The notes under the pieces are model-generated. The model made no database searches, had not been told where the DNA came from, and saw only the letters and a list, made by a program, of their open reading frames with translations. From an uncultured Thermoanaerobaculia bacterium (lineage in GTDB: Bacteria; Acidobacteriota; Thermoanaerobaculia; Multivoradales; Multivoraceae), in the NCBI GenBank assembly GCA_951813015.1, contig CATOTG010000011.1, positions 19,843 to 83,842 of the forward strand: a DNA stretch of 64,000 nt, written 5' to 3'. The translations under genes were made by a program, and so were the position numbers. Every line of letters begins with the position of its first letter. Positions within the stretch are counted from its first letter, which is position 1. Below, in pieces: positions 1 through 64,000 of the stretch.

Positions 1-888
1 TTTGCCGTGATTTCTCGCGAGGACGACCACCGCAAGATGGCCTGCGGCGATCCGAAGGCGCGGTTCACCGCCACGCTGCTCGACCCGGAGCTGGTGCGCA
101 CGGCCCCCCCCGAGGTCATGGCCGCCACCGGTCTCGACGCGCTCTCGCACGCTTTGGAGAGCTTCGTTGCGACCGCGGCCAATCCGTACTCGCGGATGTT
201 CGCGTCGGAGAGCTTCGCGCGCCTGCTGCGGGGGTTCGATGCCGTGGCGGAGGCGCAGCGGGAGAACGGTCCGAGCCCGGCGAGCGAGCGTCTTGCCGCC
301 GCCCGCAACGAACCGGGAAACGAGGCGCGGCGGGAGGAGCTTCGGCGCCCGGCGAGCGAACGTCCTGCTGCTGCGGACGACGAACCGGGGACCGGGGACC
401 AGCGGGTGAACGGTCGCGGTCCGGGGAGCGGACGTGCGGAGGACGAAGTGATCGAGCTGTGGGGCGAGATGCTTCTCGGCGCCCACTTCGCCGGCGCGGC
501 AATCGAGGCGTCCATGCTGGGCGCCGCCCATGGACTGGCGAACCCGCTGACGGCGCGCTACGACATCACCCACGGCGTCGCGGTGGCCGTCATGCTGGAT
601 CACGTCCTGCGTTTCAACGATGGCGACCCGGACGTCCGGTACGAAGGTCTGGCGCGGCTCGCTTTCGGCGGCGCCGCGGCGAACGGTCTGGCAGGCGAGC
701 GACTCGCCGATCTCTGGGTCGGCCTCAGGCAACGGGCCGGCGTTGCCGGCAGATTGCGGGATCTCGGAGTGCGCGAGGCGGATCTCGACCTGCTCTCGGG
801 GCAGGCGGCCGAGCAGTGGACGTCGCAGTTCAACCCCCGTACGACGAGTGCCTCCGATATGCTCGCGCTGTATCGAGCGGCCTTCTGA
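1..888 (+). CDS. iron-containing (group III) alcohol dehydrogenase, C-terminal part; 5' end lies outside the window
   Basis: Fe-ADH-like motifs in translation (GLDALSHALESF, AHGLANPLTARYDITHGVAVAV). The frame is open from nt 1. A roughly 70-aa low-complexity insertion (PASERLAAA.../PASERPAAA...) interrupts the fold. Confidence 0.8.
   Translation, partial: FAVISREDDHRKMACGDPKARFTATLLDPELVRTAPPEVMAATGLDALSHALESFVATAANPYSRMFASESFARLLRGFDAVAEAQRENGPSPASERLAAARNEPGNEARREELRRPASERPAAADDEPGTGDQRVNGRGPGSGRAEDEVIELWGEMLLGAHFAGAAIEASMLGAAHGLANPLTARYDITHGVAVAVMLDHVLRFNDGDPDVRYEGLARLAFGGAAANGLAGERLADLWVGLRQRAGVAGRLRDLGVREADLDLLSGQAAEQWTSQFNPRTTSASDMLALYRAAF
276..419. repeat. 72-bp imperfect direct duplication inside the Fe-ADH reading frame
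   Basis: cccggcgagcgagcgtcttgccgccgcccgcaacgaaccggg (from 276) recurs as cccggcgagcgaacgtcctgctgctgcggacgacgaaccgggg (from 348). The period is 72 bp, i.e. 24 codons. Confidence 0.7.
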
Positions 889-2324
889 TGCGCCCGAGCA
901 CTTCGTCGAGACAACCCGTCGGCCCACCCCAAGAGTTCGTCATGTCAGAAACCCTCCCGCCTTCAGGCCGGCCCGCCGCCGCTTCCGCGTTGCGGCCTGG
1001 ACGATCGGCAGGTCGTGGCCGGATCCTCGCGCCTTCAGGCCGGCCCGCCGCCGCTTCCGCGTTGTGGCCTGGACGATCGGCAGGTCGCAGTCGGATCCTC
1101 GCGCCTTCAGGCCGGCCCGCCGCCGCTTCCGCGTTGTGGCCTGGACGATGGGCAAGTCGTGGCCGGATCCTCGCGCCGGTCCTGCTCCTGGGCATTCTGC
1201 TGGGCATTCTGCCGGGCGCCGCGGCGGCCGCCGCTGGTGACGGGGAGGACCAGGATTCGGCGGCGTCAGGGTCGTTGTTCCAGCCTTCCGCCAATGCCTG
1301 GCCGGTGTTCCGCGGCAACCTGCTGGGCACGGGCGTGGCCGCGACGACGCTGCCGGACGAGCCGAAGCTGCTCTGGACGTTCGACACCGGCAGCGAGATC
1401 GAGAGCACGGCCGCGATAGTGGGCGGGGTCGTCTTCTTCGGGGACTACGAGGGCCGGGTCTACGCCGTGACCCTTGAAGAAGGAAAGGAACTCTGGCGAT
1501 TCGACGCGGGAACGCCGATCAAGGCGCCCCTCTCGGTCTTCGACGGCGTGGTCTACATCGGCGACGAGTACGGTCTCATCCACGCGCTGGACGCCGGGAG
1601 CGGCGAGGAGAAGTGGCAGTTCGAGACCCTGGGAGAGATCTACGCCGGCGTCTCGCTGCACGGCGACCGGCTGCTCGTCGGCTCCTACGACAACTCGCTC
1701 TACTGCCTTGATCGCAAGAGCGGCGAGAAGCTGTGGCAGGTGGAGACGGAAGGCTACGTGCACGGCACGCCGGCGGTCGCCGACGGGCTGACCACGGTGT
1801 CCGGTTGCGACGGCTTCATGTGGCTGATCGACATCGAAACCGGCGAGACGATTCACAAGATCAACCTGCGAGGGCAGGCGGCCTCGAGCCCGGCCGTGAT
1901 CGGCGAGATGGCCTACGTTGCCACCTACGAGAACGAGGTGCTGGGAATCGACCTCAAGCGGCGTGAGGTGGCCTGGGCGTACGAGCACGAAGTGCGCAAG
2001 TTCCCCTTCTACGCGTCGGCCGCCGCGGACGACGAGATCGTCGTGATCGGGGGACGGGACAAGATCGTCCATGCCCTGGATCCTCGGACCGGCGAACGGA
2101 AATGGGAGTGGAACAGCGGCGCCCGGCTCGACTCCTCCCCGGTCATCGTCGGCGACCGCGTGTTCCTGGGCTCGAAGCGGGGGCCCGTCCTCGCCCTTGA
2201 CAAGGCGACCGGGGAGCCGGTGTGGGAGTTCGACACGGGTTCGGCAATCATGGCTTCGCCGGCCGTGGCGTCGGAACGGCTGGTGATCGGCAGCCTCGAC
2301 GGCATCCTGTACTGCTTCGGCTAA
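888..2324 (+). CDS. secreted PQQ-like / BamB-like beta-propeller repeat protein
   Basis: Repeated propeller blades (VVYIGDEYGLIHALDAGSGEEKWQF, LLVGSYDNSLYCLDRKSGEKLWQV, IVVIGGRDKIVHALDPRTGERKWEW, LVIGSLDGILYCFG). A hydrophobic signal segment (VLLLGILLGILPGAAAAAAG) is present. The ATG at 888 overlaps the ADH stop (TGATG); an alternative ATG is at 942. The part of the 459..2324 ORF upstream of 888 overlaps ADH and is not credible. Confidence 0.8.
   Translation: MRPSTSSRQPVGPPQEFVMSETLPPSGRPAAASALRPGRSAGRGRILAPSGRPAAASALWPGRSAGRSRILAPSGRPAAASALWPGRWASRGRILAPVLLLGILLGILPGAAAAAAGDGEDQDSAASGSLFQPSANAWPVFRGNLLGTGVAATTLPDEPKLLWTFDTGSEIESTAAIVGGVVFFGDYEGRVYAVTLEEGKELWRFDAGTPIKAPLSVFDGVVYIGDEYGLIHALDAGSGEEKWQFETLGEIYAGVSLHGDRLLVGSYDNSLYCLDRKSGEKLWQVETEGYVHGTPAVADGLTTVSGCDGFMWLIDIETGETIHKINLRGQAASSPAVIGEMAYVATYENEVLGIDLKRREVAWAYEHEVRKFPFYASAAADDEIVVIGGRDKIVHALDPRTGERKWEWNSGARLDSSPVIVGDRVFLGSKRGPVLALDKATGEPVWEFDTGSAIMASPAVASERLVIGSLDGILYCFG
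960..1175. repeat. 72-bp x 3.0 tandem repeat (24-aa unit PSGRPAAASALxPGRSAGRxRILA) between start codon and signal-peptide core
   Basis: Units start at 960, 1032 and 1104 (ccttcaggccggcccgccgccgcttccgcgttg[c/t]ggcctggacgat...) and differ by only a few substitutions. Confidence 0.95.
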
Positions 2325-2377
2325 CGGTGGTGGCTCAATCAGGTACCGGACGAGGCGGGAAAGGAGGGACCAGGTCG

Positions 2378-2923
2378 TTGACCAAGAGCGATATGCCGAC
2401 CTTGGCGGAGTTTGCGGACACTGGGACTCTCGATCCGTGGCAGTTGTCGGATCCGGAGCTCTCGTATCATGCCTCCCTTGTGGCAGTGGGCAGAAGTGCA
2501 AGTTCCATCGGTTTCCACTTTGCCCAGGCCTTGCCGACGGGTCGCATCATCAGTGGCGTATCGCTCATGCTGCCGAGAACCTATGAGGCGGACTTCGTGC
2601 AGTCGCTGGATGCGATTCGAGAGAGGCTGGCCCGGGCGTCTGAACAGGGTCTTCTGGAGACGCTGGAGCCCCTGAACCTGGCACTGCTGGACGACCTCAA
2701 CGCCGACAGCTACACATGCAAGTCGGCGGACTTCTGCAGGGCCACCACCAACGACCATGCCTCGGTGCTCGACTTCTTCTGGCTGCCGCATGTATCCGAA
2801 GCCATGATTCGGGCGCGACCGCAGGATAGGCTCAAGGTCGCCGGCGTTCTGAGGGTGGTCCTTGATGCATCCGCCTTCAGAGGATTGATCGAGGATCTGC
2901 GGGGTCTGGACGAGGACGAGTGA
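2378..2923 (+). CDS. hypothetical protein A (no recognisable domain)
   Basis: ORF in the frame of 2222..2923. An AAGGAGGG Shine-Dalgarno at 2361-2368 lies 9 nt before TTG 2378; ATG 2393 is an alternative start. The stop overlaps the next start (GTGATG). Local GC is clearly lower than in the flanks. Confidence 0.55.
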   Translation: MTKSDMPTLAEFADTGTLDPWQLSDPELSYHASLVAVGRSASSIGFHFAQALPTGRIISGVSLMLPRTYEADFVQSLDAIRERLARASEQGLLETLEPLNLALLDDLNADSYTCKSADFCRATTNDHASVLDFFWLPHVSEAMIRARPQDRLKVAGVLRVVLDASAFRGLIEDLRGLDEDE

Positions 2924-3459
2924 TGTACGACGGACCATTGCGCGAACCTGGTTTCATGGAGCATGAAGCGGTTGCAGGTGGGCTGCGAAAGGGAACCCGG
3001 AGTCGCCCACTCCGTTCGCTGGCAGTAGCCAGCACGGTGGCGATGGCACTGGGAGCTGTCGATGCCAGGATGAGTGTTTCCGCCGGGGAAGTGCGCGTCA
3101 CGGGACAGACCGTCGGTTCGGTCAGCCCGGCAGTTGGTCAGTGGTTACGGCATGTCGAGGAAATCAGTCGGGTGGCGAACGACGCGGTGGTTGCAGGCCT
3201 CAGGGTGCTGGGACGGGAAACCGTGGTTGCTCTTGGGATCCCTCCCCAGGGCGCGTTGACCGAAGAGGGCTCGTACCAGTTGGTCTGGGATCATGGTCGG
3301 CATCACCTGCTTGCAGAGGTGTTTCCTGGCGGCCACTACGACTGGTTCTACCGAGACCGGGAAACCGGTCGTCTGGCGGGTGCAGAAGGGTTGCCGTTTG
3401 ACGAAACGGCAAAGCTGCGCCGGCGCCTGGAGCGCAACCTGCGCTCCAGGGAGGCCTAG
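2920..3459 (+). CDS. hypothetical protein B (possible N-terminal signal/TM segment LAVASTVAMALGAVDA)
   Basis: The start (GTG 2920 or ATG 2923) overlaps the stop of gene A. Codon usage is coherent with A and C. I recognise no domain. Confidence 0.55.
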   Translation: MMYDGPLREPGFMEHEAVAGGLRKGTRSRPLRSLAVASTVAMALGAVDARMSVSAGEVRVTGQTVGSVSPAVGQWLRHVEEISRVANDAVVAGLRVLGRETVVALGIPPQGALTEEGSYQLVWDHGRHHLLAEVFPGGHYDWFYRDRETGRLAGAEGLPFDETAKLRRRLERNLRSREA

Positions 3460-3465
3460 CCGGGC

Positions 3466-3921
3466 TTGGCCGATGCCGAAGAGTTGGCGGAGGGTCATGT
3501 ACTCCGCCTGGGCGGTGCCTCGGGGAGGTTCTCGGTTGGGGAGCCAAGGGCAATACCTGCCGACTTTCGCCTGAGTTCCGCGGACAGGAACGTGGCTGAA
3601 GATGGGGAAGCTTCGCTTACGGTTTGGGATCGGGAGCGAACGACGCCGGCCCAGGCCAGGAACCTGGTCAGCCGCGGTCCGCTACGTGCGGTCTATTCCC
3701 TCGAAGTTGGCGAAGTGCGACAACTGAGCTATCCAAATGGCCCGGGGCTACGGATTCTGAGAGACCTGGAGGCGGTCGCCGACGTCCTCGATACGCCTGG
3801 AGCCCACGGCCACTGCGGTATCGTCGGACTGCTTCGGCCCAGGGGCGTTCCCAGGATGCAAGCAAGGGCGTTGGAGAGTCAGTTGGCGGACTTGGCGGTC
3901 CTGGTATCTGCCAGGGGCTGA
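3466..3921 (+). CDS. hypothetical protein C (no recognisable domain)
   Basis: TTG 3466 lies 6 nt after the gene B stop, preceded by GGGAGG at 3447-3452. The gene ends 6 nt before the HemN-like start. Confidence 0.5.
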   Translation: MADAEELAEGHVLRLGGASGRFSVGEPRAIPADFRLSSADRNVAEDGEASLTVWDRERTTPAQARNLVSRGPLRAVYSLEVGEVRQLSYPNGPGLRILRDLEAVADVLDTPGAHGHCGIVGLLRPRGVPRMQARALESQLADLAVLVSARG

Positions 3922-3927
3922 GGATCG

Positions 3928-5289
3928 ATGGAAACGATGGTTGATCAGGCACCGGGACCGAGGTCCGAGCCGGCGACTGGCCGGCTTGATCTCGAAGCGA
4001 CCGACATCGGCTCCGTCTTCGTGTCGAACTACCCGCCGTACTCGGCCTGGAACGAGGCCTCGGTGGGGGAGGCGGCCGCGGCGCTTGATCAGGAGCCTGT
4101 AGCCGGCGCCTCTCTGGGCCTCTACATCCATATCCCGTTCTGCCGCAAGCGCTGCAAGTTCTGCTACTTCCGGGTCTACATCGACAAGAACCACGAGCAG
4201 ATCGGGCGTTACCTGGACGCCCTCGGCGTGGAACTCGAGCGCTACGCGGACCGGCCGTCGATCAGGGGCCGGAAGCTCGATTTCGTCTACTTTGGCGGCG
4301 GTACCCCTTCCTACATCGCGGCCAAGCAACTGATTCCTCTGGCCGAGCGGCTGCAGGACGTGATGCCGTGGGACGGCGCCGAAGAGGTCGCGTTCGAGTG
4401 TGAGCCGGGGACGCTGACGCAGTCCAAGCTCGAGGCGATCCGCAGCATCGGCGTGACCCGCCTCAGCCTCGGCGTGGAGAACTTCGACGACAGGATCCTG
4501 GAAGAGAACGGCCGCGCCCACGTGTCGAAGGAGATCTACCGGGTGCGCGACTGGATCCGGGCCCAGGGGTTCCGGCAACTGAACGTGGACCTGATCGCCG
4601 GCATGGTCGGCGAGACCTGGGAGAGCTGGAAGCGAACCGTGGACCTGACGATCGAGTACGACCCGGATTCGATCACCATCTACCAGATGGAACTCCCCTT
4701 CAACACGGTGTATTCGAAGGCCAAACTGCGCGGCGATGCCGACGCGCCGGCCTTTGCCGACTGGCGCACGAAGCGGGAATGGCACGCCTACGCATTCGAG
4801 CAGTTCGAGCGCGCCGGCTTCGAGCGCTGGAGCGCCTACACGATGATGCGGCGCGACCGGGGCTGCAAGTTCGTCTACGCCCGGGAAGTGTGGAGCGGCG
4901 CGGACATGATCCCGATCGGAGTCTCGTCGTTCGGCCACATGGGCGGCGTCCATCTGCAGAACCACGACCGCTGGGACGACTACCTGGCGGCGGTCGAGGA
5001 CGGCGGCCTGGCCACCCGCAGGGCGTTCGCCACGACCGCCCGGGAGCGCCTGACCCGCGAGCTCATCCTGCAGTTGAAGCGGGGCTGGCTCGAACGCGAC
5101 GCGTTCGAGCGCAAGTTCGGCGTGGATGTCGTGGCGAACTACGCGGACGCCTTCGGCAGCCTGACCGGGCAGGGCCTGGCAACGATCGGGCCGGAGCGGA
5201 TCGAACTCAGCGAAGGCGGACTGCTGCGCGTCGACCAGCTCCTGCCGCGGTTCTACGACGAGCGCTACCGCGGCGCGCGCTACACCTGA
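3928..5289 (+). CDS. HemN-family radical SAM protein (coproporphyrinogen-III-oxidase-like)
   Basis: CxxxCxxC radical SAM motif in context (HIPFCRKRCKFCYF), followed by GGGTPS and the HemN-like core and C-terminal domain over 453 aa. Confidence 0.85.
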   Translation: METMVDQAPGPRSEPATGRLDLEATDIGSVFVSNYPPYSAWNEASVGEAAAALDQEPVAGASLGLYIHIPFCRKRCKFCYFRVYIDKNHEQIGRYLDALGVELERYADRPSIRGRKLDFVYFGGGTPSYIAAKQLIPLAERLQDVMPWDGAEEVAFECEPGTLTQSKLEAIRSIGVTRLSLGVENFDDRILEENGRAHVSKEIYRVRDWIRAQGFRQLNVDLIAGMVGETWESWKRTVDLTIEYDPDSITIYQMELPFNTVYSKAKLRGDADAPAFADWRTKREWHAYAFEQFERAGFERWSAYTMMRRDRGCKFVYAREVWSGADMIPIGVSSFGHMGGVHLQNHDRWDDYLAAVEDGGLATRRAFATTARERLTRELILQLKRGWLERDAFERKFGVDVVANYADAFGSLTGQGLATIGPERIELSEGGLLRVDQLLPRFYDERYRGARYT

Positions 5290-5498
5290 GGACGCACGCT
5301 ACACCTGGGGGCGGACGCTACACCTGAGGGCGGACGCTACACCTGAGGGCGGACGCTACATTTGGGGGCGGACGCTACACCTGAGGGCGCACGCTACATT
5401 GGGGGCGCGCGCTGCACCTGGGGGCGCGCGCTGCACCTGAGGGCGCGCGCTGCACCTGAGGGCGCACGCTGCACCTGAGAGCGCACGCTGCACCTGGG
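5272..5498. repeat. 19-bp tandem array, about 12 units, in two sub-families (..cgctacacctg.. then ..cgctgcacctg..)
   Basis: ggcg[g/c][a/g]cgct[a/g]cacctg[a/g]g[g] is repeated head-to-tail. Unit 0 contains the last codons and the TGA of the HemN-like gene. One unit is 18 bp. Confidence 0.95.
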
Positions 5499-5563
5499 CC
5501 TGGAACCGACCCGTCACGGGAGGTCGGCCGGCAGACAGGCCTGCGCGGAACCCTGCGGCGCCG

Positions 5564-6307
5564 TCACCCGGCGCAGGGAAACGCCTGACCGTCCGAGTGC
5601 GTCCACGGTCCCATGTTTGCGGCGCCGCGATAGGTCTTCGAGGCGCCGTCGGTGCGGCGGACGATCGTCACGCTGTACTCGAGGGTCGTCAGCGTCGCCA
5701 CGTACGCCCACTGATGACCGTTGACGCCGCAACCGTCGAGCACCTTGACGAACACTTCCGGGTTGTCCGCACCGAAGAACCAGTAGGCGGCGCTCCGGTC
5801 GCCGAGAGCCCTCGACGCGGCAGTGTGAATCGCTGCGTGAGTTTCCGCCGCTTCTGCATTCGTCCGGAAGGCAACGTAGACGTCGTAGCCCGCGATCGCC
5901 ACGCCCCGAGACGGAGTGGCCTTGGCTTGCCGGAGGCCTGAGCTGTTCCCCTGTGCGTCGGTTGCGGCCACGGAGACCGTGTACTCGGTCCCGTTCGTCA
6001 ACCCTTCGATCGTGTAGCGGGTCACGCTCGTATCGAGTTGGGCGCTGCTCCGGCCGGAGAACGGCGACCAGTAGACCACATAGCCTCCCGGCGGCGACCC
6101 CGTTGCGGGTGACCCCCATTGGGCCGTGATCCTGGCGTCCGCGGGCGTCAGCAGGAGGTTGGCGACGAGCCCCGGAAGAGCGCCTTGGGCAAGAAGAGCC
6201 ACCGAGGCGACGACGACCGCGACCGCCGCAAGGGTCGCTGCGCGAAGCGTACGGTTCGGCCAGCCGGGACCCGCACTCCACCGAGGCCGACTGTTCCTGT
6301 TGCTCAT
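5564..6307 (-). CDS. secreted protein: signal/TM segment + fibronectin-III-like domain + one copy of the 'VKVLDGC..NGHxW' C-terminal module
   Basis: N-terminal hydrophobic stretch (LAAVAVVVASVALLA). FN3-like sequence YVVYWSP...YTIEGLTNGTEYTVSVAATD. The C-terminus (AYWFFGADNPEVFVKVLDGCGVNGHQWAYVATLTTLEYSVTIV...DGQAFPC) aligns to the repeated module of the proteins at 33979 and 37475. Confidence 0.75.
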   Translation of the reverse strand: MSNRNSRPRWSAGPGWPNRTLRAATLAAVAVVVASVALLAQGALPGLVANLLLTPADARITAQWGSPATGSPPGGYVVYWSPFSGRSSAQLDTSVTRYTIEGLTNGTEYTVSVAATDAQGNSSGLRQAKATPSRGVAIAGYDVYVAFRTNAEAAETHAAIHTAASRALGDRSAAYWFFGADNPEVFVKVLDGCGVNGHQWAYVATLTTLEYSVTIVRRTDGASKTYRGAANMGPWTHSDGQAFPCAG

Positions 6308-6332
6308 GTCGGTTGTGCTCCCAATGGGAAAG

Positions 6333-6445
6333 AAGGGTTCGTCCCCTCATCATAGCGGATGGAGGAATGCGCCACGCTGCGCGTTGCAGCCGCAGCCAAA
6401 CTGAAAGGGTTCGTCCCTTCATCGTAGCGGATGGAGGAATGCGCC
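6333..6445. repeat. 41-bp direct repeat (two copies, 72 bp apart) just upstream of the 5564..6307 gene
   Basis: aagggttcgtcccctcatcatagcggatggaggaatgcgcc (6333-6373) versus aagggttcgtcccttcatcgtagcggatggaggaatgcgcc (6405-6445). On the gene strand each copy carries a -10-like TATGAT or TACGAT. Confidence 0.85.
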
Positions 6446-6488
6446 CGGACGGCGGGGGGCCGCCGCGGACCGGCGCGGGCTGCGCCTG

Positions 6489-8882
6489 CTAGAAGTCGAT
6501 GCCGAACTGGATGCCGACCTCGGCCGGCGGCGCCCAGACCGCGAGCGAGCCGGTGTAGTTCACGAAGAACTGGCTGAGCCGGTACTCCTCGTCGCCGAGG
6601 TTCCGCCCGTAGGCGGCGAGGAACATGCGCCCCTGCGCCGAGGTCCAGCGCAGCTGGGCGTGGAGCAGACCGTAGGACGGCTGGACGAAGCGTTCGAAGG
6701 AGTCGAAGGCCACGTCGTCGGTGTACTGGTACTCGCCGCGCGCGATCAGCGAACCGTTGCTGCCGAGGTCGAAGGTGTAGCTCAGCGCCGCGGTAGCGGA
6801 GAGGTCGGGCGCCCGGGGGAGTCCGTTGCCGGACAGGTCGGAGGGCGCAATCGGCAGCGCGCCGCCGCCGCCCTGAAGCACCTGGGCCGGATCGATCAGC
6901 CCCGCGGCGAGCAGGTCCTCCACGAACTGCGCCTGGAGCACGGGATCAAGGGTGGTGAACTCGGTGAACTCGTCGTCGAGCAACTCGAAGGACAGGTCAA
7001 AGGAGAACTGCCGGTTCGGCTTCACGGCAACTTCGAAGTCGAGGCCCCGTATGCGGGCCTTGGCCGCGTTCTCGACCACGGAGCGGTCGGGGTACAGCAC
7101 AGCGACCTGCAGGTCGTCGTAGTCGTAGTCGAAGGCAGACGCGTTGATCCGCACCTTGCGGTCGGCAAGCGTGGACCTGATGCCGATCTCGACACTCGTC
7201 ACCGTCTCCTCGTCAAAGGCCGGCTGCAGCGAGAGCGAGTTGTAGCCGCCGCTCTTGTAGCCGGCGGTCACCGCGCCGTAGAGCATCAGATTGTCAGCCG
7301 GGCGAACCTCGAGGCCAAGCTTGGGCGTCAGCGCACTCCAGTTGTCGCTCTGCTGCTGGAATTCCGGCATGAAGGTCTGGAAGCTCAGCGTCTGCTGATC
7401 GTGGTCCTTCTCGTCCGTCGTGTAGCGCGCCCCCGTGGTCAGCGTGACCCGGTCGCCGAGGCGCCAGTCGACCTGGCCGTAGGCGGCGTAGAGCGAAGCG
7501 TCGATGCTGGTCTCGAACGGCAGCGGCGTCGCGACTCCCGGCGCCGGGAGGCCGATCAACGGCGCGACGGCGTTGTAGTACTGCGGCCCGCACAGGGACG
7601 GCGGCGCGAGGAAGCCGAGGGAACAGTAGTTCGTCGGGTCGAACAGGAACGTCTGGGGGCTGTTCGCGAACACCCAGACGCCGAGCAGTGCGAGGTCGGT
7701 CACGTTGTCGACCTGCATGCCGCTTTCCTCATTGAAGGCGTAGGCGCCTGCTACCCAGTTGGCCCGCTCGTTGCCGCCGTGGAGCTGGAACTCCTGCGAC
7801 CACCAGTTGGAGTAGAACGTGCCCCGGTTGGTGATCAGGGCGTTGGGGGATCCGTCGATGTCCGTGTCGCGCATCGAATCGAACTCGCGCGAACTGCTGA
7901 TCGACGTGAGGCTCGTGCCGCCGCCCAACGCCTTGTTCACGGTCAGCGAGAAGCCGGTCTCCTCGTAGGAGGACAGGGGGGGCGTGTCGGTCGAGATGCG
8001 GTGGATGTCGTCGGGGTCGGAGTAACCATAGAACCGGTTCAGGGTCCCCACCGTGCTGTAGGGCGACACGTCGAAGGGCTTGAAGGGGAAGTTCGCGTGG
8101 GCGTCGTCGTCCGTGCTGTCGGCGCGGATGGTGAAGGTCAGCGAGTCGGAGGGCAGGAAGGTGACCGAGCCCCGTAGCGTGACGCCGTCGAAGTTGTCGG
8201 CGCCCGCGCCCAGGAAGTCGTTGTACGTGGGGTCCTCGACCTGAGCCGCGGCGCCGGTGAACCGGGCCCAGACCTTGCTCGACACGGGACCCGTGAGCGA
8301 CAGACCGTAGCGGCGTCCCTCGGCCGGCTCGCTGGAGTCGAACTCGGAGATGGAGGTGAAGAGGCGCCCGTGGAACTCTCTCTCCGGCGCCCGAGTGACC
8401 ACGTTCACGGCCCCGGCAGTCGAGTTCCGTCCCCAAAGCGTTCCCTGGGGGCCGCGCAGGATCTCGATGCGCTCGAGGTCGAGGAACGGGTTCACGGCCG
8501 CCTGAGGACGCGGCATGTAGACGCCGTCCACGTAGTAGCCCACGGTCGGCTCGGCGCCGATGCCGAGGGTGCCCGAACCGATGCCGCGGATGTAAATGGC
8601 GACTTCGCCGGTGGAGGGACTCTGGCCCGAGATGACGACGCCGGGCGAGGCCTCGGCCAGGGCCTGGACGTCGCCGATCACCTGCTGTTCGAGCTCTTCG
8701 CCCGAGCGGGTGACGATCGAGATCGGCACATCCTGGATGGCCTCCTCGACCCGCTGCGCCGTGACGGTGATCTCGTCGGTGACGGCGGCATCCGGATCGT
8801 CGGGATTCTGCGCTGCCGCGGCGCCGGCAAGCAGCGCCGCCAGGAGAACCAGGGCCGGTGGAAGAACGGGGTCTGTGTGCAT
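6489..8882 (-). CDS. TonB-dependent receptor
   Basis: Signal peptide, plug domain (ITVTAQRVEEAIQDVPISI...RIEILRGPQGTLWGRNSTAGAVNV), a long beta-barrel and a terminal aromatic residue (...IQFGIDF). Confidence 0.9.
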   Translation of the reverse strand: MHTDPVLPPALVLLAALLAGAAAAQNPDDPDAAVTDEITVTAQRVEEAIQDVPISIVTRSGEELEQQVIGDVQALAEASPGVVISGQSPSTGEVAIYIRGIGSGTLGIGAEPTVGYYVDGVYMPRPQAAVNPFLDLERIEILRGPQGTLWGRNSTAGAVNVVTRAPEREFHGRLFTSISEFDSSEPAEGRRYGLSLTGPVSSKVWARFTGAAAQVEDPTYNDFLGAGADNFDGVTLRGSVTFLPSDSLTFTIRADSTDDDAHANFPFKPFDVSPYSTVGTLNRFYGYSDPDDIHRISTDTPPLSSYEETGFSLTVNKALGGGTSLTSISSSREFDSMRDTDIDGSPNALITNRGTFYSNWWSQEFQLHGGNERANWVAGAYAFNEESGMQVDNVTDLALLGVWVFANSPQTFLFDPTNYCSLGFLAPPSLCGPQYYNAVAPLIGLPAPGVATPLPFETSIDASLYAAYGQVDWRLGDRVTLTTGARYTTDEKDHDQQTLSFQTFMPEFQQQSDNWSALTPKLGLEVRPADNLMLYGAVTAGYKSGGYNSLSLQPAFDEETVTSVEIGIRSTLADRKVRINASAFDYDYDDLQVAVLYPDRSVVENAAKARIRGLDFEVAVKPNRQFSFDLSFELLDDEFTEFTTLDPVLQAQFVEDLLAAGLIDPAQVLQGGGGALPIAPSDLSGNGLPRAPDLSATAALSYTFDLGSNGSLIARGEYQYTDDVAFDSFERFVQPSYGLLHAQLRWTSAQGRMFLAAYGRNLGDEEYRLSQFFVNYTGSLAVWAPPAEVGIQFGIDF

Positions 8883-9160
8883 CGGCTGGGAGTGACCTTT
8901 CGAGATTGCGGGGACGGCTTTCGGGACAGCTGGAGGGGCGCCCGGGCAGATCCGAACTCCCCGCGCGGTGAAGGCGGCAGCCGCTTGGCCAGCGTCCCGA
9001 CAACGAGGGTTGAAGCGGCACCGCGTGTGAAGGGCGGCAGGCTACAACATTCGCATCCACGGGTCGAAGCGGCGCCTTGTCCATCACCGCGGTCAACCTC
9101 ACGCGCACGGGTTGCCGTCTCCGACTCCGAAACGGCCCCTCCTGCCATAGACTCCCGGCG

Positions 9161-10453
9161 GTGTTCGCGGCATCTTCCTACGACCTGATCGTGATCGGCG
9201 CCGGCCCGGGCGGCTCGGCGGCCGCGGCGATTGCGGCTCGCGGGGGCCTGTGCACGTTGCTGCTCGAGCGGGAACCCGTGCCGACCTTCAAGATCGGCGA
9301 GTCTCTGATGCCGGACACGCACGGCGTGTTCGAGAAGATGGGGGCGCTGGAGCGGATGAAGAACAGTCGCTTCGTCGAAAAGCACTCGGTCCAGTTCTTC
9401 ACCCGGACGGGCAAGGCGTCCATGCCGTTCTACTTCGAGAAGGAAAGGCCGGGAGACGACAGCGCCCGGACTTGGCAGGTGCGCCGCTCGGAGTTCGATC
9501 AGCTCCTGATGGAGACGGCCGCCGGCCAGGGCGCCGAGGTACACCGGGGGGTCAACGTTCGCGACGTGCTGTTCGAGAACGGCCGGGCGGTCGGCGTGCG
9601 CGCGACGGCCGCGGACAACGGCGGCCCGCTGGAAGTCGCGAGCCGGGTCGTCATCGACGCCACCGGCCAGAGTGCGCTGCTGTCGCGCCGCCTCGACCTG
9701 AGCCGGGTGGACTACGGCCTGCGACACGCCTCGATCTACACCCATTTCCGCGGCGCGATCCGGGACGAAGGGAAGGACGAGGGCGCGACCCTGATCCTGC
9801 ACACGGAGTCCGGCGAATGCTGGTTCTGGTACATCCCGCTGGCCGGGGACGTGGTCAGCGTCGGGGTCGTCGGACCGATGGATGCCCTGGTGCGAAACCG
9901 TGACGGCAGACCGCACGAGATCTTCTTCGAGGAGGTCGGGAACTGCGCCGAGATCGAGCGGCGGATCGCTCCAGCCCACCAGTGCCGTCCGGTGTCGGTG
10001 ATCAAGGACTTCTCCTACCGGATCGAAGAGATGGCGGGTGACGGCTGGATCGCGATTGGCGATGCGTTCTCCTTTATCGACCCCGTGTACTCCTCCGGCG
10101 TGTTCCTGGCTCTCAAGTCCGGCGAGATGGCGGCGGAAGCGTCGATCGATGCGATCGCCGCCGGCGATTTCTCGGGTGAACGGCTGGGAGCGTTCCAGCC
10201 ACTTCTGATGCGCGGCGTCGAGGCGGTACGTCAGTTGGTCAATGTCTTCTACGATTCGAACTTCAGCGTCGGTTCGTTTCTGCGGCTGTATCCCCGGCAC
10301 CAGAGCAAGGTGACTCGCATCCTGATCGGCGACGTGTTCGAACTGGACTTCACCTCCATGTTCGAGGACATGGCGGCGTTCGCCGCGGCCGGGGGCGGCA
10401 AGACCGTTCCGCCGGCGGTGGACCAGACGGCCCGGTCCGCACCCGCGTCCTGA
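9161..10453 (+). CDS. FAD-dependent oxidoreductase, flavin-dependent-halogenase-like
   Basis: GxGxxG motif (DLIVIGAGPGGS), FKIGESLMP, a WxWxIP-type motif (CWFWYIPL, nt 9821-9838) and GDAFSFIDPVYSSGV. The start is taken as GTG 9161, since the ORF is open from 9077. Confidence 0.7.
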   Translation: MFAASSYDLIVIGAGPGGSAAAAIAARGGLCTLLLEREPVPTFKIGESLMPDTHGVFEKMGALERMKNSRFVEKHSVQFFTRTGKASMPFYFEKERPGDDSARTWQVRRSEFDQLLMETAAGQGAEVHRGVNVRDVLFENGRAVGVRATAADNGGPLEVASRVVIDATGQSALLSRRLDLSRVDYGLRHASIYTHFRGAIRDEGKDEGATLILHTESGECWFWYIPLAGDVVSVGVVGPMDALVRNRDGRPHEIFFEEVGNCAEIERRIAPAHQCRPVSVIKDFSYRIEEMAGDGWIAIGDAFSFIDPVYSSGVFLALKSGEMAAEASIDAIAAGDFSGERLGAFQPLLMRGVEAVRQLVNVFYDSNFSVGSFLRLYPRHQSKVTRILIGDVFELDFTSMFEDMAAFAAAGGGKTVPPAVDQTARSAPAS

Positions 10454-10485
10454 CCGGCGTCTGAACGGGGAACGGGGCGGAATCC

Positions 10486-10770
10486 ATGGCGGCGACGGCG
10501 GTTCGGCGGCTCGCGTACTCGAGCCTCCCCGTTTTGTACCTGCTCCACAACGACCTCTGGTTCTGGTACGACGGAAGCCGGTTCCTCGGGCTGCCGATCG
10601 GGTTGACCTACCACGTCCTGTTCACGGCCTCGGTCGTTCTGGCCATGTGGTGGCTGGTTCGAAGCGCCTGGCCGGCCGCCGAACTGGATCGCCTGGCGAC
10701 CGGCCCCGGCTCGCCGCAACCCGCGAACGCCGGCGAGGGCGAGGCCAGGTCACCTGAGGGCGAGGGATGA
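10486..10770 (+). CDS. small membrane protein, DUF3311-like, typical partner of SSS transporters
   Basis: 94 aa with two TM segments. The LLHNDLWFWYD motif matches the family, and the gene overlaps the start of the downstream symporter by 4 nt. Confidence 0.65.
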   Translation: MAATAVRRLAYSSLPVLYLLHNDLWFWYDGSRFLGLPIGLTYHVLFTASVVLAMWWLVRSAWPAAELDRLATGPGSPQPANAGEGEARSPEGEG

Positions 10771-12225
10771 CCCTCACGATCATCCTCGGCTATCTGCTGG
10801 CCGTGCTCCTGATCGGCGCGTGGAGCAGCCGGCGCCTGGCGGCAACGGGCGAGGATTTCTTCGTCGCCGGACGGACGATCGGTCCCTTCGTCCTCCTGAT
10901 GACCCTGTTCGGGACGCACATGACGTCCTTCGCCTTGCTCGGCGCGTCGGCGGAGTCGTACCGGGTCGGGATCGGCGTGTTCTCCCTGATGGCGTCGTCC
11001 TCGGCGTTGATGGTCCCTGTCGTGTTCTTCTTCGTCGGCGCCCGGGTGTGGGCGGTCGGCAGCCGTCTGGGGCTTCTGACTCAGGTTCAGTTCGTTCGCG
11101 CCCGCTGGGGCTCCGACGGGGTCGGCCTGCTGCTGTTCGTCGTCCTCGTCGTGCTGCTGGCCCCCTACCTGCTGATCGGCGTGATGGGCGGCGGCATCAC
11201 GCTCCAGCAGATCACCGACGGCGCGGCGCCGCCGTGGCTGGGCAGCTTGCTGATCTGCGGCGTCGTGATCGGCTACGTGACGAGCGGCGGTCTGCGCGGA
11301 ACGGCCTGGGTGAACACCTTCCAGACCGGGATGTTCATGCTGCTCGGCGCCGTCACCGCGATCCTGATCGTCACCAAGCTGGGCGGCGTCGGCGCGGCGC
11401 TTGACCGGGTGGCCGCGAGCCGGCCGGATCTGTTGATTCGAGGCGATTCGATCGACCCGCTGCGGCTGCTCAGCTACACCCTGATCCCGTTGTCGGTGGG
11501 GGCCTTCCCTCACATCTTCTCGCACTGGCTCTCCGCCCGGCAGGCCGCCACCTTCAAGGCCCCGATCGTGCTCTACCCGGTGTGTATCGCCGTGGTATGG
11601 ATCCCGAGCGTGCTGTTGGGCGTGTTCGGGAACATCGACTTTCCCGGGCTCGAGGGGCCGGCGTCGAACTCCGTCCTGATTCGGATGATCGCTCTCTACA
11701 CTCCCGATCTGCTCGCCGGGTTGCTCGGCGCCGGCGTCTTCGCCGCGATCATGTCGTCGCTCGACTCGCAGTCGCTCTCCCTGGGCACGATGTTCACCCA
11801 GGACATCGTGCGCCACTACCGTTGGGGGTGGCGAACTCAGCGAGTCCCGCCAGATTCTGCTGGGCCGGCTGTTCGTCGTGGGCGTGGTGGCGGCCGTCTT
11901 TCTCGTTTCCCTGGTCGCCGAACGGAGCATCTTCGCGCTCTCGGTGTGGTCGTTCACCGGCTTTGCCTCCCTGTTGCCCGTCGTCGTCGCGGCGCTCTAC
12001 TGGCGGCGCAGCACGGCCGGGGGAGCGGCCGCCGCGATCGTCACCGTGATCGTCCTCTGGATCTGGTTCTTCGTTCGCGGGTTCGGTCAGCCGGACTACA
12101 GCGTGGGCGGGACCGGCGTGATGCCGGTGGCGGTCATCTTCGCCGGCTCGGTCGCGGCGCTGGTTGTCGGTTCCCTGCTCGGCAAACCGCCCGGCGCCGA
12201 GCGGGTAGCGCGCTTTATCCCATGA
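10767..12225 (+). CDS. sodium:solute symporter family transporter with an apparent frameshift near 11821-11833
   Basis: The SSS-like multi-TM sequence is clean to ...FTQDIVRHY. It then continues in the next frame (GELSESRQILLGRLFVVGVVAAVFLVSL...ends FIP*). The junction is at gttgggggtggcg (G5 run). The 930-aa ORF in the track is a read-through artefact that fuses this gene to the next one. Confidence 0.8.
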
Positions 12226-13559
12226 CCGGCGCCGACCAGCCCCTGCGAATCGCCTACCTGGCGGCAGGCGCCGGCGGCATGATCTGCGGAAGTTGCATTC
12301 ACGACAACGCCCTCGTGCGCGCGCTCCAGCAACGAGGCCACAACGCGGTCCTGCTGCCGATTTACACGCCGCTGAGGACCGACGAGGAGAACGTCAGCTA
12401 CGGCAGAGTCTTCTATGGCGCGGTGAACATCTACCTGGAGCAGAAGCTGCCGCTCTGGAGCCGGGCGCCCGCGGGTCTGCGCCGGCTGCTGGACAATCCG
12501 CGTCTCCTGGCGCGAGTGACGCGTTCCGCGGCAGCGACGGACGCCCGCGAGCTGGGAGAACTGGCCCTCTCCATGGTGCGCGGCGAGGCGGGACGCCAGC
12601 TCGCGGAGCTCCAGGGTCTCGCCAGGTGGCTCGGGGACGAGTTCCAGCCCGATGTCGTACACCTGACGAACTCCATGCTCCTGGGCATGGTCCACCACCT
12701 GCGCGAAGTGCTGCCTCGAGCGCTCATCGTTTGCGGCCTCCAGGGCGAGGACATCTTCCTCGAGGACCTGGAGGACCCCCACAGGTCGGAGGTCCTTGCC
12801 GAAATGCGGCGCCGGGTTCGCGAGGTCGATGTCCTCGTCGCCCCGAACGAGTACTACGCGGCCGCCATGGCCGAGCTGCTCGACCTGCCGCTGTCCCGCA
12901 TCGACGTAGCCCGTCTCGGGATCGACCTCGAAGGTCACGGAAACCGCACCGCGGAACCCGCGGAGTCGCCGCTGATCATGGGGTACCTGGCCCGGATGTG
13001 CCCGGAGAAGGGCTTTCATCTCGCGGCCGAGGCGTTCAAGGAACTGAGCGATCGTCTGGGGCCCGGTCGCGTCCGCTTCCGTGCCGCGGGTTACCTGGGG
13101 GGCCGGGATCGCGTGTACTTCGAACTCCAGCGGCGGCGCATCGCCGACTGGGGCCTGGAACCCCACTTCGAGTGGCTCGGCGAGGTGGACAGGCAGCAGA
13201 AGATCGACCTCCTTCACGGTGTGCATGTGCTCGTCCTGCCGACGGTCTACCGGGAGGCGAAGGGATTGCCGGCGCTCGAGGCAATGGCGAACGGCGTACC
13301 GGCCGTTCTGCCGGACCACGGCGCGTTTCCCGAGATGCTCGAGATGACCGGAGGCGGCACGCTGGTGCCGGCCGGCGACGTGTCGGCATTGGCAAGCGCG
13401 GTCGAGGAGTTGGGCGCCGATGCGGATCGCAGGGCCCAGCTCGGACGCTCGGGCCTCCAGGGCGTGCGAAGGCACTACACAGCCCGGTTGATGGCCTCGG
13501 ACACGCTCGCGTCGTACCGTCGCGGTCTGAGACGACGAGCGGCGGGCGCCGCTACCTGA
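12222..13559 (+). CDS. glycosyltransferase (GT-B, GT4-like)
   Basis: MTGADQPLRIAYL... The C-terminal half has GT1/GT4 hallmarks (LVLPTVYREAKGLPALEAMANGVPAVLPDHGAFPEML). The ATG overlaps the SSS stop (ATGA). Confidence 0.8.
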   Translation: MTGADQPLRIAYLAAGAGGMICGSCIHDNALVRALQQRGHNAVLLPIYTPLRTDEENVSYGRVFYGAVNIYLEQKLPLWSRAPAGLRRLLDNPRLLARVTRSAAATDARELGELALSMVRGEAGRQLAELQGLARWLGDEFQPDVVHLTNSMLLGMVHHLREVLPRALIVCGLQGEDIFLEDLEDPHRSEVLAEMRRRVREVDVLVAPNEYYAAAMAELLDLPLSRIDVARLGIDLEGHGNRTAEPAESPLIMGYLARMCPEKGFHLAAEAFKELSDRLGPGRVRFRAAGYLGGRDRVYFELQRRRIADWGLEPHFEWLGEVDRQQKIDLLHGVHVLVLPTVYREAKGLPALEAMANGVPAVLPDHGAFPEMLEMTGGGTLVPAGDVSALASAVEELGADADRRAQLGRSGLQGVRRHYTARLMASDTLASYRRGLRRRAAGAAT

Positions 13560-13663
13560 GCCGGTCAGGACCTTGCGCGGCAGAACCGGGTGCTGCCGGC
13601 CGTTCCTCCAATCCCACGGGCTGCGGTTCGTGGCCGGTGAGGTCGACATGTCCCTCGGCGGCG

Positions 13664-13759
13664 TTGAAGGAGCGCGGCCTGTTCGACGAAACCCTGCTCA
13701 TCCGGGGTGGCGAGTTCGGCCGCAGTCTGGCGGGCCGCGCTAGCATCTCGCCGCGATGA
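13664..13759 (+). pseudogene. short relic resembling the C-terminal part of a DUF1501-family protein
   Basis: LKERGLFDETLLIRGGEFGRS resembles the conserved DUF1501 segment (..RGLLD.TLV.WGGEFGRTP). There is only about 30 aa and no upstream gene body. Confidence 0.3.
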
Positions 13760-14457
13760 CTGACGCGCTCCACTTCGATTCCGTCACGAAGTCCTACGAC
13801 ACGGAGGCCGGGATCGTCGAGGTCTTGCGGGGAGTCTCGCTGGCCCTGGGCGCGGGAGAAGCCCTGGCGGTAACCGGTCCCTCGGGCAGCGGCAAGAGCA
13901 CTCTCCTGCACCTTGCGGCGACGCTGGAGGCGCCGACGTCCGGCGACATCCGGATCGCGGGCCAGGCGGCCCACGACCTGCCCGAACGGGAGCTGGCCGC
14001 GTTCCGCAGCCGGAGGGTCGGCCTGGTGTTCCAGGATCACTATCTGCTGCCGCAGTACACGATGCTGCAGAACGTGCTTCTTCCCACCGTGGCCGCTGGC
14101 GGCGGCGTGGACGGAGGAGAGGAGCGGGCCCGGCGCCTGCTCCGGGCCGTCGGCCTCGGTACGCGCATCGACCATCGACCAGCGCAGCTCTCGGGGGGCG
14201 AGAGGCAGCGAGCGGCCATCGTGCGCGCGCTGATCAACCGGCCGAGCCTGCTCCTTTGCGACGAACCGACCGGCAACCTGGACGCCGCGACCGCCACGTC
14301 CGTGGCCGACCTCCTGCTCGACCTCCACGCCGAAGGCGACAGCGCCCTGATCGTGGTCACTCACAGTCTGGAGCTGGCCGCGCGCCTGCCGCGGCAGGTC
14401 GTGTTGCGGGGAGGCCTGCTCACGGAAGCGCGGCCGCGGCCGGCGGCCGGAGGCTGA
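13756..14457 (+). CDS. ABC transporter ATP-binding protein (MacB/LolD/FtsE-like)
   Basis: Walker A (GPSGSGKST), signature (LSGGERQR) and Walker B (LLLCDEPTGNLD). Confidence 0.9.
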   Translation: MTDALHFDSVTKSYDTEAGIVEVLRGVSLALGAGEALAVTGPSGSGKSTLLHLAATLEAPTSGDIRIAGQAAHDLPERELAAFRSRRVGLVFQDHYLLPQYTMLQNVLLPTVAAGGGVDGGEERARRLLRAVGLGTRIDHRPAQLSGGERQRAAIVRALINRPSLLLCDEPTGNLDAATATSVADLLLDLHAEGDSALIVVTHSLELAARLPRQVVLRGGLLTEARPRPAAGG

Positions 14458-14586
14458 AGTGTCGGGCATGCGCATGAGGACGTGGAGTCCGGCCTGTACG
14501 AGGGCGCTCCTGGCTGCGGCGTCCTCATCTTCACCTGATCAGGCGCCGGCAACGAAACGGCAGGCGGACGGAGGCTGACGTCTTGA

Positions 14587-17500
14587 GTGCGGCCAGGCCC
14601 GGCGGAACAGGTCGGCAGCGGCGGCGGCCCGAACGAGCCTCACGTGGCTGAAGTCGTGAGTGCGGCCAGGCCCGGCGGAACCCTGCCCAGTCTGCGGCAC
14701 TACTGGCGCTCCAACGTCGCCGTTGTGCTGACTGCCGCCGTCGCGGCGTCGGTGCTCACCGGCGCCCTGATGGTTGGCGACTCGGTGCGAGGGAGCCTGC
14801 GGGACCTGACCCTGGACCGGCTCGGCGGTATCGACCATGCACTGCTCGGCGCCGGCTTCTTTCGCGAGGGCTTGCGGGACGAGCTGGGCGAGGATCCCGA
14901 GTTCGCGTCCCGCTACGGGTTGGTGTCGGCGGCAATTCTGATGCAGGGGAGCGTCGTGGCGCCCGAGAGCGGCCGGCGCGCCGCGCGGATCAACGTCCAG
15001 GGGATCGACGACGCCTTTGCCGCGTCCTTTCCGGGCACGGAGGAGGCACTCGACCTGTCCCGGCGCGACGGTCAACTGTTCGCGTCGATTGCGGTCAACC
15101 GATCCCTCGCTTCGTCTCTTGCGGTCGCGGAGGGCGACTCCGTACTCCTCTACCTGGAACGGCCGAGTGAAGCCCCGCGCGCCAGCCTGATGGGGGAGAA
15201 GGACCCTGCAGACCAGTTGGAGAGCGTGCGCCTCAGCGTCGTGTCGGTGCTGGAAGACGTCGGCGCGGGCCGCTTCCAGCTCGCCCCGCACCAGAGCCAG
15301 CCGCTGGTTGCCTATCTCCGCCTGCGCGACCTCCAGCGGGAACTCGGTCGCCGCAACCTCGCCAACACGCTGTTGGTGGGGGAGCGAGCGAAGACCGGTT
15401 CCGGCCCGGTGGCTGACCCGGAGGCCTCGGCAGCCGAGGTCGAGCGCCGCATCCGTTCCCAGGCCGAAGTGGTCGATTTCGGGCTCACCCTCGAGGCGAA
15501 GGACGATCACCTGCTGGTGACGACATCCCGGGTCATTCTCGGCGCCGAGTTGGCCCGGGAAGTTCAGGCTGCGGCCTCGGAGGCTGGCGCCGAAACGATC
15601 GAAGTCTCGACCTATCTGGCCAATCGGGCCGCGGCCGACAGCGGCGCAGCCGCGCCGTACTCGACGATCGCGGCGCTGGACACGGCTCGCGCCGGTGAAC
15701 TTGGCGTCCTGCGTCTGACGGACGGCCGACCGGCGCCCGGGCTCGGACGTGGTGAAGTGCTGGTCAACTCGCTCTTGGCCGAAGATCTCGCGGTGGGAGC
15801 GGGCGACCGGCTGGCAATCGACTACTTCCAGCTTGGCGACCGGGAGCAGTTGATCGAACAGACCGTCGAGACCACGGTGGCCGGAGTGGTCGAGATGACG
15901 GGTTGGGGCGTCGACCGAACGCTGACGCCGGACTTTCCCGGGGTCGCCGACGCGGACAACATGAGCGACTGGGATCCGACCTTTCCGGTCGATCTGAGCC
16001 GGATACGGGATCAGGACGAGGCCTACTGGGACGAGTTCCGCGCCACCCCCAAGCTCTTTGCAGGCCTGGACTACGGCGCCGAGCTCTGGTCGAGCCGGTT
16101 CGGCCACCTGACCTCCCTTCGACTTCTGCCGCCGGACGGCACGACACCGGCGGAGCTCCGGGAGACGCTCGAAGAAGGGTTGCCGGACCGGGTCGCGCTT
16201 CACGCGGCTGGCCTCGCGGTGGAGCCGGTCAAGGCCAGGGGGCTGCGCGGCGCCTCGGGGGCTACGGACTTCGGCGGCCTCTTCGTGGGCTTCAGCCTCT
16301 TTCTCATCGTCTCGGCGGCGTTGCTGGTGGGGCTCTTTTTCCGCCTGGGAACAGAGGGCCGCGCAAACGAGATGGGACTTCTGCTGGCGCTTGGCTACGG
16401 TGTCGCGCGGGTCCGCCGCCGCTTCCTGGCGGAGGGGGCCCTGCTGGGCGGTGTGGGGGTGCTCTTCGGCCTCGGCGGCGCGGTGCTCTACGCCGGCGCG
16501 ATGATGGCCGCACTGCGAACCCTGTGGCGATCCGCGGTCGGCTCGAGTCACCTCTACCTGCACGTCGAACCCGTCACGCTGGCGTTGGGCGGCGCGGCGT
16601 CCATTCTGGTCGTCCTGTTCGCGATCCGGGGCGCCGTCGGTCGCCTTGCCGCGGTGTCGCCGATCCGGCTTCTGCGGGGAGAGACGTCGGACCCGCCGCC
16701 TGCGGCCCGCGTACAGGGGCGACGGGCCCGATGGACCGCGAGCGCCGGCGGCGGGATCGCCGCGGTGCTTCTCGGCGCCTCGGCGGCGGCGCCGGCGTCC
16801 ATCGCTGCCTACCTGTTCTTCGGCGGCGGCGCCTGCCTCCTGATCGCCGGCCTGGCGGGCTTCACGCTGTGGCTCCGGAAGCGTCCGGCGGCGCCGCTCG
16901 AGAGCTGGTCCTTGCGGGTCGGTTCAAGGATGGCCGCGGCCAACGCGTCTCTCAATCCGGGCCGGAGCCTGCTCTGTGCGGCCCTGGTAGCCAGCGCATC
17001 GTTCGTCATCGTGGCCGTTGGCGCCTACGGTTTGCGCTTCGGCGAGGAAACACGCGCGCTGGACTCGGGCGCCGGCGGCTTCGACCTGGTGGCGGAGGCC
17101 GACGTTTCGATTCTGGCCGATCTCACCACGGTGGATGGTCGGTACGATCTCGGTTTCGGGGAAGAGGCGTCCGCGCTCATTGGACAGAGTCAGGTTCTCG
17201 CCTTTCGGACCGTGCCCGGCGACGACATCAGTTGCCTGAACCTGTTTCAGCCGGAACGACCGCGGTTGCTGGGTGCGCCGCCGGAGTTGATCGAGCGGGG
17301 CGGTTTTCGGTTCCAGGCGCTCGCGGAGCACGCGGGCGAAGAGCCGTGGAAGCTGCTGGAGGAGGATCTCGGGCCGGGAATCGTCCCCGCGATCGGCGAC
17401 TTCAACTCGGTCATCTGGATCCTTCACTCGGGACTGGGGCAGGGAATCGAGATCGAAACCGAACGCGGCGACACCCTGGAACTCAGGCTGGTCGGGCTGC

Positions 17501-18096
17501 TTCGCAAGAGCGTCTTCCAGAGCGAGCTCGTGATCTCCGAAGCGAACCTGGCGAAGCACTTCCCGAGCCGCACCGGCGCCTCCTACTTCCTGCTGCGAAC
17601 ACCGCCGGGCGAGCAGGACCGCACGATGCAGGAACTGGAACGCACGCTCGGCGGCTTCGGCTTCGACGCAGTTCCCACCGCCGAGCGCCTGCAGGCTTTC
17701 CAGGCAGTCGAGAACACCTACCTCGGCACCTTCCAGACCCTGGGCGGACTCGGCCTTCTCCTCGGCACGTTGGGACTGGCGGTCGTCCTGCTGCGGAACC
17801 TGCTCGAACGCCGTGGCGAGCTGGCCACGATGCAGGCGATCGGATTCTGGCGACGAGCGCTCGCCTGGCTCGTGGTGGCCGAGAACGGCCTGGTCCTGAC
17901 AGCGGGAGTTGCCGTCGGCGCCGCTTCGGCGCTGGTCGCGGTGAGCCCGCACCTGCTCGGAGGCCACGCACTGGTGCCGTGGCTCTCCCTGGCCCTCACA
18001 CTGCTCCTGGTCATGGCGGCCGGAACCCTGGCCAGCCTGGCCGCGGTTCGTCGGGTCACGCGCGAGGAACTCCTGCCGGCGCTTCGGGGCTCCTAG
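14587..18096 (+). CDS. large ABC transporter permease with FtsX/MacB-type domains
   Basis: Roughly 1,150 aa with TM clusters and large extracytoplasmic domains, following its ATPase. The C-terminal FtsX-like 4-TM bundle is visible. The exact start is uncertain, with GTG options between 14587 and 14660. Confidence 0.8.
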   Translation: MRPGPAEQVGSGGGPNEPHVAEVVSAARPGGTLPSLRHYWRSNVAVVLTAAVAASVLTGALMVGDSVRGSLRDLTLDRLGGIDHALLGAGFFREGLRDELGEDPEFASRYGLVSAAILMQGSVVAPESGRRAARINVQGIDDAFAASFPGTEEALDLSRRDGQLFASIAVNRSLASSLAVAEGDSVLLYLERPSEAPRASLMGEKDPADQLESVRLSVVSVLEDVGAGRFQLAPHQSQPLVAYLRLRDLQRELGRRNLANTLLVGERAKTGSGPVADPEASAAEVERRIRSQAEVVDFGLTLEAKDDHLLVTTSRVILGAELAREVQAAASEAGAETIEVSTYLANRAAADSGAAAPYSTIAALDTARAGELGVLRLTDGRPAPGLGRGEVLVNSLLAEDLAVGAGDRLAIDYFQLGDREQLIEQTVETTVAGVVEMTGWGVDRTLTPDFPGVADADNMSDWDPTFPVDLSRIRDQDEAYWDEFRATPKLFAGLDYGAELWSSRFGHLTSLRLLPPDGTTPAELRETLEEGLPDRVALHAAGLAVEPVKARGLRGASGATDFGGLFVGFSLFLIVSAALLVGLFFRLGTEGRANEMGLLLALGYGVARVRRRFLAEGALLGGVGVLFGLGGAVLYAGAMMAALRTLWRSAVGSSHLYLHVEPVTLALGGAASILVVLFAIRGAVGRLAAVSPIRLLRGETSDPPPAARVQGRRARWTASAGGGIAAVLLGASAAAPASIAAYLFFGGGACLLIAGLAGFTLWLRKRPAAPLESWSLRVGSRMAAANASLNPGRSLLCAALVASASFVIVAVGAYGLRFGEETRALDSGAGGFDLVAEADVSILADLTTVDGRYDLGFGEEASALIGQSQVLAFRTVPGDDISCLNLFQPERPRLLGAPPELIERGGFRFQALAEHAGEEPWKLLEEDLGPGIVPAIGDFNSVIWILHSGLGQGIEIETERGDTLELRLVGLLRKSVFQSELVISEANLAKHFPSRTGASYFLLRTPPGEQDRTMQELERTLGGFGFDAVPTAERLQAFQAVENTYLGTFQTLGGLGLLLGTLGLAVVLLRNLLERRGELATMQAIGFWRRALAWLVVAENGLVLTAGVAVGAASALVAVSPHLLGGHALVPWLSLALTLLLVMAAGTLASLAAVRRVTREELLPALRGS

Positions 18097-18211
18097 CAAC
18101 AACGGGCTGCTCAGGTCGATCTCCGATCCGCGACGGCCTCGTCGCAGCGGCCCTCGCCGCGCTTCGGGGCCCCCTGGCAACAACGGGGGGCTCCTGGCAA
18201 CAACGGGCTGC

Positions 18212-20608
18212 TCAGGGCTTCAGGTGGGTTTCGAACAGCTTGAGCACGCGGCGGTACTCGTCGAGCCAGCTCGACGGTTCGACGAAGCCGTGGGCTTCGG
18301 CCGGGTAGACGGCCAGTTCCCAGTCCTCCTTGCCGAGCTCGATCAGGCGCTGGACGAGACGAACGGAATCCTGGAAGAGGACGTTGTCGTCCAGCATGCC
18401 GGTGCAGATCAGGAGCGGCTTCCGGAGGCCCTCGGCGAACTCGATCGGCGAACTGCGCTCGTAGGCCTCGGGGTCGAGTTCCGGGGTGTTCAGGATGTTC
18501 GAGGTGTAGCCGTGGTTGTAGTGGGCCCAGTCGGTGACCGGGCGCAGCGCCGCGCCGGCGGCGAACAGTTCGGGGCGGCGGAACATGGCCATGAAGGTGA
18601 CGAACCCGCCGTAGGAGCCTCCGTAGACGCCGACCCGCTCACGGTCGACACCGTGTTCGGCAACCAGGTAGTCGACGCCGTCCGCCAGATCCTCGAGTTC
18701 GGGCGTTCCCATCTGGCGGTAGATGGCGGTGCGCCAGTCGCGCCCGTAGCCGGCGGAGGCCCGGTAGTCCATGTCCAGCACGACGTAGCCGCGGCGGGTG
18801 AGCAGGGTGTGGAACATGAACTCCCGGAAGTAGGAGGACCAGCCCTGGTGCGCGTTCTGCAGGTAGCCGGCGCCGTGGACGAAGACGACGGCGGGACGGG
18901 GGCCTCCGCCCGGTTCCTGCGGCAAATAGAGCCGAGCGTGAATCGGGCGATCCACGTGGGTCGACGGAACTTCGACGAACCGGGGCGCGGCCCAGTCGAT
19001 CTCCAGGAACTCCTGCGAAACGGTGTCGGTCAGGCGGACCGGCTCGTTCCCCGGCCCGATCTCCTGCAACCACAGTTCAGCGGGCCGCGCAGCAGTCGAA
19101 TGAACGATCAGGAGCTTGCCGTCGTCCGGTGAGAGCCGGAAGGAGTTCAGGCCGCCGAGGCTGGTGATCTGCTCCAACTCCCCGGCGCCGGCTTCGGAAG
19201 TTCCGGTGCGATAGACCTCGAAGACACCGGGGTGGCGCCGGTTCGCCTCGAAGTAGACGTAACTGCCGTCAGCCGAGACCTGCGGCGACCGGACGACGAA
19301 CGGACCTTCGGTGACCTGGACGCGCTCGCCGGTCACCGTGTCCATCAGCGTCAGGTGGGAGTAGCCGGTCTCCTCGGACAGAAAGAAGACCGTCTCCCCG
19401 TCCGGCAACCAGCCGAGATCCCGGAAGGCGTAGTTGATCCACGCCGGATCGGACATCCGGTGCAGGGGACGCAACGCGCCTTCCTCGAAGTCGATTGCCG
19501 CGATCCACCGGTCCTTGTTGTCGGTGGAGTAGGCCTGGACGACGGCACGGGTACCGTCCCGGTTGAACGAGACGGGGCCGAAACGGACGCTGCGGGGCGG
19601 CGGTTCGTCCCGCTTCGCTTCACCCTCCGGAGCTTCCTCGTCGGCGCCATCCTCGCCCGGGTCCGCGGCGTCGTCCGCCTGATCCTGCCGCGCGGCAGCC
19701 TGGCGCTGCTGCTTGCGCTCCCGGGCCGCCTCGCGCAGCTCCGCCAGGGGATCGTCGGCGATGCCCGGAAGGACCGAGACGTCGAGGGCGGTCGGCTCGG
19801 TATCGCCGCGCCGAAGGAGCACCAGGGTCTCGCCGGTCGGTTCCACCGTGCCGACCTTCATCCGGACCTCTTCGAGTTCGACCAGGCCGGTGCGCGTCAC
19901 GTAGTTCGGCATCCTGTCCCTGAGCCCCTCGTCGCGCTGGCCGGGTCGCTGGCGGACGACCAGGTGATCCAGCGCCGGCGACAGCCAGGAACCCGCGACC
20001 TCTACGTCCTTGCCGAGGTAGTGGGGCAATGCCAGGCGGCTGGGGTCCGCGGCCCGGCGTTCACGGGACACTTCCTCCCGGCGCTCGTCGCGCTCCCGCC
20101 GCAGCCGGACGATTTCGATCAGGCGCGGCTGCTGGCGCTCCAGATAGCCAGCCTCAAGATCCTCGTCGGCACGGGCGGTTTCGGGCGCCCTCGCCGCGCG
20201 GACATCGAACGGCTGCCAGATCAGGCCGGTGGCCCGCTCGCGCACGAGCCAGACGCCGTCGCGCTGAAAGGCGACATCTCCCGCGGCGGTAAAGAACGGG
20301 GCGCCCTCGCTGGCCGCGGTGCGGGTGATCTGGATCAGGCCGCCATCCGTCTCCAGATCGCGGACGAAGATGTCGCCCGCCTTGACGAAGGCGCGACGTC
20401 GCCGCTCAAGGTCCCAGTTGCCGCCGGGGGCGTCGACCGCTCCGCGGTCAACGTCCGCCACGGGGCTGGCCTGACGGTCCTCCAAGTCGACACGGTAGAG
20501 GTCGCGGGTCTCTTCGCCGGCCCGCTTGCGCAGGAAGTAGACGCTGCGGCTGTCGCTACTCCAGTACGGTCCTTCCGGCTGACGCCCCAGCCAGTCCGGG
20601 TCGGCCAT
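18212..20608 (-). CDS. S9-family serine peptidase (prolyl oligopeptidase / DPP-like) with N-terminal beta-propeller
   Basis: GxSxGG nucleophile elbow (GVYGGSYGGF) and a C-terminal alpha/beta hydrolase fold with D and H (AEAHGF). A signal-peptide-like sequence is encoded in frame upstream of the first ATG (see findings). Confidence 0.85.
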   Translation of the reverse strand: MADPDWLGRQPEGPYWSSDSRSVYFLRKRAGEETRDLYRVDLEDRQASPVADVDRGAVDAPGGNWDLERRRRAFVKAGDIFVRDLETDGGLIQITRTAASEGAPFFTAAGDVAFQRDGVWLVRERATGLIWQPFDVRAARAPETARADEDLEAGYLERQQPRLIEIVRLRRERDERREEVSRERRAADPSRLALPHYLGKDVEVAGSWLSPALDHLVVRQRPGQRDEGLRDRMPNYVTRTGLVELEEVRMKVGTVEPTGETLVLLRRGDTEPTALDVSVLPGIADDPLAELREAARERKQQRQAAARQDQADDAADPGEDGADEEAPEGEAKRDEPPPRSVRFGPVSFNRDGTRAVVQAYSTDNKDRWIAAIDFEEGALRPLHRMSDPAWINYAFRDLGWLPDGETVFFLSEETGYSHLTLMDTVTGERVQVTEGPFVVRSPQVSADGSYVYFEANRRHPGVFEVYRTGTSEAGAGELEQITSLGGLNSFRLSPDDGKLLIVHSTAARPAELWLQEIGPGNEPVRLTDTVSQEFLEIDWAAPRFVEVPSTHVDRPIHARLYLPQEPGGGPRPAVVFVHGAGYLQNAHQGWSSYFREFMFHTLLTRRGYVVLDMDYRASAGYGRDWRTAIYRQMGTPELEDLADGVDYLVAEHGVDRERVGVYGGSYGGFVTFMAMFRRPELFAAGAALRPVTDWAHYNHGYTSNILNTPELDPEAYERSSPIEFAEGLRKPLLICTGMLDDNVLFQDSVRLVQRLIELGKEDWELAVYPAEAHGFVEPSSWLDEYRRVLKLFETHLKP

Positions 20609-20700
20609 GATCCGCTCGAGACTCAGGTCATCCTGAGCCTCGACGGGAAGCGCGAGCAGGAACCCCGCCGCCAGGATCGCGCTGGCGGCCGCCGAAAGGG

Positions 20701-21759
20701 CTACTCGAGGTATGTCAGCATCTCCCGGGCGGTGGGAGCGTCCGCGTGATCCGGCGCCAGGCTGAGGAACTTCTCGAACTGGACCTTCGCCTTGGCGGGA
20801 TCGCTGCCGGCGTAGCAGATGCCCAGCATGTAGTTCGCTTCGGGGTGGTTCGGATCCGCGGCGAGGAGTTTCTCAAGCTCGACCTGCGCTTCCGGAATCT
20901 GGCCGGAGTTGAGCAGGTCGGCCGCCTTGTTGAACATGTTCTTGCCGGCCTTGCCCATGTCCGACGCCTGGAGCGCCTTGAGGGCGGCTTCGGCCTTGTC
21001 GTCCATGCCGAGGGCGTCGTAGCCCGCATAGAGAATCTGGTTCATGTTCTCCAGGTCTTCGCCTTCCGCCGCGACCTTCTCCGCGTACTCCACCGCTCTG
21101 ACGTGATCGCCGCGGTGGGAGTAGACGCGCGCCAGGCCGCCCATCGCGGAAACGTGGTCCGCCTTCTTCTCGAGAGCGCTCACGAACATGAGTTCCGCCG
21201 TGTCGTAGTCACCGGAGTTCAGGGCGTTGCTGCCCTGGTTGTAGAGCTTGATCGCGTTGCCGCGCGCCTGCGCTTCGAGGTCGATTTCCGGCGCCGCGCC
21301 CAGGTCGCCGCCCAAGGCGGCCTGAGCCTGCTGGGCGTTCTCGATCGAAGTGAGGTTCCAGTCGCCGCCTCCCGAGAGCTGGCTGAGCCTCGTCTCCTGA
21401 CGCGCGGGAATTCGCACGTTGCCGACCCGCCGGGGCACGTAGCCTTCCTTCTTCAGTTCGACGCTGAAGCCCGAGCGTTCGTGCTTGACCACGTTCTTCA
21501 GCATGATCCGGAAGCGGCCGTTCTTCCCCGACATGTGTTCCTCGCGGAAGCTCGGAGCCTCCGGGTCGGTGAAGATGATCTGGACGCCTTCGAGCGTTTC
21601 GCCCGTGTTGGCGTCGAAGATCTGTCCGTACACGGTGCCCGGCAGTTGTGCCGCCACCGGTCCGGCCAGAACCAGGGAAAGACCGGCAACAACCGCCGCG
21701 AGCACGATGGCGGCCCGCGCCGTCGGTTCGATGGTCCACGATTCGCTAATCGACTTCAT
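20701..21759 (-). CDS. secreted TPR-repeat protein with N-terminal CarboxypepD_reg-like domain
   Basis: Signal peptide, then GTVYGQIFDANTGETLEGVQIIF...GRFRI (carboxypeptidase-regulatory-like), then several TPR-like helices. Confidence 0.7.
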   Translation of the reverse strand: MKSISESWTIEPTARAAIVLAAVVAGLSLVLAGPVAAQLPGTVYGQIFDANTGETLEGVQIIFTDPEAPSFREEHMSGKNGRFRIMLKNVVKHERSGFSVELKKEGYVPRRVGNVRIPARQETRLSQLSGGGDWNLTSIENAQQAQAALGGDLGAAPEIDLEAQARGNAIKLYNQGSNALNSGDYDTAELMFVSALEKKADHVSAMGGLARVYSHRGDHVRAVEYAEKVAAEGEDLENMNQILYAGYDALGMDDKAEAALKALQASDMGKAGKNMFNKAADLLNSGQIPEAQVELEKLLAADPNHPEANYMLGICYAGSDPAKAKVQFEKFLSLAPDHADAPTAREMLTYLE

Positions 21760-21790
21760 GGCTTCCTCCTTCGCCCGCTTACGCTGCTCG

Positions 21791-21852
21791 ACAATCTCCC
21801 GCAGAATCTCCCGCAGCCAGAATCTCCCGCAGCCAGAATCTCCCGCAGCCAG
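21791..21852. repeat. 16-bp tandem repeat (aatctcccgcagccag), about 3.9 units, in a divergent intergenic region
   Basis: acaatctcccgcag + 3 x aatctcccgcagccag lies between the TPR gene start (21759, minus) and the cca start (21877, plus). Confidence 0.9.
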
Positions 21853-21876
21853 GATCGCCCATAGAATAACAGAGCC

Positions 21877-23327
21877 GTGCTTCGGGATCCTGGCTCAGGC
21901 TTCGAGCGCAATCCGGCCTGGCCGAGGGTACTGGAGATCTGCCGGGCCGCGGCGGCGGGAGGTGGATCCATGCGCATCGTCGGCGGCTGCGTTCGGGATG
22001 CTCTCCTCGGCCGCGGGTTCCACGAGTTCGACCTGGAGGCGTTTCGGCTCACGCCGGAGGCGTTGCAGGACCTGCTGAGAGGTCTGGGCTACCAGGTGGA
22101 CCAGGTGGGGCGCGCGTTCTCCGTTGCCAAGTTGCGCGGCCTTCCGATCGATGTCGCCCTGCCGCGGCGAGAGCGGCGGGTGGGGAGGCGTCACCGGGAC
22201 TTCGTCGTCGACGCGGATCCGAACATGGGAGTGGAGGAGGCGGCCGAGCGCAGGGACTTCACGATCAACGCGATCTCGTACGACCCTTTGAACGGACGGG
22301 TCGACGACCCCCTGAACGGCCGGGAGGACCTGGAGAGACGGCGGCTTCGTCACGCGTCGCACCGCTTTGCGGAGGACCCGCTGCGAGTGTTGCGCGGGAT
22401 GCAGTTCATTGCCCGGCTGGGGTTCGAGTCCGATCCGGAAACCGAGACTCTCTGCTCCCGCATCGACTGGTTGGACCTGAGCATCGAGCGCGTGTTCGAG
22501 GAGTGGCGCAAGATGCTCGTCGACGGCGTCGAGATCGGACGCGGGCTCCGTTTTCTGCAGGCGGTCGGGTGGTTGCCGGCCTACCCGGAGCTTCAAGCCC
22601 TGGTCGGTTGCGAGCAGGATCCGGAGTGGCACCCCGAAGGCGACGTCTGGACCCACACCGGGCACGTCCTCGACGCCTTCGCCCGGGACCGGCTCGATGA
22701 CGAAGAGGAGGATTTCGTCGTGGGACTTGCCTGCCTGTGCCACGATCTGGGAAAGCCGGCGACCACCCGGTTCGTCGACGGTCGGGTGCGCTCGCGCGGA
22801 CACGAGGCCGCGGGCGAGGGGCCGACCCGCACGTTCCTCGCGCGGCTGACGAACCGCCCCCGACTGGTCAACGACGTGGTGCGCCTGGTCGTCGACCACC
22901 TGAAACCGCGCCAGCTCTACCAGGGCGGCGCCGGCGATGCCGCCGTCCGCCGTCTTGCCCACCGCGTCAGGCGGATTGACCGCCTCGTGCGGGTGGCCCG
23001 GGCGGACGCTCTCGGACGGCCCCCCGCTCCAGCCTGACGAGTGCCGCGACTGCGACTGGCTGCTGGCGCGCGCGAAGGCGCTGCGGATCCGGGACCAGGC
23101 GCCGGCGCCGATGGTCCGCGGTCGGGACCTCATCGATCGCGGCATGGCGCCGGGGACCGGCGGTCGGCGACATGGTCGATCGCTGCTACCAGGCCCAGTT
23201 GAACGGCGACATCGGGTCCAGGGGCGACGCCCTGCGCTACCTCGACCGGATGCTGCGGCGGGAGTCCGCCGGGGAACCGGCGGAGACGGGGAACGAGCCG
23301 ACGGCGCCCGAGGCGAACCGCCGGTAA
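21877..23327 (+). CDS. cca: tRNA nucleotidyltransferase (CCA-adding enzyme / poly(A) polymerase family) with HD domain; two apparent frameshifts
   Basis: VGGCVRDALLG...DLE nucleotidyltransferase head and an HD region (LCHDLGKP). The sequence continues in the +1 frame after the C6 run at 23010-23015 (..ADALGRPP|LQPDECRDC..VRGRDLIDRGMAPG), and again after about 23152-23160 (|PAVGDMVDRCYQAQLNGDI...). The stop is TAA 23325-23327. Confidence 0.75.
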
Positions 23328-23331
23328 CCCG

Positions 23332-24009
23332 ATGGGCGAAACAAGGACCGGAGGCGGGTCGTCCCTGCAACCAGAGGACGATGACTTGCCAGCACAGAAA
23401 CCGCGGGTCCGGGAGCGGGCCGGTGGAAAAGCCGATGGCCCCGAGGACGGTGAACTCGTTCGGCGCACCGCGGCCGGCGATCAGGAGGCGTTCGAGAACC
23501 TCGTCGTGCGTTACGAGGTACCGCTGCGCAAGCTGGTCTACGGCTACGTGCTGGACTGGGAGACCGCGGAGGACGTGGCCCAGGACGCCTTTCTGCTGGC
23601 CTTCCGGAAACTCGACCGTCTCGACGAGCACGCGGCCTTCAAGAGCTGGCTCTACCGGATTGCGATCAACCGGGCACACGACGAGCTGCGGCGCAAGTCG
23701 CGCTGGAGACGGCGGCTGGACAGCAACGTGGGGGACGAAGCTCTCGCCGAACTGCCGGCGGTGGGCGCCGAATCGGCTGTCGAGGCACGGCTGCTGCGGC
23801 GCAGCGTCGTTGGCGGGCTGGCAAGGTTGCCGAAGGCGCAGCGTTCGGCGGTCGTGTTGAAGGATGTGGTGGGGATGAAGTACGTGGAGATCGCGGAGCT
23901 GCTGGACTGTCCGATCGGAACCGTGCAGATCAGGGTCCATCGGGGCCGGCGCAGTTTGCGGCGTTTGATCGGCGAGGCGGGCTCCAGGGCGGGAGGACGT
24001 GGACGATGA
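23332..24009 (+). CDS. ECF-type RNA polymerase sigma-70 factor
   Basis: Region 2 (AFENLVVRYEVPLRKLVYGYV..AEDVAQDAFL) and region 4 (RSAVVLKDVVGMKYVEIAELLDCPIGTVQIRVHRGR). Confidence 0.9.
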   Translation: MGETRTGGGSSLQPEDDDLPAQKPRVRERAGGKADGPEDGELVRRTAAGDQEAFENLVVRYEVPLRKLVYGYVLDWETAEDVAQDAFLLAFRKLDRLDEHAAFKSWLYRIAINRAHDELRRKSRWRRRLDSNVGDEALAELPAVGAESAVEARLLRRSVVGGLARLPKAQRSAVVLKDVVGMKYVEIAELLDCPIGTVQIRVHRGRRSLRRLIGEAGSRAGGRGR

Positions 24010-24479
24010 CGGATGTTGAGCGAGCAGCACGACCGGTTGAGTCCGGTACGGACCTGGACTCCTGGTTCGAAGGACTGCGGCAAGAGTGCGCGAAACCGCC
24101 GGCGGCGCCGGGCTTTCTGGCCGGTTTTCGCGTTCGCCGCGACACCGAGAGCGCTTCCGCAGGAAGCGGCAGAGAAGGGCTCGAGCGGAACGATCAGGCC
24201 GAGCGATGGCGGTTGCTGGCCCTGCGCCTGGCGCCGGCCGGAGCGCTGGCGGCCACTGTCGCGATAGCCATCACGCTGGGCGCCGGGCTTTCGTCAACCG
24301 AGCCGGCGCTTTCGTCAACCGAGCCGGAAGGCGCGGTTGAGGCGCCTGAGATCGTGGACTATCCGGATCCCTTCGCGGCCGGGATGGAAGAGGCCGGCGT
24401 GGCAAGTGTGGGAATGAGCGACGACGAGGCCGGCTATGAACTCGTCGCCGTGCTCTACGACCCGCTGGGGACACGGTGA
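24006..24479 (+). CDS. putative anti-sigma factor (single TM)
   Basis: Overlaps the sigma-factor stop (ATGA) and has one TM segment (LAPAGALAATVAIAITLGAGL). The call rests on position only. Confidence 0.5.
   Translation: MTDVERAARPVESGTDLDSWFEGLRQECAKPPAAPGFLAGFRVRRDTESASAGSGREGLERNDQAERWRLLALRLAPAGALAATVAIAITLGAGLSSTEPALSSTEPEGAVEAPEIVDYPDPFAAGMEEAGVASVGMSDDEAGYELVAVLYDPLGTR
24149..24177. repeat. solo copy of the hairpin repeat found in the tolB 5' array
   Basis: agcgcttccgcaggaagcggcag (stem cgcttcc / ggaagcg, loop gca) is identical over 23 nt to the units at 63368-63530. Here it lies inside the anti-sigma ORF. Confidence 0.8.
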
Positions 24480-25042
24480 TGGCGAACGGACCCACGCGAC
24501 TGTGGATGGTGCTGGCTCTGGGCTCGGTGCTGATCGTGGGACTGAGCGCCGGCCTGCTGGCGGACCGGCTCCTGGCTGAGCGCCAGGTCGTCGAGGTCGA
24601 GAAGGCGGCGCCGGAGAAGACCCGAGGCGCCCACCCGCCGACGTTCCACTTCGATTGTCCCGACCCGGAAGCGACTCCCGCCGCTGCGACCGGGAACGCC
24701 GGTTCGCAGGAGCGTCCGGACGCGGCGCATTCCGAGGAATTCCTGAAGCACCGATCGAGGACGACCCGTCGCATGGCGCGGCATCTTGATCTCGAAGCCG
24801 AGCAGGTCGAGGCGCTCGAACCGATCGTCGAACAGGCGATGTTGAGGGGGCGCCGGTACTGGAGCGGCGCGCGCGACGAGTTCTGCTCCATGCAGCGCGA
24901 GTTTCACCGGCAGGTGAGCGAGTTGCTCAGCCCCGAGCAGGCCGTTCGCTTCGACGAGATGCGGCTGGAGTTGACGGAACGGGGCCGGCGCCACCGAGGT
25001 CGGAACGACGACGACCACCGTGACTCGGGAGGGTGCCGCTGA
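24476..25042 (+). CDS. periplasmic Spy/CpxP-like (LTxxQ-type) protein, putative
   Basis: N-terminal TM/signal segment and a helical, charged C-terminal part with an LSPEQ motif. The stop overlaps the RND start. Confidence 0.4.
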   Translation: MMANGPTRLWMVLALGSVLIVGLSAGLLADRLLAERQVVEVEKAAPEKTRGAHPPTFHFDCPDPEATPAAATGNAGSQERPDAAHSEEFLKHRSRTTRRMARHLDLEAEQVEALEPIVEQAMLRGRRYWSGARDEFCSMQREFHRQVSELLSPEQAVRFDEMRLELTERGRRHRGRNDDDHRDSGGCR

Positions 25043-28000
25043 TGACTGCGGAAGAACACGTAAGCGCGCGGACCGGTTCGTCCAGGGATCCGGAGCGGCC
25101 GGAGTCGTCTCCGCCGGAGGCCGAGGCGCACCGCCACGTCCACCCGCTCATCCGCTTCGCGGTCGAGCGCCGGGTGACGATGTTCATGGCGACCCTGGGC
25201 CTGCTGGTGCTCGGCTGGCTTTCCCTTACCCGGCTGCCGCTGGAGTTCCTGCCCCTGTTCCAGTCATCCAACATCTCGGTCCGGGTGCCCTACCAGTCGT
25301 CCTCTCCGGAGGAGGTCGCACGGTCGATCGTCTGGCCCCTCGAAGACAGCCTGGGGACGATCAACGGCGTCCGGCTGCTTCGTTCGCGGGCCAGCGGCAA
25401 CTCGGCCTCGGTCGATATCGAGTTCCGGGACGGAACCGATATGGAGTTGGCGGCCGTCGACGTCCGCGACCGGATCGACCGGGTGCGCAATGAACTGCCC
25501 AGTGACGTGGAGCAGGTCTACGTCCGCCGCTTCGAGAGCACGGACATTCCGGTTCTCCGCAGCAGTCTCAGTGCTTCGTGGACCCAGGACGAACTGAACG
25601 ACTTCGTGGAGGACGTACTCCTGCCGCGGATCGAGCGGCTGGAGGGCGTGGCGCAGGCGGAAGTGTGGGGCATGCTGAGCCGGGAACTGCGCATCGAATT
25701 GCTGCCCGACCGCATGGCGGCGCACGGCGTGGACATTCGCGAGCTCCGCCAGGTCCTGCAGAGCAACCACGTCAACGTGTCGGGCGGGACCCTGCGCGAG
25801 GGGAGCCGCCGGCTGCTGGTCCGCACGATCGGCGAGTTCCGGACGCCCGACGAGATCCGGCGTCTGCCGATCCGCGGCGACGGCCTGCGGGTGGCCGATA
25901 TCGCCGACGTGAAGTTCGGCTATCCGGACAAGTACGAGTACAGCTTCCTGAACGGGTCGGAGGCGATCAGCCTGAGCGTGAACAAGGCCTCAGACGCCAA
26001 TCTGCTGGAGGTCGTGAGCCGGGTCAAGGAGGAGCTGGAAGCGATCCGGCAGACGCCCGAGGGCGAGGGCCTCGAGTTCCGCCACTTCCACGACACCTCG
26101 GTCGAGGTGCGCCAGGGGCTGACCGAGCTGGGCCGCAGCGGCCTCATCGGCGGCGGTCTGGCGATCGTCTTCATGTTCCTCTTCCTGAGGAAGTTCCGGA
26201 CCACGCTGCTGGTGGCCCTTGCGGTTCCGCTGTCCCTGGTCATGACCTTCGTCATGATGTACCTCGGCCGGCAGGCCGGAGTCACCGAGATCACGCTGAA
26301 CGTGATGAGCCTGATGGGGCTGATGCTCGCGATCGGGATGCTCCTCGACAACTCGATCGTGGTGATCGAGTCGATCTTCCGTCACCGGCAGGAGCTCGGC
26401 GCGAGTGCGAAGGAAGCCGCCCTGTGCGGCGCCAGCGACGTCGCGATGCCGATCATCTGCTCGACGATGACCACGATGTGCGTGTTCGTGCCGTTCATCT
26501 TCTTCGGCAGCGGCGGCGGCGGGCCGGGCAGCTTCTCGCGCTTCATGGGCGACATCGGCACAACGGTGTGCGTCGTCATGCTCGGGTCCCTGGTCATCTC
26601 CCTGACCGTGGTGCCGATGATCGCGGCGATCCTGCTCAAGTCGGAGAGCAAGCGCCGGTTCAAGCTGCTCGACCGGATCAGCGAGTGGTACGGGGCGACG
26701 CTCGGCTTCACCCTCCGCCACCGCTTCGTGTTCACCGTGGTGATCGGAGCGCTGCTCTACGGTTCCTGGCAGCTGTACAACAGCATCGAGCGGAGTTTCA
26801 ACCAGCAGTCCCAGGGCAGGGCGCTGACCGTCTTCGTCGACACGCCGCGACAGATGGGAATGGACGAGCGCCTGGCTCTCTACGACGAGGTCTACACGCT
26901 GCTCGATTCCAGGCGCGACGAGTGGGAGATCGCCGACATCGCCCATCAGGTACGCCGCGGCGGCGGCCGCAGCCGGGGATACGGCGGCGGCAACCGCTTC
27001 GAGGTCTATCTCAAGCCGGAGGAGGTCTCGGAGCTTTCCACGGACGAGGTCACCGAGCTCATCCGGGAGGCGATGCCGCAGCGGGTGGGCGTGCTGTTCA
27101 AACTCGCCCGCACCGAGTTCGGGCCGCCGGGTTCCGGGAGATCCGGAGTCGAGGTGGAACTGATCGGCGACGACATGGGCACACTCGAGCTTCTGGTGCC
27201 GCGAATCACCCAACGGCTGCGCCAGATTCCCATCGTCGGCGACATCGACAACTCGTTCGAGAGCGGCGACGACGAGATCCGGGTGACGGTGAACCGCGAG
27301 CGAGCGCTCCAGGGCGGCCTCTCGAGTCAGGCGGTGGCAATGACGGTCAACGGCGCGCTGTCAAGCCGTTCGCTGGCGTACTTCAAGACCGCGGAGCGCG
27401 AGATCGGCATGGTCATGCAGTACCGCGAGGAAGACCGCGAGACGCTCGATCAGTTGCGAAAGATGCCGGTCCTCGTGTCGGACCCGAACGGCGAGTCGGG
27501 AGGGGTCACCCTGCCGATCTCGAGCCTTGCCTCGTTCGACATCCGGAGCGGCCCGTCCGAGGTCGAGCGCGAGAATCGCCGCGCCAAGGTGGAGATTGAC
27601 GCGACGGCCGCGGGCGGCGTCCCGGGCTTCATGCTGCGGAGGCCGGTGCAGATGGCGCTCGCGGACGTGCCGCTGCCGCCGGGCTACGAGTGGTCGCTGG
27701 GCAGGAGGTTCATGGAGGCCGAGGAGGACGCGTCGCGCGCCGTTCTGGCGTTCATCCTCGCCGCGATACTGATCTACATGATCATGGCGGCCCTGTTCGA
27801 GGACTTCCTCCAGCCCTTCACGATCATGCTGTCGATTCCCTTCGCCTTCATCGGCGTCGGCCTGATCATGTACCTCGCCGGCCAGCCGAGGTCCGACTCG
27901 TCGAACATGGGGCTTCTCATCCTGGCCGGAATCGTGGTGAACAACGCGATCGTCCTGATCGACCACATCAACCGGCTGCGCCGCGAGGGCCTGGGCCGCT

Positions 28001-28305
28001 ATGACGCGATCGTTCTGGGCGGCAAGCACCGGTTGCGGCCCATCCTGATGACGGCGGTCACGACGATCCTGGGCCTGTCGCCCATGGTCGCGCCGTTCTT
28101 CCTGCCCCAAGTGTTCGGGCAGCCCGAGGGTCGGGCGGCCTTCTGGGCGCCGGTGGGTCTCGTCATTCTGGGCGGTCTGACCACCTCGACCTTCCTGACC
28201 CTGCTTGTGATTCCGACGGTCTATTCCCTGGTCGACGACGTGAAGCTCTTCGTCCAGCGGGTTGTGCGGGCGGCAGTCGCCGTTCCGCGGAGAAAGATGG
28301 CATGA
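25042..28305 (+). CDS. RND efflux transporter permease (AcrB/HAE-like) 1
   Basis: About 1,090 aa with 12-TM AcrB architecture (RVTMFMATLGLLVLG..., NNAIVLIDHINRLRREG). ATG 25042 overlaps the upstream stop (TGATG); GTG 25033 is an alternative. Confidence 0.9.
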   Translation: MTAEEHVSARTGSSRDPERPESSPPEAEAHRHVHPLIRFAVERRVTMFMATLGLLVLGWLSLTRLPLEFLPLFQSSNISVRVPYQSSSPEEVARSIVWPLEDSLGTINGVRLLRSRASGNSASVDIEFRDGTDMELAAVDVRDRIDRVRNELPSDVEQVYVRRFESTDIPVLRSSLSASWTQDELNDFVEDVLLPRIERLEGVAQAEVWGMLSRELRIELLPDRMAAHGVDIRELRQVLQSNHVNVSGGTLREGSRRLLVRTIGEFRTPDEIRRLPIRGDGLRVADIADVKFGYPDKYEYSFLNGSEAISLSVNKASDANLLEVVSRVKEELEAIRQTPEGEGLEFRHFHDTSVEVRQGLTELGRSGLIGGGLAIVFMFLFLRKFRTTLLVALAVPLSLVMTFVMMYLGRQAGVTEITLNVMSLMGLMLAIGMLLDNSIVVIESIFRHRQELGASAKEAALCGASDVAMPIICSTMTTMCVFVPFIFFGSGGGGPGSFSRFMGDIGTTVCVVMLGSLVISLTVVPMIAAILLKSESKRRFKLLDRISEWYGATLGFTLRHRFVFTVVIGALLYGSWQLYNSIERSFNQQSQGRALTVFVDTPRQMGMDERLALYDEVYTLLDSRRDEWEIADIAHQVRRGGGRSRGYGGGNRFEVYLKPEEVSELSTDEVTELIREAMPQRVGVLFKLARTEFGPPGSGRSGVEVELIGDDMGTLELLVPRITQRLRQIPIVGDIDNSFESGDDEIRVTVNRERALQGGLSSQAVAMTVNGALSSRSLAYFKTAEREIGMVMQYREEDRETLDQLRKMPVLVSDPNGESGGVTLPISSLASFDIRSGPSEVERENRRAKVEIDATAAGGVPGFMLRRPVQMALADVPLPPGYEWSLGRRFMEAEEDASRAVLAFILAAILIYMIMAALFEDFLQPFTIMLSIPFAFIGVGLIMYLAGQPRSDSSNMGLLILAGIVVNNAIVLIDHINRLRREGLGRYDAIVLGGKHRLRPILMTAVTTILGLSPMVAPFFLPQVFGQPEGRAAFWAPVGLVILGGLTTSTFLTLLVIPTVYSLVDDVKLFVQRVVRAAVAVPRRKMA

Positions 28306-29849
28306 AACGACAACGACTCGTGGGCGCGGGCCGCCAGGCCGGCGCCGTCCTGTTGATCGCGGCACTGGGTGTCGCCGGCATCGGCTGCGGGCAGTCGAAC
28401 GCCGAACCCGGCGGCGAGAACCCCCGCGCCGGGCAAGGCGGACCGGGCGGGGCAAGGCCCGGGGGACGCGGCGGCGGTCCTCCAGGGGGCTTTCCGGGTG
28501 GCATGCCGGGCTTCGGCGGCGCCGCGGCCCCTTCCGCGATTCCGGTCAGGGTGACGAGCGTCATTCGCCGCGACATCGCGGACTACCTGGAAACGAACGG
28601 ATCGCTCGAAGCCGAGAACGAGGTCGACATCGTGGCGCGTACGGACGGCCCGATCGTCGAACTGAACGTGGAGGAGGGTGACTTCGTCCGCGCCGGCCAG
28701 GTGCTGGCGCGCATCGACGCGGCGGAGATCGAGGCCCAGCTCGGGATCGCCCGCGTCAACTTGGCCGAGGCGGAACTGGCGTGGAACCGGGCCCAGTCGT
28801 CCTACCGCGAGGAGGTGATCAGCCAGGAGGCGTACGACCTCGCGAAGTCGAACTTCGACGCCGCCGCCGCCCAGATCGTGGGCACCGGGATCCTCCTCGA
28901 CTACACCGTGATTCGGGCGCCCTTCGACGGTCTGATCATCGAGAGGGTGATCAGGAATGCCGAGCACGTCTCGAACAACGCGAGGCTGTTCCGGATCTCC
29001 GATTTCGATCCGCTGCTCTGTCCGATTCAGCTTCCCGAGAAGGACCTGCCGCGGCTCAAGCTGGATCAAACCGCCTACCTCACGGTCGAGGCGTATCCCG
29101 GCGAGCGCTTTCCGGCCCGCGTGCTGCGGATCAGCCCGGTCGTCGATCCGGCGACCGGTACGGTCAAGGTCACGCTCGAAGTGCAGGCCCAGGGCCGCCT
29201 GCGTCCCGGAATGTTCGCCAGCGTGTTCGTCGAGACGGACATCCACGAGAACGCGCTCGTCGTGCCGAAGCAGGCTCTGGTCCTGGAGAGCACGTCCGAC
29301 ACCGTGTACGTGGCGATGGACGACGGCGAGGGCGGCGCCGTCGCCCGGCGTCGTTCACTCGAACTCGGCTACGAGGAGAGCGACAGCCTGGAGGTGCTCT
29401 CCGGCCTGAGCGAGGGGGAGGACGTCGTGATCCGCGGTCAGGACAACCTGTCCGACCAGACGCCGGTGAGGATCGACGAACGGGAAGGACCGGCGGCAGC
29501 GCCCGCGACGTTCACCTCGTTGCCGGCCTCGGGCGCCGGGAACCCCGCCCCGGTCGCCAACGCTCAGGGGGCGCCGGCTGCCGGGAGCGCGCCGACCGCC
29601 GAGCAGGCCGCGCCGCAGGCCCGCCCGCCAGGCGGCCCCGGAGGCTTCCCCGGCGGCCCTCCGGGCGGATTCGATCCGAGCCAGATGACGCCGGAACGAA
29701 TCGAAACGATGAAGGCCCGGATGAAGGAACGGGGCATGAGCGAGGAACAGATCGACCAGATGATCGAGCGGATCCGGAGCGGCCAGGGGCCGCCGGGAAG
29801 ACCGCCGGGCGGGCAGCAGGGTGGACCGCCGGGCGGGCCGCGGGATTGA
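28302..29849 (+). CDS. RND efflux periplasmic adaptor (MFP/HlyD-like) with Gly/Pro-rich N- and C-terminal tails
   Basis: Lipoyl and beta-barrel MFP core (IVARTDGPIVELNVEEGDFVRAGQVLARID...VIRAPFDGLI...). The flanks are low-complexity (GGPGGARPGGRGGGPPGGFPGG and PPGGPGGFPGGPPGG...GGQQGGPPGGP). Confidence 0.85.
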   Translation: MKRQRLVGAGRQAGAVLLIAALGVAGIGCGQSNAEPGGENPRAGQGGPGGARPGGRGGGPPGGFPGGMPGFGGAAAPSAIPVRVTSVIRRDIADYLETNGSLEAENEVDIVARTDGPIVELNVEEGDFVRAGQVLARIDAAEIEAQLGIARVNLAEAELAWNRAQSSYREEVISQEAYDLAKSNFDAAAAQIVGTGILLDYTVIRAPFDGLIIERVIRNAEHVSNNARLFRISDFDPLLCPIQLPEKDLPRLKLDQTAYLTVEAYPGERFPARVLRISPVVDPATGTVKVTLEVQAQGRLRPGMFASVFVETDIHENALVVPKQALVLESTSDTVYVAMDDGEGGAVARRRSLELGYEESDSLEVLSGLSEGEDVVIRGQDNLSDQTPVRIDEREGPAAAPATFTSLPASGAGNPAPVANAQGAPAAGSAPTAEQAAPQARPPGGPGGFPGGPPGGFDPSQMTPERIETMKARMKERGMSEEQIDQMIERIRSGQGPPGRPPGGQQGGPPGGPRD

Positions 29850-29884
29850 TCGGGCCTCCGGGGTTCCTGACCGGGTAACACGAC

Positions 29885-32800
29885 ATGAAGGTTGTTTCCT
29901 TCGCCACCCGGCGACCGGTCACCGTGTTCATCTTCGCCCTGGCGGCGGTGGTCTTCGGCGGCGTCGCCTTCCGCGATCTCGCGGTCGACCTGCTGCCGGA
30001 CATCACCTATCCGTCGCTGACCGTCCAGACGGAGTACGAGGGCGCGGCGCCGGTCGAGATGGAGAACCTGATCACGCGGCCGGTCGAGGACGCGGTCGGC
30101 GTGGTCAACGGCGTCAACCGGGTCGTCTCCAGTTCGCGGGCCGATATCAGCGAGGTCACCCTGGAGTTTTCCTGGGGCACGAACATGGACTTCGCGTCGC
30201 TCGACGTGCGCGAGCGGCTGGATCAGGTGCGGTTGCCGATCGAGGCCGAACGGCCGGTGCTGCTGCGCTACGACCCCTCGCTCGATCCGATCCTGCGAAT
30301 GGGCCTGGCCGCCGGCGGGAGCGACCTGATCGCGCTGCGCCTGCTGGCCGAGGAGGACCTGAAACGGAAGCTCGAGCGCCTGGAAGGGGTCGCCGCGGTC
30401 GTCGTCAGCGGCGGCCTGGAGGAGGAGATCCAGGTCGAGATCGACGAACGCCGCCTGACCAGTCTCGGGTTGACGATGAACCAGGTGATGAACCGCCTGG
30501 CGCAGGAGAACGTGAACCTGACCGGCGGCCGGCTGCGCGACGGTCAGACGGACTACCTGGTGCGAACGATCAACGAGCTGCTGCGTCCGGAGGAGATGCG
30601 GGAAATCGTGATCGATCGATCCCGGGGCGCGATCGTGCGCCTGGAGGACATCGCCCGCGTCTACCAGGGCGCCAGGGAACGGGAGGTGATCACCCGCATC
30701 GACGGCCGGGAGGCCGTGGAGATCGCGGTCTACAAGGAGGGCGGCACGAACACGGTGACCGTCGCGTCCGCCGTCCTCGATCGGGTGGAGGAGCTCGAGG
30801 AGGATCTCAGGCAGGTCGACCCGCAGCTCGAGCTGACCGTGCTCACCGACCAGTCGCGCTACATCCGGGACTCCGTGTCGGCCGTGATCGAGACCGCCCT
30901 GATCGGCGGCTCGCTTGCGATCGTCGTCCTGTTCCTGTTTCTGCGGAGTGCGCCCAAGACGCTGATCATCGGCATCTCGATCCCGGTCTCCGTCGTCGCG
31001 ACCTTCTTCTTGATGTACGTCGCCGGCGTGTCGCTGAACATCATGTCGCTGGGCGGGATCACGCTCGGCATCGGACTGCTGCTGGACAACTCGATCGTCG
31101 TCCTGGAGGCGATCCAGCGGCGCCGGGACCAGGGCGTGGGCATCGTCGAGGCTGCCCGTGGCGGCGCCTCCGAGGTAGGCCGTGCAGTGATCGCGAGCAC
31201 GATCACTACCGTCTGCGTGTTCGTGCCGATCGTGTTCGTCGAGGGCGTCGCCGGCCAGATGTTCGGCGATCAGGCGCTGACCGTGACCTTCTCCCTGCTC
31301 GTGTCGCTGGGGGTCGCGCTGACCGTGATCCCGATGCTCGCCTCCCGGAAGTTCTTCGCGACCGGGGACAGGGTCGAGAAGGTCGATTTCGCCGGGCGGT
31401 CCAACCCGGTTACCCGCGGTCTGGCGGATTTCTTCAACGCGATTGGGTTTGTCGTCGCGCTGACGGTCAGGATCGTGTTCGGTGGCGTTTCGACCGTCAT
31501 GTCGTGGCTCCTGCGGCCCGTGCTTGCCGGTTTCGACGCCTTGCTGCGGGGGATTACCGCGGTCTACGCCCGGATCCTCCGCGGCGCGCTGCGTCATCCC
31601 GCTCTGGTCGTCCTGGTGGCCCTCGTGCTCCTGGCCGGCAGCGTGCAGCTCATCGGCTCATTGGGCAGCGAACTCGTGCCGGAGCTGATCCAGGGCGAGT
31701 TCTACGTCGACGCTGAACTGGCGCCGGGCAGCCGGCTCGAAGTAACGGACCGGCGTCTGGCGGTCATCGACAAGCGCGTGCGCGAGTTTGCCGATGAGTT
31801 CGGCGTCCAGTCCGTCTACATTGTGGTCGGCACCTCGAACGAACAGGGAGGCGCGGCCGGCGAGAGACGGGAGAACATCGGGCAGGTCAACGTGCGGATG
31901 GAACCTCCGATCGATGCCGAGCGGGAAGAGCTGGTGATGAGCCGGATCCGGGATCTGATCGATACGGAGAATGCGTCCTTCACCGGCCCGGCGACCCCGG
32001 CCGACGGGGTGGCCCCCGTCGGTGGAGGACAGGCGCTTTCCGTCGCCGGCCGGCCGGCCGCCGGGGGAGGCCAGGCGAGTTCTGCCGCCGGTCCGGCGCC
32101 CGCTGCCGGCGGCGCCCGGCCGGCGCTGACGGACGACTCGCTGAAGTACCGCTTCGGCCGTCCCACGTACTTCAGCTTCAGGAGCCCGGTCGAAGTGCAG
32201 ATCCGTGGGCACAATCTCGCCCTGCTGGAGTTGCTGGCCGACCAGGTCGCATCGCGAATGCGCCAGGTCGAGGGTCTCGTCGACGTGAAGTCGTCCACCG
32301 AGGGCGGCAACCCGGAGTTGCAGATCGTCTTCGACCGGGAACGGCTGTCGGCATTGAACTACACCGTCGCCCAGCTCGGCGCCGTCATCCGCTCCAAGGT
32401 GCAGGGCGATATCGTGACCGACATCGTCCGCGAGGACCGCAACATCGAAGTCCGGATGCGGACCGACGAGGGCTACCGCGACTCGGTGCGCGACCTGCGC
32501 AACCTGAACATCCGCCAGAGCGGCGCGACCCCGCTGCCGCTGTCGGCGGTCGCGGAGGTGATCGAGACGGAAGGGCCGGCCGAGATTCGCCGCAGCGACG
32601 GCGGTCGGGTCGCGCTGATCGAAGCGAACATCGTCGGCCGCGACCTGGGAAGCGTCTCCGACGACATCCAGTCCATCCTCGATTCGACCCGGTTCCCGGT
32701 CGGCTTCGACGTTCTCGTAGGCGGCCAGCGCCAGGAAATGGAGCGCTCGTTCGACAGCATGCGGCTCGCGATCCTGCTGGCGGTGTTCATGGTCTACCTC

Positions 32801-33280
32801 GTCATGGCGTCCCAGTTCGAGTCCCTGCTGCACCCCTTCGTCATCCTGTTCGCCGTGCCCTTCTCGGTCATCGGGGCGATTGGCATCCTCTACCTCACGC
32901 GCACCCCGGTCAGCATCGTCGTTTTGATCGGCGGCATCCTGCTGGCGGGGATCGTGGTCAACAACGCGATCATCCTGATCGACTACACGAACCGCCTGCG
33001 CCGCGCCGGCAAGGCGAAGATCGACGCCCTGCGCGAGGCCTGCATGGTCCGGCTGCGGCCGATCCTCATGACGACCTCGACCACCGTGCTCGGCCTGCTG
33101 CCGATGGCCCTGGGCCTGGGCGAGGGAGCGGAACTCAGAACGCCGATGGCGCTGACCGTGGTCGGCGGACTGCTGACATCGACGCTTTTGACCCTGATCG
33201 TGATCCCGGCGCTGTACATGCTTCTTGACCGCCACAAGCACGAGGCCGATCCGGAAGCCGTTGCCCCGAGCGCGGGCTGA
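29885..33280 (+). CDS. RND efflux transporter permease (AcrB/HAE-like) 2
   Basis: 1,131 aa with AcrB architecture (NNAIILIDYTNRLRRAG). An Ala/Gly-rich insertion sits in a periplasmic loop. Confidence 0.9.
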   Translation: MKVVSFATRRPVTVFIFALAAVVFGGVAFRDLAVDLLPDITYPSLTVQTEYEGAAPVEMENLITRPVEDAVGVVNGVNRVVSSSRADISEVTLEFSWGTNMDFASLDVRERLDQVRLPIEAERPVLLRYDPSLDPILRMGLAAGGSDLIALRLLAEEDLKRKLERLEGVAAVVVSGGLEEEIQVEIDERRLTSLGLTMNQVMNRLAQENVNLTGGRLRDGQTDYLVRTINELLRPEEMREIVIDRSRGAIVRLEDIARVYQGAREREVITRIDGREAVEIAVYKEGGTNTVTVASAVLDRVEELEEDLRQVDPQLELTVLTDQSRYIRDSVSAVIETALIGGSLAIVVLFLFLRSAPKTLIIGISIPVSVVATFFLMYVAGVSLNIMSLGGITLGIGLLLDNSIVVLEAIQRRRDQGVGIVEAARGGASEVGRAVIASTITTVCVFVPIVFVEGVAGQMFGDQALTVTFSLLVSLGVALTVIPMLASRKFFATGDRVEKVDFAGRSNPVTRGLADFFNAIGFVVALTVRIVFGGVSTVMSWLLRPVLAGFDALLRGITAVYARILRGALRHPALVVLVALVLLAGSVQLIGSLGSELVPELIQGEFYVDAELAPGSRLEVTDRRLAVIDKRVREFADEFGVQSVYIVVGTSNEQGGAAGERRENIGQVNVRMEPPIDAEREELVMSRIRDLIDTENASFTGPATPADGVAPVGGGQALSVAGRPAAGGGQASSAAGPAPAAGGARPALTDDSLKYRFGRPTYFSFRSPVEVQIRGHNLALLELLADQVASRMRQVEGLVDVKSSTEGGNPELQIVFDRERLSALNYTVAQLGAVIRSKVQGDIVTDIVREDRNIEVRMRTDEGYRDSVRDLRNLNIRQSGATPLPLSAVAEVIETEGPAEIRRSDGGRVALIEANIVGRDLGSVSDDIQSILDSTRFPVGFDVLVGGQRQEMERSFDSMRLAILLAVFMVYLVMASQFESLLHPFVILFAVPFSVIGAIGILYLTRTPVSIVVLIGGILLAGIVVNNAIILIDYTNRLRRAGKAKIDALREACMVRLRPILMTTSTTVLGLLPMALGLGEGAELRTPMALTVVGGLLTSTLLTLIVIPALYMLLDRHKHEADPEAVAPSAG

Positions 33281-33559
33281 TCCCGGTTGCCGCGCCGGGC
33301 GCAGAGGTGTAGAGTCCAAACTCTCAAGTAGCAGAAGAGCCGCTTCACGAGCGGGATCGGGCAAAGGACTTCGGCAGAGGACCTTCGCAGCATGGGAAAC
33401 CAGAGCTTCAGGGCGCGTCGCAAGAGGTACAGCGTCTCGCCACGTGCGGGCCTCCCGTTTGAACCGGGCCTCAGCAGTTCGTCGCCACCCTCGTTGATCT
33501 CGAATGCTGACTCGCGGTCACACGGCAGGGTTGTTTCGGCCTCGCTGCCGGGGCAGCTA

Positions 33560-33581
33560 CCCCCCCCCCCCCCCCCCCCCC
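33560..33581. repeat. homopolymeric poly-C tract, 22 nt
   Basis: An uninterrupted run of 22 C in the 700-bp non-coding gap, 398 bp upstream of the ATG at 33979. Confidence 0.95.
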
Positions 33582-33978
33582 GGAAAATCTGAGCGCCCGC
33601 TGATCACATCTTCGACCCACCTCCTCACCGCGGGAATCGGGTCGAAGCTGGCGCCGCCGACCGCGGTGCGCCACGCAGGAGCCGCCAGAACCCCAAAGAG
33701 GGCGCCGGTCGGCCGCTTCATCTTCGCCGGCTCGACCAGGCTGCCGGCCTCAGGGCCAAGAGTGGATCACTTCCAGAACGTGGAGTAGCTCACTCTCCGA
33801 GCGATGCCTCCAACCAGGACCTCAAGATCGTCACGTACACACGATCGCACCTCCGAAAGGAACTGCTCATGCGCGCAGAGAGATCCGCGCAGGGAGATCA
33901 CGGTCCGTTCCCGGGCTCGCCAGCCGCACCGATGGACTGCCTCCGCACTCGCAGGACAATCACGGGAGAAGCCACCAC

Positions 33979-36900
33979 ATGACACCCAACGCGGCCCGGC
34001 ACGACAGCCTGCAACGACCGAACACTCCGCCGCCAGCAGGGCCGAGGATGCAACTGAGCCGCGAGCGAGCGGGCGACAACCGCGACCGGGTGCTGCCGCC
34101 CCCGCCCGCAGGACGGCGGGAGCAACGGAGCCGGCCGAAACTCCGACCGCCGGCCCGGCGCCTCGCCGCACTCCTGCTGGCCGCCGCGTGCGGCACAGGC
34201 GTTGCCGAAGGCCAGCGGCTCTGGAGTGTCGAGGACGTTGCCGACCGAACGCGACCGCCGCTCGGCCCGGATGGCGTCCTGCCCTTTGCCGCAACAGACG
34301 GCGCCGAACCCCTCGTGCCGGCATCGCCGACCTTCAGACGGATGTATCGGACGTCGCCAGACGCCCCAACAGGCGGCGCCGGACCCCTGACCGCCGAGGC
34401 TGCGCGGATCCAGGTCACGTTCGACTACCTGCGGCTCGGCTTCGGACACCTCGAACTGCCGCTCCCGGACGGCACGGCAATCGAAGCCGAGAACGCGGTG
34501 TTCGAGGACCGCGGAAACGGCAACTTCCTGTGGACCGGCGAAGTGCCCGGCGCCGGATACGAAAGCGTCCTGTTCACGGTCCAGGACGAGCACCTCGTCG
34601 GCTGGTTCGGAGAACCGGGAGGACCGAAGTACACCGTTTACGCCGGACCCGACGGCCGGGGAACACTTGCCGTGGAACAGGGACCAACCGGAAACTGGTG
34701 CGGCGTGGTGGAGGGAAGACCGCCGGCCGGCCCGGCCGTCTCGGCGGCGCCCGCCCGGGACCGCCCGGATTCCGTTGCGGGAAGATCGACCGGCAGCAGT
34801 CTGGACATCCTTGCTCTCTATCCCGGCCGCACGGAACGGTATTGGCGGGTCATCGGGGGACCCTCCGTCGGCATCCAGCAACTCGAGGACTACCTGAACA
34901 TGGTGTTCCGCAACGGACAGATCCCGGCAACGGCAAATCTGATCCCCGAGCGATGGGACCCGGTCCTGGCGAGTCATCCCGGTGTGGGTGGCGGTCACCG
35001 CTACAGCGGGCACGAGCAATGGCTCTGGGAGTTCGTGCGAGACCACGACGTATGGCGGCTGCAAAAGCGCCATCAAGCCGACCTCGTCCACTTCCTGCCC
35101 GACTGGGGTACCGCAGCCGGCACGGCCCGTCTGAGATCGGACCTCGAGCCGCGCGTCTTAACTGGCTGGTCCGTGCCCTGGCCGAGCGTCTTCGCCCATG
35201 AGATCGGGCACAACCTCGGCGGCATGCACGAGCCGGTGACCTTCAGAGACTTTGCGGAGCTGCAGTCCGATTGGTGGCGTCCGTATGTCTTCGGCCATAC
35301 CGACATGACCTCGTGCGCCAAGCGTGAGGGATCGGGCGACCTCTTGCTGTGCCCGAAAACGATCATGAGCTATGGCTGGGACACTTGGAACGTCCCCAAG
35401 CGCTCCAGCGTGAGGGAACCGTTCTACTCGTCTGTCCGGCACCAGCCGAACGGCTGGACGATCGGCGTCGCCGGCACGAGCGAGGTGGAACGCCTGTTCC
35501 ATGAAACCGTTCCCGTGGCGGTCCGCAGCGGGGAGGCGCAGGAGCCCAGGGCGCAGGACCCGCGACGGATCACGGCCCGGTGGACAGACCGGAACACGGT
35601 GCGTGTGTCCTTTGCTCTTGACCGGTGGAGGAACGTTGGGTATGTCAACGTCGGCCTGACGGGAGGCGGAAGCGAATTTTACCAGTGGGCGTTCAAGCAT
35701 CTTGACACTGAGGGTGGTGGGCGGAAGTACGTTCTTGACGAGGAGCGGACCGACAGCAACGTGACGCCGCTCTTCGATCCGCCGGATGAATTCGCGACCC
35801 CGGAGGTGACGGGCGTGGACATCACCGGGCTGCGGCCGGGTGGCCGCTACAAGGTCTCGGCGGACAGGTCGGGTGCCCTCAGCAGCGATGTGTTCGATCT
35901 GCGGCCGCCGGAAGCCGCGCAGGGCGCGCCGGCGGCGCCGGCGCATCTGAGCGCCCAGACAACGGGAGACGATGGCGCCCACCTGACCTGGAGCGTCGAC
36001 GACTCGTCGCCGGCAGGCGACTTCGAGGTCTGGTATCGCAAGTGGTCCGGCGAGGAGGCGGACGAGGTCTGGAGCCGCTACGGGGCCGCGCTGCCGGCGA
36101 GCGCCCGGTCGGCGGACGTCCGGGGACTGGCGGCGGGGGAGGAGGTTGCTGCCCGGTTTACGCCTGACTCTTGGGCGCTCCATTACATGGCCCGCGGTCG
36201 GTACTCCTTTGTCGTCGTCGCATACAACGCCGCGGGCTTCGCCGCCAGCGAGACGCTGGACTTCGAGTTCATGCCGGGGCCGTTCCCGGAGGCCACGCCC
36301 GCGGGAGAGCCGCCAGATTGCTGGCGCCGGTCCTCCGGCTTGGAGTTGGACGGCTACGAAGTCGATGTTTGCGTGGAGACTCCCGAGGGCGAGCGCCGGC
36401 GGGCCTGGGACTATCGCCTGGAGGCGGACCAGTCCGGGCTCCTGTACTTCTTCGATCGCGACAACGTCGAGCTGCTCGTGAAAGTCCTGGATGGCTGCGC
36501 CGTCAACGGCCACCGCTGGGTCTTCGTGGCGCCGGTGACGACCCTGGGATTTCGGCTGAACATCCGGGAATACAGTTCCTTTTTCCCGGACGGAGGCCTG
36601 TGGTACTACGATTCGAAGCGACGGCCTCAGGAGCGTCTCGCGTGGTGGTATAACGACGACGGCAACCCGCAGGGCAGCACCGCCCGCACGGTGAGCGACA
36701 CGACGGCTTTCTCCTGCACGCCGGCCGAGATCGCCGCAGCAAAGGCGCAGGCGGCGGTCGCGGAGGGCGGGTACGCGGCGTTCCTGCGTTCCCGCGGCCT
36801 GACCGGCGCCGGCCTCGCCTCGCTGGAGCGCCGGAGTGCGGGCGCGTCCACGGACTGCGAGCCGGGCGGAACCGCGCTCACCCTGGCCGGCGGCTACCAG

Positions 36901-37200
36901 GTCTCCATGTGCTACGAGACCTACGCCGGCGACACCGGCGATGCCCTCGACTGGGGCCTCGATTCCTCGCAGTCCGCGCTGCTCTACTTCTTTGAGCGGA
37001 ACAACGCGGAAGTCCTGATCAAGGTGCTCGACGGTTGCGGCGTGAACGGCCACCGCTGGGTCTTCGTCGCGCCGGTCACCGACCTCGCCTTCAACCTGCG
37101 CGTCGAAAGTCCGAACGGCGAGGTCTGGACCCACACGAACCGCCTGGGACAGACCGCCGACGCGGCCAGCGACACCTCGGCCTTCAGCTGCACCACGTGA
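33979..37200 (+). CDS. large secreted metzincin-type zinc metalloprotease (reprolysin/M12B-like motif) + FN3-like domain + 2 x 'VKVLDGC..NGHxW' Cys module (paralog 1)
   Basis: HEIGHNLGGMHE (HExxHxxGxxH, nt 35198-35233) with a downstream IMSYG Met-turn candidate. Signal-like LAALLLAAACGTGVAEG. FN3-like HLTWS..FEVWYRKWSG..VVVAYNAAGF. Two C-terminal modules (LLYFFDRDNVELLVKVLDGCAVNGHRWVFVAPVT... and LLYFFERNNAEVLIKVLDGCGVNGHRWVFVAPVT...AFSC). A GGGAGA SD precedes the ATG. Confidence 0.8.
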   Translation: MTPNAARHDSLQRPNTPPPAGPRMQLSRERAGDNRDRVLPPPPAGRREQRSRPKLRPPARRLAALLLAAACGTGVAEGQRLWSVEDVADRTRPPLGPDGVLPFAATDGAEPLVPASPTFRRMYRTSPDAPTGGAGPLTAEAARIQVTFDYLRLGFGHLELPLPDGTAIEAENAVFEDRGNGNFLWTGEVPGAGYESVLFTVQDEHLVGWFGEPGGPKYTVYAGPDGRGTLAVEQGPTGNWCGVVEGRPPAGPAVSAAPARDRPDSVAGRSTGSSLDILALYPGRTERYWRVIGGPSVGIQQLEDYLNMVFRNGQIPATANLIPERWDPVLASHPGVGGGHRYSGHEQWLWEFVRDHDVWRLQKRHQADLVHFLPDWGTAAGTARLRSDLEPRVLTGWSVPWPSVFAHEIGHNLGGMHEPVTFRDFAELQSDWWRPYVFGHTDMTSCAKREGSGDLLLCPKTIMSYGWDTWNVPKRSSVREPFYSSVRHQPNGWTIGVAGTSEVERLFHETVPVAVRSGEAQEPRAQDPRRITARWTDRNTVRVSFALDRWRNVGYVNVGLTGGGSEFYQWAFKHLDTEGGGRKYVLDEERTDSNVTPLFDPPDEFATPEVTGVDITGLRPGGRYKVSADRSGALSSDVFDLRPPEAAQGAPAAPAHLSAQTTGDDGAHLTWSVDDSSPAGDFEVWYRKWSGEEADEVWSRYGAALPASARSADVRGLAAGEEVAARFTPDSWALHYMARGRYSFVVVAYNAAGFAASETLDFEFMPGPFPEATPAGEPPDCWRRSSGLELDGYEVDVCVETPEGERRRAWDYRLEADQSGLLYFFDRDNVELLVKVLDGCAVNGHRWVFVAPVTTLGFRLNIREYSSFFPDGGLWYYDSKRRPQERLAWWYNDDGNPQGSTARTVSDTTAFSCTPAEIAAAKAQAAVAEGGYAAFLRSRGLTGAGLASLERRSAGASTDCEPGGTALTLAGGYQVSMCYETYAGDTGDALDWGLDSSQSALLYFFERNNAEVLIKVLDGCGVNGHRWVFVAPVTDLAFNLRVESPNGEVWTHTNRLGQTADAASDTSAFSCTT

Positions 37201-37474
37201 CCCGAGTCGTGGCGGGGATCGGGTTGGCCCCGACGGACTCCGTGAGCCCACTCTCCGTCGGCATGAGGATCTGGAGGAATGGCTCGGACGGCGGCGCGCG
37301 GAGACGGCCCGCTCATCCGTCCAGCCTCATCGTTGCGTTCTCCGCGCACCCGGAGAACGGCCGTTGGCGCGTCGGCGGCGCGAAGATCGAGCGTGCGGGG
37401 AAACGCCGGGCGGGCGGTCTCGACAGCGACGGCGCCTGCAGTGTGCGCCGGAGAATCACAGGAGGATCCACGAC

Positions 37475-40400
37475 ATGACATCCCAGGGAAGCCCGAAACG
37501 ACAGCCTGGAACCACAAAACACACCGCTGCCTGCCGGGCACAGCGGGAGTTCGCCACAAAGCGATCCACTGGACGACCGCCGGGCACTTCTGCTGAGCCG
37601 GCCGAACCCGCAACAGTCGGCCCTCCGAACCGGGAGCTGCTGCGGTTCAGGCGCGCAAGCTGCTCGAGATCGTCCGCGCCCCGCGGCGCCCGTGTGGCCG
37701 CATTCCTGCTCGGCGCCGCCTGTTTCGCAGGCGTGGCCGAAGGCCAGCGGCTCTGGAGCGTCGATGAGGTGACGGTCCGGCCGCGTCCGCCGGTCGAGGC
37801 CGCCGGCGCCCTGCCCTCTGCCGCAACGGCCGGCGCCGGACCCCTGACCGCCGAGGCTGCGCGGATCCAGGTCACGTTCGACTACCTGCGGCTCGGCTTC
37901 GGACGCCTCGAACTGCCGCTTGCGGACGGCACGGTAATCGAAGCCGAAAACGCGGTGTTCGAGGACCGCGGAAACGGCAACTTCCTGTGGACCGGCGAAG
38001 TGCCCGGCGCCGGATACGAAAGCGTCCTGTTCACGGTCCACGACGAGCACCTCGTCGGCTGGTTCGGAGAACCGGGAGGACCGAAGTACACCGTCCACGC
38101 CGGACCCGACGGCCGGGGAACGCTTGCCGTTGAACAGGGACCAACCGGAAACTGGTGCGGCGTGATGGATGGAAGGCCGCTGGCCGGCCCGGCCGCCGCG
38201 GCGACGCCCGCCCGGGACCTCCCGGATTCTGTTGCGGGAAGATCGACCGGCAGCGTTCTGGACATCCTCGCCCTCTATCCCCGCCGCACGGAACTCTGGT
38301 GGCGGGTCATCGGAGGGCCCTCCGTCGGCATCCAGCAACTCGAGGACTACCTGAACATGGTGTTCCGCAACGGACAGATCCCGGCGACGGCGAATCTGAT
38401 CCCCGAGCGATGGGACCCGGTCTGGGCGAGTCATCCCGGTGTGGGCGGCGGTCACCGCAACAATTCGTTCTGGCATTGGGAGTTCGGATCCAGCCACGAC
38501 GTATGGCGGCTGCAAGAGCGCCATCAAGCCGACCTCGTCCACTTCGTGCCCGACAGGGGTACCTCATACGCAGCCGGCGTTGCTTCCTTGAGATTCAGTT
38601 TCGAGCCGGGCGTTTACACCGGCTGGTCCGTGCCCTGGCCGCCGGACATCTTCGCCCATGAGATCGGGCACAACCTCGGAGGTGTCCATGAGCCGGCGAC
38701 CTTCAAGGACTTCGCCGAGGCCCAAGCGTGGTACGCAGAGCACTTTCGCCCGTACGTCTTCGGCCACACCGACCTGACCTCGTGCGCCACGCGTGAGGGA
38801 AGGGGCGACGCACTGTACTGCCCAAGTACGGTCATGAGCTACGGCCAGGACCTCTGGGACGACCCCGACCGTTACGCCGTGAGGGAACCGTTCTACTCGT
38901 CCGTTCGGCACCAGCCGAACGGCTGGACGATCGGCGTCGCCGGGACGAGCGAGGTGGAACGCCTGTTCCATGAGACCGTTCCCGTGGCGGTCCGCAGCGG
39001 GGAGGCTGAGGAACCCAGGGCGCAGGACCCGCGACGGATCACGGCCCGGTGGACAGACCGGAACACGGTGCGTGTGTCCTTTGCTCTTGACCAGCGGAGC
39101 ACCGCTGGGTATGTGAACGTCGGCCTGACGGGAGGCGGAAGCGAATTTTACCAGTGGGCGTTCAAGCATCTTGACACTGAGGGTGGTGGGTGGAAGTACG
39201 TTGTTGACGAGGAGTGGACCGACAGCAACGTGACGCCGCTCTTCGATCCGCCGGATGAATTCGCGACCCCGGAGGTGACGGGCGTGGACATCACCGGGCT
39301 GCGGCCGGGTGGCCGCTACAAGGTCTCGGCGGACAGGTCGGGTGCCCTCAGCAGCGATGTGTTCGATCTGCGGCCGCCGGAAGCCGCGCAGGGCGCTCCG
39401 GCGGCGCCGGAGCATCTGAGCGCCCCGACAACGGGAGACGACGCCGTCCGTCTGACCTGGCGCGCCGACGGCTCGGCGCCGCCAGACGGCTTCGAGGTCT
39501 GGTACCGCAAGTGGTCCGGCGACGAGCCGGATGAAGTCTGGCGGCGCTACGAAGGACCGCTGCCGGCGGACGCCCGCTCGGCAGACGTCCGGGGACTCGC
39601 GGCGGAGGAGGAGGTACCGATAACGGATCCCTTTTGGGATTCGGAGAGGCAAGTCTGGATCGACCGAGCGCACGCGCTGCGCGGCCGGTACTCTCTCGTC
39701 GTCGTCGCGTACAACGCCGCGGGCTTCGCCGCCAGCGAGACCCTGGACTTCGAGTTCATGCCGGGGCCGTTCCCGGAGGCCACGCCCGCGGGAGAGCTGC
39801 CAGATTGCTCGACTTGGACACGGTCCTCCGGCCTGGAGTTGGACGGCTACGACGTTTACGTTTGCTTGGAGACTCCCGGCGGCGAGCGTCGGCGGGCTTG
39901 GGATTACGGCCTGTCGGCGGACCAGTCCGGGCTCTTGTACTTCTTCGATCGCGACAACGTCGAGCTGCTCGTGAAGGTCCTGGATGGCTGCGCCGTGAAC
40001 GGCCACCGCTGGGTCTTCGTCGCGCCCGTGACGACCCTGGGATTTCGGCTGGCCATTCAGGAATGGGGTCCCTACGTCGCGGACAGGCGCCAGAGCTGGT
40101 ACTACGATTCAAAGCGCCGGCCTCAGGAGCGTATCGGGCGGAACATCGACGACGGCAACCCGCAGGGCAGTACCGCCCGCACGGTGAGCGACACGATGGC
40201 CTTCCCCTGCACGCCGGCCGAGATCGCCGCTGCAAGGGCGAAAGCGGCGGTCGCGGAGGGCGGACACGCGGCGTTCCTGCGTTCCCGCGGCCTGACCGGC
40301 GCCGGCCTGGCCTCGCTGGAGCGCCGCAGCGCGGGCGCGTCCACGGACTGCGAGCCGGGCGGAACCGCACTCACCCTGGCCGGCGGCTACCGGGTCTCCA

Positions 40401-40693
40401 TGTGCTACGAGACCTACGCCGGCGACACCGGCGACGCCCTCGACTGGGGCCTCGATTCCTCGCAGTCCGCGCTCTTGTACTTCTTTGAGCGGAACAACGC
40501 GGAAGTCCTGATCAAGGTGCTCGACGGCTGCGGCGTGAACGGCCACCGCTGGGTCTTCGTCGCGCCGGTCACCGACCTCGCCTTCAACCTGCGCGTCGAA
40601 AGCCCGGACGGCGAGGTCTGGACCCACACGAACCGCCTGGGACAGACCGCCGACGCGGCGAGCGACACCTCGGCCTTCGGCTGCACAGCGTGA
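37475..40693 (+). CDS. large secreted metzincin-type zinc metalloprotease, tandem paralog 2 (same architecture)
   Basis: Collinear with 33979..37200 at an offset of 3,496 bp. HEIGHNLGGVHE starts at nt 38658. AGGAGG lies 8 nt before ATG 37475. The SD-ATG context aatcac[g/a]gga..ccac.acatgaca is duplicated too. The ORF-track start at 37364 lies upstream of the duplicated SD. Confidence 0.8.
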   Translation: MTSQGSPKRQPGTTKHTAACRAQREFATKRSTGRPPGTSAEPAEPATVGPPNRELLRFRRASCSRSSAPRGARVAAFLLGAACFAGVAEGQRLWSVDEVTVRPRPPVEAAGALPSAATAGAGPLTAEAARIQVTFDYLRLGFGRLELPLADGTVIEAENAVFEDRGNGNFLWTGEVPGAGYESVLFTVHDEHLVGWFGEPGGPKYTVHAGPDGRGTLAVEQGPTGNWCGVMDGRPLAGPAAAATPARDLPDSVAGRSTGSVLDILALYPRRTELWWRVIGGPSVGIQQLEDYLNMVFRNGQIPATANLIPERWDPVWASHPGVGGGHRNNSFWHWEFGSSHDVWRLQERHQADLVHFVPDRGTSYAAGVASLRFSFEPGVYTGWSVPWPPDIFAHEIGHNLGGVHEPATFKDFAEAQAWYAEHFRPYVFGHTDLTSCATREGRGDALYCPSTVMSYGQDLWDDPDRYAVREPFYSSVRHQPNGWTIGVAGTSEVERLFHETVPVAVRSGEAEEPRAQDPRRITARWTDRNTVRVSFALDQRSTAGYVNVGLTGGGSEFYQWAFKHLDTEGGGWKYVVDEEWTDSNVTPLFDPPDEFATPEVTGVDITGLRPGGRYKVSADRSGALSSDVFDLRPPEAAQGAPAAPEHLSAPTTGDDAVRLTWRADGSAPPDGFEVWYRKWSGDEPDEVWRRYEGPLPADARSADVRGLAAEEEVPITDPFWDSERQVWIDRAHALRGRYSLVVVAYNAAGFAASETLDFEFMPGPFPEATPAGELPDCSTWTRSSGLELDGYDVYVCLETPGGERRRAWDYGLSADQSGLLYFFDRDNVELLVKVLDGCAVNGHRWVFVAPVTTLGFRLAIQEWGPYVADRRQSWYYDSKRRPQERIGRNIDDGNPQGSTARTVSDTMAFPCTPAEIAAARAKAAVAEGGHAAFLRSRGLTGAGLASLERRSAGASTDCEPGGTALTLAGGYRVSMCYETYAGDTGDALDWGLDSSQSALLYFFERNNAEVLIKVLDGCGVNGHRWVFVAPVTDLAFNLRVESPDGEVWTHTNRLGQTADAASDTSAFGCTA

Positions 40694-40695
40694 AC

Positions 40696-40720
40696 CGGCG
40701 CCGGGGTTTCCCCGGCGCCG
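40696..40720 (+). terminator. GC-rich hairpin 3 nt after the paralog-2 stop (terminator-like, no U-tract)
   Basis: cggcgccgggg-ttt-ccccggcgccg: a perfect 11-bp stem with a 3-nt loop. Confidence 0.5.
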
Positions 40721-40852
40721 CCTCCCGTTCGCGATCACGTCCCGCTGGTTGGGCGGGATGCTTGCCGCTTGAATGCAGCGCGACCTTGCTACGGGCTGAC
40801 AGGCCAGCACAACGGTCAACCAGCCTTGGCCAGAGGTGTCCAGGTGCCGGTG

Positions 40853-41002
40853 CTAGTCGCGAGGGAAGCTCTCCTCGAGTTCCGCGGCGGTCCAGGGTTC
40901 CCTCCGCTCGGCCGTGGCCTCCCGCACCCCGGTGACCGTCTCCGGTGAAACCGGACCCGCGGTGTTGCCCCAGCTTCTCCGGATGTAGGTCAGCAGCGCG
41001 GA
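40853..41002 (-). pseudogene. orphan 3'-terminal fragment (about 49 codons) of a paralog of the heme-binding dehydrogenase gene
   Basis: Translates to SALLTYIRRSWGNTAGPVSPETVTGVREATAERREPWTAAELEESFPRD*. It aligns at DNA level to 41506-41655, the true 3' end of the 41506..43927 gene. An in-frame stop lies immediately upstream. Confidence 0.7.
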
Positions 41003-41106
41003 TCAAGCGCGAGCGTCATGTGCTCCGCTCGGACAAGACCTCCGCCGAAACCGTGTACGGCGTCACTTCGCTGGGACCGGAATGGGCATCGACCAGCGAA
41101 CTGCTG
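40999..41106 (+). mobile_element. relic of an ISAs1-family-like DDE transposase (about 35 codons)
   Basis: RIKRERHVLRSDKTSAETVYGVTSLGPEWASTSELL resembles the conserved ..ETVYa(v/i)TSL..e.A.p.eL.. block that precedes the HW.IEN motif in this transposase family. The rest of the gene is absent. Confidence 0.45.
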
Positions 41107-41292
41107 AGCCCTCGACCCGGAAGCGTTTGCCGAGGGCAAGGTAGACTTCAAGGTGCTTCGCCGGACCACGGTCGTGTTCCGGGACAGCGCTTTCGCCGAC
41201 GATGTCACGAAGGCGAACGTCGCGGCTATCCTCGAGCAGTGCGGTTTTCCCATGTACGGAGTCTCTGAGGGGCATGGAGGACGGTCCACCGC

Positions 41293-41463
41293 ATGGCACG
41301 ATACGAACGACTGCTACGGACCATCTTGCTGGGGCGGTCAGACGCGGGAATTCGGTTTGCTGAGCTACGCGGGCTGTTGCTGCGTCTCGGGTTTGACGAA
41401 CGAATCCGCGGAAGCCATCACATCTATACTCCCTCTCTGCCAACGTACGTGACACAGCGGTGA
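41293..41463 (+). pseudogene. hicA: hicA-like toxin gene, probably 3'-truncated (56 codons)
   Basis: MARYERLLRTILLGRSDAGIRFAELRGLLLRLGFDERIRGSHHIYT... matches the HicA pattern (..irF.eL..lL..lGF.er.rGSHHiF). The ORF is too short to appear in the track, local GC is lower, and no convincing hicB lies nearby. Confidence 0.55.
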
Positions 41464-41505
41464 TGCCGGCCAATGGTGGACGGCACACGTTGGCAAGGAG
41501 GATCG

Positions 41506-43927
41506 CTAGTCGCGAGGGAAGCTCTCCACGAGTTCTTCGGCGGTCCAGGGGTCCGCGCGGTCGCTCGTTCGTTCACGCACCCCGGTGACCGTCTCCGGCG
41601 AAACCGGATCCGCCGTGTTGCCCCAGCTTCCTCCGGATGTAGGTCAGCAGCGCGGCGAGCGCCGGGTCCGGCAGTCGCGGATCGGGAGCGAAGCCGGGCA
41701 TGAAATCGTCCCAGATTTCGCCGTGGACCTCGATCGGGCCTTCGATCCCGTGGAGGACGAGTGCGGCAAGGCGTTCCGGCGGGCCGAGGACCCATGGCGA
41801 GTCGACCAGACTCGGGCCCAGGCCGTCCTGACCCCGGCCGTCTTCGTTGTGGCATGAACTGCAGGCCCGGTAGTGTCGGCGGCCGCTGTTGAACCGGGCT
41901 GCTTCGTCGGCGGTCAGCGTGCGGGCGGCGGGCCGCTCCCGGGCTTCGCCCGCCCCCGCGCCGTCCAGGTTGGCGGCGAGAGCGGCCTGATGGCGGAGCG
42001 GACCATCCTGGCGGGCGGTGAGCGCGCCGGCGGCAGGCGCCTCCCGGGCTTCGCCGCCGCCGGTGTCGTCCAAATTGGCGGCGAGCGCGACCTGACGGTG
42101 GAGGGGATCTTCGGGGTGGGCGGCCAGACGTTCCCCAAGGGCATCTCGGGCCCAAGACGCTTCGCGAGCGGCGGCGCCCAGGGTGAGCAGCGCCTGGGTG
42201 CGGACCTGGACCGACGAGGAGTCCAGCAGTTCGGCGATGGCGGTACGACCGTTCGGGCTTGTGGCCAGAGCCGCCGCGCCCGCCCGCAGGCCGTGGACGA
42301 CGAGCCAGGGGTCGCGCTCCCGGATGGCCGCCTGCACGGTCGCCGCGTCGAGTTCGCCGCGTCCGCTGAGCGTCCAGAGGGCGTGGATGCGCGCCAATGA
42401 GCTCCGGCTCGTCCGTGCGAGTTCCCGCAGCGCATCGTGTTCCGCCCCGGTCAGTTCGCCCTCGACCAGGAGGCGCTGGGCGGTGTCGCGGCGCCAGCCG
42501 TTCGGATGGGACAGCGCGGCGATGCGGGCCGCCGTGGCGGCCAGTTCCGGCGCCTCGCGGCGTACCGGCGCCGGGTCGGCGGACGTCCCCTCCCAGACCA
42601 CGCGGTAGATGCGGCCCATGCCCAGAGGCCGGTCCAGCCCGTGCTCGAGGATGTACTCGCGCAGGTAGGTCGTCACGTACCGCACGTGCTGCAGGATGCC
42701 GCGATACATGTCGATCACGTACAGCGTCCCGTCCGGTCCGACTTTCGCGTCGACGGGCCGAAAGCGCTCGTCGGTCGAGGCCAGGAACTCGCGTTCCACC
42801 CAGTCCGGATCCCCGTAGCGACGGTGCTCGGCGACCAGGGTCGGGATCCCGCTCTCCACCGCGCCAGGGGCAAGATCGAAGTGCGCAACGACATTGCCGG
42901 CCGGCTCCGGCACGAACACGTCACCCCGGAAGGTGGCGGGGAACTGGTCGCCGCGATAGACCGTCAGCCCGCTGACCGAAGTGGTCACGGCGAGCCTGCC
43001 GTCGTCGCGCAGCATGCCGTTCACGTAGCCGCGGTTGATGCCGGGATTGACCCGGATCGAGTAGACGGACTCGTCGTGGACAAGGCGCTCGCTGGCGCCG
43101 ATGCCGCCGCCCCGCGGCTGGTGCTCCGGGTTGGCCAGGGCGTAGTCGGCCGGGATCAGATCGGCGAAGAGGTAGCGCGAGTTCGTGTTGTAGTAGAGGC
43201 GGCCGACGTCGTCCTGGGCGATGCCCCACTGACCGCGAAACAGGGTCGAATCGACCTCAACCGAGAATCCGCCGGCAGCGCGCCGCAACCGGAAGCGGCG
43301 ATCCGACTTCGCGTTGTAGATCCAGTTGTCGAGTGCCCGGAGCAGCCCGTTCTCCGTGTGCTCGAGCAGGTCGGGGTCGGGATCGCCGTAGTCGAGCAGC
43401 CGCTCGCGGCTCGCGCAACGGGGCAGAGCCCCATCGTCCGCCTCGCTCCGGCACAGCCACAGGTTCGGCGGTTCGCCGATCAGGATCCCGCCGGAGACGG
43501 CGGCGATGGCCCGGGGACTGATGAGTCCGTCCAGGTAGACCCCGTGGCGATCCATCATGCCGTCGTGGTCCGTGTCCTCGAGCACGACGACGCGGCCGAC
43601 GGGCGCCTGCTCACCCTCGCCGTCGACTGTCGGCATGAAGCCGCGCATCTCGACGACGTAGAGGAGGCCGCGCTCGTCCCAGGCGATTGCCACGGGATCC
43701 TCGACGAGGGGTTCCGCGGCGACGAGTTCGAGGCGGAAACCCGGGGCCACGCGGAAGCTCGCCATCGCCTCCGCCGGAGACAGGGGAGGGGCGTCGGGCG
43801 CCTCGAACCGGCGCCACACCTGGTCCATCACATGACCTTCGCGGTCGCCGCGCTGGGCGGCGACCGGAACCGAGGCCGAAGCCACGCCAATCAGGGCCGC
43901 CGCGGCCATCAGTGATCTCCCGCCCAT
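41506..43927 (-). CDS. PVC-type heme-binding (CxxCH) protein with membrane-bound-dehydrogenase-like domain and HEAT-like repeats; apparent frameshift near its 3' end
   Basis: N-terminal signal and FRVAPGFRLELVAAEPLVEDPVAIAWDERGLLYVVEM (dehydrogenase-type propeller). Cytochrome c motif CSSCH. The track ORF stops at 41573, but the conserved tail (WGNTADPVSPETVTGVRERTSDRADPWTAEELVESFPRD*) continues in another frame after about 41626-41633. Confidence 0.8.
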
Positions 43928-43950
43928 CGCGGTGGAGTAGCCTAGCCGAG

Positions 43951-45372
43951 ATGCCGGAGACCCTGTCTGCCGCCGAGCGGACCGACCTGCAGGTCGGGCT
44001 TCGCATGGCTCACCCGCCTGATCCGGGCGCTCTTGCCGAGGAGCGGCAGCGCCTGGCGGAGCTCGATTCGGCGCCTCGAAAGACTCGCTGGCGCGCCTTC
44101 GCCGGGCTGATCGGACCCGGGTACATGCAGAGCGCGATGACGCTCGGCAGCGGCACCGCGGCGTCCGCTCTGTTCGCGGGAGCGGTGTTCGGTTACCAGC
44201 TCCTGTGGGTGGCGCCGCTGGCGATGCTTCTGGGCCTGGTCATGCTGTCGGCCGTTGCCCACCAGACGCTTTCGACGGGCGTCCGGCCATTCGACGCGAT
44301 GCGGCGCTTCGCCGGCGCTCCGCTGGCCTGGAGCTGGGCACTGGGGGCGCTGATCGCCTCGATCGTCTGGCACTTCCCGCAGTACGCGCTGGCGTCCGCC
44401 GTGCTGGTCGATCTCGGCGAGGCCGCCGGCGTCGAGGGCCTGCCGGCGTCCGGGCTCGGCTTCGTCGTTCTGTTCTGGGCGATTCTCATCTCGTCGCTCT
44501 ACGGACGCCGGCCGGAACTCATCCGCGTCTACGAGCGCCTGTTGCGGTACATGGTGTGGGGAATCGTCTTCTGTTTCGCCTGGGTCGTGCTGCGCACGGG
44601 AGTATCGGACTGGGGAGCGCTCTTGCGGGGCTTCGTCGGCTTCGCGGTGCCGGGAGAACGCAACGGCGTGCTCGGCGTGACGGTGATCCTGAGCGGCCTG
44701 TCGGCGGCGGTCGGCATCAACATGGTGTTCCTGTACCCGTACTCGCTGCTGGCGCGCGGCTGGTCGCGGGAACACCGTTCGCTGGCGCGATTCGATCTCT
44801 GGACCGGCACCTTCGTGCCCTACGTTCTCGCAGCCAGCCTGATGGTCATCGCGGCGGCAAACACGATCCACCTCGACCCCGCCTACGACGGCACGCGGCT
44901 GGGCCCGGTCGAAGCCGCGAAGTCGCTGGCCGCGGTCGCCGGTCCGGCGGTGGGCCGGGTGGTCTTCGACCTCGGCGTGCTCGGAATGGCGCTGTCCACG
45001 ATCACCCTGCACATGCTGGCCACCGGCTTCGTCGCCTGCGAGCTCTTCGGTTGGCGGTTCGGCGGCCGCAAACACCGCCTCGCCATGCTGCTGCCCGCTC
45101 CGGGCGTGCTCGGACCTGTGTTCTGGGGCGACATCGCGGTGTGGCTGGCGGTGCCCACAAACATCGTCTGCGGCCTGTTTCTGCCCGCTGCGTACATAGG
45201 CTTCGTCATCCTGCAACGCAAGCGGGGTTACCTGGGAGACGACCGGCCGGACGGGACCCGCGGCTGGTTGTGGTGGGGACTGATGGTCGGTGTGACCGTC
45301 TTCCTGACCGCTTTCATGGCCTGGTACGTCTTCACCCAGGGACCGGGCTACTTCGGACGCCTGACCGGCTGA
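43951..45372 (+). CDS. NRAMP-related (APC-superfamily) membrane transporter
   Basis: Multi-TM protein with an NRAMP-like N-terminal motif region (FAGLIGPGYMQSAMTLGSGT), but no canonical DPGN. The start is set at ATG 43951, because the longer ORF overlaps the divergent gene. Confidence 0.6.
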   Translation: MPETLSAAERTDLQVGLRMAHPPDPGALAEERQRLAELDSAPRKTRWRAFAGLIGPGYMQSAMTLGSGTAASALFAGAVFGYQLLWVAPLAMLLGLVMLSAVAHQTLSTGVRPFDAMRRFAGAPLAWSWALGALIASIVWHFPQYALASAVLVDLGEAAGVEGLPASGLGFVVLFWAILISSLYGRRPELIRVYERLLRYMVWGIVFCFAWVVLRTGVSDWGALLRGFVGFAVPGERNGVLGVTVILSGLSAAVGINMVFLYPYSLLARGWSREHRSLARFDLWTGTFVPYVLAASLMVIAAANTIHLDPAYDGTRLGPVEAAKSLAAVAGPAVGRVVFDLGVLGMALSTITLHMLATGFVACELFGWRFGGRKHRLAMLLPAPGVLGPVFWGDIAVWLAVPTNIVCGLFLPAAYIGFVILQRKRGYLGDDRPDGTRGWLWWGLMVGVTVFLTAFMAWYVFTQGPGYFGRLTG

Positions 45373-45390
45373 AGGCTGCGTTCCGGTTCC

Positions 45391-46125
45391 ATGCTCCAGC
45401 TTCGATCGGTCGGCATGCAGTTCGGGGCGGTCGAGGCGCTTCACTCCGTCGACCTGGATCTTGCGCCCGGCGAAGTCGTCGGGCTGATGGGCGACAACGG
45501 GGCCGGGAAGTCGACGCTGCTCAAGATCGTCGCGGGGAACTTCGCGCCGACGTCGGGCGAGGTTCGCCTGGACCAGCGCGCGGTGGAACTCACGCCGCTG
45601 TCGGCGCGGGAGCACGGGATCGAGGCCGTCTACCAGGACCTCGCCCTGTGCGACAACCTCTCCGCGGCCGCGAACGTGTTCCTGGGCCGCGAGCTGAGCC
45701 GCAGACTGCTCGGGGTCCTGCCAGTGCTGGATCACGCCGCGATGCGCCGAAGATCGGCGGAGCTGTTTGATGAACTCGGTTCCGACACACGCCCGGACGA
45801 CCTCGTGCGAAGGATGTCGGGAGGGCAGCGGCAGGCGGTCGCCATCGCCCGCGCGCGTCTCAGTTCGCCTCGACTCATGCTGCTCGACGAGCCGACCGCG
45901 GCGATCAGCGTGCGCCAGATCGCCGAGGTTCTGGAACTCATCCGCGGCCTGCGCGAGCGGGGCGTCTGTGTGCTGCTGATCTCCCACCGGATGTCCGACG
46001 TGTTCGCGGTCGCGGACCGCGTCGTCGTGCTGCGACGCGGACGAAAGGTGGCCGACAAGGCAACGACGGATTCCTCGCCGGAGGAGGTGACCGCGCTGAT
46101 CACGGGTGCGATCGAAGCGGCGTGA
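45391..46125 (+). CDS. sugar-type ABC transporter ATP-binding protein (single cassette)
   Basis: Walker A (GDNGAGKST), signature (MSGGQRQAVAIAR) and Walker B (LMLLDEPTAAIS). Confidence 0.9.
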   Translation: MLQLRSVGMQFGAVEALHSVDLDLAPGEVVGLMGDNGAGKSTLLKIVAGNFAPTSGEVRLDQRAVELTPLSAREHGIEAVYQDLALCDNLSAAANVFLGRELSRRLLGVLPVLDHAAMRRRSAELFDELGSDTRPDDLVRRMSGGQRQAVAIARARLSSPRLMLLDEPTAAISVRQIAEVLELIRGLRERGVCVLLISHRMSDVFAVADRVVVLRRGRKVADKATTDSSPEEVTALITGAIEAA

Positions 46126-47075
46126 AGAGCCTGCGCCGAACGCCCCAGTCGCTTTGGGTGATGTTGACGGTCGCCGCTCTGGCCGGCGTGATGAGCCTCG
46201 TCTCGGCGCCGTTCGCGAGCGCCGACAACATCTTCAACATCAGCCGAAACTTCGCCTTCATCGGTCTGGTCGCGCTCGGCCAGACGGCGGTCATCGCCAC
46301 GGGCGGGATCGATCTCTCCGTCGGCTCCGTGATGGGCCTTTCCGGGATCGTGACGGGACTCGTTCTGGGTTCGGGCCAGCCTCTGGTGCTTGCCGCGGCG
46401 GCTGGACTCGGTTGCGCGTTCCTGTGCGGACTGACCAACGGCGCGCTCGTGGGGTATCTCCGATTGTCGCCCTTCGTCGTCACTCTCGGCATGCTGAGCG
46501 TCGCGCGCTCCCTGGCCCTGGTGGTTTCCAACAACAAGATGATCCACGACTTCGGGCCCGACGAGCGTGTCGTGCTCGCCCTCGGCGGCGGACGCTTCCT
46601 GGGACTCGCCAACCCGGTCTGGTTGCTCCTCGTTGCCGCGCTCTGCGCTGCGGCGTGGTTCCGGTACAGCCGCCTGGCCCGTCACGTGCTGGCGGTCGGC
46701 GGGAACGAGAACTCGACCCGGCTGGCCGGGGTTCCCGTGGCCCGGGTCAAGCTCACGGTCTATGTTCTGAGCTCTCTTCTGGCCGGTGTTTCCGCGATCC
46801 TGATGATCGGGTGGCTGGGAGCGGTCACGAACGCGCTGGGCCAGGGCTACGAACTGCGCGTCATCGCCTCGGCCGTGATCGGCGGCGCCAACCTGATGGG
46901 CGGCGAAGGCGGCGCCTTCGGGGCGGTCGCGGGTGCGGCTCTGATCGAGCTGATCCGGAACAGTCTTCTGCTGCTCGGCGTCGACCCTTACTGGCAGGGC
47001 GCCTTCGTCGGCGGCTCGATCATCGTCGCTATGCTTGTCGAGCGAGTTCGACGCGGAAGCCGAACCGCTGGCTAA
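46122..47075 (+). CDS. ABC transporter permease (RbsC/branched sugar type)
   Basis: 317 aa, multi-TM, with a GGIDLSVGS motif. The start overlaps the ATPase stop. Confidence 0.85.
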   Translation: MKSLRRTPQSLWVMLTVAALAGVMSLVSAPFASADNIFNISRNFAFIGLVALGQTAVIATGGIDLSVGSVMGLSGIVTGLVLGSGQPLVLAAAAGLGCAFLCGLTNGALVGYLRLSPFVVTLGMLSVARSLALVVSNNKMIHDFGPDERVVLALGGGRFLGLANPVWLLLVAALCAAAWFRYSRLARHVLAVGGNENSTRLAGVPVARVKLTVYVLSSLLAGVSAILMIGWLGAVTNALGQGYELRVIASAVIGGANLMGGEGGAFGAVAGAALIELIRNSLLLLGVDPYWQGAFVGGSIIVAMLVERVRRGSRTAG

Positions 47076-47127
47076 GGCCGGGGGCCGGGGCGTGGGTTCG
47101 CTCGGGAATCCCGGCGCCTGAACGGAG

Positions 47128-48219
47128 TTGCAAGTGAGTCTTGAGAGAGAAACGCGGTGCCTCGGAGCAGGCCCCTGCAGAGCGTATTCGGCGTCCGTTC
47201 TGGCCGTCGTCCTCTCCGTTCTGGCCGTAGGCGGCTGCGCCCGGGAAGGAACCGGCTACACCTTCGCCCTGGTGCCAAAGGCGATGAACAACCCCTTCTT
47301 CGACTTCGCCCGCGAGGGCTGCATGCAGGCGGCCGCGGACCTCGAGGATGTCGAGTGCCTGTACATCGGGCCCAGCGAACACACGGAGGCGGACCAGATT
47401 CAGGTGGTCGAGGACCTGATCACCCGCCGCGTGGACGGGATTGCCGTGTCGCCATCGAACGCGACCGCGATGGCGCGAGCGCTCGCGCGGGCAAACGAAG
47501 TCGGCATTCCCGTGATCACGTGGGATTCCGACCTGCTCGCCGAGGACGCCGGGTTGCGGACGACCTACATCGGCACGGAGAACCGGGCGATGGGGGTGGA
47601 GCAGGCGAAGCTGCTGCAGAAGCTGAAACCGGACGGGGGCACGATCTGCATTCAGTCGGGCGGCGCCGCGGCGATGAACCACAACGAGCGGATGCAGGGC
47701 TTTCGGGACACGCTCGCCGGCGCCGACTCCGGGGAGCCTCCCGGCGAGCGGCTCGAAGGCGCGAACGGATGGACGGAAGTCGCGGCCTGCCCGCTCTACA
47801 CGAACGACGATTTCCCTTTGGCCGTACAGCAGATGGCGGACATCCTGGCCTCGGCGCCGGACCTCGACGTGTTCTCGATCACCGGAGGATTCCCCCAGTT
47901 CGTCGACCAGGCCTACCGGCAGGCAGTTGAGCCGTATCGGGAACGAATCGAATCGAAGGACCTCGTGATCATCGGCGCCGACGTCCTGCCGATGCAGTTG
48001 GACCTCCTCGCCGAGGGCCTGAGCCACGGCCAGGTCGGGCAGCGGCCGTACGCGATGGGCTACCGGTCGATGGAGGTGCTGCTCCAGCTGGTCGCCGGCC
48101 AGAGCGTCGAGGACCCGATCTACACCGGCCTGGACGTGCTCACCGGCGCCGAGGATGTGGAGGCGTTCAGGTCGTCGTCGACACGACGGACAACGCCGGT
48201 TCCCGCGATCCGGAGATGA
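47128..48219 (+). CDS. sugar ABC transporter periplasmic substrate-binding protein (RbsB-like, PBP type I)
   Basis: Lipoprotein-like signal (LAVGGCA), then the YTFALVPKAMNNPFFD pattern typical of the family. Confidence 0.8.
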   Translation: MQVSLERETRCLGAGPCRAYSASVLAVVLSVLAVGGCAREGTGYTFALVPKAMNNPFFDFAREGCMQAAADLEDVECLYIGPSEHTEADQIQVVEDLITRRVDGIAVSPSNATAMARALARANEVGIPVITWDSDLLAEDAGLRTTYIGTENRAMGVEQAKLLQKLKPDGGTICIQSGGAAAMNHNERMQGFRDTLAGADSGEPPGERLEGANGWTEVAACPLYTNDDFPLAVQQMADILASAPDLDVFSITGGFPQFVDQAYRQAVEPYRERIESKDLVIIGADVLPMQLDLLAEGLSHGQVGQRPYAMGYRSMEVLLQLVAGQSVEDPIYTGLDVLTGAEDVEAFRSSSTRRTTPVPAIRR

Positions 48220-48263
48220 CAAAGGACCGCCTGAAGGCGATCCGCCGGGCCGAAGAGGACTGA

Positions 48264-49355
48264 GTGGCGGCCGCGGAACCGGCTTCGAGCCGAAGCCTTC
48301 CGGTGGCATCGCCCTCGCCGGCCCACGCGCTGAGTGTTCTGGACCAGTGTCCGATACGGGCCGGGATGACCGCGGCGGATGCGATCCGGGAGGCGGTCAA
48401 GTTGGCTCGGGAGGTCGACCGACTCGGCTACCGCCGTTACTGGCTGGCCGAACACCACAACTCGGAATCGCTCGCCTGTGCCGCTCCCGAGGCCCTGATC
48501 GGACAGGTCGCCGCCGCGACGAAGCGGATTCGGGTCGGTTCGGGCGGTGTGATGCTGAGTCACTACAGCGCGCTCAAGGTAGCGGAGGTCTTCAGGATGC
48601 TGGAGACCCTGTACCCCGGACGAATCGATCTCGGCATCGGTCGGGCGCCGGGCTCGGACCGCCTGACCGCCCGGATTCTCGCGCACGGCCCTGGCCGACT
48701 GGGTGTTCAGCACTACCCGGAGCAGGTCGCCGATCTGCTCGGGTACCTGGGCCGCGGCCACGAGGACGAGCGACTGAACGGCGTCCGCGCCATGCCCGAG
48801 GGCAACACGCAGCCAGACGTGTGGCTGCTCGGCTCCAGTCTCGGGTCGGCGCGTTTCGCTGCCTGGTTCGGCTGCCCCTACAGCTTCGCCCACTTCATTC
48901 AGCCACGCGACGCGGAAGCCGCGCTCGATCTTTACCGGAGTGAGTACCGGCCGTCCGAGCGTCATCCGGAACCTCAGGCAAGCGTCGGCGTGAGCGCGAT
49001 GGTGGCCGAGACGGAGGACGAGGCGCACCGGCAGTCGCTCAGCCGGTTCCTCTGGTGGATCCGGTTGACCCAGGGGCGTCCGGGGCCCTTCCCGAGCCTG
49101 GAGGAGGCTGAAGCCTGTGAGTTCACGAAGAGCGACCGGCGCGTGATGGAGAAGATGCGGGCCCGAAGTCTGATCGGATCGCCGGGCGCCGTCCGGGAGC
49201 GGGCTGAGGAATTGGCCGGGCGACTGGGTGTGGACGAGCTCGTCGTGCTGACGATCTGTCCCGGTTTCGAGGCCCGGGTGCGCTCGTACGAACTGCTGGC
49301 GGAGGCGGTTGGCATGACCGGCCTCCCGGTTGACATCGCGGCCCCTCAAGCCTGA
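48264..49355 (+). CDS. LLM-class (luciferase-like) flavin-dependent oxidoreductase
   Basis: LGYRRYWLAEHHNSESLACAAPEALIG...RIRVGSGGVMLSHYSALKVAE. The start is uncertain (GTG 48264 or a downstream GTG). Confidence 0.8.
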   Translation: MAAAEPASSRSLPVASPSPAHALSVLDQCPIRAGMTAADAIREAVKLAREVDRLGYRRYWLAEHHNSESLACAAPEALIGQVAAATKRIRVGSGGVMLSHYSALKVAEVFRMLETLYPGRIDLGIGRAPGSDRLTARILAHGPGRLGVQHYPEQVADLLGYLGRGHEDERLNGVRAMPEGNTQPDVWLLGSSLGSARFAAWFGCPYSFAHFIQPRDAEAALDLYRSEYRPSERHPEPQASVGVSAMVAETEDEAHRQSLSRFLWWIRLTQGRPGPFPSLEEAEACEFTKSDRRVMEKMRARSLIGSPGAVRERAEELAGRLGVDELVVLTICPGFEARVRSYELLAEAVGMTGLPVDIAAPQA

Positions 49356-49454
49356 GGATGGATCGAGCCAGGAGATGACGACGCCGTTGCATCTCGCGCT
49401 GATCAGCATCGCGCATGAACGGACCCGCGCGGTCCCGACTCCGGAGACAAGGAC

Positions 49455-50990
49455 ATGACTCTCGCAGACAGACGGATCGAGGCCGCCCCGGCGGCAGAGG
49501 AGTTGGCGCACAGCCCGGCTTCGGACCTGTTTCGGGCGGCGAGCGGCCTGGACCACCGGGTCGCCGACCTGTCCCTCGCCGACGCCGGTCGGCGGCAGAT
49601 CGAACTTGCCCAACACGAGATGCCGGGGCTGATGGAGCTTCGCCGCCGCTATCGACCGGAACAGCCGCTCGCCGGAGCGCGGATTACCGGCAGCCTGCAC
49701 ATGACGGTGCAGACGGCCGTGCTGATCGAGACTCTGGTCGACCTCGGCGCCGAGGTGCGCTGGGCTTCCTGCAACATCTTTTCGACCCAGGACGAGGCGG
49801 CCGCGGCGGTCGTGGTCGGCAGGCCCGAGCGGGGCGGTACCGCGGCGGACCCCAAGGGCGTATCCGTCTTCGCCTGGAAGGGCGAGACGCTGCCGGAGTA
49901 CTGGTGGTGCACGCTGCGTGCACTGGACTGGCCGAACGAGGGTGGCCCGACCTTGATCGTCGACGATGGCGGCGACGCCACGCTACTCATCCACCGGGGC
50001 GTCGAGTACGAGCGAAGCGGGGTCGTGCCGGACTTCGATGCCGACACTGAACCGGAGGAATGGGGCGTCATCCTGGAGCTGATCCGTCGCGTCCGAACCT
50101 GGGACGAGCAGTACTTCACGCGGCTGGCCGAGGGTCTCCGGGGGATCAGCGAAGAGACGACGACCGGAGTCCTCCGCCTGTACGAACTGCAGGACGACGG
50201 CGCGCTGCTCTGCCCGGCGATCAACGTCAACGACTCGGTGACCAAGTCCAAGTTCGACAACGTGTACGGCTGCCGGCACTCCCTGATCGACGGCCTCAAC
50301 CGGGCGACGGACCTGATGATCGGCGGCAAGTCGGCGGTCGTCTGCGGCTACGGCGAAGTCGGCAAGGGATGCACACAGTCTCTTCGCGGTCAGGGCTGCC
50401 GCGTGATCGTCACCGAAATCGATCCGATCTGCGCGCTGCAGGCCGCGATGGAGGGCTACCAGGTGGCGCGCCTCGAAGACGTCGTGGAGACCGCCGACAT
50501 CTTCGTCACCTGCACCGGCAACAAATCGGTGATCACGGCGGAACTCATGAGCCGGATGAAGGACAAGGCCGTGGTCGGCAACATCGGCCATTTCGACAAC
50601 GAAATCGACATTGCCGGACTGAAGCGAATCCCTGGAATCCGCACCCGCAAGATCAAGGACCAGGTCGATGAGTGGATCTTCCCGGACGGCCGCAGCCTGT
50701 TGATGCTCGCCGAGGGGCGCCTGCTGAACCTCGGTTGCGCCACCGGACACCCGAGTTTCGTCATGTCGACCTCGTTCGCCAATCAGGTACTCGCCCAGAT
50801 CGATCTGCACCGGGGCGACGAGGACAGGGAGCGGGTCGTGTCGCTGCTGCCGCGGCGTCTCGACGAGGAGGTGGCCCGTCTTCATCTCGACCACCTCGAC
50901 GTTGGCCTGACCGAGTTGACCGAGGAGCAGGCCGAGTACATCGGGGTAGAGAAGGGCGGCCCCTACAAGCGGCACGACTATCGCTATTGA
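49455..50990 (+). CDS. ahcY: adenosylhomocysteinase
   Basis: Strongly conserved SAHH sequence (EMPGLM...[18 protein letters not shown]...[20 protein letters not shown]...GHFDNEID...[21 protein letters not shown]). Confidence 0.95.
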
Positions 50991-51112
50991 CCGTTTCCAG
51001 TGCTTGCCGGGTCCGGCCCGGCTTCCCGGCCTGCGCCCACCACACCGAAGAGCGAGCGGGGGCGTCGCGGAGTGCTGCACAAGTCGTTGTTTCTCAGTAA
51101 GATACGGGCCTC

Positions 51113-52909
51113 ATGATGAAAACTCGCAGTAGCTCTCCCTGGATTCCTGCGCTTGCTTGCAGCGCCCTCCTGACACTCGCGGCGTTCGGGGCCCAGGCCC
51201 AGGAGCGCTACCACCCGGCGATCGATCCGGACGTGTTCCCCGTGCCGGAAAGCCTGGAGCCGGCGGTGGAGTTCTGGAAGAAGGTCTTCGTCACCTACAC
51301 CAGCGACCAGGTCGTCCTCCACGACGAGAGACACCTGGACGTCATCTACAGCGTGGTCGACATGAGCGACCTGCGCACGCTGGGCAACTCGGAGTTGCAG
51401 ATCGACCGGGCCCGGATCAAACGGGTCCGCGCCGAGATGAGCCGCGTCTCCAAGGCTCTGCGGGATCTTGCGGCGGGCCGGCCGGTGACGAACCTGCCTG
51501 CGGACCTCCGGGCCATACCCACCCGGATGGAGCACGTGGCGGGTGGCAGGTCCCGGTACCGGCGCGCCGCGGGGATGATTCGGTCCCAGCGGGGACTGCG
51601 AAACCGTTTCGAGGAGGCGATCGAGATTTCCGGGATGTTCATGCCCGGTATCGAAAGAACGCTCTCGGAGTACGGTCTGCCGCTGGAGATCCGCTGCCTG
51701 CCGTTCGTGGAATCCATGTTCAACTACCGGGCACGCTCGAAGGTCGGAGCTTCAGGCGCATGGCAGTTCACCGCCTCGACCGGCCGCGCCTTTCTGCAGA
51801 TGGACGAGGCGGTCGACGCACGCTCGGACGTGCTGCTGGCTGCTGCCGGCGCGGCCCGCAAGCTGCGACGGGACTACGAATCTCTCGAAGCCTGGCCGCT
51901 GGCCCTGACCGCGTACAACCACGGCGCCGGCGGCATGGCGCGGGCCGTGCGCCGCTTGGGCACCAGGGATATCGCCGTCGTGGTGGAGAAGTACAAGTCG
52001 CGCACGTTCGGTTTCGCGTCGCGCAACTTCTACGCCGAGTTCATCGCCGCGGTCATCGCGTACGTCGAGCGCGAGAGTCACTTTCCGAACGTCGAACCGT
52101 TCCCCGAGCTCCGCTTCGATGTCGCCCTTCGGGATCGCTACGTGGCCCTGACCGATCTGGCAACGGCGACCGGCGTGGAGATGGACCGGCTCGCGGAACT
52201 CAATCCCGCACTGGACCGGACCGTCCTCGCGGGCTCACTCCTCGTGCCGCCGCGCTACCCGCTCCGCGTGCCGCATGGGTTGGGCGCGCAGTTCGAGCGG
52301 GCGTACGCCGCCCTGCCGCCGGATCGCAAACCGGACCGCCAGGCCGCATTCGGTTACCGGGTGCGGCGGGGCGACACCCTGGGCGGCATCGCGCGCCGCT
52401 TCGGCTCCAGCGTTGCCGAGATCCAGCGCGCGAACCGACTGCCGAGGGCGGACCGCATCTACATCGGCCAGCGGCTTCGTATCCCGCAACGCGGAGCGGG
52501 CCGCTCCGCGCCGGCGCCGGTGCAGAGAGCCGCACTCGAGGCGCCCGGGGCGACGGGACCGGCATCCTCCGGCCCCGAGGTGGCGAGCAGCGTCGGGCAG
52601 ACGAACAAGGAGACGGTTCACGTGGTCAGGAAGGGTGAATCCCTGCACCGCATCGCCGAAAAGTACGGCACTTCGGTCCAGGGGCTGACGACGGCGAACA
52701 ACCTGCGACGGCCCGATCTGATCCATGCCGGACAGCGCCTGGTGATTCCGGCGGACGGCAAGGAAGTCCTGTACCGCGTGCGGCAGGGCGACACGCTGAG
52801 TCAGTTGGCGCGCACCTTCCGGACCTCGGCATCCCGGATCCGCCAGGTGAACGGACTGCGCGGCAATCTGATCGTCGTCGGACAGACGCTCCGCATTCCA
52901 GCGGGATGA
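51113..52909 (+). CDS. lytic transglycosylase (SLT domain) with three LysM domains (MltD-like)
   Basis: SLT catalytic region (VESMFNYRARSKVGASGAWQF). Three LysM repeats (YRVRRGDTLGGIARRF.., HVVRKGESLHRIAEKY.., YRVRQGDTLSQLARTF..). Confidence 0.85.
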   Translation: MMKTRSSSPWIPALACSALLTLAAFGAQAQERYHPAIDPDVFPVPESLEPAVEFWKKVFVTYTSDQVVLHDERHLDVIYSVVDMSDLRTLGNSELQIDRARIKRVRAEMSRVSKALRDLAAGRPVTNLPADLRAIPTRMEHVAGGRSRYRRAAGMIRSQRGLRNRFEEAIEISGMFMPGIERTLSEYGLPLEIRCLPFVESMFNYRARSKVGASGAWQFTASTGRAFLQMDEAVDARSDVLLAAAGAARKLRRDYESLEAWPLALTAYNHGAGGMARAVRRLGTRDIAVVVEKYKSRTFGFASRNFYAEFIAAVIAYVERESHFPNVEPFPELRFDVALRDRYVALTDLATATGVEMDRLAELNPALDRTVLAGSLLVPPRYPLRVPHGLGAQFERAYAALPPDRKPDRQAAFGYRVRRGDTLGGIARRFGSSVAEIQRANRLPRADRIYIGQRLRIPQRGAGRSAPAPVQRAALEAPGATGPASSGPEVASSVGQTNKETVHVVRKGESLHRIAEKYGTSVQGLTTANNLRRPDLIHAGQRLVIPADGKEVLYRVRQGDTLSQLARTFRTSASRIRQVNGLRGNLIVVGQTLRIPAG

Positions 52910-54642
52910 CCTTGCCGCCGGAGCGCTCGAAACGTGCCGCGTCACTGGCGGCGGTCGCCGCATTCGTTTTGGTCGGCTGCGGCGACGAAATGCAGCCGAC
53001 CGCGGATCTCGTTCTGGCGGGAGGTCGGCTGGTCACCCTGAGCGAAGACGAGGAACGGGCGCCCGCCGAAGCGGAAGCGCTGGCCGCGGTTAACGGCCGC
53101 GTCGTGTTCGTCGGTTCCGACGAAGAGGTCAGCCGCTGGATCGGCCCTGACACGGAAGTGCTCGACCTGGAGGGGCGTCTGGCCGTTCCGGGTTTCATCG
53201 AAGGGCACGGCCACTTCTGGGGCCTCGGCGAATCGAAGCTCCAGTTGAGCCTCGAGTCCGCGTCATCCTGGGACGAGATCGTCGCGCAGGTTGCCGCGGC
53301 GGTCGAGGAGACCGAACCGGGAACCTGGATCCTGGGCCGGGGTTGGCATCAGTCGAAGTGGTCGGCGCCGCCCGTTCCGGGCGTGCAGGGACTCCCGGTT
53401 CATGCTGACCTGAGCGCGGCGTCGCCTCGACATCCCGTACTCCTGACGCACGCGAGCGGTCACATGGCCTTCGCCAATGCCCGCGCGATGGCGCTCGCCG
53501 GCATAGACGGGGCGACTCCCGACCCGGAGGGGGGCGAGATCGTGCGCGACGCGAACGGGCAACCGACCGGGGCGCTCAGGGAAACGGCGGAGAACCTCGT
53601 CGCGGGGCTCCGCAGCGAGACCCTGGAGTGGAACCACGTTCGGCGCGTCGTCGGCATCGCGGCCGAAGAGTCTTTCGCCAAGGGCATCACGAGCTTTCAG
53701 GATGCCGGTTCGAGCTTCGAACTGATCGACGCCTATCGACAGATGGCGGACGAAGGGTCCCTTCCGCTGCGTCTGTGGGTCATGGTGGGCGAGGGAAACG
53801 AATCCCTGGCGGAGTCCCTGAGCCGCTACCGGATGATCGACCGCGGAGACGGCTTCCTCACCGTTCGCGCGATCAAACGTTCGATCGACGGCGCCCTGGG
53901 ATCCCACGGCGCCTGGCTGCTGGAGCCCTATGAGGACATGCCGGAGTCCAGCGGCTTGAACACGACAAGTCTCGAGGTGATGAAGGAGACGGCCCGGCTG
54001 GCGCTGGAGCACGACTTCCAACTGTGCGTTCACGCGATCGGCGACCGGGCGAATCGCGAAACGCTCGACCTCTTCGAGCAGGCTCTTGCCGGCGACCGGG
54101 ACCGCCGCTGGCGCGTCGAACACGCCCAGCACCTGCACCCGGACGACATTCCGCGCTTTGCCGGCCTGGGCGTGATCGCCTCGATGCAGGCGGTCCATTG
54201 CACATCGGATGGACCCTGGGTACCGGATCGGCTCGGAGAAGGACGAACGGCGGAGGGCGCCTACGTCTGGCGGAAACTCATCGACTCGGGTGCCGTCGTG
54301 ACGAACGGCACGGATGCTCCGGTCGAGGACGTCGATCCGATCGCGTCCTTTCATGCCGCGGTCAGCCGGCGCCTCAAGGACGGCGAAGTGTTCGGGGCGG
54401 ATCAGCGAATGACTCGAGAGGAAGCGCTGCGTTCCTACACGATCGACGCCGCCTACTCGGCCTTCGAGGAGAATCAGAAGGGCAGTCTGGAAGTCGGCAA
54501 GTTCGCCGACGTAACCGTCCTCTCCCGCGACATCATGACGGTGCGCGAGGAGGAGATTCCCGGTACCGAGGTCGTCTATACGATCGTGGGCGGCCGAGTT
54601 GCCTATCGCCATCCCTCGGCATCCGGTCCAGGCGACGGGTGA
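52906..54642 (+). CDS. amidohydrolase-family metallo-hydrolase (YtcJ-like)
   Basis: PGFIEGHGHF metal-binding motif, HAIGDRA and HAQH motifs. A lipoprotein-like N-terminus (LVGCG). The ATG overlaps the upstream stop. Confidence 0.8.
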   Translation: MTLPPERSKRAASLAAVAAFVLVGCGDEMQPTADLVLAGGRLVTLSEDEERAPAEAEALAAVNGRVVFVGSDEEVSRWIGPDTEVLDLEGRLAVPGFIEGHGHFWGLGESKLQLSLESASSWDEIVAQVAAAVEETEPGTWILGRGWHQSKWSAPPVPGVQGLPVHADLSAASPRHPVLLTHASGHMAFANARAMALAGIDGATPDPEGGEIVRDANGQPTGALRETAENLVAGLRSETLEWNHVRRVVGIAAEESFAKGITSFQDAGSSFELIDAYRQMADEGSLPLRLWVMVGEGNESLAESLSRYRMIDRGDGFLTVRAIKRSIDGALGSHGAWLLEPYEDMPESSGLNTTSLEVMKETARLALEHDFQLCVHAIGDRANRETLDLFEQALAGDRDRRWRVEHAQHLHPDDIPRFAGLGVIASMQAVHCTSDGPWVPDRLGEGRTAEGAYVWRKLIDSGAVVTNGTDAPVEDVDPIASFHAAVSRRLKDGEVFGADQRMTREEALRSYTIDAAYSAFEENQKGSLEVGKFADVTVLSRDIMTVREEEIPGTEVVYTIVGGRVAYRHPSASGPGDG

Positions 54643-54668
54643 GGCCCCGGAGGGCTGGCTCGGGTGGA

Positions 54669-55199
54669 GTGAAGTTGTTGGGCGGCCAGTGGCGGGGCCG
54701 CCGTCTGGAGACGCCGGCGGGCATTCGCCCCACCCAGGCGCGCGTTCGTGAAGCGCTGTTCTCGCACTGGGGCGATCGGATCGAGCGCTGCCGTTTCCTG
54801 GAGCTCTACGCGGGTTCCGGCGCCGTCTCGCTGGAGGCGCTGTCTCGCGGCGCCTGCTCCTCCCTGGCCGTCGACCGGGATCGCCGGGCCCTGGACTGCA
54901 TCGAGGTGAACCGGGATCGCCTGGGCGCCGGCGGCCTGCGCCTTGCCGCGGCCGAACTTCCGGAGCGCCTGGCCCGGGCTGCGGCCGGCGAAGCCGCCTT
55001 CGACCTCGCCTTTGTCGATCCACCTTACGCCGCGGACGGACTCGAGCAACTCCTGGCCGCGGTCGCCGCGTTGATGACGGCCGGCGGACAGATCGTCCTG
55101 GAGCATTCGAGCCGGCGGCGACCACCCGAGGGTGCGGGTCGGCTGTCGCTGAACGGAACGCGGCGCTACGGCGACACTGCGCTCGCCTTCTACGAGTGA
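54669..55199 (+). CDS. rsmD: 16S rRNA (guanine966-N2)-methyltransferase
   Basis: GGQWRGRRLETPAGIRPTQARVREALFS..., LELYAGSGAVSLEALSRGA and FVDPPY. The long ORF from 54024 overlaps the amidohydrolase and is not used. Confidence 0.85.
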   Translation: MKLLGGQWRGRRLETPAGIRPTQARVREALFSHWGDRIERCRFLELYAGSGAVSLEALSRGACSSLAVDRDRRALDCIEVNRDRLGAGGLRLAAAELPERLARAAAGEAAFDLAFVDPPYAADGLEQLLAAVAALMTAGGQIVLEHSSRRRPPEGAGRLSLNGTRRYGDTALAFYE

Positions 55200-55276
55200 C
55201 GCCCAGGCGGTGCGATCCGCGCCGACCGGGAACGACTCCGGGCGCGGGTCATCGGACGCATCGATCAGTACCCGGA

Positions 55277-55363
55277 TGGTGCGAAAGGGGGGACTCGAAC
55301 CCCCACGGTATTGCTACCACAAGAACCTGAATCTTGCGCGTCTACCAATTCCGCCACTTTCGC
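55277..55363 (-). tRNA. tRNA-Leu (anticodon CAG), class II with long variable arm
   Basis: The reverse complement folds as GCGAAAG/CTTTCGC acceptor, anticodon stem CAAGA/TCTTG with loop TTCAGGT, T-arm GGGGG-TTCGAGT-CCCCC, and an encoded CCA. Confidence 0.9.
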
Positions 55364-55472
55364 AACGGCCCGGGCGCCGTCGCTCTCGCGACCGCCAAAC
55401 AGGCCGAGACGGGATTGTATCCGCAAATTCGTCCTGCCGGCGGAGGGCCTGCTAGCTGCTAGGCTCGCTGGC

Positions 55473-55997
55473 ATGAGCAGATCACCTCACCGCCGTGCTC
55501 TGGCTGGCGGCACTGCGGGCGCGGCGCTCCGATCGCTGCTCGCCATCTCCTGTGTCGCAGGCCTGGCCGCCTGCGGCGAGACCGGGCCGGACGGAGCGAG
55601 CGAAGAGGATCGGCTGGCAATCGAGGCGGTTCTCACGGACTACCTGCCGAAGCTGGGCGCCGCCTACGCGAAGGGAGAGTTCGAGGCCCTGGCCTCCGGG
55701 GCCGTTCCGAAGGAGGTCGAGACGGTCCGAAGGCGCGTCAACGAGTTGGAGACGGGAGAGAGCCGCACCCTGCGCCCAACCCTCCAGAGTTTCGAGATCG
55801 AGCGGGTCGACGTCTGGCGCTACTCCAACGCGGCAGTCACCACTCTCGAGGTGTGGGACATCCAGTCCCTGGCCAGCGGCACCGAGCAAGTCCTCTCATC
55901 GGCTACCGATCGTTACCGGGTGCGTTACCAGTTCAAGCGGCGCGACGAGGGCTGGAAGGTGATCGACCGCCGGATCGAGTATCAGTTCGAGTCCTGA
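55473..55997 (+). CDS. hypothetical lipoprotein
   Basis: Lipobox (LAACG) after a signal sequence. No domain recognised. Confidence 0.55.
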   Translation: MSRSPHRRALAGGTAGAALRSLLAISCVAGLAACGETGPDGASEEDRLAIEAVLTDYLPKLGAAYAKGEFEALASGAVPKEVETVRRRVNELETGESRTLRPTLQSFEIERVDVWRYSNAAVTTLEVWDIQSLASGTEQVLSSATDRYRVRYQFKRRDEGWKVIDRRIEYQFES

Positions 55998-56001
55998 TTT
56001 C

Positions 56002-57324
56002 GTGCCAGCCGCGGTCGCTATCGTCGGTCGCCCCAACGTCGGCAAGTCGACCCTCTTCAACCGGTTGATCGGTCGCCGGCAGGCGATCGTCCACGGAACG
56101 CCAGGCGTGACCCGGGACCGGCTGGTCGGCCGCTTCGAACTGGAGGGGCGTGGCGTCGTCGAGTTGATCGACACCGGGGGACTCGTGCCGGGTGACGACC
56201 CTCTGGGATTGAACGCCCAGGTCGAGTTCGCGATCGAAGAGAGTGACGCGTTGTTGTTCGTCGTCGACGGAAGGGAGGGATTGGCCGCGGGCGACGAGCA
56301 GGTCATGGACCGCCTGCGCAGCCATGGCCTGCCGATCGTCGTCGCGGTCAACAAGGCGGACACCAAGGCCGCCCGGGAGGGTTACCAGGAGTTCTACGCT
56401 CTGGGCGCCGAGGGACTCGTCCTCGTGTCCGCGGAACACGGGGCCGGTCTCCAAGACCTGCACGAAGAGCTGGCCGCCCATCTCCCCGCCGCGGGGCCTG
56501 CATTCGAGCCCGAGGCATCCGGTGTCGCGGTTGTCGGTCGGCCGAACGTCGGCAAGTCCTCGGTGATCAACCGGCTGCTGGGAAGCGAGCGGACGCTCGT
56601 GTCGCCCACCGCCGGCACGACAAGGGATCCGATCGACAGCCTCCTGCAGCGCGCGGACGGACCGGACTATCTGCTCGTCGACACGGCCGGCATCCGGCGC
56701 CGTTCTCAAGTCCAGGACGCCCCGGAAGAACTCGCGGTAATGCTCGCCCGGAGACAGATCGAGCGGGCGGAACTGGTCGTCCTCGTGGTCGACGCGAGCC
56801 AGGGGATCACGGCCGGTGATCTGGCCATTGCCGATGCCGCCTGGCAGGCGGGACGCCCGGCCCTCATCGCTTGCAACAAGTGGGATCTCCTGGATGCGGA
56901 CGGTCGGGAGCGGCTCGAAGCGGGTTGGGAACGCCTGGCCGAGGTCTTCGCCAAGCCCTCTCGGGTCAACGTCTCCGCCCTGACGGGACGCGGCATGGGC
57001 GGCATTCTCCCTGCTCTCGACCGGGTCCGGGAGCAGCACCGGCTGCGGGTGAGTACGTCCGAACTCAACCGCGTGATTCACCGGATCGTGGCCCGCCACC
57101 AGCCGCCCGCGGAGCGGGGCCGACCGTGGAGGTTTTTCTACGCAGCCCAGGTACGGGGAACGCCGCCGACGTTTCTTCTGTTCGCGAACCGGCGCTTGAA
57201 GCGAGGACACACATACCGCAAGTACCTCGAGAACCAGCTTCGAAGAGCGTTCGATCTCCCGGGAGTTCCGCTGCGCCTCGTCGTCAGGGAACGACGCGGA
57301 GAAACCGAGCCGACGACCGCCTGA
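56002..57324 (+). CDS. der: ribosome-biogenesis GTPase Der (EngA), two GTPase domains + KH-like domain
   Basis: Two G1 motifs (GRPNVGKST and GRPNVGKSS), DTGG/DTAG, NKAD/NKWD. Confidence 0.95.
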   Translation: MPAAVAIVGRPNVGKSTLFNRLIGRRQAIVHGTPGVTRDRLVGRFELEGRGVVELIDTGGLVPGDDPLGLNAQVEFAIEESDALLFVVDGREGLAAGDEQVMDRLRSHGLPIVVAVNKADTKAAREGYQEFYALGAEGLVLVSAEHGAGLQDLHEELAAHLPAAGPAFEPEASGVAVVGRPNVGKSSVINRLLGSERTLVSPTAGTTRDPIDSLLQRADGPDYLLVDTAGIRRRSQVQDAPEELAVMLARRQIERAELVVLVVDASQGITAGDLAIADAAWQAGRPALIACNKWDLLDADGRERLEAGWERLAEVFAKPSRVNVSALTGRGMGGILPALDRVREQHRLRVSTSELNRVIHRIVARHQPPAERGRPWRFFYAAQVRGTPPTFLLFANRRLKRGHTYRKYLENQLRRAFDLPGVPLRLVVRERRGETEPTTA

Positions 57325-57566
57325 GCTGCTGGCGGCAGGGCCGTTCCAAAGTCGGGAACTTCGGTGACCGATGCGAGGAAACAACTCCGGAATCGGCAAC
57401 TCGGCGGCGACACGGCTCTCGACCCTCGGGAATGAAGGCCTCCCGCCCGCGCCCGGCGTATAGCGCTGGACTTTGGAATGGTCCTGGGTGCTGGCGGAAG
57501 CAGAAAAGCCGGTGGTTCAGGGTTTCGTATAGTCTTCATTTCGTTTCCCCGACTTCAGCAGACCGG

Positions 57567-58193
57567 GTGGCCAACGTACCTGGTTGGGCCCGGAAGCTGC
57601 CTGCGGACCAGGCGGGAGATCAGGTCATTCCCTCCAAGCAGCAGTACAAGATCGCCGACGTATGCAGGGTGCTGGACCTCCAGCCCTACGTCCTGCGGTA
57701 TTGGCAAACGGAGTTTCCGGCCCTGGCATCGAAGAAGGGAGCGGGCGGCCGTCGGAACTACGACGCCGAGGATCTGGAGACCATTCGCCGGATCAAGGAA
57801 CTCCTGTACGACGAGGGTTTCACCATTGCCAGCGCGAAGAAGAAGCTCGTCGCCGAACTCGAGGAAGGCGGCGTCCGCGGGCAGCCCCTGGTCGTGACCG
57901 AGGAGCCCGCCAGTGAGGTCGAGAGCGAGAACGAGCTGTCTCCGGAGAACGGGTTGCCGCCGGAAGAAGGGCAGGGCGACGATTCGGAGACGGAAGCGGT
58001 GGGTATGGAGGCGGCGGCGACGGTGGACGCGCTCGATCGTCCGGCCGATGGCGCGGACGCCTCCGGTGCAGGCGAACTCGGCGCCTTGACTCGACGGGTC
58101 GAGAGGCTCGAGGGCGGGGTGGCGGCGCTCGTCTCGCAGGCGCGCCAGCTTGCGGCGGAACTCAAGCCGGAGGCAGGCGTCGAGGACGACTGA
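57567..58193 (+). CDS. MerR-family transcriptional regulator with acidic C-terminal tail
   Basis: HTH (YKIADVCRVLDLQPYVLRYWQTEFP...RRNYDAEDLETIRRIKELLYDEGFTIASAKKKL). The start is approximate (GTG 57567), since the ORF is open from inside der. Confidence 0.75.
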   Translation: MANVPGWARKLPADQAGDQVIPSKQQYKIADVCRVLDLQPYVLRYWQTEFPALASKKGAGGRRNYDAEDLETIRRIKELLYDEGFTIASAKKKLVAELEEGGVRGQPLVVTEEPASEVESENELSPENGLPPEEGQGDDSETEAVGMEAAATVDALDRPADGADASGAGELGALTRRVERLEGGVAALVSQARQLAAELKPEAGVEDD

Positions 58194-58255
58194 CCGGTCG
58201 CCGCTGCGGCGCCTTGTTGCCAAGCGCGACGATTGCGTAGAGAATGCCGTTCGGT

Positions 58256-58332
58256 CGGGACGTGGCGCAGTCTGGTAGCGTACCTGAATGGGGTTCAGGG
58301 GGTCGCGAGTTCGAATCTCGCCGTCCCGACCA
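58256..58332 (+). tRNA. tRNA-Pro (anticodon GGG)
   Basis: Acceptor CGGGACG/CGTCCCG, anticodon stem CCTGA/TCAGG with loop ATGGGGT, T-arm GCGAG-TTCGAAT-CTCGC, and an encoded CCA. Confidence 0.9.
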
Positions 58333-58382
58333 TTTGACGATTCCTCTGACCCTGTAGCAACCGGTCCGCCGCCTGCCCCGAA

Positions 58383-58841
58383 ATGAAGACGGCCTCCGAT
58401 GCGCCCGGTGTCAGGGTCGGCCTGGTAGCGGCGCGCTTCAACGGCAGCATCGTGGAGCGCCTGCTCGAAGGCGCCCGTGGGTTGTTGCTGGAACACGGGG
58501 TCAGGGAAGAGGATCTCCTGGTTGTCCGGGTTCCCGGCGCCTGGGAGATACCCGCGGCACTTGACGCCCTGGCCGCCACCGGGAGGGTTGATGCACTGAT
58601 AGCGCTCGGCGTCGTGATTCGGGGCGAGACCCCGCACTTCGACTACATCTGCAACGAGTGCGCGGCAGGATGCGCCCGGGTCACCGCGCAGACCGCGATC
58701 CCCGTGGGCTTCGGGGTTCTCACCTGCAACGACGCCGAGCAGGCCGCTGCGCGTGCCGGAGGCAAGGCGGGGAACAAGGGCGAGGAAGCCGCCGAAGCAG
58801 CCCTCGAGATGGCGAATCTGCTGGGATCGCTCCGGTCGTGA
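58383..58841 (+). CDS. ribH: 6,7-dimethyl-8-ribityllumazine synthase
   Basis: VGLVAARFNGSIVERLLEGA...VPGAWEIP...ALGVVIRGETPHFDYIC...GFGVLTC. Confidence 0.95.
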   Translation: MKTASDAPGVRVGLVAARFNGSIVERLLEGARGLLLEHGVREEDLLVVRVPGAWEIPAALDALAATGRVDALIALGVVIRGETPHFDYICNECAAGCARVTAQTAIPVGFGVLTCNDAEQAAARAGGKAGNKGEEAAEAALEMANLLGSLRS

Positions 58842-59365
58842 CCAGGCCCGGTGAGGCGCCGCCCGGGGAGGCCACGCCGCCGACGACTCCCGATCGACTG
58901 CGGCGAGCGGGCGGCAAGCGTCGGCAGGCGAGAGAGATGGCGCTGCAGATGCTCTATCAGCGGGAACTGGGCGACGCGGAGCCGGCTCTGCTGCTCAGGG
59001 CCTTCGACATTCACGGATTCCGTGCCGAGACCGCCGACGCCGGCGCCAGCCAACAGATCTCCGAGTTGGCGCTGGACTACGCCCGCACCCTGGTTGAGGG
59101 CAGTCTCGCTCACAGGGAGTCGATCGATCGCATGGTCGCCGATCAGGCGGACAACTGGCGGCTGGAGCGGATGCCGGTGGTCGATCGCAACGTCCTGCGA
59201 CTGGCGGTCTACGAGATGCGCTTCCAGTCCGACGTTCCTGCGGTCGTCGTGATCGATGAAGCGATCGAACTCGCCAAGAAGTTCGGCTCCGAACAGTCCG
59301 GCCGTTTCGTCAACGGGATCCTCGACGCCCTGCGCGCCACGCTGAACCTGGATCCGAGTCGCTGA
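58838..59365 (+). CDS. nusB: transcription antitermination factor NusB
   Basis: RRQAREMALQMLYQ..., DRNVLRLAVYEM and IDEAIELAKKFGSEQSGRFVNGILD. GTG 58838 overlaps the ribH stop (GTGA). Confidence 0.9.
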   Translation: MTRPGEAPPGEATPPTTPDRLRRAGGKRRQAREMALQMLYQRELGDAEPALLLRAFDIHGFRAETADAGASQQISELALDYARTLVEGSLAHRESIDRMVADQADNWRLERMPVVDRNVLRLAVYEMRFQSDVPAVVVIDEAIELAKKFGSEQSGRFVNGILDALRATLNLDPSR

Positions 59366-59427
59366 CTTTCTCTGTCGAGGGCTGCCAGGCCCCGGGACTC
59401 CCGCCTCGGACTGTTACGCTGACAGGC

Positions 59428-59979
59428 ATGCAGGGCGCCCGTTTCAAGCGGCTTGTCGAGGCAGCGACTCTGCTGCCCATCCTGGTGCTGGTGAGCTGCG
59501 GCTACGCGCTCGTCGGCAAGGCGTCCAACATTCCTGACGACGTGCAGCAGGTGTTCCTGGCGCCATTCGAGAATCGGACCTCCCGACTGGAGGTCGAGCA
59601 GTTCCTGACTCAGGCAATCGCGGACGAACTCCTGACCCGGCGGCGGTTCGAGCTCGTTTCCACGGAAGCGGAGTCGGATGCAGCGATTCGCGGCGCCGTC
59701 ACGGCCTTCCGGGTCGCGCCGATCACCTTCACCAACGACGGTCGCGCCCAGGAGTACGAACTGACGATCGTGGCCGACGTGTCCTTCCGCCGCACGGTCA
59801 AGTCACCCGGCGAGGAAGAAGGTGAGGTGATCTGGGCGAACGACCGCTACCAGTTCAAGGAGAGCTACCCGGTCGAGAGCGCCGACGCTGACTTCTTCGA
59901 CCGCGAGAACATCGCGATCGAAGACAGCGCGGAACGGTTCGCCGACACGATGGTGACCGATCTGCTGGAAGGCTTCTGA
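59428..59979 (+). CDS. lptE: LPS-assembly lipoprotein LptE-like
   Basis: Lipobox (LVSCGY), an LptE-like length and pattern (..VFLAPFENRT..), and the position after nusB. Confidence 0.6.
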   Translation: MQGARFKRLVEAATLLPILVLVSCGYALVGKASNIPDDVQQVFLAPFENRTSRLEVEQFLTQAIADELLTRRRFELVSTEAESDAAIRGAVTAFRVAPITFTNDGRAQEYELTIVADVSFRRTVKSPGEEEGEVIWANDRYQFKESYPVESADADFFDRENIAIEDSAERFADTMVTDLLEGF

Positions 59980-60012
59980 CGCCGCTCCAGCCGAAAGATC
60001 ACGTCCTGCGGA

Positions 60013-60306
60013 TCACTCGGCCGCGGCGCCCGACGCGGATGCGGCCTCGGCGCGATGATTCACGAGCCGGGCAAGTCTCGACTTCCGGCGGGCCGCCGCG
60101 TTTGCATGGATAGCGCCCTTGCGGGCCGTGATGTCGATCAGGCTCAATGTCCCGGGAAGCAACTCCCGGGCACGCTCGACATCGGTGTCAGCGGCTGTGC
60201 GCAGGGCCTTGACCGAAGTGCGGAGCTTCGAGAGCGCGGCACGGTTGCGGTCTCTTCGGACTCGTGACTGCCGGATGCGCTTCTCTGCCTGCTTGCTGTT
60301 CGCCAT
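60013..60306 (-). CDS. rpsT: 30S ribosomal protein S20
   Basis: MANSKQAEKRIRQSRVRRDRNRAALSKLRTSVK... The start is taken at the internal ATG preceded by GAGAAGG. Confidence 0.9.
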   Translation of the reverse strand: MANSKQAEKRIRQSRVRRDRNRAALSKLRTSVKALRTAADTDVERARELLPGTLSLIDITARKGAIHANAAARRKSRLARLVNHRAEAASASGAAAE

Positions 60307-60375
60307 ATCGCCTTCTCTCACCTTCCGGGTGTACGTCTCATTCGGTCCGGGCGTCCGAGCCACCGGCGGCGCAGT

Positions 60376-61227
60376 TTACTGCCCGGCGCCCAGGTTGTCG
60401 AGTTGCTGGAGCGCCAGGATCGCCTCATCGGTATCGGGGTAGCTGCTTCGAACGCGGAGGAACATCTCAATCGCGAGTTCCCGGTCGCCCAACTCGTTCA
60501 GAGCGACCCCGACCTTGAGCATGGCGCTCGGAACCTTGTCGCTCTCCGGGTAGTCCTGTCGAACCAGACCGAGTTCCTCGATCGCCGCGCGGTTACTGCC
60601 CACGGCCGAGGTGGGACTCTCCGAGCCAGTACTGCGCGCTGTCCGCGTCGGCGCCGTCTGGAAACGTATCCAGATAGCGACGAAAGCCGGTGATCGCGCG
60701 CTCGTACCTCCCCTCGGAGTAGTCCCGGTAGGGGCGTCGTAGAGAACCTTCGGGTCGACGGCCTCGGCCGCGGCTGTCGCGCGGCTGGCTTCCTGCAACT
60801 GATCGAGAGCCGAAAGGTACGCTTCCTGCCGTTCGAGGCGACCCTGGATCAGGGCCACGTCCGTTCCGGTCTGCTCAAGGCGGTCCACCGTCGCGTTGAG
60901 AATCTGACGCTGCTCCTGGACCAGGTTTCGCAGCGCCTCGAGGTCAGAGAGGATCTGGCGCAGGTCCTCTTTCAGATCGGCGTTCGCGGCGACTTCGCTG
61001 TCGGCTTGATTCTCGAGCGCCTGAACCACCTCAGCCAGGTCCTGTTGCGTGGGCGTCCGGGATTGAAGTTCGACCAGCCGCCGTTCCACTGCGGAGAGAC
61101 CGGTCTCCAGGTCGGCCAGTTGCGTGGACGAGGAGGCGCAGGCCGCCACGAGCAAGACGGCCACCGACCCGGCAACCCGCAGCAACCCGGTGGGATCTGG
61201 GGAAGTCCTGGGTTCCGGCAGCCGCAT
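60376..61227 (-). CDS. cpoB: Tol-Pal system protein YbgF/CpoB (coiled coil + TPR) with two apparent frameshifts
   Basis: N-terminal coiled coil and C-terminal TPR (ESDKVPSAMLKVGVALNELGDRELA). The middle segment reads correctly only in another frame (PYRDYSEGRYERAITGFRRYLDTFPDGADADSAQYWLGESHLGRGQ) between about 60737 and 60591. Confidence 0.75.
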   Translation of the reverse strand: MRLPEPRTSPDPTGLLRVAGSVAVLLVAACASSSTQLADLETGLSAVERRLVELQSRTPTQQDLAEVVQALENQADSEVAANADLKEDLRQILSDLEALRNLVQEQRQILNATVDRLEQTGTDVALIQGRLERQEAYLSALDQLQEASRATAAAEAVDPKVLYDAPTGTTPRGGTSARSPAFVAIWIRFQTAPTRTARSTGSESPTSAVGSNRAAIEELGLVRQDYPESDKVPSAMLKVGVALNELGDRELAIEMFLRVRSSYPDTDEAILALQQLDNLGAGQ

Positions 61228-61310
61228 GCTCAGAACCTGCGGCTATCGGCAATCGGTGGTTGCGGCGTGTGCGAGAGGGCAAGCCAGCGCCTGGAGCACG
61301 CCGCGCCGAA

Positions 61311-61889
61311 TCAGCTGAAGTCGGTGACCCGGAAGTAGGCGCGACGGTTCAGTTGCCAACAGTCGTCGTTCGCCTCCTCGCACTGCGGACGCTCCTCGCC
61401 GTAGCTGATCGTCTTGAGACGATCCCCGGAAACACCCAAGGACAGAAGATAGTCCCGCGCCGCGTTGGACCGGCGGTCGCCAAGTGCGAGGTTGTAGTCG
61501 TTCGTGCCCCGCTCGTCGCAGTGGCCCTCGATCGTGATCACGAGGTTCTCGCCGTCCCTGGTCTTGAGGAAGTCCGCGTTCTTGCTGAGCTGGGAACGCG
61601 TCATGTCGGTGAGAGTCGCCTGGTCGAACTCGAAGTAGACGTCGCCGAGAAGGCCCTTCTCATGGACCTGCCTGTTGGCCTCCACGATGTCCTCGGACCA
61701 CGGGGACTTGTATTCCGGCACGACCGGCGGCGCCGGCGGCGGAGGGACCGGTTCCGGCGGTGGGGGCTCCTCGACCGGGGGTGGAGGAGGCGGTGGCGCC
61801 GGGGGCTCGGGCTCTGCCTTCTTGCAGGCGCCAACGGCCAGCAGCACAAGAGCCGAGAGGATGAATGCGGGGAACCTTCTGGCCAACAT
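61311..61889 (-). CDS. pal: peptidoglycan-associated lipoprotein Pal (OmpA-family)
   Basis: Lipobox (LAVGAC), a Pro-rich linker and an OmpA-like domain (ITIEGHCDERGTNDYNLALGDRRSNAARDYL). Confidence 0.9.
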   Translation of the reverse strand: MLARRFPAFILSALVLLAVGACKKAEPEPPAPPPPPPPVEEPPPPEPVPPPPAPPVVPEYKSPWSEDIVEANRQVHEKGLLGDVYFEFDQATLTDMTRSQLSKNADFLKTRDGENLVITIEGHCDERGTNDYNLALGDRRSNAARDYLLSLGVSGDRLKTISYGEERPQCEEANDDCWQLNRRAYFRVTDFS

Positions 61890-61997
61890 ACCGGGACTTC
61901 TCCTCGAACCTAAAACTTGGTTTGTTCAGAGCGGGTGAACAGTACCAAAGCGGCGCGTTTGCGGCAACCTGTCGCTTCGGCTTCGGGGAACTTGAAA

Positions 61998-63540
61998 TCA
62001 GTCGAAGTAGCCCGACCAGGACGGGTGCGAGTTTTTTCCCCGCGAGGTGACCTGACGCGTGTACCTGCCGTCCTGGCTCATGATGTAGATGTCCCGGCGA
62101 CCTCCGGCCGCCGCGTATCGAAGGCGATCCACTCGCCGTTCGGCGAAAAGGACGGGTTCTCGTGAGTCCCCGGTCCCGTCGTCAGAAGTTGATCCTGGCC
62201 GGTCACCAGGTCGACGACCGCGATGTCGTGACGGTCGCCGCGGTCGGCACGGCGGGAGTAGACGAGGCGACTGCCGTCCGGGTGCCAGGAGGCGCCTTCG
62301 TTGTAGCGGCCCTCGAACGTCACCCGTTGCAGGTCGGCGCCATCGATGCCCATCAAGTAGATCTGTGGCGAGCCGGAACGGCTCGAGGTGAACGCGATGC
62401 GAGTGCCGTCCGGGGAGCATTCGGGTTCGTGTCGATGCGACTCGACCGGGTGAGCTGCCGGGGGGCGCCGCCGCTGCGTGACACGGCGAAGACCTCCATG
62501 TTGGACGTTGGGCGCGCAAAAAGAAGTGTCTCCCCGTCCGGGCAGAGGCTGGGGGAGTACGCGGGCTCTTCCTCGGCGACGATGGCCGTCTTCCTGCCGG
62601 TGACCAGGTCGGCCCAGTACACGCCCGGCCGTCCCTCGAAGAAGGAGAGGTACACGAGTCCGCTGCCGTCCCGCGCCCAGACCGGCGACAGGCTGGTCGA
62701 GATGTGCCCGGTGATCCGTCGCTGCGCGTGGCCATCGTAGTCCATCAGGAAGATCTCCTTGCTCCCCTGGGACTCCCGGTCCGAAACGAACGCGATCGCA
62801 GTCATCGCGATGCCGCGACGGCCGGTGAAGTAGAGAACGACCTCGTCGGACATCGCGTGGGCGAAGCGGCGTGCAAGATCGATTCCCCCGTTGAACCGCT
62901 TCCCCAGAATGAACTGGCCGCTGGCCAGGTCGTACACCCGTCCCTCGAGAATCAACTCATCGCCGTTGAGCTTGAACTCGGTGAGGAGCGCCACCTCGTT
63001 GCCGTAGGCGCGGTACTGCTCGAGGTCCTCTGCTCGCTCGCCGCTCAGACGCACCCCCGACAACACCTCCGGACCCTGGACGTCGAAGAGCTGCGTGAAC
63101 GCCAGATCTTCCCGGAGAGTCTGTTCCACCTCGTTCATCGCATCGAGGAACTCCGGTCCGGCTTCCGGCGGCCGACCGGAGCGCGGTACGGCGAGATTGA
63201 GCCGAGTGGCCGCGTCCCGGTCGAGCACGACTTCGACGTCGGAAGGCAGTTGCTCGGCGGGAAGCGGTTCATCAGGGTCTTCCTGCGCACCCGGAAGCGG
63301 CGCCCCGCAGAGGAGAAGGACCACTGCCGCGGCGCGGACGATCCGGCCCGGCCAAGTCGATGGATGTAAAGCGCTTCCGCAGGAAGCGGCAGGCGAGAAA
63401 GAGGCGCTTCCGCGGGAAGCGGCAGGCGAGAAAAGCGCTTCCGCAGGAAGCGGCGGGCGAAAAAAGCGCTTCCGCAGGAAGCGGCAGGCGGGTAAAGCGC
63501 TTCCGCGGGAAGCGGCGGGCGAAAAGCAGTGCAGCGTCAT
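61998..63540 (-). CDS. tolB: Tol-Pal system beta-propeller protein TolB with two apparent frameshifts and a repeat-laden 5' end
   Basis: TolB N-domain plus propeller blades. The sequence runs through three frames: ...RQLTRSSRIDTNP | ECSPDGTRIAFTSSRSGSPQIYLMGIDGADLQRVTFEG...SPNGEWIAFDTRR | GGRRDIYIMSQDGRYTRQVTSRGKNSHPSWSGYFD*. The junctions are at about 62414-62427 and about 62095-62115. Confidence 0.8.
63368..63530. repeat. five tandem 31-33-bp hairpin repeats (aagcgcttccgc[a/g]ggaagcggc[a/g]ggcg...)
   Basis: gcgcttcc cores start at 63371, 63404, 63435, 63466 and 63497. Each has a 7-bp stem (cgcttcc/ggaagcg). The array lies between the tolB ATG (63540) and its signal-peptide core. Confidence 0.9.
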
Positions 63541-64000
63541 CTGATCCTCATCGTCACGCCGAGGCTTGGCTTCTGGAAGCTGCGCGGCAGCGGCAGCACC
63601 GGCGACGCGAGCTCGATCGCGCGCAAACCGGCATTGTCGAACCGCGTCACGCCGGAGGACGCGATCAGTTCAAGTTCGCTCACCGTACCGTCCCTCGCGA
63701 TCCGGAAGCGGACGAGCGCCTCCACGCCCTCGACCGGAGGCCTGGTCCAGCGGGACTTGATCAATGCGACCAGGCGCCGAGTGTAGTACGTGTAGGTGAA
63801 GTCCTCGCTGTCGTAGCCGACCACCGGCGCCTCCGCGTCGTCGCTGCCGGCCAGCGAATCGTCGACGGTCCGGGCGCGCTGGAAGGGCCGCTCCAACTGC
63901 GGCCGCGGTTCCGGCTCGGGTTCCGGCGGGGGAGGAGAATGCGCCGGCTCGGGTTCCGGCGCCGGGGCCTCTTCTTCGACCAGAACCGGCACATCTTCCG
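63537..64000 (-). CDS. TolA/TonB-family energy-transducer protein, C-terminal part (5' end outside window)
   Basis: Pro/Glu-rich spacer (PEPEPEP) followed by a TonB_C-like domain (YYTRRLVALIKSRWTRP...VRFRIARDGTVSELELIASSG...). The stop overlaps the tolB ATG. Confidence 0.75.
   Translation of the reverse strand, partial: EDVPVLVEEEAPAPEPEPAHSPPPPEPEPEPRPQLERPFQRARTVDDSLAGSDDAEAPVVGYDSEDFTYTYYTRRLVALIKSRWTRPPVEGVEALVRFRIARDGTVSELELIASSGVTRFDNAGLRAIELASPVLPLPRSFQKPSLGVTMRIR

Follow-up and report, generated by a model that had tools for sequence, protein, structure and literature searches.

A tandem beta module at the ends of metzincins and other exoproteins in Acidobacteriota

Two adjacent genes in a 64,000-nucleotide stretch of DNA from an uncultured Thermoanaerobaculia bacterium (contig CATOTG010000011.1, positions 19,843 to 83,842; hereafter the window) encode large metzincin-like proteins ending in two copies of a cysteine-containing module. 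A third gene ends in one copy of the same module. What is this module, with which domains and in which phyla does it travel, and what does it do for the proteins that carry it? The first-pass annotation gave it no family name and suggested a binding, anchoring or sorting domain for a protease system.

Gene organization and tandem duplication

The two metzincin genes, A and B, and the third gene, C, were confirmed on the open reading frames at the positions and lengths first proposed for them, with the starts of A and B 3,496 bp apart (Table 1). The GC3 of gene A is 0.82, typical of coding sequence here. Gene C lies downstream of a TonB-dependent receptor gene, at a distance of 182 bp. Shine-Dalgarno-like sequences are found 8-14 nt upstream of the ATG of A (GGGAG) and of B (AGGAGG, 8 nt upstream of ATG 37475); the first in-frame TTG of gene B is at 37364. 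Since both ATGs are preceded by such a sequence, the long basic N-terminus of A and B, described earlier as a leader with a signal-like segment, seems to be translated.

Hydropathy and comparison with orthologs indicated a signal segment in all three window proteins. The orthologs of A and B elsewhere have ordinary signal peptides of 20-30 aa, with a short Ala-rich stretch plus Q right before RLW[ST][VL].EV. The mature end of A is probably at Q79 (QRLWSV). A and B share one arrangement of domains: the leader with the signal segment, a pro-domain ending in WCGV, the metzincin domain, two FN3-like domains, and two modules.

Table 1. Positions of genes, motifs and domains in the window.
Feature	Position	Strand	Description	Basis
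Gene A	33979..37200	+	1073 aa; secreted pro-metzincin, two FN3-like domains, two modules	ORF, AF2 domain map
Signal segment of A	34162..34212	+	aa 62-78, LAALLLAAACGTGVAEG	Hydropathy, orthologs
WCGV of A	34696..34707	+	End of N-terminal beta (pro-)domain; candidate cysteine switch	Homolog conservation
Zinc-binding motif of A	35197..35232	+	aa 407-418, HEIGHNLGGMHE	Motif, homolog conservation, Reprolysin_3/4/5 matches
Met-turn of A	35359..35376	+	TIMSYG	T461 invariant, M463 at least 90% in homologs
FN3-like domains of A	35566..36273	+	Two beta domains, aa 530-641 and 650-765	AF2, Foldseek, Pfam
Module A-1	36313..36720	+	aa 779-914, insertion of ~20 aa	Profile E 7e-53, AF2
Module A-2	36850..37197	+	aa 958-1073, extreme C-terminus	Profile E 1.6e-63, AF2
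Gene B	37475..40693	+	1072 aa; tandem paralog of A	ORF, AGGAGG, identity to A
WCGV of B	38153..38164	+	Candidate cysteine switch	Equivalent of A site
Zinc-binding motif of B	38657..38692	+	aa 395-406, HEIGHNLGGVHE	Equivalent of A motif
Met-turn of B	38828..38845	+	TVMSYG	Equivalent of A Met-turn
Module B-1	39800..40213	+		Profile E 1.1e-50
Module B-2	40343..40690	+	97% identical to A-2	Profile E 1.1e-63
Gene C	5564..6307	-	247 aa; signal segment, one FN3 domain, one module	ORF, fn3 and module profiles
Module C	5567..5926	-	aa 128-247 of gene C; second cysteine pair only	Profile E 7e-41

A and B are collinear, with an identity of 80% between the proteins and 89% between the DNA sequences. On this comparison of sequences they are diverged tandem paralogs from a real duplication, as first noted, and not an artefact of a repeat collapsed or duplicated during assembly. 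The chance of such an artefact, which would make the recurrence of the module trivial, is negligible. Nothing speaks for it beyond the general repeat risk in metagenome assemblies, whereas 11% of nucleotides differ, the identity is a mosaic of blocks at 73-98%, the leaders differ and the 274-bp spacer between the genes is unique. Related complete chromosomes also hold several paralogs, some of them adjacent. The divergence is uneven along the proteins: the active-site region shows 66-76% identity between A and B, and module 2 shows 97%.

The metzincin and FN3 domains

The catalytic motif HEIGHNLGG[M/V]HE, reported at first reading, is present in both proteins, as HEIGHNLGGMHE in A and HEIGHNLGGVHE in B. 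It contains the extended HExxHxxGxxH, and a Met-turn stands 43-46 residues after it. Among 46 homologs, H407, E408, H411, G414 and H417 are invariant. W240 and C241 of the WCGV site do not vary either, and G242 is kept in at least 90%.

Pfam Reprolysin_3 (cut-off 22.4) gives B 26.4 bits and A, just short of the cut-off, 22.1 bits; the other Reprolysin models score below cut-off. Homologs match Reprolysin_5 with E-values as low as 2e-12. The profile search against PDB gave weak but coherent matches to adamalysins, ADAMs and fragilysin (E ~2e-3). Residues 272-515 of A were modelled by AF2 with a pLDDT of ~85-95, and the Foldseek search with the catalytic part found the CpaA metzincin (6o38; E 5e-7, rmsd 4.5 A over 257 columns). 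The predicted structure thus has a metzincin fold. The zinc motif, the Reprolysin matches and the signal segments support the initial view of secreted metzincin-like enzymes. A and B are secreted adamalysin-like (M12B-like) zinc metalloproteases, predicted to be made as zymogens, from a marine or sponge-type member of the Thermoanaerobaculia. As enzymes they are unexceptional additions to a known clan.

With the adamalysins/reprolysins (MEROPS M12B; Pfam Reprolysin_3/4/5), A and B share HExxHxxGxxH and the downstream Met-turn, secretion, and an N-terminal pro-domain with a conserved Cys motif at its end; WCGV, a candidate cysteine switch, resembles the PKMCGV of adamalysins. The relationship is, however, very remote (~20-26 bits in Pfam, E ~1e-3 to solved adamalysins). 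The Met-turn IMSY has an astacin/serralysin-like Tyr, and the third His is followed by Glu instead of the Asp typical of M12B. In place of disintegrin and Cys-rich domains, which are absent, A and B carry two FN3 domains and the pair of modules.

A single FN3-like domain had been assigned to each metzincin. Its presence holds, but the AF2 model of A has two such domains (pLDDT ~85-95), and Foldseek with this model retrieved tandem FN3 pairs (E ~5e-8). Pfam fn3 matches C with 38.9 bits (cut-off 25); the matches in A (aa 653-721, 20.7 bits) and B (23.9 bits) are below cut-off. Both profile and fold place these domains in FN3.

The module family

The six-frame profile scan of the window found exactly five copies of the module, two in A, two in B and one in C, the number first counted in these three secreted proteins. 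Their domain E-values, 7e-41 to 1e-63, are far beyond chance. The module is 115-135 residues long, and the AF2 model of A-2 (pLDDT 89.9) has nine strands. It is a beta domain with two disulfide-forming cysteine pairs. C3 is conserved in 100% and C1 in 89%, C2 occupies two alternative positions, and C4 stands in its own column in 60%. The conserved cysteines noticed in the window need one correction: the copy in gene C is without the first pair. Conserved aromatic and acidic positions are FF, DN.E, W and D..AF.

Pfam-A and NCBIfam gave no match over the module in A, B and C even at E<=1, and no Pfam family covers it in 62 relatives scanned (53 of them in one set). This includes the PPC, PKD, CBM and SLH families of Pfam in both sets of proteins. 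Por_Secre_tail/TIGR04183 gave no match in A, B and C at E<=1 in Pfam and NCBIfam, nor in the 53 relatives. There was no match among PDB sequences, and Foldseek found no neighbour of the confident AF2 module model (pLDDT 90), so that no related fold points to a binding site. The module thus matches no characterised family and stays nameless, as the first-pass annotation left it.

Two kinds of known sorting domain were rejected. A and B end in a folded beta module (...SDTSAFSCTT) and have no terminal hydrophobic helix of the PEP-CTERM, LPXTG or GlyGly-CTERM type, and the NCBIfam sorting-signal models do not match A, B or C. The folded beta C-terminus does not fit a tripartite C-terminal sorting signal (motif, hydrophobic helix and basic tail). 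The module is not a T9SS C-terminal sorting domain either, as it is paired, is N-terminal in ~30 of 150 relatives and matches no such model.

The exhaustive profile search recovered 9,171 protein clusters at 50% identity (E<=1e-3), 7,538 of which remain at E<=1e-10. All named genomic matches are metagenome-assembled genomes of Acidobacteriota, mainly Thermoanaerobaculia, and they include sponge, (marine-)sediment and soil lineages. The family is very large and has so far been seen almost exclusively in Acidobacteriota. On one related chromosome, ~90 kb of sampled DNA already contain at least 10 module genes; five copies in one window, singled out at first, are ordinary for the lineage. In the loci retrieved, 207 of 780 genes carry the module. 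No conserved neighbouring gene, whether for a receptor, a scaffold or other machinery, was found in 158 loci.

Placement and partner domains were surveyed in the 150 closest relatives out of the 9,171 clusters, with the Pfam scan covering 62 proteins. Nearly all of the 150 have two copies as a tandem pair. The pair is at the extreme C-terminus in 115, and in ~30 (about one fifth) it directly follows the signal peptide and precedes the passenger. Some proteins consist of a signal peptide and the pair alone, an arrangement that suits a lectin-like binder better than a pure anchor. In 91 of 121 cases a module 1 finds its best match in another module 1, and in 84 of 121 a module 2 finds it in another module 2, indicating that the pair moves as a unit.

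The partners found in the relatives scanned are fn3, M12, S8, M23, M10, M28, and lactonase and sortilin propellers, as well as beta-helix, PKD, Calx-beta, PMP repeats and adhesin-like giants. M60, LRR, CARDB and TIG occur where the pair is N-terminal. The Pfam families listed for these 62 proteins include no glycoside hydrolase. The module occurs in terminal tandem pairs on unrelated exoproteins, dozens of them in each genome. It travels with varied passengers within Acidobacteriota, and with so many unrelated passenger domains its assignment to a protease system is not borne out.

The frequent C-terminal position on secreted peptidases (M12, M10, M23, M28 and S8) would fit a pre-peptidase-type extension that, as an intramolecular chaperone or inhibitor, aids folding or blocks activity and is lost once the enzyme is outside, as in PPC domains. 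This is very improbable. The module also stands on non-enzymes (LRR, PKD, Calx-beta and adhesin giants), at N-termini and alone, and the latency of A and B may already be explained by the N-terminal pro-domain with its WCGV. Like PPC- and PKD-type accessory domains, it is a non-catalytic beta domain on secreted peptidases, but it has no Pfam match to them and is not limited to peptidases.

Possible roles of the module pair

We tentatively favour, with a probability of about 0.45, that the pair serves for tethering or binding outside the cell and is stabilised by disulfides. After Sec export and disulfide formation, this non-catalytic, bivalent unit would hold the fused passenger, whether a protease, an LRR protein, a propeller or a giant adhesin, on a common ligand. 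The most probable ligand would be a polymer that belongs to the producer itself, on its cell surface or in its matrix. Sponge, sediment and soil lineages all carry the module, which speaks for a ligand shared by the bacteria themselves and not one tied to a single habitat. In A and B, the FN3 domains would be spacers between enzyme and anchor, and diversification of the paralogs would have focused on the protease cleft, leaving the anchor nearly identical.

It is possible, though doubtful, that the pair binds an external polymer instead, such as sponge matrix, a detrital glycan or protein, and concentrates the enzyme there in the manner of a CBM or lectin. Such targeting is consistent with a beta-rich extracellular domain that is stabilised by disulfides and comes in bivalent tandem copies, with the free-standing pairs, with the many hydrolase partners including mucinase-type M60, and with the conserved aromatic and acidic positions. 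On the other hand, the partners listed in the 62 proteins comprise proteases, LRR, adhesin repeats and propellers but no glycoside hydrolases, and Pfam gives no CBM similarity. Since sponge, marine-sediment and soil lineages all use the module, no one habitat offers an obvious substrate.

The pair could also be recognised by an as yet undescribed pathway, specific to Acidobacteriota, for secretion across the outer membrane or surface attachment, as the T9SS C-terminal domain is by its own system. A C-terminal, many-per-genome, one-phylum pattern is what revealed the T9SS domains and PEP-CTERM, and the pair shows a similar one: it lies at the very C-terminus of most close relatives, on otherwise unrelated exoproteins of up to 6,814 aa, dozens per genome, within one phylum. 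Such a pathway is nevertheless distinctly unlikely. The module is paired, no machinery gene is conserved in the 158 loci, and neither Por_Secre_tail nor another sorting signal matches. The N-terminal pairs in about one fifth of close relatives and the free-standing pairs disfavour an obligate C-terminal secretion signal, and with it the sorting role suggested at first; binding or anchoring would be the better guess among the roles then named.

A broader reading, unlikely on present evidence, is that the pair is a new fold and the common handle of an Acidobacteriota-specific surface-display or secretion-and-retention system. On dozens of exoproteins per genome, its role would be comparable to that of the T9SS domain in Bacteroidota or SLH in Firmicutes, and it would need a cognate envelope ligand or machinery.

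Like the module, the T9SS C-terminal domain (Por_Secre_tail) is a small beta domain confined to one phylum, where each genome encodes dozens of unrelated secreted enzymes and adhesins that have it at their extreme C-terminus. The module has no sequence or fold match to it and is instead a tandem pair with disulfides, also N-terminal or free-standing. In the favoured tethering role, the pair would be closer in function to SLH or dockerin-type terminal modules than to a secretion signal. These, too, are repeated modules at either end of diverse exoproteins, many per genome, independent of the passenger's activity. The module is unrelated to them, being all-beta with ~9 strands, in contrast to helical SLH and the Ca-binding helices of dockerins, and no cohesin-like partner is among the neighbours in the 158 loci.

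Acidobacteriota are among the most abundant bacteria of soils, sediments and sponges, and to our knowledge little is known of how their large secreted proteomes are deployed. The module occurs in more than 9,000 protein clusters, on proteases, adhesins and giant surface proteins, and has no name, structure or fold relative. It is therefore a concrete and testable entry point, and it merits a curated family model. Its ligand, once found, would show how these mostly uncultured bacteria retain enzymes or attach to hosts and particles, and thousands of "hypothetical" proteins could then be annotated as exoproteins.

Module copies and predicted structure

Exactly five copies of the module, an unnamed cysteine-containing beta domain, were found in the window by a profile search against the six-frame translation (E 7e-41 to 1e-63). 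Genes A and B, which are tandem secreted metzincin paralogs, encode two copies each, and the small gene C encodes one. The five copies in three proteins claimed by the first-pass annotation were thus recovered, and its positions for the ORFs of A and B were reproduced by ORF calling. The G+C content of the window is 67.8%, and the third-position G+C of A and B is as expected for genuine genes of this DNA.

Features of the window (coordinates in nucleotides)
Feature	Position	Strand	Description
Gene A	33979..37200	+	ORF, 1073 aa
Gene A Shine-Dalgarno-like sequence and leader extension	33959..34160
Gene A WCGV	34696..34707	+	invariant, end of N-terminal beta domain
Gene A FN3-like domains	35566..36273		aa 530-641 and 650-765
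Gene B	ATG 37475 to 40693	+	ORF, 1072 aa; in-frame TTG earlier, at 37364
Gene B Shine-Dalgarno-like sequence and leader extension	37455..37700
Gene B WCGV	38153..38164	+	invariant, end of N-terminal beta domain
Gene C	5564..6307	-	247 aa; signal segment, FN3 (38.9 bits, clear), one module
TonB-dependent receptor	6489..8882	-	gene C 182 bp downstream, same strand
RND efflux cluster	25033..33280		directly upstream of gene A
AcrB-type pumps (two)	25033..28305, 29885..33280		flank the membrane-fusion protein
Membrane-fusion protein	28302..29849
DUF7133-cytochrome c protein	41573..43927	-	internal near-repeat (…ALAANLD.(G/T)G.GEARE.PAA..LTA…)
tRNA-Leu(CAG)	55277..55363	-	Rfam/ARAGORN
tRNA-Pro(GGG)	58256..58332	+	Rfam/ARAGORN

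The module is 116-139 aa long, with the core GGYxVxxCxET...QSGLLYFFxRxNxExLxKVLDGCxVNGHRWVFVAPVTxLxFxL...SDTxAFxC. At thresholds as loose as E<=1 it matched neither Pfam-A nor NCBIfam; in none of 62 relatives is it covered by a Pfam family, and no sequence relatives were found in PDB. The AF2 model, based on a 17-sequence alignment, is confident and shows an all-beta domain of nine strands and one short helix (pLDDT 89.9, pTM 0.83). Foldseek found no neighbour of this model in PDB (best E 0.14, TM<=0.39) or BFVD (best E 0.10). The earlier statement that no family name can be attached to the module therefore holds for these databases, and the modelled module is a candidate new fold compared with PDB and BFVD. 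A word-index search for homologs of a single module gave short fragments only, all "hypothetical". Exact-product look-ups of genes A and B and two close homologs gave no match, and the literature search found no account of the module or of proteins of the A, B or C type.

The LDGC cysteine is conserved in 100% of sequences and the first cysteine in 89%. The partner of the first cysteine occupies one of two alternative positions, split by two subfamilies, and a C-terminal cysteine is usual. The module of gene C retains only the pair of LDGC and C-terminal cysteines. Two disulfides, C1-C2 and C3-C4, are suggested by this pattern and would fit an extracytoplasmic module. In A, the predicted bonds are C781-C798 and C840-C913 in module 1 and C960-C978 and C1020-C1071 in module 2 (aa 958-1073).

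Secreted pro-metzincins A and B

The starts of A and B lie 3,496 bp from each other, with a 274-bp spacer separating the genes. The same Shine-Dalgarno-like sequence, ATCAC[G/A]GGAG, precedes both ATGs, which are therefore the likely starts. The basic, Pro-rich leader of 60-75 aa ahead of the hydrophobic segment is then probably translated. This leader extension is unusually long; A and B share just 35% identity in it, and orthologs from other genomes lack it. Ortholog signal peptides are ordinary; a short Ala-rich stretch and Q are directly followed by RLW[ST][VL].EV. By this comparison, the predicted mature N-terminus of A is at about Q79. A Tat signal was rejected, as the RR in A is not conserved in B. 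A lipoprotein is also unsupported: the lipobox around the signal-segment Cys is poor, and orthologs do not have this Cys.

The Pfam Reprolysin hits are borderline (26.4 bits for B and 22.1 for A; cut-off 22.4). The metzincin assignment made from the sequence is borne out by the zinc motif HEIGHNLGG[M/V]HE, whose H, E, H, G and H are invariant, by the Met-turn T[I/V]MSYG 43-46 residues past it, and by a Foldseek match of the catalytic part of A to the metzincin CpaA (6o38; E 5e-7, rmsd 4.5 A over 257 columns). A profile from 46 homologs weakly matches adamalysins, ADAMs, ADAMTS and fragilysin (E about 2e-3). WCG(V), with C241 in A, closes the N-terminal beta domain just ahead of the disordered stretch that links it to the catalytic part. 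This motif is similar to the adamalysin cysteine switch, PKMCGV, and looks like a switch of that type, which implies that the proteases would be made as zymogens. Judged from sequence and model, A and B are secreted pro-metzincins and remote adamalysin-like members of the clan.

The full-length AF2 model of A (pTM 0.70) consists of a disordered leader, a signal helix, a beta pro-domain (aa 79-235; pLDDT about 50-75, including low-confidence stretches), a disordered linker, a confident alpha/beta catalytic domain (aa 272-515), two consecutive FN3-like domains, module 1, a helical linker and module 2. One FN3-like domain per protein had been noted before; FN3 is present, but the model gives two in A, and Pfam detects the second alone, weakly. 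Foldseek with the full-length model retrieved tandem FN3 structures (E about 5e-8).

Between A and B, identity is 80% at the protein and 89% at the DNA level. The DNA identity is mosaic, with 96-98% in the blocks of aa 132-231, 526-625 and 965-1064, and 73-80% in aa 380-475 (around the active-site cleft), 726-767 and 866-914. This mosaic suggests gene conversion between diverging tandem paralogs and does not look like an assembly artefact. Several paralogs of this architecture, in some cases next to each other, also occur on related complete chromosomes. The tandem duplication first read from the window is real. The cleft region is the most diverged part and the last module the least. The closest full-length match to A in species-representative genomes is 61% identical; in the protein collection it is 80-85% identical, on a 4.63-Mb contig carrying three paralogs.

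Family size, architecture and distribution

The exhaustive HMM search, which covered 1.84 billion cluster representatives, yielded 9,171 module proteins at E<=1e-3, of which 7,538 remain at E<=1e-10 and 1,851 at E<=1e-30. Almost all of the best 150 of the 9,171 relatives have two adjacent copies (the pair). The module is an autonomous beta domain, and the pair is terminal and independent of the passenger, the protein part fused to it. It lies at the very C-terminus in 115 of these 150, in proteins of 193-6,814 aa. In about one fifth (~30/150; P0035-P0048, P0105, P0122, P0154 and others), it directly follows the signal peptide and precedes LRR, M60 peptidase, CARDB or TIG. Some are hardly more than a signal peptide and the pair, and the module proteins are predicted to be extracellular. 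Module 1 usually matches best module 1 of other proteins (91/121) and module 2 their module 2 (84/121), indicating that the pair travels as a unit. That such a terminal pair is a PPC-like removable extension is very improbable.

Partners of C-terminal pairs, in 53 proteins, include fn3 (15/53), Reprolysin (10), lactonase and sortilin/BNR propellers, beta-helix, S8, PKD, M23, M10, M28, Calx-beta, PMP repeats and invasin. The partner families listed include no glycoside hydrolase. Source annotations are "hypothetical", "PKD domain-containing" or "fibronectin type III domain-containing". The giants P0083 (6,814 aa), P0081, P0074 and P0068 (3,800-6,800 aa) end in the same pair, and at least three of them (P0083, P0081, P0074) start with the "DxDLLR…" N-terminal beta domain that also forms the metzincin pro-domain.

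Sponge and marine Thermoanaerobaculia ("Ca. Multivorans"; sponge bins labelled Holophagales or Acidobacteria) harbour the subfamily of the window, at many loci in each genome. Members of the LCLxxGRFxVxVxW...FWFFxxDNWEMLVKVLDGC subfamily come from Thermoanaerobaculia and Holophagae of soil and sediment; the loci of this subfamily were scanned with a narrower module alignment, as the broad one was too divergent. An unbiased scan of 185,579 species genomes for FFx3NxEx3KVLDGC, with ~0.02 hits expected by chance in our own calculation, restricted the module to one phylum among the matches listed: every named record is Acidobacteriota or an unclassified MAG, and all are MAGs. The exceptions in the locus scan, a few MAG contigs labelled Gamma, Alpha or Actinobacteria, may be mis-binned. 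A lead to similar modules in Xanthomonadales-type Gammaproteobacteria was dropped, as the most gamma-like module used as query matched Acidobacteriota only.

The module is carried by 207 of the 780 genes in the fetched loci, 39 loci have two to four module genes, and at least 10 were counted in about 90 kb sampled of one 4.9-Mb chromosome. Five copies in the window are therefore normal for the lineage.

Putative function of the module pair

The pair would be a tethering or binding unit. We tentatively favour, at a probability of roughly 0.45, that it anchors its passenger to a polymer belonging to the surface or matrix of the producing cell itself. This reading is favoured by the passengers, which are proteases, adhesin repeats and LRRs and not carbohydrate-active enzymes, and by the use of one module in sponge, sediment and soil lineages. 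On the same grounds, targeting of the passenger to an external substrate is doubtful. Placement at either protein end also favours own-surface anchoring; it is typical of anchoring modules such as SLH, which the pair may resemble in this respect.

Either-end placement is atypical of C-terminal secretion signals. A T9SS-CTD-like recognition domain of an unrecognised pathway is unlikely, as no conserved partner gene that would support any machinery emerged when the neighbours at 158 loci were clustered. The gene most often beside module genes (28 genes in 18 loci, L021, L025 and others) encodes an acidobacterial protein of ~750 aa that matched nothing in Pfam; this protein is unrelated to A and probably just represents a common paralog family. 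Other neighbours are sulfatase, DUF3179, radical SAM, ABC transporter and similar genes.

The surroundings in the window are ordinary: RND efflux, DUF7133-cytochrome c, Nramp, ABC transporters and S9 peptidase. The distance and shared strand indicate that the TonB-dependent receptor gene and gene C (5564..8882) may form one operon. The near-repeat of the DUF7133-cytochrome c gene also produces long shadow ORFs on the opposite strand. Rfam and ARAGORN matched only the two tRNAs, and promoter/terminator, Rfam and tRNA scans of the window gave nothing bearing on the module.

The final module is 97% identical between A and B, whereas the cleft region diverges. Under own-surface anchoring, this fits paralogs of different specificity displayed alike by a conserved anchor. 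A binding, anchoring or sorting domain for a protease system had been suggested at first pass; the observation was confirmed, and this interpretation is supported in part only. The metzincin genes are new members of an already known clan. The module, whose function is putative, belongs to a known class of terminal accessory modules, and represents a large, unnamed and structurally unmatched family typical of the secreted proteins of Thermoanaerobaculia and Holophagae.
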